A stretch of DNA of 64,000 nt, taken from the NCBI GenBank assembly GCA_964016885.1, contig OZ024743.1, positions 248,930,001 through 248,994,000 on the forward strand, in the 5' to 3' direction. Positions 1 through 64,000 of the stretch are shown here, piece by piece; position 1 is the first letter of the stretch, and each line of letters begins with the position of its first letter. Origin of the DNA: Eledone cirrhosa (taxonomy: Eukaryota). The notes under the pieces were generated by a model. That model was not told the DNA's origin. It saw only the letters and a list, made by a program, of their open reading frames with translations, and made no database searches. The position numbers and the translations under genes are program-made.

Positions 1-756
1 TATTGATTCTAACACTATTACATTTGAACTGTAGCACAGTAACTAATTACCTACCAATATTTATTTTTATTTCTTAATTTCATAAATGCTCCATGTTTTA
101 AGTTGGCCAATTGGCAGGGTTTTTAAGGTGTCAGATTAAATGCTTTTATATTTGTTCTAGTTCACTGCACTCTGATTTCAAATCCCCCTGAAGTCAACTT
201 TGCCGGGGGGAGGGGGGGGATTGGTGAAACTATTAAAGAGTCAGACAGGATGTTTTGCAGTACACTCTGTAAAATATTAGGTGATAGGAAGCGCATTCAG
301 CTGTAGAAAACATACCAAACAAAGAGTCGGAAGGACTCTTCAGCTGTGTCAAAGACTTGATAACTTCCCCACTATTGATGCCACAATAACATGCACTTGA
401 TAGAGCATAGGAATGTTTTGTGAGATGTGGACTCCTGGCTCACTTGAGCTCTCTGCAAAGTGCAGAAATGTAAGCAAGATGCAGGCCCCCAGCCCACCTG
501 AGAGTTCAGTAGCTCTGCTTGAGTTTTGACTCAGTCTGTTGTTACCTTTCCAACCCTTGGTAGCAGGGAAAACAGTGGTTAAATGATGATGATTTGGCTC
601 TGTGCATTCTAGGTTCAAATCCTGCTTTATTCTGCCAGGAGTTAGAATGTCAGATTGTATCAGCAATGAAAAAAAAACAATGGAAATACTGTTTCCTTCG
701 TCTTATCTAATGATTAACACCTTTCCTTTTAATTTTACATATTCAATATTTTTCAG

Positions 757-891
757 GTGTGTGTCCCTCGGTATGGTGCTGCCCAAACTGCAAATCTTAA
801 TGAAGCTGAATTTGAAGACCACATTTTGATCCCCACTGAAAATGAAGAGGGACAAAATGGTAGCCAGTTGCAAAGAACAGTTTCTGGAAAA
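757..891 (+). CDS. ANKRD27: ANKRD27 exon (first in window)
   Basis: tttcag|...|gtaata; VCVPRYGAAQTANLNEAEFEDHILIPTENEEGQNGSQLQRTVSGK; phase 0/0. Confidence 0.85.
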
Positions 892-3800
892 GTAATATTT
901 TTAATATTTCCTTTTAACTAATAGTTAGTTGTCTATTGTTTAATCATGTCTTCTTGGACTTGTCCACCTTGTATTAGCCCTCTACATAGTTGCTTGATCT
1001 GTTAAATCTCCCTCAGCCCATCCACTATCTTTAAAAAATAAACAGATATGTCATATTTGATAGTTTAAACCCAGAGACTAAGTAACGACAGCTTGAGTAC
1101 TTATGGTTGTAGGTTTGCTGGATGTGTTGAGCTAGGTAACTTACAATAGTCAAGCTAATGTGGTGAGCCTCTACGTGTTTGCTCAACCTGCTGGGAAGTG
1201 TATGCAAATATCTGTCATATAATACCCAATCATCTTTAAAAAAAAGAATAATGTAATACTAGATATAGTGTACATGAAAAAAGAAAATGAGACAATTGGA
1301 ACATCTTTGATCATAAGTCTGACCTGGAGCTAAACATGTGCTACATGAATTATACTAACCTCACACACCTATTGCAGTATCCTCTAAGGACCACTGAATC
1401 ATCAGAAATTATCTGTTTTTTGGCATTGGACTAAGGATAAATAACATTCTTTGTTAATGTTAGTTGCTAAAGGAATAATGTTTGCTTGTAACAAATCTCA
1501 GACAATTGATTCTGTTGTCATTTTAACCTTTTATACTTCCGGAATTGGTAAAATATATTAATCTCTAATTTCACTAAAAAGGGTGGGTGTTATAAGATGG
1601 AATAACAAATTAACTTCATGCTTGATGTATCAATTAGGTGAGCTTAAACCCTGCTTCAGCTGTCTAGTAGTAACATCTTAATCCTTCCAGGTGTGAATTC
1701 CTCAAATTATTAGTGTTGCTATTTCCACATAAGAGCAAAATATTTTTCAACCTGTCTATTCTTGGACTGTGATAGCCTGTCCAACCTATGCCAGAATGGA
1801 AATGCAAAAAGCACCCAGCCCATAATGTAAAATGGTCATGTAGGTATCCTGACAAAAAGCACCCAGCCCATAGTGTAAAATGGTCATGTAGGTATCACGA
1901 CAAAAAGCACCCAGCCCATAGTGTAAAATGGTCATGTAGGTATCACGACAAAAAGCACCCAGCCCATAATGTAAAATGGTCGTGTAGGTATCTCGACAAA
2001 AAGCACCCAGCCCACATTGTAAAGTGGTCATGTAGGAGACACAGCAAAAAGCACCCAGCCCACACTGTAAATGTGGTTGGCGTTAGGAAGAGCATCCAGC
2101 CGTAGAAGTCTAGCCAGAAACAGTCCTATATGAGAGAGACACTGTCACCCAACCCAACTTGCCTCTAATGGGACAAACCCGTCTAACCCATGATAGCATG
2201 GAAAATAGACATTGAATGATGATGATCCTCATTGTACTAGTATGATGGCAACAACTGCCAGCTATGTTTGTTGTCTGTCGTGACAAGATGATGCCATAGT
2301 TGTACAAGCTATAAAAGAGAAATCTGAATTGATGTCATTTTAGCACATATTTTCCCACTAGACTATTAGATTAGACTCGTGGGACATATCTCCTACCAAT
2401 AATATAAGGTTAGCCAGACTTAGACATATTTTCCAATTAACATCAAACAGTTTAGGATAAGCTTCATCTCTGTAAGCTGGTAGACCTACTAAAAAAAAAA
2501 AAAAAAATTAATTGTATATCCACTCATCTGTTTCTATGTATTTTTCATTTATATATATAATTTTTTTCTGTTACAGACTGTATATATATCAAATGGACAG
2601 ATCCATTTACAAGACAATTTTACTAATAAACTGAAGATTAACATTTTATTTGAAGAAACATTTTACAATGCTGCCGATGAATCTTACCGTGTTTTGTGTG
2701 TTGAACAAATTTTCAATTCCGACCAGTGTTAGTATAAACTTTGCATTGTATTTTACTAGTTTACTGAATTTAATAAAGGAGTTCGGATTCTGTTTGCTTA
2801 TTATATTGAATATCATTTAATATGTTTCAATTTCATATTAACCAGTTAGACTGAAAATTGGCAAAATTATTTTAACCTTCTTTAGGCAATGTCTTTCATT
2901 AGAAACATACTAATGAAAGGGCTTTGGCAGAATCGTTAGTGTTGGATAAAATGCTTTACAGCATCTTGTCCGGCCCTTTATATTGTTAGTTCAATTTTTG
3001 TCAAGGTCAAGATTGCTATTCATCCCTCTGGGGTTGATAAAATAAATTATTTGTATAGTATTGGGGGTTATTTAATTGGCTTTCCACTCCCATCCGACCC
3101 TGAATGCCTTGTTTAAATCAGAAAACATTGTTTCTTTCCAAATATTAACATTCATTTTAATTTTCATTATTTTATTTTAAAAAAGAATTTAAACTCTAGG
3201 TATTTTAACTTCTTCCCTATCATTATTTAGCCAAATCTGAATCGACGCAGCAATTCTACAGAACCCCGACTACCTACAAAGATTGTATAGAACTGCTCTG
3301 GGGAGATTCAAGTAAGAATTAATATCTATATCTATTTGACCCTTTCAGTGTTTCTCTCTTCTTTTCATTCAACATCTTTTCACCGGATTTTAAATTTTCT
3401 GATGAGCCAGTTTACTTAAAATCTTAGCCTTCTGTAATGATTTAGCAGAAAATGTCTAAAAATAGGTTTGTTAATTCAAATGTTTATCATATGTACCAGT
3501 GGATAGATCCTTCTGAAAATTTGCTGTAAACTAAAGTAAATACTTTAATTTTTAATGCAACAACATAGTTCTGTTTTTCACTTTTCAAGAATGTTATGTA
3601 ATACAGGATGTTAAGAGTTAATCAATGTGTTAGAAGAAATGGGAAACTATCTGTAATTTCAGAAGCATCTACATCATACCGAAAAAAGATTTAACATTAA
3701 AAGTTAACCTGTTGACATATCGGGAGAAAACCAATGTTTAATCAATTTTACTGGCAGCTATTAAAAACTCTCGTAGCATGGGTTGATATGGGAGAATATT

Positions 3801-4678
3801 TTAAAATAATAGCAGCAGTAGATAACTACTACTGCTGTTGTTTCAGAGTAAGAATGGATTATTGAAGATGATGGCAGAATCAGTTGTGAGGATAACTTTA
3901 AAATAAAAGTGGGAATTAAGCAACAAAAGAAGGGGAGAGGAGGAAGGAACAAATTCTACACCCCAGTCTGAGCGGTGATTCAGTTGTGCCCTGCTGACAA
4001 AATGAAGGCATGGGCAATGGCCAGTGACACCTACTGCAACAGCCACCACACCTCACGGGGCTCCTTCCTCAGGTGGGCTGTTGTTTTTCCGATTTTGTGG
4101 AGGAAATCTACAGTGCAGGGACCTGTACAAAAATGAAGTGGTTGGTCAAGCCCTGGTATTTATCTTTCTCTCCTCTGCTTTACTGGCAGTGGAAAGAGGG
4201 TTATTCCTTTGGGGGTGATTACCATTGCCATGGTCAAGGCCAGCTGGCTGCATCAATTGTCTTGATGTTGTTCAGTGTGATATGTTGCAGTAAGTTGGTA
4301 TGATAGCGGGTACTGGCCAGACCTGTCAACACAGCATTTGTGAGGTTCACACATACAGAGCCTGGTCTATTCCAATGCATGTGTTCTCATCATCAAGATA
4401 GGAACCAGTTGATGAGGATGTCACTGAATTGAGACATATGCCACTGTTTCAAACTAATTTTCTTTTGTGATTATTCAAATTAAATTATTCACACTGTTTT
4501 CTTTTTCAGCCAATAAAAAAACAAGAGAAAATCTGGATAAAGTATTACAACAATTTATCTATGTTTATGAGCGGCTGGATGTGTATAATTTTCGAAGCAT
4601 TGTAGTAAGTATTCTTTGTACAGAACCATCTTTAACCTGTTGACTACCACGTATATTTTACATAACTGCAGTTGCTGT

Positions 4679-4717
<39 letters not shown>

Positions 4718-7700
4718 ATTGATAAGCATCACATCAATAATCTATTAACCCCATCTAGCTTTGAAGTTATGAGCTGTTGGAAAAGAGTTCATAACTTTGA
4801 AGTTATTAATTGTAGGAAAGGAATTCAACATGTTAGGACAAGTTATCTTGTCTGTGGCACTGGAATGCATACATGTGAGGGCGAGTTATCTCATCTATGG
4901 CACTGAAGAGGTTAATTGGAGTGCTGCATGATTGCAAGACATGGACAATGAGTACAAAAGATGTGCAAAAGCTGCAATGAAAGAAAGCGAGTATGCTCTG
5001 TTGGATGGGTAATATTAGTATGTATGAACAATGAAATACTGATGGGTTGATATAAAAACTGGGTATAAAAGGAATCAGATGTGTTGCGATAAAGAAGATT
5101 GTGTTGGTAAAGGCATGGGGTGCATATTGATAATGACAGTTGGGTAAAAAAAAAGTGTGTGGAATTTCAAGTGGAAGGAAGTTATAGTAGAGGAAGACTT
5201 GAGCAGAAGTGGTGAAAACTGATCTCAGGGTGTTGAACCTCACTAAGGACATTGCAATAGAACACAACAAATTGAAAAGTTATTAAAAACAGTTTCTAAG
5301 TAAAAGAATAATTTACCACTGTTGATGACAAAAGGTTTCTCCCTATGTACAAAAGAACAACTGTATAACGCCTGTGTGCAAAGTATGATGCTGGTAGTGA
5401 AACATGGACTGTGACTGTAGAGGACATGCATAGACTGGAGAGGAATGAAGTAACCATGCTCTATTTTATGTGCAATGTGTGAGAGAGAGGCAGAGCTTGG
5501 TTGAGTTGAGGGAGAAGCTGTGTTTAAGAGGAATCTGGGGGTGGGGGTGTTACAGGAGAGAAGACTGCATTGGTATGGACAATGATCGTTGGGTGAAGAA
5601 GTGGAAGGAAGCCACGGTAGAGGAAGACCAAGAAAGACCTGAGCAGAGATTGAGAGTTGACTTCAAATCACAGACTCAGAGGCGATGACAAAAGATCGCA
5701 ACATGTGGAGAGATGCCATGCTGAGAAGGAATTGTCTAACCCATGCAAGTGTGGAAATGCAGACATAAAAACGATGATGATTATATTAACATCATTAATA
5801 TAGTTCTTATTATAATTTAAGAATATATTATATAAAAATTGACACTGTCGAATCTACATTGCTACTCCAATATGGCAGTATGTTGAATAATTTGACATTC
5901 AACATCATCATCATTTTACATCCGCTTTTCCCTGCTTGCAAGGGTGGGACGGGTTCTATTCAGCACAGCATCTCTCCACTTATCATGGTCCTTCGTCATC
6001 TCCACCGTGAGCTTCAGTGATCTGAGGTCTCCTCTCACCACCTGCGCCCATGTTTTTTGTGGTCTTCCTCTACTACGCCTTCCTTCAACTGGCATTTCTT
6101 GGCACTTCTTCACCCATTGGTCATCCTCCATGCGCATCACATGTCCATACCATCGCAGTCTCCTCTCCCGCACACTACAATTTATCCCTCTCAACACATC
6201 CATGCTCGGTCGTTCATGCACATATTCCACCTTCATGGATATACAATAATCATATCTTATGTTCTGTCAACATCTTTGAAAAGGAATATTTTACTTGAAA
6301 TATAAGGTCTGATTAAATACTTCTAAGGTAGCATTTCAATATCTTATTTTTTAAATTTAATGTTTGATCTGCATTACTATATCTATGACAAACTGTATTA
6401 CACATACTCCATAATGCTTCAAGCTGTCTATAACATTCTCTTCTTTGAAAATATACATTTGCTAATATTTCTATTTATTAATCTTTACTTTTCCTTAGGA
6501 TGTTGCTAGTGCTCAGTATACAAAATCTATGCAGCTTCTGCTTCGGGATCCAACTTTGGTAAGTTTAGTGCAATTGTAGTATGCACTAGATTATTCTTTG
6601 TGTTAGTTAATGTGTTAATCTATAAATATATCTAATATATCTGATGTAGTATTAACTTGGATATCTAATATATCTAATATATCTAATATATCTAATATAT
6701 CTGATGTAGTATTAACTTGGATATTTACCATGCGACCCTCAGTTCCTACCTCACAATTCCCCCCCCCCCCCCCCCACACCACCATAGTCTATTCGACCAA
6801 TCAAACCTAGCATGCCATTTCCACTGCTGCTGCTACTACCTGCCTAACTAACTCTCTCCTCCTCTGGCGCATCCCAACACACCCTGCCATTACCCCACCA
6901 CCACTGTTCTTCTAGCCCTCAATTTTCCCACCGTTATGGATGGATGAGCTGGGAATACACGAGCAACTCTGAATCAATAGATGAAATATGAATCTGCGAG
7001 CTACCAAGCACCCACGTGAAGCGCCAACCCAGAGACCCTCCCCTACGAGTGTCGACAAATGCCCAAAACTCCGAGTTGGTACCATCAATGTAGGCTCAAT
7101 GAAAGGAAGAGCAGGAGAAATCGTAGAAATGCTAGAGCGAAAGGAAGTTGATGTATGCTGTGTGCAAGAGACTAGATGGAGAGGAGGGTCTGCTAGAGTC
7201 CTTGTAGGAAAAAGCCAGTGCTACAAATTTTTCTGGGTGGGAAATGACGATGGGATGGGTGGTGTAGGTATACTATTAGCTGACAAGTGGGTAGATAAAG
7301 TAATCTCAGTGTACAGGGTAAATGCAAGAATCATTAAACTCAGACTAGTCCTGAATAAGACAATTACCACAATAATATCAGCTTACGCACCCCAATCGGG
7401 GCTGCCAGACGAACTTAAGGATAGGTTTTACGAGTCCCTAATACACACTACTGCTCTAACAGACGACAAGGACTTCCTAATCATTGCAGGAGATTTTAAC
7501 GGACACGCAGGTAAACACTGCGACGGCTTCAATAGAGTACATGGAGGCCATGGAGTTGGCACAAGGAATGAGGAAGGATTCAGACTTCTAGAATTCTGCG
7601 ATGCCAATGACATGTCGATATGTAACACAAACTTTAAAAAACCCGACAACCACCTGATCACCTATAGATCAGGGGAGCACTCTAGTCAGTTAGATTTTAT

Positions 7701-10700
7701 CCTCATCAGAGGACGTGACAGATGGACGGTCGTAAACACAAAAGCCTTCCCTAGTGAGGAATGTACATCCCAACATAGCTTAGTTGTCAGCGACCTCACG
7801 GTCAGAACTAGACGAGCCCTGAAACAGAGGCCAACCTGGAGAAGAAAGATCTGGAAGCTGAAAGTCCCCTCAACCAGTAACAGATTTAAAGATATTTTAC
7901 TCAACGCCTACGACAGTAAAGAAGAACAGATAGAGACATTTAACGTAGAAGAGAACTGGGAGTTCCTAAAAAATAACTTACTAGAGGCGACGGATGAGGT
8001 TTGTGGCTGGAGTAAGACCTCAAGCAGGAGGAGAGTGACTTGGTGGTGGAACAATAAGGTAGATGAAGCAGTCAAGGCCAAGAGACAGGCATGGAAAGAA
8101 TGGAAGAACGGGGGGAGCAGGGTACATTACATAGAGACCAAGAGGGAAGCTAGGCGACAAGTATACTTAGCTAGGAGGGAAGCAGAGGATAGAAAATTCA
8201 AGCATGTTTTACAACGTGAGGACCAGAAACAGGAGGTATTCAAGATTGCGAGGCAGTGTGTCAGAGATAGTTGTGATGTCATTGGAGAGAAGTGTATCCG
8301 GAATGATAAAGGTGAGCTTGCCCTCACAAGTGCTGAGAAGAAAGATGCATGGAAGAGTCATTATGATAGATTACTAAATGAGGAGAATGCATGGGAAGAA
8401 GAGACCCTACCCCACGTAGACCCTATAGAGGGACCAGCAGTACAAGTCAGCGTAGTAAGTAAGGCAATCAGAGATATGAAGATAGGGAAGGCAACCGGTC
8501 CATCGGGTATAGCTGCCGAGATGCTGAAGGCATCTGGGTCTGTAGGTCACACTATAACCACACGTATCGTTAACCAGGTAATACTAGAGGGGGCCATACC
8601 AAAAGATTGGTGCAGTAGCATCATTGTCAACTGCTACAAAGGTAAAGGCGATGCACTAGATAGAGGAAACTATAGAGGTATAAAGTTGATGGACCAGGTC
8701 ATGAAAGTAACAGAAAGAGTTATAGCACAGCTGATTAGGGACCGGGTGAATATAGACGAGATGCAATTTGGGTTTGTACCAGGGAAAGGCACCACTGATG
8801 CCCTCTTCCTTGTGAGGCAATTACAGGAAAAGTACCTAGCTAAAAGTAAGCCACTCTACTTGGCATTTGTCGACCTTGAGAAAGCCTTTGACAGAGTTCC
8901 ACGTGCAGTAATCTGGTGGGCTCTTAGAAAACTAGGAGTAGATGAATGGCTTGTGAAAGCGGTACAAGCCATGTATAGGGGAGCAGTCAGCAAAGTTAGG
9001 ATTGGCAATGAGTATAGCGAGGAATTTAGCGTACAGGTTGGGGTCCACCAGGGCTCTGTTCTTAGCCCTCTCCTGTTCATCATAGTTCTGCAGGCAATAA
9101 CGGAGGAGTTTAAGACCGGATGCCCATGGGAACTCCTGTATGCTGATGACCTCGCACTCATAGCTGAATCTATGGTAGAACTAGAGAATAAATTCCAAAC
9201 CTGGAAGCAGGGACTAGAGAGAAAGGGCCTCAAAGTCAACATGACAAAGACTAAGGTCCTTATAAGTAGACGAGAAAACAGAACCCAGATCCCCTCAGGG
9301 AAATGGCCTTGCTCAGTATGTAGGAAAGGTGTAGGTAGGAACTCCATTCTCTGCCCCAAATGCAAACAATGGGTACACAAGAGATGTAGCGGGATCTCAG
9401 GAAGCTTAATTAAGAATGTAGGATTCACATGCAGCAGCTGTGCTGAAACAGCAAGCAAACAGCCACAGGAAACAAGTACCACCAATCTCTGGGAAGGCCC
9501 TGTAGAAACAGTAGACAGCTTCTGCTACCTAGGTGACCGAATTAGCAACGGAGGTGGGTGCTCAGAAAGTACAATAACTAGGGTAAGAACGGGATGGAAG
9601 AAGTTTAGGGAACTACTACCACTGCTAGCTGCAAAAGGCTTCTCCCTCAGAATGAAAGGCAGACTGTATGATGCGTGTATCCGAACAGCGATGTTGCATG
9701 GTAGTGAGACCTGGGCGCTGAAGGTGGAAGACTTACGTAGATTAGAGAGAAACGAAGCCTGCATGCTCTGATGGATGTGTAACAGTAATATACGTGAACG
9801 ACAAAGCATAAAGGAATTGAGAGAGAGACTGAGCATAAGAGGAATCAAATGCTGCGTGCAGGAGAGGCGGTTACGCTGGTATGGACATGTGATGCATATG
9901 AAGGATGACAGCTGCATAAAAAGGTGCAGAGCACTAGAAGTTGATGGAAACCGCGGAGTGGGGAGACCCAAGATGACTTGGGATGAGGTGATAAAAGCCG
10001 ACCTTACCCAACTACACCTCTCAAAGTCAATGACACACGACCGTGACTTCTGGCGTCACGCAGTAATACAGAGTACCCGACCTCCCATGGGTACATGCTG
10101 AAGCATATAAACAATATGCCCCCCCCCACCACCACCACCACCACCGCAAGGTGGTCGTGGAGGTGCCACGGCAAAAAAGCACCCAGCCCACACTGGAAAG
10201 TGGACGTGTAGGCGCCACGAAAAAGCACCCAGCACTCACTGTAAATGAGGTTGGTGTTAGGAAGGGCATCCAGCTGTAGAAATCAAGCCAGATCAGTTCC
10301 TGTATGAGCAAGGCATGGTCAGCCGACCAGACACTGCCCACAACAGGACAACCCGTCTAACCCATGCTAGCGTGGAAGAACGGACGTAAAACGGTGATGA
10401 TGATATATCCTGTTAAAGTTGGAATTATATATAATGATTTAAGCCAGCCTGTAAATAGTTTTGCAATAATATAAATGCAAGAAATAAAACTTTTAGAACC
10501 AAAGCATCTGGTATTTTTGAAGGGGGATAGTTGAGTGGTTAAGGGGTACATTTTGCAAACCACATAGTTTCGAGTTCTATTTCACTGCATAGTAACTTAG
10601 CCAAGTGTCTTCTACTATAGCCACGGGCTGACCAATGACTTGAGTGTGAATTTGGTAGCTGGAAACTAATGAAGCCTGTTGCATGTGTGTGTGTTTATTT

Positions 10701-13700
10701 CTGTGACTTTAGTTTGTATTTGATAGTGCAGCTGATGATATTTGTTCCACAGCTCAGTGGTTAGATATGTGAAGATCTGTATTTTACTTTAAAAAACAGA
10801 TGAGTTGACATTGGGAAGGACATCCAGCCATCGAAGCACTGACTCATCTCATCCAACCGATGCAAACATAGAAAATCATCATTTTTATGTCCTTATCTGC
10901 TGGTGTGTGTTGAATGAGTTGTCATGCTCTAAGACAGGGGTCCCCAACCCCCGGCCCGCGAGGTTTCTAAAAAGGGTACAATTTGCAATAAATTCAAACC
11001 CGATCCATCGATATTGCCGAATAAAACAATGTTTAAATGTATTTTTCTGCTTGGGACAGCTTTAAGTATCAATATTGAATTTTGTTTCAAATCTAACAAG
11101 GGATAAATAAATAATTACTTATTTGTATATAAGTAGTATTAATTGGGCATCCGGCCCGTGGAGCCACTGCTGCATGGCTATCCGGCCCGCGGACCCAAAA
11201 GGTTGGGGACCCCTGCTCTAAGACATAGGTTGGAGAGGTCTCATTTTGCTCATACGTTCCATATTTGGCTTGGTACACTTTTTGAAAATCAATTGAAAAT
11301 CTTAACACTTGATATAATCCTTCCATCATAATTTTGAGAAATTTTGGTGACATGATGTTATAAATATGTTAACAAGAAGGTTATGGAATAAAGCTTAAAC
11401 CCACAAAATTTGAGAAAACTTGTCACACATTCACTTATATGATGACATTTGTAATATACTGTATTGCATACATAGCATAATGGGGAAATAAGAAGGAAAA
11501 TTTTTTGTGTAATTTTTATGAGTGGTAAACTGGATTGTCATTAAAACATCAAATTAGATACTTCACTGTACTTGTTCTGAGCTATGGTTAACATTATATT
11601 TCACCTTTTGGGGTTTATAATATACCGGTTTAGTAGTAGTGGATTGCAGAAATTGTTAGAGCATTGAACATGATCATCATCAGTCCACTATCCATGCTGA
11701 CAAGAGTCCAACAAGTTGCCATGGTCAGAAACTAGACTGGTCAAGAAACCATGTCTTGCTTTTATGTTCCACATTTTGGCATTTTATTTTTATGGCTGGA
11801 TGCCCTTCCTAATACCAACCACATTGGAGTGTACCGGGTGTTTATAATGTGGCACTAACATTACAACATTATTGAGTGTACTGTTGTTCGTATAAAACTT
11901 TGCTAATTCTCTTCAGTGTTGTCATTTTTTAAAACTATTTCTTATCATCATCATCATCATCATCATCGTTTAACGTCCGTGTTCCACGCTTGCATGGGTT
12001 TGGACGGGGGTAGTCCCACTTGAGGCAAGAGTGATTGTCTTGCTCGCATAGGACTGTCTGGCAGGTTTTCTACAGTTGGATGCCCTTCCTAACACCAACC
12101 ACATTTACAGTGTGGGTCTGGGAGGTTTTTACCGTGTTGCCTACACGGCCACATTACAGCGTGGACTGTGTGTTTTTTTGTCGTGACACCTACACGATCT
12201 CATTTGTTTCGGCCTCGATGGCGCGGCACCAACATAACTTTACATAGAACGGGGTGGTGTGGATCGGGTGGGGGTGGTGGTGGTGGGACGGGGTGTATTT
12301 TGTTAGAGATGCCTACTGGCTGGAGTAGGTTTTACTATATATTTAGGTAAGGCGGGTCTTCTCTGTTACTGAGTACCGCCAAAGGTCTCGGTCCTTATAT
12401 ATACGAATAATTCCATTTTTTTCCCCTACCATAATTTTTTTGAAGATTTATAGAATATAACGTCTCCAATTCTCTTTCATCTTCATATATGTCATTTTTT
12501 CAATATCTATTTGAATCATTAATGTAATGTTTATTCATATAAATTAGTTCAAAGCTATCATCATCACCATTTTACGTCCGCTTTTCCCTCCTTGTAACTA
12601 TAAGTGTGCTAACTATTCTTTTATTTATTTTTACAGAAAAGTCGAGCAAGGCACAATCCAGTTTATATGGACTGTTTGAAAGTTGCCGCAGAGGTTAGTC
12701 AGCTATTTTAAATTTCTATTTCGCTTCCAAAAGATTACAAATTTTGTCTTTGGACAAATATCAGAAACTTCATATTATAAAATACTAGTAATGATTATTA
12801 GAAAATAGTGACAAGTCATTTTGTTTAAAAAATGACTAATCATTTTTCTCAGAAAATATTAAGTCAGTTCTCATTTTTTCTTCAATAAGATTGGCAATAA
12901 ATATATAATCTAATTTTATTCATCAACCTCATCGTTATTTTTACATGTTTTCCTACACTAGCATGAGATTTGAGGCTTTTTTTTTTTCACAGCCAAGGTT
13001 TTTTGATGCCAACCCATACTTTATTTGTAAATATGGTATATATTTAAGAAGTCATTTGACTATAGAATTCAGCCTCAAGGTCTCATCCAACCATGCTATC
13101 ATAGAAAAATGGATGTAGAAATCTTAGTTAATTGATTTTTTTTTTTTTTTTGATTTTTTGATTTTTTTTTTTATTAAATGCAGTTCGGTGATCTATTCTG
13201 CTCCTGTGTTAAAAATTAATTTATATCAGTTACTCAATTTTTTAAATTATCTGTGAGTTCAAATATGTAGATAATTAATGACTTACATAATTATTCATTG
13301 AATTTCTATAATTTCAGTACTGTTAGTTCAACGTTGCCTTTCACCTTTTTAGGGTTGATAAAATAAAGTACTAGTCTAGTGCAGTAGATTGGCAGAATTG
13401 TTACAGCATCAGATGAGATGTTTTGCAGTATTTGTTATAAATATTTTTGTTGAGTTCAAATCCCACTTTGACTTATTTGGGTGGCAGACTTTATTCATTC
13501 AGTTTAATCCATCCAACCTATGTCTGGCAATATCAGTAACTGTGAGCTATGAAACCAGTTACATTCATGTGTTAAACTAATAAATTCTCTCACTTTTTTG
13601 CTGAAAAAGGAACCTTAAAATTAGATAAGATAGTAGTATTAAAGTATTTTCCATTTATAAATTATATATTTTAAAATTCTCAAGGATTTTACCAACAACA

Positions 13701-15910
13701 TGAATATCAGATTTTCATTTTGTAAATGAAGCAAAATTAATTTATATTTGCCCTTAAAATGTATTATAGGCATAACTGTATGGTTAAGAAGCTTGCTTTA
13801 CAACCACATGATTTTGAGTCCAATTCCACTGCTTTACTCCTTGAATGAGTGTCTTCTACTATAGCCTTGGACTAACTAATGCCTTGCTAGTGAATTTACT
13901 AGATGGAAACTGAGGAGGCCTGCAATGCGTATGTGGGTGCCTGTCTGTCTACCTGTCTCTATATTGACACAGTTTAAAGCAAGTGGTGATATTTACTTCT
14001 GTTCTGAAGCTCAGCAGTTTGATAAAGAGGTATATATTATATTTAGAAATGAAGAATAGTTTGGCATCAGGAAGGGCAGCTAGCGACAGAAAAACCCTTA
14101 AAAAAATGACAATCAACCTATGCTCGTATGGAAAAGTGGACATAAAAATGTTGAGAATGATGATGATATGAATAACCTAAATCTCAAACAATTTTCTTTA
14201 TTTTTCAGACTTATGTGTTGCATCAGCTTCATAAAAGTCTCTTTGGAGCTCTCACACTTTGCATGGCATCTGATGATGCTGAAATTAACAAATGTACACG
14301 AAATCTGAAAGAGCTGCAGTGTCATCATTTAGACATCCGGGAATCATTCATGTAAGATTCTTGTTTTCTAGAAATTTTGTCTTTGATTGGCTTTAAATGC
14401 AGAAGATATGCTGATGCTTGAGAGTAACGAAGCAAGCATGCTCAGTTGGATGTGTAATGTTAGTGTGCATGAATGGTGTGGTGTGGATGAACTGAGATAA
14501 AAACATAAGAGGAATCGGGTGTAATGTGCAAGAGAGAAGACTGCACTGGTATGAACATGTTATGTGTATGAATATTTGTGTGAAGGAAGATGTGATTGAG
14601 GTATTGATCATGATCACTGGGTAAAGGAATATTAAGTGATGCCAGTGGAAGGAAGACTGAAGAAAATGAGGGCAGAGGTGAGGAGAGTAGATTTCAGAAT
14701 GCTGAACCTCACAGTTGTGAGAAATGTAACAAATGGTGACAGACTATATTGAAGTAGACATAAAATGATGTTAAGATAAAAAAAATTTAAATATGTATTA
14801 GAATTTTATCTATATTTAAACGGGTTAAAATTAGGTTATGGCAGTTCCTTATGTCACTGAGCTTATGTCCTATGTGATTTGAAATATTGTGTTTAAGTAT
14901 GCTGTCTATTTATTATTTCTGGCTTAAAAAATTGGCTTTTTGTGTGTTATAATTTATTTCATTATTGTTGTTCTGGAGGAAGCAGATGACAGTTGTAGAG
15001 CACTGGTAAAAGGCCATGTATTTAGTTAAGCTTTCACTTCACCTATCCCACTGTAGTTAGCTATTCTTTTCATCCCCTAGAAGGCTATAAAATAAATACC
15101 TGTCACATACTGAGATCAATTTAATTGACTACACCCTCCCCACAAAATGTTCATCCCTGTCCCAAATTAAACTGGTTGGTATTAGGAAGGACTTCCAGCC
15201 ATAGAAACCTCATAAAAGCCGGAGCATACAAGCTAGACATAGTCACCAGACTACTCTAGACTCAGCACGTGACAACCCATCTATGCAAGCATGGAAAATA
15301 AACATTAAACGATGATGATGAATTAAACCTGGAATAAAAGAAAGATTATAAATGTAGAAACTTGACAAAAATCACAGCAATACCTTACTAATGTAAAACA
15401 ATCATATTTGTACAGAAATTTGTGTAAATAAAATTAGAATGGGTACAACAGTTTCAATAAGTGTACTAATTGTTCAATCAATGGAATAGCCTGCTCATGA
15501 AATTAACATGTAAGCAGCTGAGTATTCCACAGACTTGTGGACCCTTAACGTAATTCTAAGGGAGATTCAGCATGATACTGTATGACATGGCAAGCTCTTT
15601 GAATTACAGGTACAGTCCATCTGACTGGCTTCCAAACAGATTCTGTCTACCCAATTTCATTCATGCAGCATGACACCTGCCTGAGATGCCACACAGAAGG
15701 TTGAATCTGGAGCTTAATGATTGAGAGGCAAATTTCATGCTGCATCCAGAAATAGCATAAATAAACAGTGTGTGACAGAATAGAATACTAGTCAACCATC
15801 ATCAGTACTGGAATACCAGGCCAACAGTTTCAAGTGTTAAGCCTTTTAATACCAATCTAGCTAAAACCTGCTCTAGATCTATGAAACAATATCACCCATT
15901 TTAAAGGGTT

Positions 15911-15943
<33 letters not shown>

Positions 15944-18900
15944 CAATACAATTTGATATAAGAAACTTTTGTTGCATAATGTTACAAATACTAGCCCAAT
16001 AATAGAATAATTAATAATTTCAGTAAATTCCTTCAAATTCTTCATTAATCAGTTGAAATACATTGTCATTAGAAATATGGTAATGAAAGTGTTAAAGTAA
16101 CTTATATATATAAGGTTGAACAGGGATGTCCTAAACAATTATTTTCATGTTAATATTGATTTCATTCTTGTTTTGTTAAACTATTCATTTCTGTTGAAAT
16201 CATAGAAATTTATTTATATATTTTTAAAACTTCCTCTGATTTTAGTAATAATATTCCCATTGCAAGGAAGGAAATGGCCCGTCTCAATAGATACAGCACA
16301 CCTATGGGAAAACTCTATTGTATTCAGCGATTAATAGCATTTCTAATGCGTCCTCCGAAATCTCCTGCATCTACTCCTGAAGGTATTTCTTAATTTTGTT
16401 TAAAATCATGAAGCTTTAAATTCTTTTTTTTTTCTATCTCACAAAATGAGAGAAATAGTATCATATGCTGAATAGGAGGTACTCTGTGATCTCTTGATCT
16501 GCTAGAAATGTCAGCTAAATATCCATCAAATCATATCCTGCTTTCATAATTCTTTTGATACCAATCCATCCCAAACCAACTCTGGTTCAAAGAAACAAAA
16601 CCACTTATTTTATAAGGATCCTATTTAAATTAAAATTTTACAACATAATTTGATACAAGACCCTTTTGTAATATGAATACCATATTAAACCTTTCAGACC
16701 TGGGCCTCTATGTCTAACTTTACCCTCCACCTGGGCTCCTGATCAAAAAGATATATAGTTGCATATATAGCTCAAGAGTAATGATTGCAGTCAAACTAAT
16801 GGATAGAATCGACGCAAGGTGCAGTAAATGTGTCTACCTGCCCAGTATCTAGATTTACATAATCTCCACCACCCTATCAGTATCAGCTGTGCAAAGGCCA
16901 GACCAAATTTATTCATCTGAATCACTACTTTCCCCTCACCACTTTCATTAGTTTCATTGTCTGAATCACTCTTGCTATCTGCGTATGGGTAAACTTGTTG
17001 AAGTCTTTCTCACCTTTGTCCATAGAATTTGTTAACTGTAAAGAGTCTAGACCTTGTTCATTTACCAGACGAAATTCTGGGTTCATCACATGCTTGTTTC
17101 ATCACCAAAAAAATATTTTTTTCCGATTAAAAACAAAAGTAAGCAACAGCTATAGGGAACACCATTAACAATGAATTATAAACACATGTAACTACAAAGC
17201 TACAATGTGATCTGTTGTCTATTTTTAATATTTTATCTTTTTCTGTGTTGTTCATTACTGCTATAGCAGGAATATGGTGCAACAGGGTTAATGAAATAAT
17301 TGACAATTTTAATAAAGCCCCACCCCAAATTCTCCATTGATTAATTGTAATATAATGAATGTCATTAGAAGTATGATAATGAAAGGGTTAAAATGGGAAA
17401 AATACATATGCAACCTGGTAAATGTAGTCTTTGATGCACTATACTTTACCTTTGATCATAGGTTTGTTCAGTCAGGACTAACACGGGACTAAAAAAAAAT
17501 GACAGTCCCATGATTAAAATCTTTGTTTTTAACCTTATTGCTTCAGCTGTAAATCTGAGCACTGCTGCCTGCAACCCAGAGGAACAGATGACCAAATACT
17601 AGACATTGATGGTTCAATTTCATTTTGTGCTAGTTAGCATTAAAACCTCTGGTGGAGTTGGTTCCTAAACTGTTCTTTCACCAAATCGGGATGAGGGCAT
17701 TGCATTTCAGGAAGGAGCCCTATGAGGTGGAGTGGCTGATGCTATGGATATCACAAGTCATTCTCTGTGGTAATTCTTTCACCATATTGTCTGTGGAGCA
17801 CAGCTGAGATATTCTGTACAATTGAAGCTGTAGAGATTGCCCTCCTCCCATATTTTCTTGTCTTTTGTCCCTGTTGATGACATAATGATTGCCTTATTGT
17901 TGGTGTCATGATAAAATGCACCCAAGTACACTGCTAAATGTTAGTGTTGGTGCCACATTAAGGTACACCTGATACTTTCTGTAAAATGGTTATGCTGGTG
18001 CCCCAATAAAAGGCACCTAGTACACTCTGTAAAATGGTTGGCATCTAGCCATACAAATCTTGTCAAAAATGGAACATATGACCATATGAATAAGTCAGTC
18101 CTTTATCCTGCCTAGTCACAAACTGTGACAGCCCTTTCAACTCATGCTGACATGGAAAACTGATGTTTCAGATTTCTAAATAAAGGTTTTCTAATGTTAA
18201 CCATTTTTTATGTCAAACTTTTAAATCCCTTTGCTATGAGATCCTCATTGAAATACTTTTTAACTTTACTTTTGTTTTCCCTCTCTCTATAGGTGATAGT
18301 GAAGCTCTTTCAGATGTGATGACTTCCGATGACCTTTTACCATTACTCATTTTCATAATTGTTAAATCTGAAATTCCTAATTGGTATGTATGAGAATATT
18401 TTCCTCTGCTTGATACCATGAGAATATTTTCCTCTGCTTGATACCATGAGAATATTATCTTATGTTTAAATATATTTCAGGTGCTCCAACTTAGCCTATG
18501 TCCAACATTTCAATTTCTCCCGTGCATCAAACAAAGATGAATACAGGTTAGTTAAAACTATTTTTAACATTTTTACTTGTTAACCTTTTTGATACAAAAT
18601 AACAAAAAAACTGCCTGAAACTGTTCATGATTCTACAATACAAAGCTGTTATTTTAAAGTGTTTATATTTATTTAAAATTTTTCATCATACTTTTATAAA
18701 AAAAAACCTTTAAATTATGTTCCAAACACCAGCTTAATAATGAGAAATCCCTTGAAATTCTTTATTTTCAAAATCAATAGAAAATCATAGGCAGTGAATT
18801 TCATTAGAAATACGATAACAAAAGGGTTAATACAGGTACATCACTGATTTTCTAGCAATTGAAGATCTAACACTTCTTTAATCTGTACATAATTATGAGT

Positions 18901-21900
18901 GGACACTTGAATTTCCTACAGCTTACCAGACTAGTTAATTCATGTTGGGTTAGTGCACGGTGTTATATTCAATTAAAAAATTTGGACGTTCATATTTTTA
19001 CAGTTGATGGGTAGGGAGAGTAATTCTGGCTTCACATGTTTCTAGTGAATTATTGTCTAGTCTAGTAAAACAGATAATGTGACATGGGTTTTGAACCAAT
19101 GGTGCCTGAAAATCGGTGTTGTACTTGTAGTTTATTTTATGTTATCGAGTTGATGTATTGCTTTTATTTTATTAGTTTTATAGTATCTTTACTAGTAGAC
19201 AGATTATTGAAAATTTGCAGTAAACTACAGACTTTAACTTTTAATATGATGCAGTTATAGTGCTGTTCATAGTTTTCAAGAACATCTTGCTAATGTGGTT
19301 TCATGCAGTTCAAGACTTTGAGTTAACAATGAAATAGTTAATTATATTACTAAATCTTTTCAAATCCTTATTTTCAAAATTATTTAAAAATCATAGTTAT
19401 TTTTTTATTAGAAATATAGTAACCCAGTTTTGTCTTTGCTTTCTTTTTTAGTTATTATCTAGCTTCAATTGAAGCTGCATTACAACAGATACGAAGTGGC
19501 AAAGTAAAGATTATACCTTCTACTTCATCTAATATTCAGGTATTATTGTTTTCAGTATTTATAAAATGTTGGTAAAAATGATTCTATCTTGCTCTGTGAT
19601 GTACTGTATATACTTGTGTATGTGTCACACCTCTCTTGAAAATACAACAAAAAAATCAGAATAGACATAAAAAACTTCAATTCAAAATATACAGTACATT
19701 GTAAATCTATGTATAATAGAGGTGTAATTTATAAGTGTGTGTGTATGTGTATATATATATATCCATGCTAGCGTGGAAAAATGGATGTAAAATGATGATA
19801 TATATATATATAAAACGTTTATGTGTGTAACTACAGTTATAAGTGGTGCACTGTTCAAAGAACTGAATGTTGTTACGAGGTCCATCTCATGTTGGGTTGT
19901 ATTCCAGAGTTAAGGCAGCTGTACTATACAAAGTGTGAATAGAATAAGTAGAATCGAAGTCAATGTTGCAGCATATGTACAAACATTATTGGCATATTAC
20001 AATTGTTTTAATTTCAATCAGCTCAGAGTACAATCAAAGTGACAGAGCCTGAATCTTCATCTCATCAGATATGAGTTTCTATATGCAAAGATGCATGCGC
20101 ACACACTGTGTATCACCATATCCCTGCATGTTGTAAGATGGGACTAAAAGTGTTTGGAAAAATGATGGAAAAATGTGTTTAAATCATACCATTCCCATGA
20201 AAAATCAGAATGTGATTCGTCTACTGGGCCTACAAAACCTCAGTTCAAAATATATGATGCATTGTATGATAAATGTATGTAAATGGAGGTGTGTGTGACT
20301 TGTCTATTGATGCAACTTTACTCAAATATATATAATATATTTGGTACTGAGTAAAACTACAGGATAATTATATATCTTTTTAGTGGTTTGACTCTTCAGT
20401 GGATGTTGTTATTGATGACACTACAGATGCTGTACCCTCTCCAATATTTGAAAGTAACAAAACTCCAGAACTCAGTCCTACAGATATATTTTTCCAGGTA
20501 AGTATAAAGCGAGTTAAATCCAGAGACCATAATACTTTGTATTTTATCTTTATAGCAATAATTTTGTTTACTTTACAGTGATGACAAACATAGTAGTAGC
20601 TGTATAGTTAACAAACTTTGTTTGCAGCCATGTGGTCTAGGGTTCTATCCCACTGTGGGCACTTTGACAACATGTCTTCTATTATAGCTTTAAGCCAACC
20701 ATTGTTTTGTGAGTAAATTTCATAGATGAAAATGCTATGAAGCCTGTTGTATGTGTGTGCATGCATGCCAGTCACCACAAATGTCATATCAACACTGCTT
20801 GTGGTGGCAGTTTATGTTATCCAGCAGCATAGTGATATTTGCTCCAACAACATGTACCATACATATGGTATGAAATGGTATCAGGAAGGGCATCCGACTA
20901 CAGAAAATCTGGGAGCATGGAAAAACTGACATAAAAACGATAATAAAATTCCTCATTAGAATTTTCTAAATATAAGTAATAAAAAAAAATGTTATCTTCA
21001 ATTTTTCAGCATATAGAAGCTGGAGATGAAGATGCTGTGAAAGTTTTTCTAAATCGCCAGAACGAAATGGCTGACCAAGCCCGTCGCAAACTGTGTCACC
21101 CTTTATGTTCATGTGATAAATGTGAAACTCTGATGAGAGAGACTCGCCGTGACTCTAGTTTAGTCACTCCATCTACTCGAGATGACAGAGGTTATACAGG
21201 TAACGACTTGCTAATATATCAAGCATGTATACACTTTAATGCTTCTTGTTTCAGGAAAGCTGGCTCATATTTTCAGGTATATTATCAAGGTTTACATTTA
21301 AACATTCTGTATATTCAAATTGTCAGAGAGGGTGCTATTTTAGTTATTGTTTTTAAAATTAGTTAGTTTGGAGTAGCTATAATAATAATGAAATTATCGT
21401 GTACAGTACTCAGGTGCACTACAACTCATCAAAGGTGCATGTATAATACATAGAATAATGTACAAATGTCGGGAAAGTGAACAGTGTATGAGTCATGATA
21501 TACATGTGTGCGTGTGTATGGAGGGAGGGGGGGTATCGGGTGTAATGTCAGCAAATTTTAGGAAGCATGGAAGTTTTAAAGGATGCAGTGTCTCAGCAGC
21601 TAAAAACTGATGCAACTGGGTTGTTGTTGGCAAGATGGGTGTTTACCAAGTCATTGCCCGACGTCGGAGCTTCAATGTATCCATGCCCAAGGAATAATTT
21701 TGGTTTTAAATCTAAGATCTAGAAATTAAAATTGGAATTTCTTAGTAATGCAAAATACTTTTTTATTAAGAGTGCCTATGTACTCACTAAACTCTGTAAA
21801 GTTGTCATTCAAACCATAACAGCATATGATAGAGAAGACTTTTTAGTCACACCAAGGACTTGACAACCTTATGACGGCTATAAATGAATATATAGTCTTT

Positions 21901-22699
21901 ATTACATTAAAATGTCATCGATAGCTGCTAAAATACTGACTCTCTCACTGTTTTGTTGTTTAGCTCTCCATGTTGCTGCTGCTGCTGGCCATGCTGAGTT
22001 GATTGACATTTTGGTATACCACGGCGCCTCAGTTGATGCAACAGACTACATGGGATTAACTCCTATGCATCTTGCTTGTCGAAAAGGATTCCAGAGTGTA
22101 GCTGTATGTTTCTTTCTTCCTCTCAATTTTCTTTTTGTTGTCTAATGAATAAATACCATATTTTTCAAGATAAAACGCACACCAATGTGTAAAACACTTA
22201 AGATTTTTTTTAAAGAAAAATTAAACTTGACATTAAATTGTATTGTACCAGACTCAAAAGAACTAAAAAAAAAAATTATTTTGCATCACATAGAGCAATG
22301 ATTACCGTCATCATCATTTTACATTTGTGTTCCATGCTGGCATGGGTTGGACAGGTCATCACATTCTGTGATTAAACATCACATGGCCACATTTTGCTCA
22401 TTCATTCCAGTTTGACTTGATTTCTACAGCTAGAAGCACTTTCTAACACTAACCACTTTACACTATGTACTGGATGCATTTTATTGTGGCATCAGCACTG
22501 TCATGTCAGATCAGAGTGGGCTAGGTGCATTCTTTTTGAGGCACCAGCTCTCCCATGTGAGAGTGGGCTGGGTGCATTTTATTATGCCACCTGCTCTCCA
22601 TCACTGTGTGGGCTGTCTGCATTTTATTGCAGCGCTAGCACTGTCACTTTACTGAGTGGGTTTGTTGCATTTTATCTTGCTAGCAAAGGTTAGACAACA

Positions 22700-22739
<40 letters not shown>

Positions 22740-25700
22740 TCCCTCACCTCCTTGACAGAAAATGCATTTTAGAACATTTAAAACATTTTTTAAATCCACC
22801 CACTTTTATGCTATTTGTGGGACAGATAGAGATAAAATTCAATAGAATCATTATTATAGACATACTGCTTGAAAGAGTTTTTAAAGAGATTTTTCTATTT
22901 GTGATATTTCTTTGCAGTTACTTTTGGTTCATTTTGGGTGTAACTTGCATTTAACAGATAATGATGGCAACACACCTTTGCATTCTTGTGCTGCCAATGG
23001 ACATGAGGAAGTAAGTTGAACTATTTTTACCTATTAACATTCTGTAATGATTTTGTAGAAAATATAAAAAGCTGGTCTGTTAATTTAAATGTTTATAGTA
23101 GACAGTTTGTTGTGAAAATGCACAGTATTAGTGATGTCTTTCAATTTTAATGTGATACATAGTGCTGCTTTGTATTTTTCAGTGTCTTGCTAATGTGGAT
23201 TCATGTCACATTTTTCCATGTTTGCATGCATTGGACGAGATCTTATTCTAGCAGGTTTTCTATGGCTAGATTCTCTTCCTGTCAGCAACTCGGGCTATGG
23301 ATTGGCAGTGTTTTTAGAATACCTCTTGAAATTCTTTGTATTTTTTCTAGCTCTCTAACACTTCTGAGTTGAAATCTTCCATTTCATCCACAAAACCTAC
23401 CATAACCCTTTTGATACCAAACTGTCTGAAACTGTTTTAAAGTGTTTATATTTATCTAAAATAATTCTACAAGAACTATTGTATTCCAAACACCAGCTTA
23501 ATGAGAAAGTTAGTTATATTACTAAATTCCTTTAAATTCCTATTTTCAAAATAAATTGAAAATCATAGGTAGTAGTTTTGATTAAAAATATGGATACAAT
23601 TTTTGATATGCTGTATAACCTACTTATCTTTGGTGCTAATAACTTTAATGGTTTCGTTATTCTCTTATCCAGTGTGTGAAAGCTCTTGTTTTCAGTGACT
23701 GTGGGAATGGTAAATTGAATATTGATGCTATAAATGATGCTGGGGATACTGCATTGCATTTAGCTGCCAAATGGGGATATGGTAAGCACATATTTTTATA
23801 AGCTTTGTAATAATCATTAACATCACCATCGTTTCACCACTCATTTTTCGTCACAATTTTACAAGTATTTTCCATGGCTTAGATAGGTTGTCATGTTTCT
23901 GAGATTCGACAGGTCAAATAATCATGCTTTGTTCATATGTTCCATTTCGGCTTGGGATTTATGACTAAATGGCCTTATTAATGCCAACCACTTTACATAA
24001 TGTACTGAGTGCATTCTATCATGTAACCAGCACTATGCCTTTACAAGCTAGACTGGGTATTTTTTTTTTTCATGGTATCAGCACTACCACTTTACAGAGT
24101 ATACTGGGTATTTTATATTGTGGCACTAGCACTACCACTTCACATTACTAGGGCACTCATTGTGTATCGAATGTGTTTGTTATATAGCATATTACTCATC
24201 ATTTAAAAAATTGAAAAACATTTTTTTGTTATAGTATCTTCTCAGTATAATTGTTTTATATCCATTTTTTTTTTTTTCATGCTGGCATGGATTGGACAAG
24301 ACTTTTTGAAGCAGTGTTTCTATAGCTGGATACCTTTCATTATGTATAACAATTGGCAGTATCGGTAGAGGGTCGGACGCCATGCGTTCCAGCATAGTTA
24401 TGTCCCTTTACGATCTGGGTTCAAATCCCGTCGAGGTTAACTTTGCCTTTCATCCTTACGGGGTCGATAAAATAAAGTACCAGTAATGCACTGGGTAATT
24501 GCTGGCCTTGTGCAAAATGTAGAAACAATTATGTATAACAATTGTGTTTTTGTGCTGTTAAGACTAGACTGTCATATCTTCATTAGATTTTCTTACTGTT
24601 TCTAATATTTAGAAGATATACTTAATGTCTTTAATTTTGGAAGATAGTCTTAGTCTCTAATATTGGAAAGATAGTCTTAAAGTCTCTAATATTTTGTTGT
24701 GCTTATACTTTTTAGAGAACATTGTGGAAACTCTTTTAGAAAATAATGCTCGCACAGACATTCGTAACCGGAAAAAACAATTGCCAATGAATTGTGCACA
24801 CAATTCTCATATCCAACAATTATTGTTAAATACCCCTACAGATGAAATGAAACAGAGTTTTTATGCCAGTCGAGTAAGCAAAACTTGTAACTTTTTATGT
24901 AAATCTACTTTGTAACTAAACATCAATATCTATTTGCTAGTTAACAAGCACATTTTCTTTTCTTTTTTCATTTTTTTGTCTTTTCTTTCCTAAAAATATT
25001 CTCTCTTTACATGTTTCCCTCCCATTCCTTCCATACGAAGGACTAGCATCTAAAACATTAAATACATATTCTTTTCTCCTTTCAACTGATATACCAGTAT
25101 GACTGTTGTTGTAATGTGTTTTTCCTTGATTTAATTGACTTTTTATTGTATCATCATGTTTGTGTTCAGGGGATCAAAAAACTTCTGTAACAAAAAAATC
25201 AGTTACACATTGTAGTGTATTCAAATAATATAAGAAAGGCAAATTATCATTTAATTGGTGTTACTGACCTCTTAGGCAAGCCAAAGGCTGCATCTTGCTT
25301 ACATCCATTCCCATATTTTATGGAATGTGCTGGATGCATTTTATTGTGGCACTAGCACTAGGGAGGTTGTCTTGTCTTTGTCACAGTTGTTTAGCAAGTC
25401 TTCTATGATTGGAAGCCCTTCCTATTGTCCACCACTTTACAATGTGTACTGGGGACATTTTATTGTGTCACCAACATTAGAGAGGTTGTCATGCTCTTGA
25501 CATAACTGAAGAATCCATCTTATAGGGTGTACTGGGTGGATGTGTTTGATATAATATATGTGAAGTATCAATTGCTTATGTTTTCTAGTCTTTCAATTAT
25601 TATATAATGTTCATATTTATTTCCTTTACAGTATTCTCCAGAAAGTAAGACTGTGCCACTATACTCATCTTCTTTAGCTACATCCTCTGTTTCCACTTCA

Positions 25701-28700
25701 AACTTGTATGTTCAACAATCTCATTCTGCTGACAATTCTAAATATAAACAACAAGAGAAATTGTTCAAGGCTGTTAAAAATCATGATCTGCAGTTGGTAA
25801 GGCTTTTTTTCTTTTTACGTTTTAATATATATTTCATCATCATTTTATGTCGGCTTTCCACGTTGGCATAGATTGGACAGGCTCTCATAGTCTGAGACCA
25901 GACAGGTCAGATTGACCTTTTCTTGTTCGTGAATTCCATATTTGGCATGGTTTTTACGACTGAAGCCCTTCCTAATGCTGACCAACTTACAAGAGTGCAG
26001 GATTGCATCAGGAAGGGCTTCTTGACATAGAAAAACTACTTCAAAAAGTCTGGTCCAACCCATGCCAGCATTAGGTGGGTGTGAGGAACAGACATAAAAA
26101 CAATGATGATGAGGATGATTTATTATCTACAGAATATCTTAACTTTTTATGTTGTATATTATTACTGATAAAAGTTGCATTCCTATTTAGGTTCGATTCT
26201 ACCTCGGGTTGTCAAGTGATTCTGAAAATAAACTAAAGACACAGCAGAGTGTGGATTCTGCAATGGGTATTGAAAATCTCTGCCATCCACTTTGTCAGTG
26301 TGAAAAATGTGCTGTTTTACAACAGGTAAAGCCACATTTCTTTTAATGTGATAACTAGTCACTCTTTGATTTGTAGTTAAACATCAACTCAATCAAAGTT
26401 GTGTGCATGTGTGTTGAATAACATGCATGGAATATTTTTAACCCTTTTGATACCAAAATGCCTAAACCACCTCTGGTTCTATGATACTTAGCTGTTTATT
26501 TTGAAGTGTTTATATTTATTAAAAAAAAAAACTTTCTTAATCTTATTCAAGAACCTTTTATGTTCCATACACATGCTTAATAATGAGATGGATTGTTAGC
26601 TTTCTAAATTTCTCCAAATTCTTGATTATTTTCAAAATTATTTGAAAATCACAGGCAGTGTCTTTCACTAGAAACTTGGTAACAAAAGGGTTAAATTTCA
26701 TTTTAAACAGCACCACATTTAAAACGTTGTGACTAACTTTTACAACTAATGATATCTGGTTGAAAATTTGTCCTGAAAAAGATTCTTGTAATTAGCAACT
26801 ATTTGTCAGATATTTTACTGGGTTAATTATATTAAAAAAATACTTGATTGAATGAGAACATAGTTTTTCATGGGATATTGTTTTATTAGTTAAGCCAGGA
26901 ATCATAGTTGCCATTAGTTGATGGTATTCAAGGTTTAACTAGCTTCATACAAGGTAGGCACATTATATCTTTACCTTCTCAGGTTATCTGTGTAAAGACT
27001 TTTTCATTCTTATACCCTTACCACATGGTTCATTGGAAGCAGTCTGTGAATATTATTCCTTTAATGGCATAGTTATTTTGTGAGATTGGGTTAATATAGT
27101 ATAGTGGCTGAATTTGAGGTGGCTAGAAGTTTAGAAAACTGCTATTCCTATTGGCAACAAAGAGATTTCCTCAAAATAAGGTACTGCACATTGGGATGAT
27201 GCCTGAAACCATGTGGTTGTGAAGCAAACTTCTTAACCCCACAGCACATATTAGTGAAGAGGAAAGGTTAAAATAGGTAAAGGTTTTTTGCTGTGGGGGA
27301 GTATGGAGTCAAATGTCTTAGTAAATTTACTTGCTGCCAGCCCATACATATCCACTTTACCTTCCTTTCATTCTTCTCAAATGGACAAGTTTCAAAATGT
27401 TTGACACTATACACATCATCATCATCATCATCATCATAATCATCCTTTATACAGTTACCTTAATTTTCTTTATAAAATAAAAATAAAATTGCAACATTGA
27501 AGAAAAAATGCATAAATAGTAAATGAGTGAAAGCATTTGTAATACTTAGCAGACTGAGCATCACTTCTTCCTCTAGATTTAACAAGTAAAAAGAAATCTA
27601 ACAGTATTATAGTAAAATCTAGCAGCATATCTCCTTTTATTGTTTATTAATGCAATTCATTTCAAAGCAGCAATCTTCTCACTCTTCTTTTCTCTTAATC
27701 TTTTTCATTTTATCTCTTTTGTTTCTCTCATATGTAACCAATTTTACAATGTATGATACTTATTTTTTTATTTTTTTATCGAACCTAAGTTTGATATGTA
27801 GTACAACTACAATTCAGATACTAAAACTAATTATTTATCAAATATGACTACCTGTTCATTTATAACTACACAATATCAAATGTTTCAAATATTTCACTGT
27901 ATTTATTTCCTTTAGTTACAAAAAAGTTCCTTTTAAAAATGCTAATATATTCATCCACAGTTAGTAACTGATAACCTCAAAATCAGCATTTTACACCTGA
28001 CACGGGTTGAACAGATCGTTACAAGCCAAGTCAATAATACCAGGGTTAGTGTTTCCCTAAATGGATTGTAGAACCCTGTTTCCATCCATGTATTCCATTT
28101 TTAGCATGGTTTCTCTGACTGGAAGCCTTTCTTAATACCAACCACAGAATCTACTGGGTACATTTTATTGGGACATCAGCACTAGGAAGTTGTCAGGTCC
28201 TTCATGTGACTACAGAGTTCTCTCTACCCTATTGTTATCTCTTGAATGCCAACCACTTTACAGAGTGTACTGGGTGTATTTTATAGTTAAATCAGCTCAA
28301 GAGTTATGTTCATAGCATCACTGAAGAGGCCTCAGTCTCCAATGTTGCTGTTTAAATGTCATCCACTGTGTACTGGGTGTTTTATAGTAGAACCATCACT
28401 AGAAAGTAATTGCTATAAATAATTAAGGATTAAAACCTCATTACTCAGTATTGTATCCTCTATAGAAGAATTACACATCCATCTTCACTAAAATATTCCC
28501 AGTAGAATTTGTTTTTGATTATTTCTTGTTTTAAAATTTGTTTATGATTTTTTTTTAATTTTTGTTTGCAACTTATAGACCAGTGGTTCCCATCCTTTCC
28601 ACTAACAATAACTGTGATTTAAGTTACTTTTCCTATGTACCCCAACAATTTACAAATACATCTTCTACAATTATTCCTCCCTTAAAGCAATGTTTATATT

Positions 28701-31700
28701 TAGAGAATAAATACTCAATATGATCATCATTTAATCTTTGTTTTTTTTTTTTCCTGTCAGCAAGGTTTGGCTAGGTTGTCGCTGAACAAGTTAGTACTTA
28801 ATCATCGGAGCTACTGATCTCTCAGATGGGCCACGGGCTGCATCTTACTCACATACATTCCCACACTTAGAGATTGCAGTGGGTGCATTTTACTGTGGCA
28901 CCAGTTTTGAGAGGTTGTCATTTATTTGTCACAACTATCAAGTCCTCTCGACCCTTTGTTTGGAAAGTTTTCTACAGCCTTTCCTATCCTTAGTCACTAG
29001 TTGCTTTACAGTGTGTACTGGGTATGTTTTGTGTCAACAACATGTAAGTTGTTGTACCCTTTACACAACTAAAGAGCCTTCTTAACCTTTTTTCTGTATA
29101 GTTTCTACAGCTGGATGCCCATCAGCGACCTTAGATGGTGTACTGGGTGTGCCAGAACTAGGGAGGTTGTCAGTCAGTTACTTGACGAAAGAGTGTACTC
29201 ATCCTACCTATCCTCCAGTCTTCCCAGGTTCTCTGCAGTCAAGGCCCATGTCTCATAGCATTACAGCATTGCTGCTCACGGGCATTATTTTCAGTAGAAT
29301 TACTAGCTCCCTAAATCTCCTATCCAATTCTTACTCCAGACCACTACCTGCATTGCCGACTAGATCACCCAGGCAACAAAATCTGTCAACAACCACTAAG
29401 GAAGCATCTCATCTCCTGTGCATCCATAGATTACACTGTGTGCTCCTCATAGAACTTCTGCCAACCCTTCTTAGACATATCGAATAAGGCCACTTCCCTG
29501 GTAGCATTAGATTCCTGTCTTTCTTCACGCCTACGGAGACCTTAGTTTTCGCCAAGCTTATTTTCAAGTCCCTCAATTCCAGATTCCTCCTCCCTGTGTG
29601 GAATTTTGTCTCCAACTTTTTTATCGATTCAGCTATAACGACCAGATCATCAGCACATAAGAACTCCCATGGAGTGCTAGTCCCAAACTCATCTATCATG
29701 GCCTGAAAATGATAAACAGAAGTGAGCTATGGACTTCAAGTTCATCATTGCACCCACTGCCAACATGAGCCACTCACCCACACCTAACTCCCCTAGCAAC
29801 CATCAGATTACAGAACAGGGAACCTCATCAAAGGTCATCTCCAGATCCACAAATGCCAGTCACAAAAGTTTACGCGTCTGTGTGTGTGTGATGTACACAC
29901 ACACACTCACACACGCATGTATATATGTATTGCCATTATTCTATATCTGCCTTCTATGCTGGGAAGTGTTGGGCAGGCTGTCACAGTCCAAGACCAGACA
30001 TTTTGGGGTGTGTGCATATGTTTTTATCTAAATATTGGAAATTTTGAGCTTAGCTCAGACATCCCTTGTACTACCTTTGTGGAAACCCCTGGCACTACAA
30101 CCTTTATGGTCCTAGGATTGGAACCACTGTTATAGATATCGGTTTTATCTATTGTAGACATTTTAAGAAAGCTTGTTTGCTTTTTGTCATTTATTTACTT
30201 TATTTCAATGTTATTTGCGAATGCAAGCATGTATTTAAAGTAGATATATTACAGCACTAACAGAATTGCATTTTTACTTCAGTCTTTAAAAGAGCTGCTA
30301 TCTCAAGGATATGTAAGTAACATTGTGCAACTGTGGTTTAATGTTTTCATTACTAGGCAAATGCATGATACTTTCATTGCCTCTCCTTTTCCATATAAAT
30401 TGTTGTTTTTTTTTTTTGTTTTTTTTTTTGTTGTAATTATTGTAAACATCATTCACCCAAACTCCTAGTAGTTAAAGTACTTGACCAAATATTCTAGTTT
30501 TAATAACAATTAAAAAAACCCTCAACAGAAATAATGAATATATACATTTTAGTTTTTACTATCATCATCATCATCATCATTTAACATCTATTTACCTTGC
30601 TAGTAAGGGTTGAATGGGTCATCACAGACCAAGTCAGTACTTAATCAGAGCTACTGACTCCTCAAATGTGCCAAGATCCTGCATCTCACTGACTCTCTGG
30701 AGTGCCTGGTCATGGCACCAGCGCTAGGGAGATTGTCATGTCTTTGAGACAATTGAAGAGTCTTATTGATCCTTTGTTTGGCAAGCTTTCTATGGCTAGA
30801 TTACCTTCTTATCACCAACCACTTTAAAGAGTGTATTGGGTGCAGTTTTTGTGGTATCAACAGTAGAGAGGTTTTTGTGCCCTTGATACAACTGAAGAGA
30901 TGTTTATCTTGAAAATTGCAAATGTTAAACTATTTTTCATTATGGGAGATTTTCAGTTTAACATTAAGAATTTTAGAAAAATTATTCATTAAACAGATTG
31001 GCAGAATTTAATTCTATTATCATATTCAATCATCATCATCATCATCATTTTACATTTGCTTTCAATGCTGGCATGGGTTGGATGTGTTATCACAGTCCGA
31101 GATTAGATGGGTCGGAGGATCACATCTTACTTATACATTCCATTTTTGACGTGGTTTCTACAGTTGGATGCCAACCTCCCTCTAACTATTTTACAGTGTG
31201 TAATGAGTGCATTGTATTGTGGCACCAGCATCATCACTTTACAGTGTGTATTAGGTACCTTTTATCATGACTCCAGATTTACCACTTTACAAAGTGTATT
31301 CAGTACTATTTATCATGGCACCATCATTACCACTTTACGGCATGTATTGGATAGATTTTATTGTGAAAAGTGTATTGGGTCCATTTTATCATAGTGCCAA
31401 TACCAGTGAGTCTGCCTTGAATCTATTGAAACTAAGGGGGTTAGAGGTACTCACTATTGGACATTGTCTCTGTTCATTCAAGCCAATCTGTTTTATAATT
31501 AAAATAGCCCATCTTACAAATTTGCTCTAATAGATTTTAGTCATTTTGTACTTCATTGTCTCAAAGTAATCTTTAAAAAAAAATATTTTTATATAATCTT
31601 TTGTCAGTTGTTGAAATAGGGTTTTGTCTTTGGTCAAGGCACTTTGTTACTGCTCTCCAGTAAAAGTGCTTCTCTTAACTGCTTTCAATACCTAACATTT

Positions 31701-34700
31701 TACCTATAAACTGACATTGATGAAAATGGTTACGATATCCCATTCTGTAAAACACCAAGATGAATGCACTATATAAAACTGCCAGCATGAGTGACTACAC
31801 ATTCTTACATGTTGCACTTGTATTTTTCACCATGTTCTCTTGCATATGATTTCCCCCTTCAATATTTATTTACCTCCAAGAAGAAATACTAACTATGTGT
31901 TGGGATTCGGGAACAAACAAGGAGTTTCTCTCAACAAATTAACTGCTCTAGATTCTATGTATTTAATATGTTAAACATTTCTACTCCAAATTGACTGATT
32001 TCATATATATTTCAGAGAAAGTGCAAAAATTCTTACCTATTCAGTTTTTAGAATAGGCACTGTATCCCTGCATGTTGTAAGAGGTGACTAAAAGGGTTGG
32101 CATCAGGAAAGGGATCCGGCTGTAAAACATTGTCTCAAAACATCCTGTTCAAGCCATGCCAGCATGGAAAAGTGGGCATAAAATAAGGATGAGGTAGTTC
32201 ATCTGTGCTACCTATCAGTGATTTACTTGTTTTTATTTTATTTTTTATTCACACTAATGTCAATACTTATCACTAGCTAGTATATCTCAGCTAACCAAAC
32301 TGAATATGACAAGTTGAGCAGATTGTCAACCTTATTTCACTTAGATTTACATTATACTTCAATCAACAAGTGCCACAGTTTTACATTTCCTCAGGTTAAG
32401 ATTGAACACACAAACTTTAGTGCTATTACCCTAGGGTTCACCACTCTTACCTATGATGCCACTCTGTACTGCTGTTAGCTTAAAAACCTTTGTCTTTGGT
32501 TTTGTGCATTGTTGTTAAATACATGTTAATTTATTTTGTCCATTGTATACCAATGTCAGTTTAATACATTGTTCATCTTACCAATAATGTATTGTGTACT
32601 GCTGTGATCCAGTGTAATGTGTATATTTCATTGATGATAACTATACTTTATGTAAACTGTCATTTTTCTGTAAGTTGATATCTAACCATCCACAATTATA
32701 CACCTATTTTAAATTGTTGTATTAACTTCAAATATTCAGTTGAGGTTTAGACACTATATTTGTAATTCTGTTGGATTCATTTGAATATATTATGATGATA
32801 GTATTAGGGGTGGGTAGTGGACAAGTTAATATTATGTTTTAAAAGAAAAATAGAACACTAGAGGTTTAAACCTTCTAATGAAATACACTCTAATTAATGA
32901 AGAATTTTGAAAAATTTACTAAAATGATTTCATTACCATCATAATGATTTAACATATAGTTCTTAAATAAAGTGTTGTTAGAAGATTTCTTCTTCGCCCA
33001 CTTATTCCTGAGAGGGTCGTGGGGGCAAACACTCCTTCCAGTGGGTCCTGTCAGAAGCAACCATTTCCAACTGGTCTGGCTGGATCCCCAAGCGAGACTA
33101 GTTGAGCTTATGGATGTTATCCAACCATCTTGCTCGAGGTCTACTCCTGCTGGTTGGTTTTGCTTGTAAAATCTGTCCAGTGATTATTTGTCGAGACATT
33201 CTAACCACATGCCCATAATATTGGAGCTGTGGAAACTCCGCTATTCAGGTGTGGTAAGAAACATTTTGGAAGATTTAATTTTTTTAAATTGGAGCTTTTG
33301 TAAATGAGTGGATTTGTTTCATAGAACCAGAGCCAGTTTGGGCTGGATTGGTAACAAAAGGGTTAAAAAATCATTGATCTTTATGTAATCATATTTCTAA
33401 TAAAATACACTCCGTGTGTTTCAATTAATTTTGAAAATAATTAAGAATCTATTGGGATTTACTAAAATAACTAGCTTACTTATTAAGTTTGTGTTTAAAA
33501 CATAACTTAATAAAAGGTTCTTATATACAATTTTAATGGAATGGTTTAATTTAAAAACAGTTAAAAACAAACCATTTTGTATCATAGAATCAAGTGTTCT
33601 TGTGCAATTTGGTATTAAACGGTTTAATAATTCCAGATCACAGCTTTCCATAGTTTTGTTTTTGAGAAAACTGTGTACACTTACTACTAAACTAATAATT
33701 ATTAAGATTACCTGTTGAAAATGTCAATTTGAATTGACTAAGCGGCCAACAAATACACAATATGCAAATCAGACAGCCATATCAGTCAAACCCTAGTTTG
33801 CGTTTGATATAAATAGCATTTTGACTATAGCTCTTTTTGTGGTTAGAAGAATAGGGGCACTTGTCTTTTAATGAACAATTAACTGTGAAACATAATAGGG
33901 CAATCTCTTATGTTCTTATGTATATGAGAATAACAATGTTTTTCTTATTTGTTTAAGTTTTCAGAGTACTTTATAAACTGTAGACCTGCATTAAATTTAT
34001 CATCAATTTTCTAATATATGCTGTGTTGTGTATAAATATTTATTTAATCAACTTTTCTATCAAACTCCCCTATAAAACTTGACTTGAATAATAAGAATTA
34101 AAATATCTTTAATTTATGTTTCTAGCATTTTAAAATTTATGAAATAATGCTTCAAACAAATGTTCACATGAAATATTATGCCCCTATTCAGGGATCATTT
34201 TTATATTTGGCATAACCCATCTAACTTAACTTTTATCAACCTGTAATGATTTAGCAGAATTTAAAAAAAATAAACACAAGTCTGTTAATTCAAATGTTTA
34301 TAGTATCTATAGTATTGGCCAAATTAAAAATTGAAGTCTTTAATACTGCAAATTTTCATATGATGCAGTCATAGTGCTGTTTTGTACTTTTCACAAAAGT
34401 CTTGTTAATGTGGTTTCATGCAGTACAGGATTTTCATAGTTACTAATGTGTGCCACAGAAAGCATTTGATTACATTTTAAAAAGAAAATAGAAAGTAATC
34501 ACTTGATTTATGAAATGTATTTTAAAACCTCACACTCCATAAAAACATGGAAAAGTAGATACAGACAGTAAATTGAATAAATTCATTTAGAATTAAAATA
34601 ATTCAATTTCCATTTTCAAATGCTTGCATCAGTTGGACAATCCTCCTCCAACCCAGTATTTTACCACTTGTGGTCTGTTGCCATGTCTTTCTCTTCCACA

Positions 34701-37700
34701 AGTTCCTTCCATTTTGATTATTTGGCACTTTTTTGCCCAACTGTCATCTCAGATATGCATCACATATCCATATAAGAGAGAGATATTAAAAGATAAAAAA
34801 GGAGAATACATCAGGTAGAGGAATCATCATTGTCAACAGTTTATCATCCACTTACCACGAGTTCTCCTTCTCTTCTTTGCCCACTTATTCCTGAGGGGTT
34901 GTGGCAGCAGGTCCTGTCAGAAGCAACCCTTCAACTGATCTGGCTGGATCCCCAAGCGTGACCAGTCAAGTCCATGGATGTTATCCAACCATCTTGCTCG
35001 GGGTCTACCCCTGGATCTCCTACCTGTTGGTTTTGCCCATAAAATCTGTCCAGCAATTCTTTCCTGAGACATTCTAACCACTTGCCCATAGTATCACATG
35101 AGTTGATACAGTAATATTACTTGTAAAACAAATGTAAGAAATGTCTTTAGCTAAGAATAAAAAAGCATGGAGAAAGCCATGATATTACCTCATCACCATT
35201 TTATGTCTGCTTTCCACAGGTTGGGATGACATTATTTTGTTCATATGGTCCATACTTGGCATGGTTTCTGGACACTCTTCTTAACAGTAACCACCTTGTG
35301 TGTGTGTTTTGTTGCACCACTACCACTTTACAGAGCGAAGTGGGTGGCACCAGCTCTAGAGAGGTTGTCATATGCTCGTCTACACTGAAGAGTCCTCTCA
35401 GTCCCCATATTGTCTCTGATCAATCACAAAATGCCGAAGCTTCTGATCTCTCATGGATATTACAACTGTCAGTTCTCCCCTCTCCCCTGAAGTCAGTAGA
35501 GCTGGTCTCTTATCAATGGATAGTTTTCATGAAAGTTCTGCTGTCATCATAGCCATTTAATGTCTATTTTCCATGCTTGCATGAGTTAGACAGGTTGTCA
35601 TATTTGAAATTAGATAGGTCATGTGACCATGTCTTGCTCATACAAACTATTTTTAGCATTGTTTCTATGGCTAGATGCTCTTGAAAAGGCTGTACTTTGT
35701 GTACTGGGAGCATTTTATTGTGGTACCAATACTACCACCTTACAGGGTGTTCTGTGTGCTTTTTGTCATGGCAACAGCACTACCACCTTACAGGTCTGTG
35801 TGCTTTTTTTTTTTTTTGCACCAGCACTACCACCTTAGAGGGGTGGACTGGACTTTTTGTCATGGCACCAGCACTACCATCTTACAGTGTTCTATGTGCT
35901 TTTTGTCATGGTACCACCACTACCACTTTACAGGGTGTTGTGTGCTTTTTGTCATGGCACTAGCACTACTTCATTGACTTTATTTATTGAACAGGCAAGA
36001 AGGATAAATAAATGTATAATGTATACGGAAATTTCTTTATTCCATATCTAATTTTATGTATCTTGGTATTTAAACATTTATTCAACTATTGTTCTTGAGT
36101 TTGAATAAAGTGTTACATATCTAAGAGAAACTAGGATTTGTAGGTATAATAGTCAGGTGTTATAATGTCATTAATCAAGTCATTTTAACTCTTATAGCTA
36201 AGGTGAGAAATGTATAGATATGCAACCATGTAAACTTGCATTGGGTTCAGTAAAAACCTGTTTTTTATGTACATTAAAAAGATATTACTGGTACATTACA
36301 GCACTTTATTTTTAAATCATTGTCCATTGAGATAGATGGAGTTCTTATTTGCATAAAATTACCATATATACTAGTGTATAAGTCATACTTCCATTTTTTC
36401 ATTTGTGATGTACCATATATTTTAAAATGGGGGTTTGTAAGGCCAGTAGATGAGTTTCATCCTGGTTTTTAAGGTATAATTTCATGGAAAAAGCTGTGAC
36501 TTAGATACAAGTATATATGGTATTTACTTGAAGAAACATATTGTATTTTTATATCTTTGTTTTCTGTATTGTAGAAGTTAACCAAGAAACAGAGTGACAT
36601 CGATATTAACAAACGCAATTGTCAAGGTCTCACAGCTCTTCATTTATCAGTCCAAGGGAACAGTTTAGAATTAGCCAAAACTATGTTAGAAGCAGGAGCA
36701 CACATCAACTGCTTATCTGAGGATGGTTTCACACCTCTTCACGTAGCTTGTCTGAATGAAGATAGTGAGGTAAAGAATTTGTTTCTATAACACCACCCTT
36801 ATCATCTTTTTTAGTCTTTTTTTTTGTCTTCGATAATTACCATCATCATCATCATCATTTAATGTCCATTTTTCTACAGTAGCATGGGTTAGATGAGTTG
36901 TTCCGTTGTAGGACAAGCCAGATCAAATGACTGTCTTGCTCATACAGAACTATTTCTGGCTTGGTTTCAACGGTTGGATGCCCTTTCTAATGCCAGCCAC
37001 ATTTACAGTGTGGACTGGGTGCTTTTTATTGTGGCACCCTTTTTCTACTTCCTTCCACATTCATTTCCATCACTCCTTTCATCAAGTTACATTCCTTAAC
37101 ACTTGAATTAACCATCTCATTCTATTTCTTTTCACAACATTCATCACTGGCTCTATTCCTCTAACTCGATCACTTTTATCCTTCCTCAACATATGACCCA
37201 ACCATCTCATTCTATTTCTCTTCACAATATTCATCACTGGTTTTATTCCCATCATCCTTTGCAATTTCTTGATTGTATTCAGTTTAGAATAGGTACACCA
37301 TATCTCTGCACATCATAAAAGGTTACTAAAAGAGTTGGCACTGGGAAAGGTGTCAGGTTGCTGTAAAAACATGCCTCAAAAAGGACATGATGAGCATAAT
37401 AATATATTCTTGTAATACATCTGCTTTTATTATTTTTATTTATTATCATTATTATTTCAGATGGTTGAGTTACTGTTATCATACGGAGCCAAGGTCAACT
37501 TAGCTGACCATTGTGGAAATAGTCCTTTACATTATTGTTGCCAAAGAGCAAATATTCCTTTAGCTACTCTCTTGCTTGAGGTAAACATTTCCTTTTGATT
37601 TACAACTTATTCACTGAAAATTTCTTTATTTCAAAAGTGTGTGTATGTGTGTTTTATTTGCCTACTGTTTATTACAGCTAAATCCATGCTGTAACACCAC

Positions 37701-39940
37701 TGTTAAGTTTCTAATTTTATTTGTTTCCTATAGACTAGTGTTTCTGAAGGGAGTTGTGGCAATATTTAAGTGTGCCAGCTGGGGAGGCATTTTATCATGG
37801 CACCAGGTTATGTCTTTGACACAACTAAAGTCCTAACTACTTTAGAGTGCACTAGGTGTATTGTATCATGTCACAAGCAGTAGAAAAGTTGTGCATTTGA
37901 CACAAGTGAAAAGTCCTCCCAAGATATTTTATTTTTATGAGGGAGAAAAGGACAGGCCTCTGAAACTGGTGAGATATTGAGGAATGTATCCTTAAACTGG
38001 AGACCTGTTCCAAATGCTTGCAACAGGGAATTCTGCTAAAGGTACCCAAAGGTCAGGGGGTAGTGTTAAACCAAGTGACAGATTAAGTTTACAACCTGTT
38101 ACTGTGAGTATTTTAGTAGTCTGGCTTTTATTGATCACATTTTAGTTAATTACCATATTTGATGGTTTATAAGACACACCTCAATTTTGGCAAGCATTTA
38201 AAAAAAGTAATGTTTTAACTGCAAATGTCAGGTGAAGTTTGTGTGTTGTATTTTTTTATTATCATTCTACATCATAATTCTAGTTGTAATATTTTAGTAC
38301 ATTTTTAAAACATAAGGAAGTGTGAAAATAAATTTACTTTATTCTCTACATCGTATTTAAAAAAATATTTAAGAGCAACTGCAGCACTAGAACTCCACTA
38401 GCCAGTAACCCAAACTGATCCTTGACCTTATAAGACACAGGGTGATTTACTGGGACATTTTTTTTTTTTAAAAAAGTGCAGCTTATAAGCTGTTCAAATA
38501 TGGTAGCTTTAAATTGGTTTCAAAATATTTGAAAAATAAGTAATTTTTTCTTAAAATGATATCTTTTAATTGTTTATTCCTCTAACCCTATTTTTCTAGC
38601 ATGGTGCTCGAGTAAACCAACGTAATCATATTGGAAGCACATGTTTACATGAGGCAGTAGGTACCAACAACGCAAATTTAGTGGCCTTGCTACTTGAGGC
38701 TGGTGCTAATATCAGTCTAGTGAATCTCTTGAATCTCTCTCCTATACATTTAGCAGAGGTATGTACAGTATTGTACATGGAAATAATTTTTTGTTAGTTT
38801 TGCTATTGTATATTCTTTAACCCTTTTATTACCATATTTCTAATGAAAGACACTGGTTTAAAATTTGTAAAGAATTAGTCGTATAACTTTCTGACTAAGC
38901 TGGTGTTTGGAACATAATTTAAAAAAGGTTTTTACATAGAATTATGATGGAAGGTTTTTAGATGAATATATAACTTTAAAATAAAGTTATGTAGTGAAGA
39001 ACCAAGAGTGGTTTTAAGCATTTTGGTATGAAAGGGGTTAAGTTATTCACAAATATTCTATTATTAGATTAACATCGACATCATCATTTTGAGCCTGTTT
39101 TTCCATGCAGGCGTAGGTTGCATGAGTATTCATGGTCAATCAGTTCTTCAGTTACTGCCCTTCTAGAAGGGTCAGAGACCACATCTTGTTTGTACATTCC
39201 ATTTCTAGCATGGTTTCTACAACTGAATGACTTTTCAATAACAAGAGTGTATTCTAATGTGGCATTTGCAAGACTTGTATTTAACTAAAGAAATATTCTC
39301 AAATAGGGATAGCTAAGGTGAGGAAATTCTGAAAAGCTATTCAAATATTTTTTTTAAATGTTGAAGCATGTCCTTTGCTAATGATTATATAAACCTTCAT
39401 CATCGCTACTTAACGACTATTTTCCATGCTTGCATGGGTTAGATGGGCTGTCATGTTTGAAGCCAGTCATGTCAGGTTACCACATCTTGCTCATACTTGG
39501 CTTGGTTTTCTATGGCTGGATGCCCTTCCTAACACCAAGCACCTTACTGTGTGTACTGGAAGCTTTTTGTGACACCACCACTACCACCTTACAGGGTGCT
39601 TTTGCTGTGGTACCATTACAATCAACTTACAGGGTTTCAGTTATAAATACTCTTCCTATTCTGCACCTACATTAGATGGTGTTAGGAAGGGCATCCAGCT
39701 GTAAAACCATATAAAAAATTGAAACCTACAAGTTATATGTGATCCTTTGCCCTATCTAAGAGGGAAGTTACGCTGAATAAGAATTCTCACCACAACTCAT
39801 TCCACCAATACCAGTATGATGACATTTTAAACCCATATTAGCATCTTGGTTTTTCACTTTTCTAGAATCAAGGTATGAAACATTTATTGACAAGTTTCCT
39901 GAACACTAGAGAACCACAAGGACCAGAAGCAATTTTTTAA
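757..39940 (+). CDS. ANKRD27: Ankyrin repeat domain-containing protein 27 / VARP (VPS9 Rab GEF plus ankyrin repeats); spliced gene, 23 coding exons in window, 5' end outside window
   Basis: Hand-spliced exons join through GT-AG introns with consistent phases into one 918-aa frame. Recognisable VARP motifs occur in order: ILFEETFYN, YTKSMQLLLRD, SDDLLPLLIFIIVKSEIPNW (VPS9), CHPLCSCDKC, ankyrin block 1, CHPLCQCEKC, ankyrin block 2. Confidence 0.95.
1805..2226 (+). repeat. 48-nt tandem array (about 5.5 units, 1805..2075) within an RTE-3'UTR/SINE-type repeat
   Basis: gcacccagccca recurs at 1811, 1859, 1907, 1955, 2003 and 2051; followed by ggttggcgttaggaagagcatccagccgtag and a (GAT)n tail. Confidence 0.9.
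2577..2727 (+). CDS. ANKRD27: ANKRD27 exon
   Basis: ttacag|...|gttagt; TVYISNGQIHLQDNFTNKLKINILFEETFYNAADESYRVLCVEQIFNSDQ; phase 0/1. Confidence 0.9.
3231..3311 (+). CDS. ANKRD27: ANKRD27 exon
   Basis: atttag|...|gtaaga; KSESTQQFYRTPTTYKDCIELLWGDS; phase 1/1. Confidence 0.8.
4510..4604 (+). CDS. ANKRD27: ANKRD27 exon
   Basis: tttcag|...|gtaagt; NKKTRENLDKVLQQFIYVYERLDVYNFRSIV; phase 1/0. Confidence 0.85.
4860..5782 (+). mobile_element. Two degenerate tandem RTE 3' fragments
   Basis: Decayed similarity to the RTE C-terminal coding region; ends ...aaaacgatgatga. Confidence 0.7.
5903..6240 (-). mobile_element. RTE 3' fragment of a subfamily whose ORF runs directly into the tail
   Basis: RERRLRWYGHVMRM..GRPQKTW..WRDAV, then cggatgtaaaa(tga)n. 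Confidence 0.88.
6499..6558 (+). CDS. ANKRD27: ANKRD27 exon
   Basis: ccttag|...|gtaagt; DVASAQYTKSMQLLLRDPTL; phase 0/0. Confidence 0.9.
6731..10404 (+). mobile_element. Near full-length RTE-clade LINE in an ANKRD27 intron
   Basis: Long ORF with APE endonuclease and RT, RTE C-terminus RLRWYGHV..GRPKMTW, a 3' UTR and a (GAT)n tail; left boundary approximate. Confidence 0.92.
6988..10101 (+). pseudogene. RTE ORF (endonuclease, reverse transcriptase, PHD-like finger) broken by one in-frame TGA at 9769-9771
   Basis: APE motifs (VGTINV, VQETRW, GDFNGH, QLDFIL, SQHSLV) and RT motifs (YRGIKL, QFGF, FVDLEKAFD, GVHQGSVLSP, YADDL). The ORFs 6988..9771 and 9775..10101 are in the same frame. Confidence 0.9.
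10935..11215. mobile_element. hAT-type (Charlie-like) MITE
   Basis: Perfect 15-bp TIR caggggtccccaacc; 8-bp TSD ctctaaga (10927-10934, 11216-11223); subterminal ccggcccg(c/t)g motifs. Confidence 0.93.
11945..12395 (-). mobile_element. Diverged RTE 3' end (ORF terminus, repeat-containing 3' UTR and tail)
   Basis: (CAT)n tail, ggatgcccttcctaacaccaacc block; the minus-strand end translates DRDLWRYSVTEKTR. Confidence 0.8.
12637..12693 (+). CDS. ANKRD27: ANKRD27 exon
   Basis: ttacag|...|gttagt; KSRARHNPVYMDCLKVAAE; phase 0/0. Confidence 0.85.
14209..14351 (+). CDS. ANKRD27: ANKRD27 exon (start of VPS9 region)
   Basis: tttcag|...|gtaaga; TYVLHQLHKSLFGALTLCMASDDAEINKCTRNLKELQCHHLDIRESF; phase 0/2. 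Confidence 0.9.
14395..14770 (+). mobile_element. Degenerate RTE 3' fragment
   Basis: Decayed EASML.WMC / RRLHWY.HV coding similarity. Confidence 0.65.
16246..16382 (+). CDS. ANKRD27: ANKRD27 exon (VPS9)
   Basis: ttttag|...|gtattt; NNIPIARKEMARLNRYSTPMGKLYCIQRLIAFLMRPPKSPASTPE; phase 2/1. Confidence 0.9.
18293..18383 (+). CDS. ANKRD27: ANKRD27 exon (VPS9 catalytic DDLL motif)
   Basis: ctatag|...|gtatgt; DSEALSDVMTSDDLLPLLIFIIVKSEIPN; phase 1/2. Confidence 0.92.
18481..18546 (+). CDS. ANKRD27: ANKRD27 exon (VPS9)
   Basis: tttcag|...|gttagt; CSNLAYVQHFNFSRASNKDEY; phase 2/2. Confidence 0.9.
19452..19539 (+). CDS. ANKRD27: ANKRD27 exon (VPS9 end)
   Basis: ttttag|...|gtatta; YYLASIEAALQQIRSGKVKIIPSTSSNIQ; phase 2/0. 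Confidence 0.9.
20384..20497 (+). CDS. ANKRD27: ANKRD27 exon (linker)
   Basis: ttttag|...|gtaagt; WFDSSVDVVIDDTTDAVPSPIFESNKTPELSPTDIFFQ; phase 0/0. Confidence 0.85.
21010..21199 (+). CDS. ANKRD27: ANKRD27 exon (zinc fingernail 1)
   Basis: tttcag|...|gtaacg; HIEAGDEDAVKVFL...LCHPLCSCDKCETLM...TPSTRDDRGYT; phase 0/1. Confidence 0.95.
21381..21693 (-). mobile_element. CR1 3' fragment, internally deleted
   Basis: Matches the CR1 3' end and part of the ORF end at 42299..42875. Confidence 0.8.
21964..22103 (+). CDS. ANKRD27: ANKRD27 exon (ankyrin repeats)
   Basis: tttag|...|gtatgt; LHVAAAAGHAELIDILVYHGASVDATDYMGLTPMHLACRKGFQSVA; phase 1/0. Confidence 0.95.
22918..23010 (+). CDS. ANKRD27: ANKRD27 exon (ankyrin)
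   Basis: ttgcag|...|gtaagt; LLLVHFGCNLHLTDNDGNTPLHSCAANGHEE; phase 0/0. Confidence 0.93.
23673..23781 (+). CDS. ANKRD27: ANKRD27 exon (ankyrin)
   Basis: atccag|...|gtaagc; CVKALVFSDCGNGKLNIDAINDAGDTALHLAAKWGY; phase 0/1. Confidence 0.93.
24356..24527 (+). mobile_element. Same SINE family
   Basis: Same A/B boxes and core; 17-bp direct repeat attatgtataacaattg (24339-24355, 24528-24544). Confidence 0.85.
24716..24873 (+). CDS. ANKRD27: ANKRD27 exon (ankyrin)
   Basis: ttttag|...|gtaagc; NIVETLLENNARTDIRNRKKQLPMNCAHNSHIQQLLLNTPTDEMKQSFYASR; phase 1/0. Confidence 0.92.
25632..25796 (+). CDS. ANKRD27: ANKRD27 exon (Ser-rich linker)
   Basis: ttacag|...|gtaagg; YSPESKTVPLYSSSLATSS...QEKLFKAVKNHDLQL; phase 0/0. 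Confidence 0.9.
26191..26325 (+). CDS. ANKRD27: ANKRD27 exon (zinc fingernail 2)
   Basis: atttag|...|gtaaag; VRFYLGLSSDSENKLKTQQSVDSAMGIENLCHPLCQCEKCAVLQQ; phase 0/0. Confidence 0.95.
26438..26694. mobile_element. piggyBac-like MITE; related copies near 15838, 18580, 23403, 38817, 54415 and 55353
   Basis: TTAA flanks with TIR cccttttgataccaa / ttggtaacaaaaggg. Confidence 0.82.
29160..29860 (-). mobile_element. Degenerate RTE RT fragment
   Basis: PWEFLCADDLVVIAES..GKWPYSICLRRVGRSS aligns with the RTE ORF. Confidence 0.8.
30283..30312 (+). CDS. ANKRD27: Candidate alternative 30-nt microexon of ANKRD27 (SLKELLSQGY)
   Basis: CACTAAC branch point at 30255-30261, tttttacttcag acceptor, gtaagt donor; 30 nt, open in phase 0, matching the flanking phase-0 intron. 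Confidence 0.6.
32985..33230 (-). mobile_element. RTE-type 3' fragment with (GAA)n tail; a second copy lies at about 34870..35095
   Basis: The minus strand translates YYGHVVRM..RPRARWLDNI..ASDRTHWK; the two copies align. Confidence 0.7.
35550..35970 (-). repeat. Related repeat with a diverged tandem array of about 42-nt units
   Basis: About six copies of ttttgtcatggcaccagcactaccaccttacag...gtgc. Confidence 0.75.
36575..36769 (+). CDS. ANKRD27: ANKRD27 exon (ankyrin block 2)
   Basis: ttgtag|...|gtaaag; KLTKKQSDIDINKRNCQGLTALHLSVQGNSLELAKTMLEAGAHINCLSEDGFTPLHVACLNEDSE; phase 0/0. Confidence 0.93.
37082..37270 (-). mobile_element. RTE-like fragment with an internal tandem duplication
   Basis: VKRNRMRWL(GH) is present twice in the ORF 37082..37264. 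Confidence 0.6.
37461..37580 (+). CDS. ANKRD27: ANKRD27 exon (ankyrin)
   Basis: tttcag|...|gtaaac; MVELLLSYGAKVNLADHCGNSPLHYCCQRANIPLATLLLE; phase 0/0. Confidence 0.93.
38600..38758 (+). CDS. ANKRD27: ANKRD27 exon (ankyrin)
   Basis: ttctag|...|gtatgt; HGARVNQRNHIGSTCLHEAVGTNNANLVALLLEAGANISLVNLLNLSPIHLAE; phase 0/0. Confidence 0.93.
39866..39940 (+). CDS. ANKRD27: ANKRD27 last coding exon (stop TAA at 39938-39940; exon probably continues to a donor at 39966)
   Basis: ttctag|NQGMKHLLTSFLNTREPQGPEAIF*; cag|gttagt 25 nt after the stop. Confidence 0.75.
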   Translation, partial: NQGMKHLLTSFLNTREPQGPEAIF

Positions 39941-40266
39941 TATTCATCTTCCAGTTTAAATCCAGGTTAGTTTATAGTTGAAAATTATTTTTTTCTTATA
40001 TTTTCTCCATCTCATCAACATCCCTTTTACCATCGTTTTTCCATGCTTGCATGGTTTGGACTATTTATTATGAAGGTGAGTGGGCTCACAATGGCAAAGT
40101 CATGGCTTCAGTACCCAGAGCATGTGATGTAATGTCTCCTTGAGAAAGGCACTTCATTTCATGTAACTCTGGCTTAAAATGAATACCAGTGGCAACATCT
40201 AGAGATTAGCTTTGTGACAGACAGGTGTCCCTTTCAAGTCGAAGTTTTATACTCTGAGTTGCTTAA

Positions 40267-41485
40267 TCATCATCATCATCGTTTAACGGCTATCTTTCAC
40301 TCTAGCATGGGTTAGATGGGTTTGTCCCATTAGGGGCAAGTTGGGTTGGGTGACCGTGTCTCGCTTATATAGGATTCTGGTTGGTTTTCTACAGCTGGAT
40401 GCCCTTCCTAATGCCAACCACATTTACAGTGTGTGGTGTGTTCTTTTTGCCGTGTCTCCTACACGACCTCTTTACAGTGTGGGCTGGATGTTTTGTGGTA
40501 CCAACATTATATAAATATATGAGCAAGACACTTTATTTCACATTGTTCCAGTTTACTCAGCTGTAGAAATGAGATGATAGGCCTGGAGTTCCTATCATTC
40601 CACTGCAAAGTGGTCGTGGAGGTGCCACGGCAAAAAAAGCACCCAGCCCACACTGTAAAATGGATGTGTAGGCGCCATGGAAAAAAAAAAAGCACCCAGC
40701 CCACACTGTAAAGTGGACGCGTAGGTGCCACTGAAAAAAAGCACCCAAACTCACTGTAAATGAGGTTGGTGTTAGGAAGGGCATCCAGCTGTAGAAATCA
40801 AGCCAGAATCAGTTCCTGTATGAGCAAGACAAGGTCAACCGATCAGACACTGCCCACAACAGGACAACCCATCTAACCCATGCTAGCGTGGAAGAACAGG
40901 CGTAAAATGGTAATGATGATGATATACACACACAGGAAAACCTGGGATGAGGTGATAAAAGCCGACCTTGCCCAATTGCACCTCTCAAAGGAGATGACAC
41001 TTGACCGGGATCTCTGGTGATATGCAGTAATACAGAAGACCCAACTTCCCACGAGCACAAGCTGAAGCATATGTACAGTATCCCCCCCCCCCCCCAGCCC
41101 ACACTGTAAAATGGACTTGTAAAAGACATGGCAAAAAGCACCCAGCCCACACTGTAAAGTGGACTTGTAAAAGACATGGCAAAAAGCACCCAGCACACAC
41201 TGTCAATGTGGTTGGCATTAGGAAGGACATCTAGCCAGAAACACCCCTATATGAACAAGTAACAGTCACCTGACACAACTTACCTCTAAATGGGACTCGT
41301 CTAACCCATGGTAGCATGGAAGATGGACGTTAATCGATGACGATGATGATACGCATGCACACATATATACATATTTATATCATCATCACCACTGTTTTAC
41401 GTTTATTCTTCCACGCTAGCATGGGTTAGACGAGTTGTCCTGTTGTGGGCAATGCTAGGTCAGGTGACCATGTATTGCTCATACA
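40267..41485. mobile_element. Cluster of RTE 3'-end/SINE-like copies in mixed orientation (about 40267-40500 -, 40600-40922 +, 40935-41350 +, 41380-41485 -)
   Basis: The copies share ctaacccatgctagc / ggaagggcatccagctgtag blocks and (GAT)n tails with 10130..10404. Confidence 0.85.
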
Positions 41486-41670
41486 TTAAATGTTTTAGAA
41501 TATTAAATTGAAGTTGCCTGCAAATCTTTATTATTAAAGTTATATGAGATTGTGTACAAATTTAGCTAAAATGTGGTAACTCTTCACATCTGAATTTTCC
41601 TGTGATCAAATACATTTTTTAGTAATCTTTCTTAATTATAACCTACACAATGGCTGTATGGTTATAATAA

Positions 41671-42298
41671 TAATATACGTGAACGACAAAGCATAAAGGA
41701 ATTGAGAGAGAGACTGAGCATAAGAGGAATCAAATGCTGCGTGCAGGAGAGGCGGTTACGCTGGTATGGACATGTGATGCGTATGAAGGATGACAGCTGC
41801 ATAAAAAAAAAAAAAGGTGCAGAGCACTAGAAGTTGATGGAAACCGCGGAGTGGGGAGACCCAAGATGACTTGGGATGAGGTGATAAAAGCCGACCTTAC
41901 CCAACTACACCTCTCAAAGTCAATGACACACGACCGTGACTTCTGGCGTCACGCAGTAATACAGGGTACCCGACCTCCCATGGGTACATGCTGAAGCATA
42001 TAAACAATATGCCCCCCCCCCCTCCACCGCAAGGTGGCCGTGGAGGTGCCACGGCAAAAAAAGCACCCAGCCCACACTGTAAAGTGGACGTGTAGGCGCC
42101 ACGAAAAAGCACCCAGCACTCACTGTAAATGAGGTTGGTGTTAGGAAGGGCATCCAGCTGTAGAAATCAAGCCAGATCAGTTCCTGTATGAGCAAGGCAT
42201 GGTCAGCCGACCAGACACTGCCCACAACAGGACAACCCGTCTAACCCATGCTAGCGTGGAAGAACGGACGTAAAACGGTGATGATGATGATGATGATG
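41671..42298 (+). mobile_element. 5'-truncated copy of the same RTE element
   Basis: Nearly identical to 9786..10404 apart from a poly-A expansion and a few substitutions/indels; ends in (GAT)n. Confidence 0.93.
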
Positions 42299-44190
42299 AA
42301 TAATGAAATTATTGTGTACAGTGCTCAGGTGCACTACAACTCATCAAAGGTGCATGTATAGTACATAGAATAATGTACAAATGTCAGGAAAATAAACAGT
42401 GTATGAGTCATGATATAATAACAATAATGAAATATTGTGCACAGTGCCCAGGTGCACCACAACCCATCAAAAAAGTGCATGTACAGTACATAGGGCAATG
42501 CACAAACATCAGTAAAATGAACAGTGCACGAGTTATGATACACACATGTGTGCATGTGTATGGAAGGGGCACATCAGGTGTAGTTTTGGCGTATTTCGGG
42601 AAGCATGAGTGTCTTAAAGGATGCAGTGTCTCGGCAGTTAACAATTGACGCAGGCAGTTTGTTCCATGCCTCAGCAACTCTGAGCGTGAAAAAATGTCTG
42701 CGAAAGTCATGGGAGCTGTGCTGTTTTCTTATCTTGTAGGCATGTCCACGTGTGTTAGACACATGGAGATCAAAGAGGCGCTCAGGGTTGCAGTTGGCGA
42801 GATGGTTAAAAACTTTGTGGGTATTCACCAAGTCCATTGCCAGACGTCGGAGCTTCAATGAATCCATGCCCAGGAAAGCAAGGCGTTCAGAGTATGGTAG
42901 GTGTCTGATGGAGGGTATGCGCTTGGTTGCACGTCTCTGAACAGTTTCCAGGAGGTCAATGTTCCGAGCAAGATAGGGGTTCCAGACTGATGATGCGAAT
43001 TCCAAGTGTGGTCGCACCATAGCTGTATACAGTTTTAAATAGATGGCTGGAGAGCGGCTAACAAAGGTCTTGCTGAGTGATGCCAAGACACCCTCGGCCT
43101 TCTTGACAATCTTAGAGACATGCTTTGTCCAACGCAAATCGTTGCTGACAGTAATGCCCAGGTCACGTTCACAAGAGGACTTTTTGATGTCAGTGTTGTG
43201 GAGGGAGTATGTGGACGCTGGATTTTTCCTTCCAAAATGCATGGTGGTACACTTGTCCACAGCCAGCTTCAGTTGCCAGTCTGTGATCCATTGCTGCATT
43301 GTGTCCAGGTCTGATTGTAGGAAAGAGTTGTAAATTTCAGGATCAGTCCTTTTGATTTCAAGGTACAGCTTGATGTCATCTGCATATTTTAGTACCGTGG
43401 CATTCTGTAAGTTGGCATCTATGTCGTTAATATATGCCACAAACAAAAGAGGACCAAGAACAGATCCCTGTGGTACACCAGATGACATCTCATATGGTGA
43501 AGAATGCTGTCCCAGAACCGTGACTACTTCCTTTCGGCTGAGAATGAAGGATTTCAGCCAGTCGAAAAGATCATCCCTCACACCCATTGCAGAGAGTTTT
43601 GCCATAAGTCTTTTGTGTGGCACAGAATTAAAAGCCTTAGCAAAGTCAAGGTAAACAACATCCACCCATGAGCCGCTGTCAGTGATCCGGGTGATGTCCT
43701 CAAGGAACTCGATAAGCTGATCACAGCAGCTGGAGTTAGGGATAAATCCAAACTGTGAGGGCCGGATGAGGCTGTGAGAGCTCCAGAAGTTCCAAAGTGT
43801 TTCTCTGACACAGGATTCCATCAGTTTGGCCATACAGCTAGTAAGACTGACTGGACGATAGTTGACAGGTGACATGCGGTTGCCCTTTTTGAACAGGGGA
43901 ATGACACTGGCAGTTTTCCACTGCTCCGGAGTAGCACCATTGCTGAGACAGTATTGAAAGAAAAAAGAAAGCTGGCGCAAAAGGAAATCCCCGCCACGTT
44001 TGAGAAGCAGGTATGTCACACCATCAAGACCAGGGGAGGCATAGTTGCGCTTATTCTTAAGGTGACGTCGCAACATTGCAGGTGTAAATTCCATAGTTGT
44101 TATGGAATTTGATGTTAGAGATGGTGGAGATGGTACATTCTGGTTTTCAACAGTAAAAATACTTGCATAGCACTCAGCAATGAGTGTTGG
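42299..44190 (-). mobile_element. 5'-truncated CR1-clade LINE; RT ORF 42574..44094 is intact
   Basis: SPGLDG, YRPVSLTS, YLDFAKAFN, GVPQGSVLGP, YADD and the CR1 C-terminal NTRGH..FFTLRV..WNKLP. The frame continues upstream (LIAECYASIFTVEN). (ATT)n tail. Confidence 0.92.
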
Positions 44191-45113
44191 GCTATTGTCT
44201 ACATGGTCATGAGTTAAAATATTACTACATCCATTATCTAGTGCTCTTGAACAAGATATTTAACTCTACTTGCTCCTGTATTCTTAACTGACTTAAAATA
44301 ATCTCCAGAGAAATTGACAGTTGTTAGAGCATAGGACAAAATAACTTGCAGTGTTTGTTTTTACTCTCTGTACATTAAGTTCATACTTTGTTGATATCAG
44401 CCTTGTCATTTAATTTTTAGGGGTTTGATAAAATAAGGTACCAGTCCAGGGCAGTGAATTGGTGGAATCATTAGTGTCAAATGAAATGTAATTGTTGGGG
44501 TTCTTTCACTGTGACTTAATTGGGTGGTAGACTTCATCTCCTTTCTGGCTTAATGTCGCCCTTGGACCCTTGTATGTCTTTAGGAGAGTTCACTCTTGCA
44601 AGTATTTGGGCCACGTTTCCAGTTGTGGATATCTGTCCCCGGCTTAAAAAAGATCAAGGGCATTGCCATTTGATTAAATTATGAAAAGAGAAACAAAAAT
44701 AAATTATACCTTACTGTAAAAGCAATTGTTCCAACAAAAACCACCCTAAATAGATGTACAAAAGAAAATTAATCTTTTTAGCATGCATTTAAGTCCTATT
44801 ATGTGAACATTTTGAAGGGCCCTTAATTTTTGGAGTTGTAGTGATGTCTTGACATGGCATGTCCAGGGTATTTTAATCCTGGCTGAGCCCATCAGAATAC
44901 AGCCAATTTCTTCTAGAAAAAGAGGAAGAAGAATAATTGACCCCAGTATTGGTACTTCATTTATCAACCTTGAAAGGATGTAAAGCAAAATTGATCTTGG
45001 TAAGATTTGGACTCAGAGCATAGAGAATTAGAATACTGAGGCAATTTTAATCTGACACCGTCAAACATTTTGAACTGCTTCTAAATATATCTTTATAAAA
45101 TCTATATTTTCAG

Positions 45114-45770
45114 ATACATAAACCTTGCCCTGTTATGAACTGAAGCAACATTTCCCCAGTTACTTCACAAAAGTCTGTTGTCAACAGTTTAAAGTCATGT
45201 TTTTTTTTCTGCTTCCCATAAGAAAGAAAGACAACAGCCAACCAGTCTTTGCAAACTTTTAATGGTTTCTTTTGACGCACAATCAATTCTCTATTTGCAT
45301 TGAACCATGTAATTTGAAGATATTTTAATCTTTATAAGATCTCCACAATGATTAGAATTTGAAACTCCACAGATTATAAAGGCATGTACAACTCTATACT
45401 AAATGATATTTGTTGTGTGTTTTCAATGAAAATACCAATTTCACAATTTTTTCTTGTCTAATTATAAAACTTCTTTATCTCTAATTGTAATACCTGTTAT
45501 TATTATTTTGTATTTTGAAAGATTCTTTCCAATTTTTTCATTGTTAAAATGACATGGTAATTACATGTTCTATCTCCAAAATATTGAAATTTCTTTGTAT
45601 TCTTTAATTTTTAAACTTCCATCACTGTTATTCATTTTCCCACCTTTTCCCATTTGAACTGAATTAAAGATATTACTATTATATTGGACCACAGGTCATG
45701 CTATTTGATAAAAGAAAACTAACTAATATTCCAGTGTACATATTTTGACAATGTGAAATAATAAATAAGA
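45114..45770 (+). other. Probable non-coding 3' UTR exon of ANKRD27 (3' end uncertain)
   Basis: atattttcag acceptor ending at 45113, followed by unique AU-rich sequence; AATAAA near 45760. Confidence 0.4.
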
Positions 45771-46149
45771 TAGTGTTACTAGATGTTTTGCATTGCCTTA
45801 AGGTCCTCTCATAAGTCACAGCTTATATGAATTCCTCTGTTTTTCAACTTACTATTACATCTCAGTTATGGAATACATTTACTAGTGTGATTACTGGTAC
45901 TAAGCTTGCATTAATAACTTATGTATTATCAGTATTTCTCAATACATTACATCTCAGTTATAGAGTAAGTACATTTACAAGTGTAATTAAGTTTAAGCTT
46001 GTATTAATCGTGAAATCTGATATTTTATGAGACTATTTTACTAGTCTATCTAAATAAGAGAAAATAGGCATGAGCATAAGCTGTTTTGATCTTCACTGTG
46101 TTGTAAATTTTTACTATATTCAAAAGAATCAATAGTTAGAGGAAATAAT

Positions 46150-46274
46150 TGTTTCTACTTTTGGCACAAGGCCAGCAATTACCTAGTACATTACTGGTAC
46201 TTTATTTTATCGACCCCGTAAGGATGAAAGGCAAAGTTAACCTCGGCGGGATTTGAACTCAGATCACTGCCCTT
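46150..46274 (-). mobile_element. Same SINE family, internally deleted
   Basis: Core and B-box present, A-box region missing; 18-bp TSD atagttagaggaaataat (46132-46149, 46275-46292). Confidence 0.82.
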
Positions 46275-47750
46275 ATAGTTAGAGGAAATAATGTTTGAAA
46301 TATTTAATTTTCCTAACCAAGACTGTTTCAATAAAATGACTGGGTATCTTATTCTATAGAAGTGATTCTATTTCAAAGAATTTGTGTTTTATAGTTCATG
46401 GTATTGTCATCAGAATTACCAGTCTTGACCTTAGTTTCTACAGTTTAAGCAAAGGTATATGACCTTGTTGTTAGGGTGTTGGGCATACAATCATAAGGTT
46501 GTGGCTTTGATTCCCAGACTGAGTGGTATGTTGTGTCCGTCACCAAGGTACTTCATTTTACATTGCTTCAGCCCACTCAACTAAATTTGAGAGCCAGCGA
46601 AAGCAGCTGGAGGGTTAGCCCTGCGATGTACCGGCATCCTGTCCAGGGGTGAATCTTGTGCTCTTAGTCACATAATGCCTCATGAAACTCAGTTAAGCTT
46701 TGAGCTTTGTCCAACTTGTGCAAGTATGGAAGAATGGACGTAAATAGATGACTCTCTTTCTTTCTATATATATATATATATAGAGAGAGAGTTTAGAATG
46801 GTTTTTATTTATAAAATTCCTTATCAGACATTCTTTATTTTAAACTCTGTGTCCTTGTAATTTATTAATCATGTGGATATTATAGACAAACTTATTCTGC
46901 CAATGTACAACTGTGAGTGTTTGTCCAGTTGATTCTACCAGTTAACCGTCCATCATTATTACAGCACACTTTCAATTAAAATATTTCTGAGATGTTCAAC
47001 AATCGAAGTTTTTCTTTCATGTCATTTCATTTTTAACTTGATTAGCTTCTGACTGTAGCAGTTTACCTTTCAAAATCTCACATACTCTAACACACACACA
47101 CACAGATACACACACACACACATCTTCAAGTCTTCAACTATTTAAAACTAGATTGATGGACTTGGTTTCACTTTTGGTATATACATTATTTCTTTATTAC
47201 TCCCTGATATTATTTAGGGAAAACACAATTTCCACCAGTATTAAGGTTAATCTGTTACAGTGCAGGAATAGTTGTCCAGTTCAATCAGTTGGAATATATG
47301 TTGTTATATATTGGTAGAACATAGTGGCAGATCTACTAAGAAACTAATGCAGCTTAAGCTTCAAGGACCCTAATCTCGTTTAGGCCCCAAAAACAATTAT
47401 GAGATTCCTTCTGGCACCCTTTGGGTTATGAAAGGGCCCCATAATAGTTCAAGCTTCAAGGCCCCAAAAATGTAGGACTGCCACTGTTAGAGTATTGCAT
47501 TGAAATTCTGGTTGTAAGATTGACCAAAGCTTATTGCATAATCTCAAAACCCATTTATTCTTTTTAAATCAAGAATAAATCCATTTTTTTTTTTTTTTTT
47601 TTTGTTAGTTTCAAATAAATTATTTCAAACTTATTTTCTTTTTTTTAAATAAAACATTTATTATAAACTGATACAGAAGAATTTTTTGGTTACCTAATAT
47701 AAAGGAAAACTGTTTTGAGGTGTCTTTATGTTTATCTTTTTAAACAATTT

Positions 47751-47905
47751 GTAATGTGTACTGATAGTATATGTAATATGTACCAACAGTGTATATAGAT
47801 ACCAACAATATATGTAACATGTATGAACAGTCTATGTAATATGTACTGACAGTATATGTAATGTGTACCAACAGTCTATGTAATGTGTAATGTGTACCGA
47901 CAGTA
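47751..47905. repeat. Minisatellite with a unit of about 22 bp
   Basis: About seven units resembling atgtaatgtgtaccaacagtat. Confidence 0.75.
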
Positions 47906-48026
47906 TTTCATTTGGTAAGGGTAAAATCCGGAATCTGAGGAAGCAGGTGATGTTCTGCCTCAGCAACAATTAGTCAGTAGGAGAATTTGGTAAGTTCAAT
48001 TGCCTGGAGAGATATAGAATCTAATG

Positions 48027-48267
48027 CAGTGGTTCAAAACCTTTTCATTATGAAGTACTCCTTTTATTTAAAATAATTTTCCCGTAACTACTCCCCTCAC
48101 AGATAGTTAATAACAAATAGCAAGAATAACAATCAAGAAAAATGTGTGTACTTAGAGAAGATTGGATACCCAATGGTGTGTGTTTGTATGTTTTTAACAA
48201 AGTACTTGATATTTTGAAATTAGTTCAATGGCCCTCAGATCTGCAGACACCAAGTTGGGAACTACTG
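48027..48267. mobile_element. Old hAT-type MITE
   Basis: Imperfect TIRs cagtggttc / gaactactg; imperfect 8-bp TSD atctaatg / atctaaat. Confidence 0.55.
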
Positions 48268-51200
48268 ATCTAAATAAAGGCCTGATACCTTAGATTCTAC
48301 ACTCTTCACACCAACTGAACTTATTGTATATTGAGCTCTCCTGTTTTTATTTTGATGACTTGCTGTGCGAAGTATGAACCACTTGACTTATTTTTATTAC
48401 CAGACATTATTGGGTATTAATCATTTTCTGATAAACATTCTCCTGTGCAAAATCAAATATCAACATTACATCTTCATCCTCACCCCTCCCTCTTCTTCCA
48501 CACACACTCACTCATATATCTGGGTCAGGGGTTTCCAAACTAAGTTGTAACACTTTAGTGTGTCACCTGTATATCTCTAGGTATGTCATGAAATTGTCAG
48601 ATCTGATCAGTTTATATGTGGATTGAAATCTAACAACACTATACAATTAAACATGTGATATAATAGTTAATTGTTTATTTTGCTTGCAAATAAATCAAAT
48701 TATTATTATTATTTGATATAACCCATATTTACATTTAATTGTTTATTTATTAATTTTGTTATTTTCATATTGCTAACACTGAAAAATTTCATTTTTAAAA
48801 AGTGTAGTGCCAATGTACAAAGTTTAGAAAGCTCTGATCTAAATGAACTTTTTATTTTTTTTTATTTTATTTTTTTTTTTATTAACAAGTTATTTTAAAT
48901 ATATTTGTTAACATTAAAAATAAACAGTTAAATTACTGATACACATCATCTTTTGTCAATTTATGAATTTCATTTTTCATCTCATTTGTATTTTTATTAA
49001 AAATATATATTCTGTAAAGATTTAAGTTAATTATTTAAGACAAAAATTATATTTTCAGTAACATTCATACCAAGGATGTAGGGTTTGCCCTAATCCATTT
49101 ACTTTTTTTTTTTCATTATTTAATTTTTCTTTTCATCTTTTTCTTCTTTTTTCTGTCTTCCTGTTTATCATTTCAACCCTTCTTTAAATATATTACTTTC
49201 ATTATTGTTGACTAATAAATGAACACATCTTTTCAAAGACATTCTTTTTGTTTGTGAACATTTAAACAAATTTTAGTCCTTATAGCATGGCCAAGCCAAT
49301 CTTTCAGAGTCAGTAATATAGCCAAAAACACATGTAGTGTTATATTGGCCTAAAAAAATGTAATGCTCTTCTATTGTTTTTGACAATTAACCAAATGATT
49401 TTTACTATATAGTCAAAAAGATCATAGCACTAGAAATCTTAAGACATAACAATAATAATTGTTTCTACTTTTGACACAAGGCCAGCAATTATCCCAGTGC
49501 ATTATTGGTGCTTTATTTTATCGACCCCCGTAAGGATGAAAATAATAATATAATAATGGTTTAATGTGCAAATATTTATTTATTTTTACTAAGTCCATCT
49601 CTGATTTGTCTACAGAATAAGGAGCTTGTCAGATAGGGGCTTCATTGTTTGTTTGTCTTTGGTGGTGGTGGTGGGGCAGGGAAGCTGGGTTCAAATTAGT
49701 ATTATACATACATACCTCTAATAATGAAAGTTCAGCTAATATAATTTGAAGTATTGTAAAGCCAAAGGATTTCACTGTGAAACCCAACAGCTGTTTAGGA
49801 AATAAGAGAATAGTATCATAACTAGTGTTCATGTTTTGTTGCAAACTCTGTATTAAACCTCTGAGCAAAACTACTTAATTTTACTAGCCCTTCAAATCTG
49901 TTATGCAAAATTAATAGATTTATATTATTGAAAAGAATTTATATTATTATAATTGTTAATATTAATATGACTGATTTATAATTTATCGATCTAGTCTTCC
50001 ATCCATATAATTTAATTTTTTTAAATTTCTTCAGTTTTTTCAGTTTTCACTTATGAAGTTAACAGTATTTTATAATCAGGATCTAACATTATTAACATGA
50101 TGTATTTGTGTTTGGGAAAATATTTATTTAGTGAATATTTATACAAATTTCTTTTGAACGGTTTCATTTTGGGTACCAAGCTAATAAAAAACAAAGTCTG
50201 CTTTCTAAATAAATGCAAAATTGTTGATATTTTATTGTAATTTTTGTTTAGAGATCTGAAGAAACTGAAATGTTTTGGTTTATAAAACCTGACCTCAGTA
50301 AATAAAATACATGTGGTCTTATATTATATAACTGTAGGATATTTGACTTTCTTATATTAATTACATATGGAATAACATTGCTACATTTATATACCTATAG
50401 AATTAAAGGTTTCCATCCTCTTCCTAGTCTTAGAAGCCCTGATAAGGGTAATGGGAACTACTTTTCCTTTCATGACTAAACAGTATAACTAAAGAGTTAA
50501 AAATAAAATTGACTTAAAATCCTATACATATTGTACATCAGCTCACTCACCTTAGAGACTAAACGTTATGGAGATCACCCATCCTTCTTAAGCTGTCATC
50601 TCATTTATTTACCCTCTCTCACTACTGCTATAGGGAATCACACTTCCTATCTTACATCCTTGATATTGATGTTTGGCTACCATATAATACTTTCAGTTAA
50701 CATGCAGCTTTTTAAAAAATATGAAATAAAAGTATATGTGGTTGATCTACCAAACTTTGCTTTAGACTTGAAATGAGTACCTGTCCCTGCTAGAGGGAGG
50801 TTTGCCCTACAACAGACTGGTGGAAATTTTGTATTCACTGTCACTTAATGATTTGTGTGACCAGGATAAGCCCTGGCCCCCTTCAACCAGAGAATGAAAG
50901 AATGGATATAAAAACAGTGGTGTTCTCTCTATCTCTTTTTCTCATAATACTGTTTTCTTTGCTCTTTCTGTTCTATTTGTGTTGGTTTTTTTTTTTTTTT
51001 GTGGAGTGGAGGATGGTCTCTTAATGTTTTGCTCTTTCCAGAGATTTGTCAGTATTTATGTAAAGTGAAAAATTATTTTGTATATTCAGGAGCTGCTGAG
51101 AAAATGTTTTAATGTCAGTTACTTTGTACTGTGGTATATGTTGTACACTAATCTTGAATGGTATGTAGGTATGTTTGTGAGTGTTTTAGAGGTTTTGATA

Positions 51201-52780
51201 GCTAATTGCCATTATTTGGTATGAAACCTAACAGAACATGCTAGCATTGAACACCACAAAGACCCATCACACATACAAAACACTTGCCTAAATAGAATAT
51301 TCAATATAGCTTCCAGGATGATTGTTCATCTTGTCTATAGCTGTCACTTGCAATTGAGTATGGCTTGGTGGTATGAACCATGCTTTTACTAAGAGTATTA
51401 AGTGCCCATGTATTTGAGCAGGCACAAACACTCATAACCTTTTCTCTCTCCTTTAACCCAACAGAACATGTAGTATGATAATCAGCTAATTATTCAATGT
51501 TCAGTCAAATCCTATTCAATGTCATGCAGTGAGTATTCTCTAAGATTATTAAGACCAGCTTATGCTTATTGACAAGCTCTAGAGCAAACATGACAAACAA
51601 TGCTAAGCATCTCTAATGGATTGTTGGGTGTAGTTAACATACACACATGCAGACAGACATGAACATGGAAATACACTTGATCTCACAACAAAATGTCAGT
51701 AATAAACATATCAGGGAAGGGAGTGCTGATGTAATTATCAATACATCTTCCAGATAATATCAGCTGAAATCTGTGATCCTTCTGGAAAGTTTTTGCTCTC
51801 TCTCGCATCTTTTGAACTACCACCACCACCACCCCACATCACTATCATTGTGCAGGGAGGTACAATTAATACCATCCACATTTCATATAGTTCATATAAA
51901 AATACAAATGTACTTAAATGTTTTCAGAAAACCCATGGAGTAGTTGCTCTTTTAGATAAGAAAATACCCAAAAATGTTGTTGCTTTTTCTTTTGGTTCAT
52001 CTTATCCATATTTTGTAAGTTTTCTTTTTCTTTCTTTGGCCAAAGGAAGACATAGTTTCATTAATAAGCAATTTGGGTGCTGTTTTGTTTTTTTCTGTAT
52101 TTTTATTCTGTTGTTTCTGAATGTTCTGTAACTTATGTTTACAGATATGATGTACACTTGTTGCTATTTTGTGCAACTAACAAGATAATTTATATTCTTA
52201 ATGAATAACAGTCCATTTATTACTTCTGACAATGTTAAAACCCTATTGTTAACATTTTTTTTTTGTTTTTACAACAAACATACATACTTACATTGACATT
52301 TGTTATGCTTTTTTTATATTTAATGTATTTTATAAATGTGGCCGTCTTCTTATGCATATATATATAGAATAAACAGGACAAATTAACATTTTGGTAGATA
52401 TGTGAATAATTTTAAATCCTGGGCTAAGAACTGAAAAAATGTTTTTCTATGTCATACATCTTAACTTAATTTTCAAATACTGCTCTAAAATGTAGACATT
52501 TTTACCTGATCTTTGTAAACATAGGTTACTGATGTTTGAATTATAAATATAGGCCATTGACATTTAGATAATAAACAGGTGACTGATAAAGCAGTATAGT
52601 TTGATACATAAGAAATGTAGTTACATTGTACTGCCTTTCCTAAAACAATCATAAGTTAGAAATAGAAGAATGAAAATTAGTGTAAAGTGAGAAAAAAAAA
52701 AAGGACAATTTACTTCTACCTTACATTTCATGATATTTCAAGGATAAGACTCTTTTTCAAAAGATGGAAATAGTGTGCAT

Positions 52781-52781
52781 G

Positions 52782-52846
<65 letters not shown>

Positions 52847-52880
52847 CATATACACATACACACGTGCACACACATATGTA
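52781..52880. repeat. (TA)n/(CA)n microsatellite; others include (CT)n at 22702, (TG)n at 53802 and poly-T at 4683
   Basis: Read directly from the sequence. Confidence 0.9.
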
Positions 52881-53799
52881 TATGCAATAAACCATTAAAT
52901 TAATTTTTTTTTTTAATGTGACGCTTTGTATTCTATAGTAAAAGACAATTGATTCTTCAGAAATATCCAATTCTTGAAGTATTTTTACTTTCAGCTCTGT
53001 TTATTTTTCTTATGGAATATAAATCTAAACATTTCTCTTATATGAATGTCATATAAATACACAAACTTTTGTCTTTAGATGTGAATGCAATATATAAAAT
53101 CTACATTCGTTGTTCAGAGGTTTAAAGTCTTTATCTTAACATTTCAAACTTAGTGAAAACATATCTGTATAAACTTATTTCCACAGCACTTTCACAGGCT
53201 GCAATGCTTGGCCAGCTAAAGGTGAAGCAAGCCCCCATATAATGGCTATAACAAGGGTTTGGACAAACCACTTCACATAGCTCCAGTCTACTCAGCTGAA
53301 AATGAGTACCAGCAGCTGGGGTTTAAACCTACAATAGACTGGCATCCTGTCCAGGGCATCCTGTCTTGTACTCTGTCACTTAATATCAATGAAGCTGGAA
53401 TAAACTCCAGGTTTCAGACCTTTAACTTTAGACAATATCAAAAATTTTCTTTGTAACACACATTCTAAAGAAACTAATAATTCTTATGAATTATGAAAAC
53501 ATGATTCCATTCTAAAAAAACTAATAATTCTTATGAAATATGAAAACATGATTCCATAATACTCAGAATCCAAAGAACATTTTGAGAAATTATTTTCTTG
53601 GAATTTTTAATTGACAAGTGTTTTGAAATCTTACATCTTATCTTTAAGAGACAATTACCAAAAAAGGTTATATTTACACACTTTCTCTCCCCATCTCTAT
53701 AACTTTATCTCTGTATTCCTCTTTCTCTTTTCCCCCCTTCTCCATCTTTCTCTCACTATCTCTTTATACCTCTCTCTCTCTCTATATATATATACATAT

Positions 53800-53845
<46 letters not shown>

Positions 53846-54558
53846 CCCTAATTAATTTGTTGCATTGCATCTGAAAATATTTAAAATTCATCAAATTAAA
53901 AGAGTAACATTTCTTCTTACTGTTTTACTTCTTAAACAAATCTACCCATTTTTTTACTCTTAAATAAACAAACCTGTACCATTGTTTACAAAGTGCACAA
54001 CTCTATATCATATTGTTTCTCAGGTGACAGGATTGATTCATTGTTACTGATGTCAAATCTTCACTTATTTTTCAATAGAATTACATTTAACATTCTTGAA
54101 TTACCAGAGCAAATAGGATACAATATATTCTGTTTAAAATTGCTCTTTGCATTATATCAATTACACTATATTCTGTTTAATTAACCTTTTTGTGACCATG
54201 TTTCTAACAAAAATATATTGCATTTGTGTTCTAATTTTCAAAATAATCAAGAATAATGAGAGATTTAATGAAATAACTTACAATTTTATAATAAAATACA
54301 AATATTTAACTACTGAAATCTAATATCCTCTCTTGTGCAATGAGATTTCAGTCCAAGATTTAAATTTGAACACTTTAATAGAGGGTGTTTTTGGAAGCTT
54401 GGTGTTTAAAGGGTTAAACATATTCTGTTTAACTATTTTGATACCAACCAGCCCAAAACCACCTCTGGGTTTGTGAAATAAATCCATCCATTTTAAAGGG
54501 TTCCTATTTAAATTAAAATCTTTCAACATAATATAAGAACCTTTTTATGTTACAAATA

Positions 54559-54932
54559 TACTGTATATACTCGAATATAAGCCATCTCCCTAACCCCCCA
54601 TTTTATGTCTGAGAAATGGGCAAACATCCCATTTATAAGGTGAGGTGGCTAATTTTGTTTTGATGGCATGGTTTTAAAATTCTCATGAGTATAAAATATA
54701 TTTGAGGTTTTAATATTTTCAAGTGGGAAATATTTTCAATGGAATGCATAAAAAAACCCAGTGACGTAGCAAAAAAAAGTTTCATTGTAAGATAATTACT
54801 CCAGATATTTTAGCACCTTATTTACATAGAAATTGAAGTTGGTGAAAATAAGCCATCCCCATCAATTTTTTTTTTCTTTTTTTTTTTTTTTTTGTCACAT
54901 ATGTCTCAGCTTATATATGAGTGTATACAGTA
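54559..54932. mobile_element. Tc1/mariner-superfamily (Tc2-like) MITE; related copies at 36360..36522 and 57503..57708
   Basis: TA flanks; TIR ctgtatatactcgaatataagc / gcttatatatgagtgtatacag. Confidence 0.72.
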
Positions 54933-55837
54933 ATCTTAATGAAATACTAATTTTAGGTAATCCCTCCAAATTTTTCATTAATTATTTGAATATTGTGTAT
55001 TTCATTAGGAATATGGTCACAAAAGGGTTAAATAACTGTTCTCCCCAAAATAAAACCTGTGATAATAAAATATAAAATGTTATATCCTGCGTACACGCAT
55101 ACAAATACACAAATTTCCACAGGAGCGGAGGATCTTGTTCTTTATATCTTTAAATTTATATAACATTGTAATTTTACAACTTGAACCTTATATTTTAGGC
55201 CTCAAAACTAAAGTACTATATTTAATGGTATACAAGACCCACTTTTTTTTTGTTTTTGTTTTTTAATCAAAAATGGATTAAAAAATGCCTGGGCTTTATA
55301 TGTGAAGTTAAGTTACATTGCATGCTTACCTGTAATTACACATAGATATTTTCTTAACCTTTTTGATACCAACCTGCCTGAAACTGCCCCTGGTTGTATG
55401 AAGAAAAAAATGAAACATCTGTTTTAAAGTGTTTGTGTTTAAATTTAAATCTTCCATTATAGCTTTTTGTAAGTGACGTTTCATAAATTATGTTTTAAAC
55501 ACAAACTTGATAATGAGAAAGTTAGTTATATATATCTCACCTAAATTTTTTGATTTATTTTAGAAATTAATTTTAAAAAATCATAGGCAGTACATTTCAT
55601 TTGAAATATGGTAACAAAAGGGATAATCTGCCAATATATTTCATTAGAAATATTGTAATGAAATTGATAATATTCTCTGCTGAGGTGGAAGGTGTATTAT
55701 ATGCCCGTAGGTCCTATACACCATCAAATACAGTAATATTTATTTAGAAAACAGACAAAACAGTTAAAAATCTTTTTCACATTCAATAACAATAACATAC
55801 AACAACAAACCATGATAAATTGGTTTTTAATTTTATT

Positions 55838-56051
55838 TTAACCCTTTAGCATTTACATTATTCTATATATACTATTATGAGATAATTATGTGAGTCTTTA
55901 CTGTTAAAATATATGATATTGAATCTATGAGATGTTGATATTATTTATTTTGAAAACAATACCTTAACATCAGTATGAGCGACCGGTTTGAACGGAACGG
56001 GGGTGAGAGAATTCTGGCCGGATATGGCCAGTTTAAATGCTAAAGGGTTAA
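55838..56051. mobile_element. piggyBac-like MITE, second family
   Basis: TTAA flanks; perfect 14-bp TIR ccctttagcattta / taaatgctaaaggg. Confidence 0.85.
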
Positions 56052-59000
56052 AGTTGTCAAACTACTTAATGAACTGATGTTAGTCCAATTCCATTTTTTA
56101 CAGCCCACTTGAATTTTTACACTCCTTGTTTTTAATTCTCAATTTTAGAGGAGAAAACATATTCATTTTCTAATATCTTTTTTATCTTTTCTCCAACAAT
56201 TATAATTATCACTATAACTAAAAGCTTTAGTCTACTAAAACAAAGTACCAGAGAAATTGAAGTATTTATGTCTAAATATTCAATCTTCTAATTATCAGTA
56301 ATTAAATAAATTTCTCTGTATGCTTTGGAGAAGACATTACCTAGAAGTGAAGGTGTTAGGCTTACAAAGATAAGGCCATGAGTTTGATTCCCTGACTGGA
56401 CAGCATTGTTCTTTGAGCAAGATATTCCATTTCACATTGCTCTAGTCCACTCAGCTGAAAAAGGAAAAAAATGAGTACCAGAAGCAACTGAGTCAACACT
56501 GATTGACTGGCATCCCATTCAGATGTGAGTCTCATACTCTCAGTTGCTTAACATCAATGAAATTGGGATGAGCTCCTGGCTGGTAAGCCTCTGGGCCTGA
56601 GACAGACTTAAACTTTTAACTATGTGAATGCTTCAGATATGAATAAAAACTTAAAATGATGGTTATGATTTTATAAAGAATTACACTTATCTTAATTTCA
56701 AATCAACTTGGATATGATTTAAGTTAGGGTTTAAATTTTGCATGGATTTCATTGGTTTGGGTTCAATCTATGTCCAACAGCCCAAACTGATATTTCAGCT
56801 TTCTAATTTAGATTGGAAATTAAGTGGAATTATGTTTAAATCTCAACTAATGTGATTATATACTTTACAACTTTTGTTGTTGTTGTTGTTGTTTTCATAA
56901 AAGTTTTGAAAATTTTAAAGTTTTTGTTATGTTTTAACAAATTTTCTGCAAAATATTTGTTTAAATTTCATTGTATGTTTTTCTTTTTTCCAGATTAAAT
57001 AAATACTCAAGTTAGTCTTTCTTAAACCTAGGGGTTTGTCAAGCCAGAACTTATCCCAGTTTTATGTAGTGTTAAGTAACTGAGTGTACAAAACTTCTAG
57101 ATGGGACACCTGTCTGTTGATTGATTAGCCCCCCTCCCCCCACACACCAGTTTGCTGCTCATTTTACAACTGAGTGGACTGGAGTAATGTGAAATGATTT
57201 GCTCAGAAATGCAATATACCGCCCAATTTAGGAATCATAACCTTATGATCATGAGCAAATCCAGCACCTTAACCATTACGCTAAGGGATTTCATTTTTTT
57301 CTTTTTTTAAATGATACATTCTGAAATTTCTAATTTGTAGTATATCCAGTTTTTGCTGGAAGTAATTTGCTTTATTCTGTATATTCTAGAGCTGGGAAAA
57401 TAAGAACTGATATTAATGCCATTCCAATAAACATTGGTCATCATTAGGTGAAAAAAAAACAAGAATTACAAGGTGTCTCTTGCTGTTATTTACCTAAAAC
57501 TTACCATATATACTGAAATATAAGCCAAGGAATATGTGACCAAAACATTGACGGTAAAATGAGGTTGGAGGTGGCTTATATATGCCATCTAAACTGTTGA
57601 TTAGCTGCCTTGGCTTATAAATGGGGTTTGGATTTTTGCCCATTTCTCAGACATAAAAATGGGGTGGTGGTCTTATTTGGATCGGCTTATAATCGAGTAT
57701 ATACAGTAACTAAAATGAAACAAACATCAATTATTTGCTATGGTGTCTATTTACAGCTATGAAGATTCAATTAATGACATCATTGTTTTTACATCCACTT
57801 TTACATGATTATATGAGTTGGAAAAGACATTTTTGAGGTAGTCTTTCAGTGGCTAAATGCTCTTCCTGATGCCAATGCACATTCTAAGTATCATATGTAT
57901 GACTGATGTTTATCAAACCACTACATGACATAAACGTTATTGAATTAGATAGTGTTATGAAAACATCTCCACATTTCTCACACACACACACATATATATA
58001 TGATCAACTTCCTTGCAGTTTTCATCAACCAAATTCACTCACAAGGTTATAGCAGCTCTAGGACTGAAACTTAAATCACATGGTTTCAATGAAAACCTCT
58101 TTACTACACAACCATGATTGTACCTAGTTAGGCCTGCACCTTTTTCAAAGTTTACAGTTTTGCCATAGACATACTCAGAAAGGGTTATAGGATACAAGCC
58201 ATCAACTTTTCATATAAACTGGAATAGACTTCTATCAGTTTTGATGACAAGTAGTTCAGTTGTTCTACCAATAGAGCAGCCTGCGAATGAAATAAACATG
58301 TAATTGGTTGCGCATTTCACAGACATATGTAGCCTTAATGTAGTTCTAGGGTGATTCAGTATGACAGTGTGTGACAAGGCTGGCCCTTTGAATTACAAGT
58401 ACAGTCCATCCAACAGTTTTCATCTACTCAATTTCTCGTGTTGACCTGAGACTATGGTAAATGGCACTTGCCTAAGATGTCACACAGTGGGGATCGTACC
58501 CAAGACCTAGTGAGTGTGAAATGATCTTAACTAATCGACTATGCTATGTACTCATGTACATTAATACTTTCATGATCCCTCCACCAGCAACCCTTTCTTT
58601 CACTAAGTGTAATTTTAATGAGCATTTATTAGAGGTTTCCAAACTGTGTTGTGACACAATAGTGTCACCAATAATCTTTAGGTGTACCACAGTACTCTAT
58701 TGTGTAGTGTCACCAATAGTTTCTATATGTGTTGCAACACTTTAGTGTGTCACTCACAATACTCAACTTTCATTTTGGAGGTGAATATTACACTAGTTTC
58801 ACTTTCAACATGGTGTTTTGATTGAAATATGGCTTTCAAAAGAGTCAGAAAATGGTAAAAAATCATTACGTAATGGAATTGTGAAACAAGCTGTACTCTA
58901 CACAACACGTAAAACATTTTAAATATCAAACTGTTAATACTTCATAAATATATTTCAGAACTGCACCATCAAAATATGTTGATTAGCTTCCTCAACGTAT

Positions 59001-59464
59001 ACATGGGGTTTGGATTTTTGCCTAATTCTCAGACATAAAATAGGGTCCACTTATATTATTCGAGTATATACAGTAATTGCTTCAGTTTCAACACAGACCC
59101 AGATCAATACACTTGCCAAACAAGTACAACTCTGAAACAAAGAACATACATTTCAATTTAGCACGTTTTACTTTTTTTTATTTTTAAACTGCCTATGATG
59201 ATTCCTGCTTTCACATATAAACAGCTAATTTCTAGTAAAACAAACAGACATACAGGTGACTATCCTGGCCACCTTTGATGTGGTATATAATACGGAATAA
59301 AACTAGGCCGAGGAGACAAAACAACATGCTCAGACTGCTACACAACATTCCATACAGTAAACCAGTTTGTTGCAGTGCACAGTGTGATTCTCAGCTAAGC
59401 ATGGGTTTGCTATATTTTGAGGGCTAAATATGTGAATAACACCTATTCGTCTAACTAGACCTAG

Positions 59465-59578
59465 ATACACTTTTCACTTCTCTGACATTTGTATATTATT
59501 CTATGTACTATACATGCACCTTTGACGAGTTGTAGTGCACCTGAGCACTTTACACAATAATTTCATTATTATTATTAT
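59465..59578 (+). mobile_element. CR1 3' terminal fragment
   Basis: ctgacatttgtatattattctatgtac...gtgcacctgagcac...(ATT)n, as at 61060-61135. Confidence 0.8.
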
Positions 59579-59589
59579 AACAGCTCTCT

Positions 59590-59766
59590 ATAGGGCGGTG
59601 GATTGGCAGTATCAGTAGAGGGTCAGACGCCATGCTTTGACGCATAGAGTTACGCCCCTTTCCATTCTGAGTTCAAATCACGCCGAAGTTAACTTTGCCT
59701 TTCATCCTTACGGGGTCGATAAAATAAAGTACCAGTAATACTGGCCTTGTGCCAAAAGTAGAAACA
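59590..59766 (+). mobile_element. tRNA-derived SINE with a Meta-like central domain
   Basis: A-box-like tggcagtatcag, B-box-like gagttcaaatc, core gcctttcatccttacggggtcgataaaataaagtacc; 19-bp TSD attattataacagctctct (59571-59589, 59767-59785). Confidence 0.85.
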
Positions 59767-60333
59767 ATTATTATAACAGCTCTCTTTACTTTAGGAAACA
59801 CTAAGAAGTCTCCATCGCAACTATGATAGTTCATGTTCGATTCTGCTGCATGGCATCTTGGACAAGTGTCTTTTACCATAGCCTCAGGTGGACCCAATCC
59901 TTGAGAGGGAAATAGGTCACACAAGCTGTAGGAAAACCTGTTGGAGGGGCCACTACCCCTGTCTTTTGGTGCCAAATACTAAATCTGTCGCTTGGTTTAA
60001 CATTACCACCTAGCTCTTGCGTGCCTTTAATGGAGTCCTCTGTTGCAAACATTAGGTGAGAGACTGCCCTTGTCCTTTTATGGTAAACTAAATCTGTCAC
60101 CTGGGTTAACACTACCACCTGACTCCCGTGTGCTTTTAATGGAGTCCACTTTGTTGTAAGCATTCAAGCTAAGTCTTTAGTGAGAGGAGAAGTTTCTTCT
60201 GGAAATTGATTAAAAATAATACAAAAGATGACAGGCAAACGAGGATAGTGTCCTCGTTACACGGTCTTGGAGAAAGGGAAAGAAAAAAACAAAACGGGAT
60301 GAGCACGGCTGGAATACTTATCATAAGCCGGCA

Positions 60334-61155
60334 TGCAACTCAAGCTAGCTGTGGACAAGTGCACCACCATGCATTTTGGGAGTAAAAACCCAGCGTCCAC
60401 ATACTCCCTCCACAGCACTAATATCAAGAAGTCTTCCTGTGAACGTGACCTGGGCATTACGGTCAGCAGCGATTTGCGTTGGACGAGGCACGTCTCTAAA
60501 ATTGTCAAGAGGGCCGAGGGTGTCTTATCATCACTCAGCAAGACCTTTGTCAGCCGCTCTCCAGATATCTATTTAAGGCTGTATACAGCTATGGTGCGAC
60601 CACACTTAGAATTTGCATCACCAGTCTGGAACCCCTATCTTGCTCAGGACATTGACCGCCTGGAAACTGTTCAGAGACGTGCAACCAAGCGCATACCCTC
60701 CATCAGGCATCTACCATACTCTGAGCGCCTTGCTTCCCTGGGCATGGATTCATTGAAGCTCCGACGCCTGGCAACTGACTTGGTAAACACCCACAAAATT
60801 GTTAACCATGTTGCCAACAACAACCCTGAGTACCTTTTTGATTTCCATGTGTCTAACACACGTGGACATGCCCACAAAGTAAGAAAACAGCACAGTTCCC
60901 ATGACTTTCGGAAACATTTTTTCACGCTCAGAGTTGCTGAAGCATGGAACAAACTACCTGCATCAGTTGTTAGCGGTCGAGACACTGCATCCTTTAAGGC
61001 CTCCATGCTTCCCGAGATCCGCCAACACTACAGCTAACACATACACACATGTACTTCCCTGACATTTGTGTATTATTCTATGTACTATATTGACGAGTTG
61101 TAGTGCACCTGAGCACTTTACACAATAATTTCATTATATTATATTATATTATATT
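60334..61155 (+). mobile_element. 5'-truncated CR1-clade LINE of the same family (ORF 60333..61037)
   Basis: The 234-aa ORF is highly similar to the C-terminal half of ORF 42574..44094; same 3' terminus ...gtgcacctgagcac...ttcatt followed by (ATATT)n. Confidence 0.92.
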
Positions 61156-61229
61156 TAAAGTTGATCTGAGGCAAAACGAATTAGTTAAATAAAGGCATGA
61201 ATGGAGTAAATTGGTGTTTTACTAAGAAT

Positions 61230-61663
61230 GTTTCACAAACGAATTCAAAGATTCCGCCTCCGTCGACGAAATAGTAGTTCTTGCAAGCTGAAGTATATTT
61301 TGGCTCTGAAGAGGATGGCAAGTCTTTGTATTGCAAGCTTTGCTATGTTAGAGATGCGTGATCGTCAAGGGAGATCAATAATTTGTGAGTTGAAATTGAT
61401 GGGCGAAACTGTGCAGACACTCGTTGTGTCGGTTGTAAATAAAAACTATTTAACAAATCGATGGAATGAATACTGGGATTGATGTGATGAACTAACAATC
61501 GCCAAAGCATTCAAATTTTGGCCGTATTCCAATGATCTACGATAATTTTAAGTTTATTTTGAATGTCAAATGTTATCCTGTATTAACACACGAATCAAGA
61601 GAAACAACTCTCAAAGGCTTTATTAGTAAAGGGAGTTAATCATAAGTGAAAGATGGCGGCGGC
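61230..61663 (+). promoter_or_regulatory. Putative promoter/5' UTR of the DEX1-like gene
   Basis: Locally CpG-richer than the CpG-depleted surroundings (by eye); AAGATGGCGGC, a YY1-type motif, overlaps the ATG. Confidence 0.4.
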
Positions 61664-63674
61664 CATATCACGTTCACTTATTTACATCTGGTTATCAGCT
61701 ATTATTTTCACTTTAGATCAAATACTTTTTGCAGTTTCCTATGATTCCGTTGACTCCTTTAAACAGGATTGTGGCTATGATATTCATAAAATCTGGATAC
61801 GTGAAGTTGCTAATACTCTTTTTGCTGCACCTCCTTTAATAGCTGATGTAAATGGAGACGGCAGATTAAATATAGTCGCAGCACCTTTCTCAGAGAGTAT
61901 TACTGTTTTGGATGCACAAACCGGACAACATATGCCAGACTCTCTTTGGCCAGTTCAGAATCTTCACAGTTCAATATATGCTAGTCCTTTACAATATGAT
62001 GCTGACGGTGATGGTATGTTAGATTTGTTGTTTTGTACAAGCTCCGGAGAGTTAATTTTCTACACATCCAATGGCACTCGAATGAAAAAACACCACCAAC
62101 TACCATCCTCATACGTTCTAAAAACCTGGTATAAGAAAGTAATTATTTCTTCATCCGATAAAATTTCTAATTATGTGAAAGCAGAAGTGTCATTAGGAGC
62201 TAAATCTGCTTATGTTCCTGTATCACCACACGTCCTAGCAACACCGGTCATAGCTGATTTAAACAGAGATGGTCGAAGGGAAGAAATTGTAATACCTGTC
62301 AGTTATTTCTACGATGAAGATGAATATAGAGCAGCTGAACATTTCAATACCGAAAAGAAAAATATTTCACTCACAGAACTAGAAAAATATCTTGTTGGTG
62401 GTATTGTTTATTTCAATTTAACTAATATGCAAATTATGGATACAGTCTTCCTTGAGTTATCGCAGTTGACAGCTAATTTCCCAGCTTACATTATCTTTAC
62501 TCCAACTGTGATTGATTTAGATAGCGATGGCAGTCACCTGGAGACTATTACTGGCACATCATCTGGAAAACTATATGTAATTGATGCTAATAGTATTGTT
62601 AGAAGCGGTTTTCCCATACCATTTGATACCATACACGGACAAATAACAGTCGGAGATGTTAATAGTGATGGTATGCTGGAAATTATTGCTGTCGACACTG
62701 GCGGTAACATTGCCTGTTTGGATAAATTGGGTAAAACATTATGGGAATCAGAAATATCAGGAAATTCTTCTCCGGGAACTCGTCTTGCAGACATCAATGG
62801 TGATGGACAAATGGACATCGTGGTAACAACTGATGTTGGTGATATTTATGTACTACATGGCAATAATGGTAGTGTTTTTAAAGGGTATCCTTATCACCTG
62901 AACAGCCCGATTCATGCTAATGCCCTTCTCGGTTTAATTCATGATGATACAAAAGCATTGTTTTTTGCCCTTACTGAAGATGGAAATATGCACATATTGG
63001 GTCCAGATACAGAATGTCGTTCACATTTTAATATTGGAGAGACGTCCCTTGTTCAAACACTATCACACGATCTGGTGCCTCAGACAAACAATATGGAACT
63101 GTTAGCTGCAACCAGAGATGGTACCCTGATATGTTTAAGTGTTTCTCAGAATTTTATGGATGATAATGAAGATTATGGAATAGACATTGCCAAACTGACA
63201 GCACTCCCATCAGAGACCAAAACTCCAAACGATTTCACATATCTTTTGCACAAACCTTCAATTGAAGTTAATAGCCATACGAAGGAAATGAAAGATATTA
63301 TGGGGAGTTCTTTTAATTTAGAATTCCAGATTATTGATCCTATAACTTATGACAAAACCAAGAAGTTCACAGTTCATGTTTACTATGGCAGTAATTTGTT
63401 AACTTCCTCGGTTTATAAAGAGGCTGGTCATTATTCCTTATCTGTGCCAGTTTGGTTAGAACCAAGTCAGGGACATATAGTTGTGACAATGACTAATCAT
63501 CATGGACAGATATTTGAAGATAGTTTTCCTGTTAAATTTAATAAACTTATCTTACATGATCTCCAATGGCTCCTCATCAGTCCCTTTGTTGCCATGGCAA
63601 TAATATTGTTAGTCATTCATGGTTTCCCTGTTAAAGACCTTCTTCCCCTGACAAACAAAGACAAAAATCGCTGA
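61653..63674 (+). CDS. DEX1-like (DEFECTIVE IN EXINE FORMATION 1-like) FG-GAP/beta-propeller type I membrane protein; uninterrupted CDS
   Basis: 673-aa ORF with an N-terminal hydrophobic signal, six D-x-[DN]-x-D-G Ca-binding FG-GAP-type motifs (DVNGDG, DADGDG, DLNRDG, DLDSDG, DVNSDG, DINGDG) and a C-terminal TM (WLLISPFVAMAIILLVI). The blocks HVLATPVIADLNRDG..VSYFYD, FPAYIIFTPTVIDLD and GDIYVLHGNNGSVFKGYPY match plant DEX1 as I recall it; not searched. Confidence 0.85.
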   Translation: MAAAISRSLIYIWLSAIIFTLDQILFAVSYDSVDSFKQDCGYDIHKIWIREVANTLFAAPPLIADVNGDGRLNIVAAPFSESITVLDAQTGQHMPDSLWPVQNLHSSIYASPLQYDADGDGMLDLLFCTSSGELIFYTSNGTRMKKHHQLPSSYVLKTWYKKVIISSSDKISNYVKAEVSLGAKSAYVPVSPHVLATPVIADLNRDGRREEIVIPVSYFYDEDEYRAAEHFNTEKKNISLTELEKYLVGGIVYFNLTNMQIMDTVFLELSQLTANFPAYIIFTPTVIDLDSDGSHLETITGTSSGKLYVIDANSIVRSGFPIPFDTIHGQITVGDVNSDGMLEIIAVDTGGNIACLDKLGKTLWESEISGNSSPGTRLADINGDGQMDIVVTTDVGDIYVLHGNNGSVFKGYPYHLNSPIHANALLGLIHDDTKALFFALTEDGNMHILGPDTECRSHFNIGETSLVQTLSHDLVPQTNNMELLAATRDGTLICLSVSQNFMDDNEDYGIDIAKLTALPSETKTPNDFTYLLHKPSIEVNSHTKEMKDIMGSSFNLEFQIIDPITYDKTKKFTVHVYYGSNLLTSSVYKEAGHYSLSVPVWLEPSQGHIVVTMTNHHGQIFEDSFPVKFNKLILHDLQWLLISPFVAMAIILLVIHGFPVKDLLPLTNKDKNR

Positions 63675-64000
63675 TAGTGGTGGTTACATTTTTATTCTGA
63701 AAATTTTGTTACATTCCTAAAACATTCAAAATTTCTTCATATCGTTGCAAACACCAAACATCAGATTGAATATATTTAAAAAAATGATAATTTATTGCTA
63801 TTTTAAATTAAACCAGTTTTCAGTAATTTACTCTATAATTATACAAATGTTTTTTTAAATTTTATCTTGTGCTCATTGAGGACTTAAAGATCTGTTTATT
63901 AAACATTCACATGACATTATTAATTATGAAAGGTGGATTTGAACTCAGAATGAGCCAGTATTTGTTCTGAGGTCAACTTTGCCTTTCATCCTTCCGAGGT

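What the first reader, a model, noticed from the sequence alone, without database searches (positions are those of the whole stretch)
30255..30367. Candidate regulated 30-nt microexon hidden in the 10-kb ANKRD27 intron
Seen: a consensus branch point CACTAAC (30255-30261), a TGC at 30267 just ahead of the pyrimidine tract tttttacttcAG, a 30-nt open phase-0 exon (SLKELLSQGY), a perfect GTAAGT donor, and TGCATG about 50 nt downstream. It would insert 10 aa in frame between zinc fingernail 2 and ankyrin block 2. Established: UGC motifs upstream of the 3' splice site mark SRRM3/4 (eMIC)-dependent neural microexons, and downstream UGCAUG is an Rbfox enhancer. In mammalian VARP this region lies next to the VAMP7- and VPS29-binding surfaces. 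Inference: a neural-specific VARP isoform that tunes retromer/SNARE binding. I do not recall an equivalent insert in human ANKRD27.
Basis: partly seen in the sequence, partly recalled or inferred. Interest (0 to 1): 0.75.

Follow-up and report, generated by a model that had tools for sequence, protein, structure and literature searches.

The report
Octopus VARP 30-base optional exon
A 30-base optional exon adds ten amino acids to a loop of the octopus endosome-sorting protein VARP and is already in public gene models of other octopus species; its flanking signals make it likely, but untested, that it is switched on in neurons.

Summary
Every motif is at the stated place, and the exon is real but not hidden. 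RefSeq models of Octopus bimaculoides and O. sinensis ANKRD27 each have a 962-aa isoform with SLKELLSQGY and a 952-aa isoform without it. The full motif set arose in 2 of 1000 shuffled introns and nowhere in 780 kb of background. An O. vulgaris read-through model shows the downstream intron, including the TGCATG position, is kept. The genome encodes an eMIC domain. Tissue specificity is untested: no RNA run was available. Against the eMIC reading: the AG-exclusion zone is short (17 nt), and TGC alone is common at this gene's other acceptors. The insert lies inside ankyrin block 2, four residues past the VPS29-binding core, in a loop that varies from 19 to 38 residues among orthologues, so a binding effect is speculative. 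The peptide was found only in octopus proteins. The scan noted similar octopus microexons in other genes on other DNA, not this one. Verdict: a likely neural microexon of a known class.

The parts
757..39940 (+). Host gene ANKRD27/VARP (VPS9 domain, two Zn-fingernail/ankyrin blocks): 24 coding exons in the window; the first coding exon lies about 1 kb upstream of the window
   Evidence: tblastn map; spliced ORF of 928 aa, 870/928 identical to O. bimaculoides X1; first exon in L025; Pfam VPS9 and Ank on the O. bimaculoides isoforms
26191..26325 (+). Upstream exon, 135 nt, phase 0/0, encodes Zn-fingernail 2 (CHPLCQCEKC)
   Evidence: matches human VARP chains 6TL0_B and 4B93_B
26404..26429 (+). 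Two TGCATG (26404-09, 26424-29) at the start of the upstream intron; role unknown
30255..30261 (+). Branch-point consensus CACTAAC (inferred branch A at 30260, -23), flanked by extra AGs at 30253-54 and 30262-63
30267..30269 (+). TGC at -16, candidate eMIC (SRRM2/3/4) element
   Evidence: the motif's role is from PMC10551640 and PMC8797185, not tested here
30271..30282 (+). Short pyrimidine tract and acceptor AG
   Evidence: pyrimidine fraction 0.67 in -20..-3
30283..30312 (+). 30-nt cassette exon, phase 0/0, SLKELLSQGY
   Evidence: identical 10 aa in XP_014780065.1 and XP_029633527.1, absent from the X2 isoforms
30313..30403 (+). Donor GTAAGT and a downstream intron stretch kept in O. vulgaris
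   Evidence: read-through model CAI9720011.1 fits with at least 5 substitutions and a 2-nt difference in a T run over 31 codons; no substitution needed in the first 16 codons
30362..30367 (+). TGCATG at +50, candidate Rbfox element
   Evidence: Cys-Met at this position in the O. vulgaris read-through fixes TGYATG there
36575..36769 (+). Downstream exon, 195 nt, phase 0/0: end of the loop and the next ankyrin repeats of block 2

Best explanation
This is a 30-nt in-frame cassette exon of octopus ANKRD27/VARP, annotated as optional in two other octopus species, that is likely skipped by default and likely included in neurons through the eMIC form of SRRM2/3/4, with Rbfox likely helping from the downstream TGCATG. 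Shown: the signals, the open frame, paired isoform models with and without the 10 aa in two Octopus species, and an eMIC domain in this genome. Inferred: the short exon with its weak, AG-crowded acceptor is skipped unless eMIC acts at the UGC between branch point and pyrimidine tract. Inclusion would lengthen the C-terminal arm of the Zn-fingernail-2 loop from 24 to 34 residues and is predicted (low confidence) to extend an amphipathic helix. That would change the reach or orientation of the fingernail rather than the VPS29 or VAMP7 contact residues. Odds by step: real alternative exon 0.95; neural-enriched 0.6; eMIC-dependent 0.5; measurable effect on VARP binding or traffic 0.25.
For: Isoform pairs 962/952 aa differing only by these 10 aa in O. 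bimaculoides and O. sinensis. Exon 10/10 identical while the gene averages 93.8% and the next exon 55/65. Motif set in 2 of 1000 shuffles and 0 in 779.6 kb; it is the only one of the gene's 24 exons with TGC, CTAAY and downstream TGCATG together except none other (table). Downstream intron kept in O. vulgaris, TGYATG included; TGCATG occurs in only 3.3% of 144-nt background windows. eMIC family PF15230 over its cut-off (29.3 bits, cut-off 27) in the own genome, with a second exon 21 kb on that fits the rest of the profile weakly. Fly eMIC exons have median length 31 nt, UGC near the 3' splice site and CUAAY branch points (PMC8797185 section 10). Alternative splicing is highest in neural tissue of O. 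vulgaris (PMC9699675 passage). Helix 763-779 in the model; hydrophobic moment of residues 766-783 is 0.42 with the insert, 0.06 without.
Against: No tissue data at all. AG-exclusion zone 17 nt, second shortest of 24 acceptors, whereas eMIC exons have long ones; no UCUC-rich long tract; flanking introns of 4.0 and 6.3 kb, unlike the short introns of fly eMIC exons. TGC in -25..-5 at 4 of the 23 other acceptors and TGCATG within 200 nt after 3 of 23, so single motifs are weak; the upstream exon has both. 10/10 identity is not significant alone at 94% gene identity (0.94^10 is about 0.5). No neutral-divergence yardstick for the intron conservation, which rests on one protein-level read-through. 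Loop length is 19-38 residues in 32 resolvable of 43 two-fingernail VARPs, 7 of the 32 at 30 or more, so a longer loop is tolerated. pLDDT at the insert is about 50 or below in both models; the moment's permutation p is 0.07. An Rbfox gene was not shown in this genome.
Confidence: 0.55

Rival explanations
1. A real cassette exon included at some level in most tissues, without tissue control; the 10 aa are tolerated in a variable loop and do little.
For: Loop length varies 19-38 residues among orthologues; flanks of the human fingernails are unstructured (PMC7539009); strong donor and consensus branch point could give factor-independent inclusion; short AG-exclusion zone is unlike eMIC exons; peptide found only in octopus proteins.
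Against: Joint presence of TGC, CTAAC and TGCATG is rare by chance; frame, peptide and about 90 nt of downstream intron are kept between species whose VARP differs by 6%.
Confidence: 0.25
2. A tissue-regulated exon driven mainly by Rbfox or another UG-binding factor, included in muscle or in muscle and nerve, independent of eMIC.
For: TGCATG at +50 with its position kept in O. vulgaris, a GCATG at 30227 and two TGCATG at 26404 and 26424; eMIC-type long AG-exclusion zone and UCUC tract missing. That Rbfox also acts in muscle is recalled, from no call.
Against: TGC sits at -16 between branch point and tract, as described for eMIC targets; in the 20-species comparison non-neural splicing conservation was nearly negligible except vertebrate muscle (bioRxiv 10.64898/2026.09.05.749416 passage).
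Confidence: 0.15
3. A cryptic or decayed exon: annotated from rare reads in Octopus species and not used in this species.
For: No transcript of this species was seen; the one Argonauta model and two of three O. vulgaris models skip it, and the third runs on into the intron.
Against: Clean inclusion models in two species; splice sites, frame and peptide intact here.
Confidence: 0.05

Closest known systems
Octopus bimaculoides ANKRD27 isoform X1 (XP_014780065.1) and O. sinensis isoform X1 (XP_029633527.1, XP_036357217.1)
   Same: Same 10-aa insert at the same junction; X2 isoforms lack exactly these residues.
   Different: These are computed gene models without a tissue label in what I saw; the window is from another octopod (93.6-93.8% identity).
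eMIC (SRRM3/4, SRRM234)-dependent neural microexons (PMC8797185; review PMC10551640)
   Same: Length near the fly median of 31 nt, frame-preserving, UGC near the 3' splice site, CUAAY branch point, host in membrane traffic; eMIC domain present in the genome.
   Different: Short AG-exclusion zone, short tract without UCUC, multi-kb introns; neural inclusion and eMIC dependence untested; no paper found on a cephalopod case.
Human VARP Zn-fingernail 2 / ANKRD2 (PDB 6TL0, 4B93; PMC7539009, PMC4059916)
   Same: CHPLCxCxxC motif in the loop between the first two repeats of ankyrin block 2; the upstream exon aligns to both chains.
   Different: The exon junction maps to human 725/726, past the ordered residues 710-721; none of the vertebrate orthologues fetched has an insert there. 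Human isoforms were not examined.

Membership tests
Alternative cassette microexon | Short internal exon with canonical AG/GT, frame-preserving | tested here: met
   30 nt, phase 0/0, no stop. It exceeds the strict 3-27 nt definition and fits the wider one of up to 51 nt (both cut-offs recalled).
Alternative cassette microexon | Both inclusion and skipping transcripts exist | tested here: met
   Paired gene models in two Octopus species; indirect, and not shown for the window's species.
Alternative cassette microexon | Conserved across species | tested here: met
   Peptide in 3 Octopus species plus the window; in 3 of 237 proteins fetched, all Octopus. Outside Octopus only single or skipping isoforms were seen.
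eMIC/SRRM-dependent neural microexon | Higher inclusion in neurons than elsewhere | not testable with these tools
   No RNA run was offered; the relevant PSI tables were not readable.
eMIC/SRRM-dependent neural microexon | Inclusion lost without the eMIC domain | not testable with these tools
   Needs a knock-down or a minigene.
eMIC/SRRM-dependent neural microexon | UGC close to the 3' splice site | tested here: met
   TGC at -16; also at 4 of 23 other acceptors of the gene, one being part of TGCAG.
eMIC/SRRM-dependent neural microexon | Strong CUAAY branch point | tested here: met
   CTAAC at -26; 7 of 23 other acceptors have CTAAY within 60 nt.
eMIC/SRRM-dependent neural microexon | Long AG-exclusion zone and long UC-rich tract (enriched trait, PMC8797185 section 10) | tested here: not met
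   17 nt, second shortest of 24; pyrimidine fraction 0.67. The nearest extra AG lies 2 nt after the branch A, probably too close to compete (recalled rule).
eMIC/SRRM-dependent neural microexon | eMIC-bearing SRRM2/3/4 encoded in the genome | tested here: met
   PF15230 at 29.3 bits over cut-off 27, in two exons on contig C22; its neural expression not tested.
Rbfox-enhanced exon | (U)GCAUG in the proximal downstream intron, conserved | tested here: met
   TGCATG at +50; TGYATG in O. vulgaris by back-translation, the Y not resolved.
Rbfox-enhanced exon | Rbfox present and required | tested here: inconclusive
   Fox-1_C family found no match in the own genome, which does not show absence; the RRM was not searched.
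ANKRD27/VARP (host gene) | VPS9 domain, two CHPLCxCxxC motifs, two ankyrin blocks | tested here: met

The most novel reading that the evidence does not exclude
An octopod-specific, neuron-switched microexon converts the flexible tether of VARP's second Zn-fingernail into a longer amphipathic helix (it contains LxxLL), which re-spaces the two fingernails on the retromer arch or adds a binding surface, and so couples the eMIC programme to retromer/VAMP7 recycling in octopus neurons: a new splice target gained independently in the cephalopod brain.
Probability: 0.15. Interest if true: 0.55.

Novelty: new member of a known kind. Interest (0 to 1): 0.25.

Why it matters
If neural, it is a concrete, lineage-restricted target of the bilaterian microexon programme in a cephalopod, a group for which my searches found no paper on microexons, and it sits four residues from a structurally solved retromer-binding motif, so it is cheap to test. 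But the exon is already in RefSeq, recurrent gain of neural exons in trafficking genes is a described pattern (bioRxiv 10.64898/2026.09.05.749416 passages), and the loop is length-variable. A specialist would not be surprised.

Tried and rejected
RNA evidence: the run search listed no RNA holder; the three DNA-type runs were laid only to check the sequence. Neither bears on expression. Published PSI or isoform tables: the O. vulgaris long-read annotation of PMC9699675 was too large to read; the supplements of bioRxiv 10.64898/2026.09.05.749416, which covers O. bimaculoides tissues, are closed and may already hold this exon's tissue class; the tables of PMC8797185 were listed, not opened. Torres-Mendez 2019 and Schafer 2012 were not held; a recalled PMC id opened an unrelated paper; PMC11817943 gave nothing usable. 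Idea that the peptide is a duplicated or decoy ankyrin outer helix: rejected; score against a profile of 73 VARP repeats was not above permutations (p 0.37) or genomic 10-mers (21%), and the best nucleotide match in the gene's own coding sequence was 17/30. Origin from a recent repeat: one match in the genome and low depth argue against; the tool warns that this does not prove rarity. Search for short transcript fragments with the insert found 2 distant proteins without it. Fox-1_C search was blank and uninformative. No complex prediction was run: VARP-VPS29 and VARP-VAMP7 are solved pairs and one job cannot compare isoforms. No fold search was run. Other cephalopod genomes are not held, so no DNA alignment across species was possible.

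Full report
Observation. The host is ANKRD27/VARP on the + strand. Mapping an O. sinensis protein gave 24 coding exons between 757 and 39940, which splice to a 928-aa open frame, 870 of 928 residues identical to O. bimaculoides isoform X1, 869 of 928 to O. sinensis X1 and 833 of 918 to Argonauta. The first coding exon lies just upstream of the window. The stretch 30200-30400 has one match in the 3.0-Gb own genome. Contigs of three DNA-type runs, one sample and possibly the source, cover the exon and list no difference in 30200-30394.

Chance. I scanned for YAG + 3n exon of 3-51 nt without stop + GTRAG (A), pyrimidine fraction >=0.6 (B), TGC at -22..-7 (C), CTRAY at -45..-15 (D) and TGCATG within 150 nt downstream (E). 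The window has 66 A sites on both strands, 14 AB and one ABCDE, this exon. In 1000 dinucleotide shuffles of the 10.2-kb intron, 84% held an AB site, 4.1% ABCD and 0.2% ABCDE. In 39 other 10-kb stretches (779,600 strand-bases; 1 of 40 requested did not exist) there were 130 AB, 3 ABCD and 0 ABCDE. The criteria were fitted to the site, so these figures flatter it. Single motifs are weak: of the 23 other exons, 4 have TGC at -25..-5, 7 have CTAAY within 60 nt and 3 have TGCATG within 200 nt downstream; none has all three.

It is a real, already annotated exon. The cluster of octopod VARP proteins has 8 members. O. bimaculoides X1 (XP_014780065.1, 962 aa) and O. sinensis X1 (XP_029633527.1, XP_036357217.1, 962 aa) differ from their X2 isoforms (952 aa) only by residues 771-780, SLKELLSQGY. 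That such paired RefSeq models rest on transcript alignments is my own knowledge, not a call. One of three O. vulgaris models (CAI9720011.1) includes the exon and reads on into the intron. Back-translating its tail against the window needs no substitution in the first 16 codons, at least 5 substitutions in 31 codons and a 2-nt difference in a T run, and it has Cys-Met where the window has TGCATG; the last three residues fit poorly. This suggests constraint on about 90 nt of intron, but I have no neutral rate to compare, and 10/10 peptide identity is expected about half the time at 94% identity. The single Argonauta model and 5 of 5 proteins of the cuttlefish cluster (one named Acanthosepion, four unnamed) lack the insert; as skipping isoforms they cannot show that the exon is absent from those genomes. 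Among all 237 proteins fetched, the peptide core occurs in three, all Octopus.

Regulation. For fly eMIC-dependent exons PMC8797185 (section 10 read; passages) reports a median of 31 nt, UGC near the 3' splice site, CUAAY branch points, long AG-exclusion zones, long UCUC-rich tracts and short introns. PMC10551640 (passages) describes SRRM3/4 acting at UGC upstream of microexons, a single bilaterian SRRM234 gene with a neural eMIC isoform, and Rbfox binding (U)GCAUG. This exon meets length, UGC and branch point. It fails the AG-exclusion zone (17 nt, second shortest of 24) and the UC-rich tract, and has introns of 3,957 and 6,262 nt. The own genome encodes an eMIC domain: PF15230 scored 29.3 bits (cut-off 27) on one exon, with a weak match to the last 12 profile positions 21 kb downstream on the same strand, each within an SR-rich frame. 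A Fox-1_C search was blank and uninformative. PMC9699675 (passages) found splicing highest in neural tissue of O. vulgaris and does not mention microexons in its main text. Nothing here measures tissue inclusion. I put neural enrichment at 0.6 and eMIC dependence at 0.5.

Protein effect. The upstream exon aligns to human VARP in 6TL0_B and 4B93_B; counting from His712 the junction falls at human 725/726. In the VPS29 complex the ordered part is residues 710-721, and the linkers are described as unstructured (PMC7539009 passages and section 6). Residues 692-730 separate the first two repeats of the second ankyrin block, and the VAMP7-binding mutations are M684D/Y687S (PMC4059916 passages). So the insert is in the C-terminal arm of the fingernail loop, four residues past the binding core and about 40 residues from the VAMP7 residues; it replaces no known contact. 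Two AlphaFold2 models of the 962-aa isoform (14 and 31 sequences; mean pLDDT 56 and 76) put it in a helix, 763-777 or 763-779, at pLDDT about 50 or below; the skipping isoform was not modelled. The hydrophobic moment of residues 766-783 is 0.42 with and 0.06 without the insert, permutation p 0.07 for the 10-mer. The distance from fingernail 2 to the next ankyrin motif is 22-26 in most of 81 proteins of the first set, which is redundant and has 16 pattern misses, but 19-38 in the 32 resolvable of 43 two-fingernail proteins of the wider set, 7 of them 30 or more (11 unresolved by my pattern). A 34-residue arm is thus within the natural range, which argues for tolerance and weakens the binding-tuning claim. 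The distance after fingernail 1 is 23-24 in 75 of 79. The resemblance to an ankyrin outer helix was tested and rejected.

Literature. 'ANKRD27' + 'microexon' and 'microexon' + 'octopus' + 'SRRM' found no paper; 'microexons' + 'cephalopod' found one, with the word in its reference list. The library lacks most subscription papers.

Earlier notes of this scan. None near this place or like this sequence. Two unreviewed notes describe comparable microexons in octopus kinesin light chain and arfaptin on other genomes; I did not test them and they are not independent support.

Verdict. A genuine 30-nt alternative exon, already in RefSeq for two Octopus species and extended here to another octopod. 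It works most likely as a neural, eMIC-type microexon (0.55), but membership is not established: the two functional criteria were untestable and one enriched sequence trait is not met. Its effect on VARP is unknown and may be small. New member of a known kind; interest 0.25.

Noticed in passing
window 18481-18546: This 66-nt VPS9-domain exon is missing from all three O. vulgaris models but present in the other octopod proteins: a second alternative exon or an annotation miss. It follows a 97-nt intron.
   Followed up: no
window 36572-36577: The downstream acceptor is a tandem TAG-AAG; use of the second AG would drop one lysine right after the microexon.
   Followed up: no
window 26176-26429: The fingernail-2 exon itself has TGC at -15, the shortest AG-exclusion zone of the gene (14 nt) and two TGCATG at +79 and +99; it may be regulated too, or show how common the motifs are.
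   Followed up: partly
window 6985-10098 (+): LINE-type element in an ANKRD27 intron: a 928-aa frame with endonuclease, reverse transcriptase and a PHD-finger match (residues 776-819, over cut-off) after the RT, then a stop and a 109-aa continuation.
   Followed up: partly
window 42577-44259 (-) and 60327-61034 (+): Further LINE reverse-transcriptase fragments (RVT_1 for the first; the second resembles it by eye).
   Followed up: partly
window 61650-63671 (+): Uninterrupted 674-aa frame with FG-GAP repeats and a DEX1 beta-sandwich: a DEX1-like gene with one very large coding exon.
   Followed up: partly
window 39866-39940: Octopod VARP ends about 10 residues after ankyrin block 2 (952 aa), whereas chiton and bivalve orthologues have long tails (1126-1409 aa).
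   Followed up: no
L002 and L003 (G000 contig C22): The two exons that encode the eMIC-like domain lie 21 kb apart; whether they form a neural alternative last-exon isoform as in flies was not examined.
   Followed up: partly
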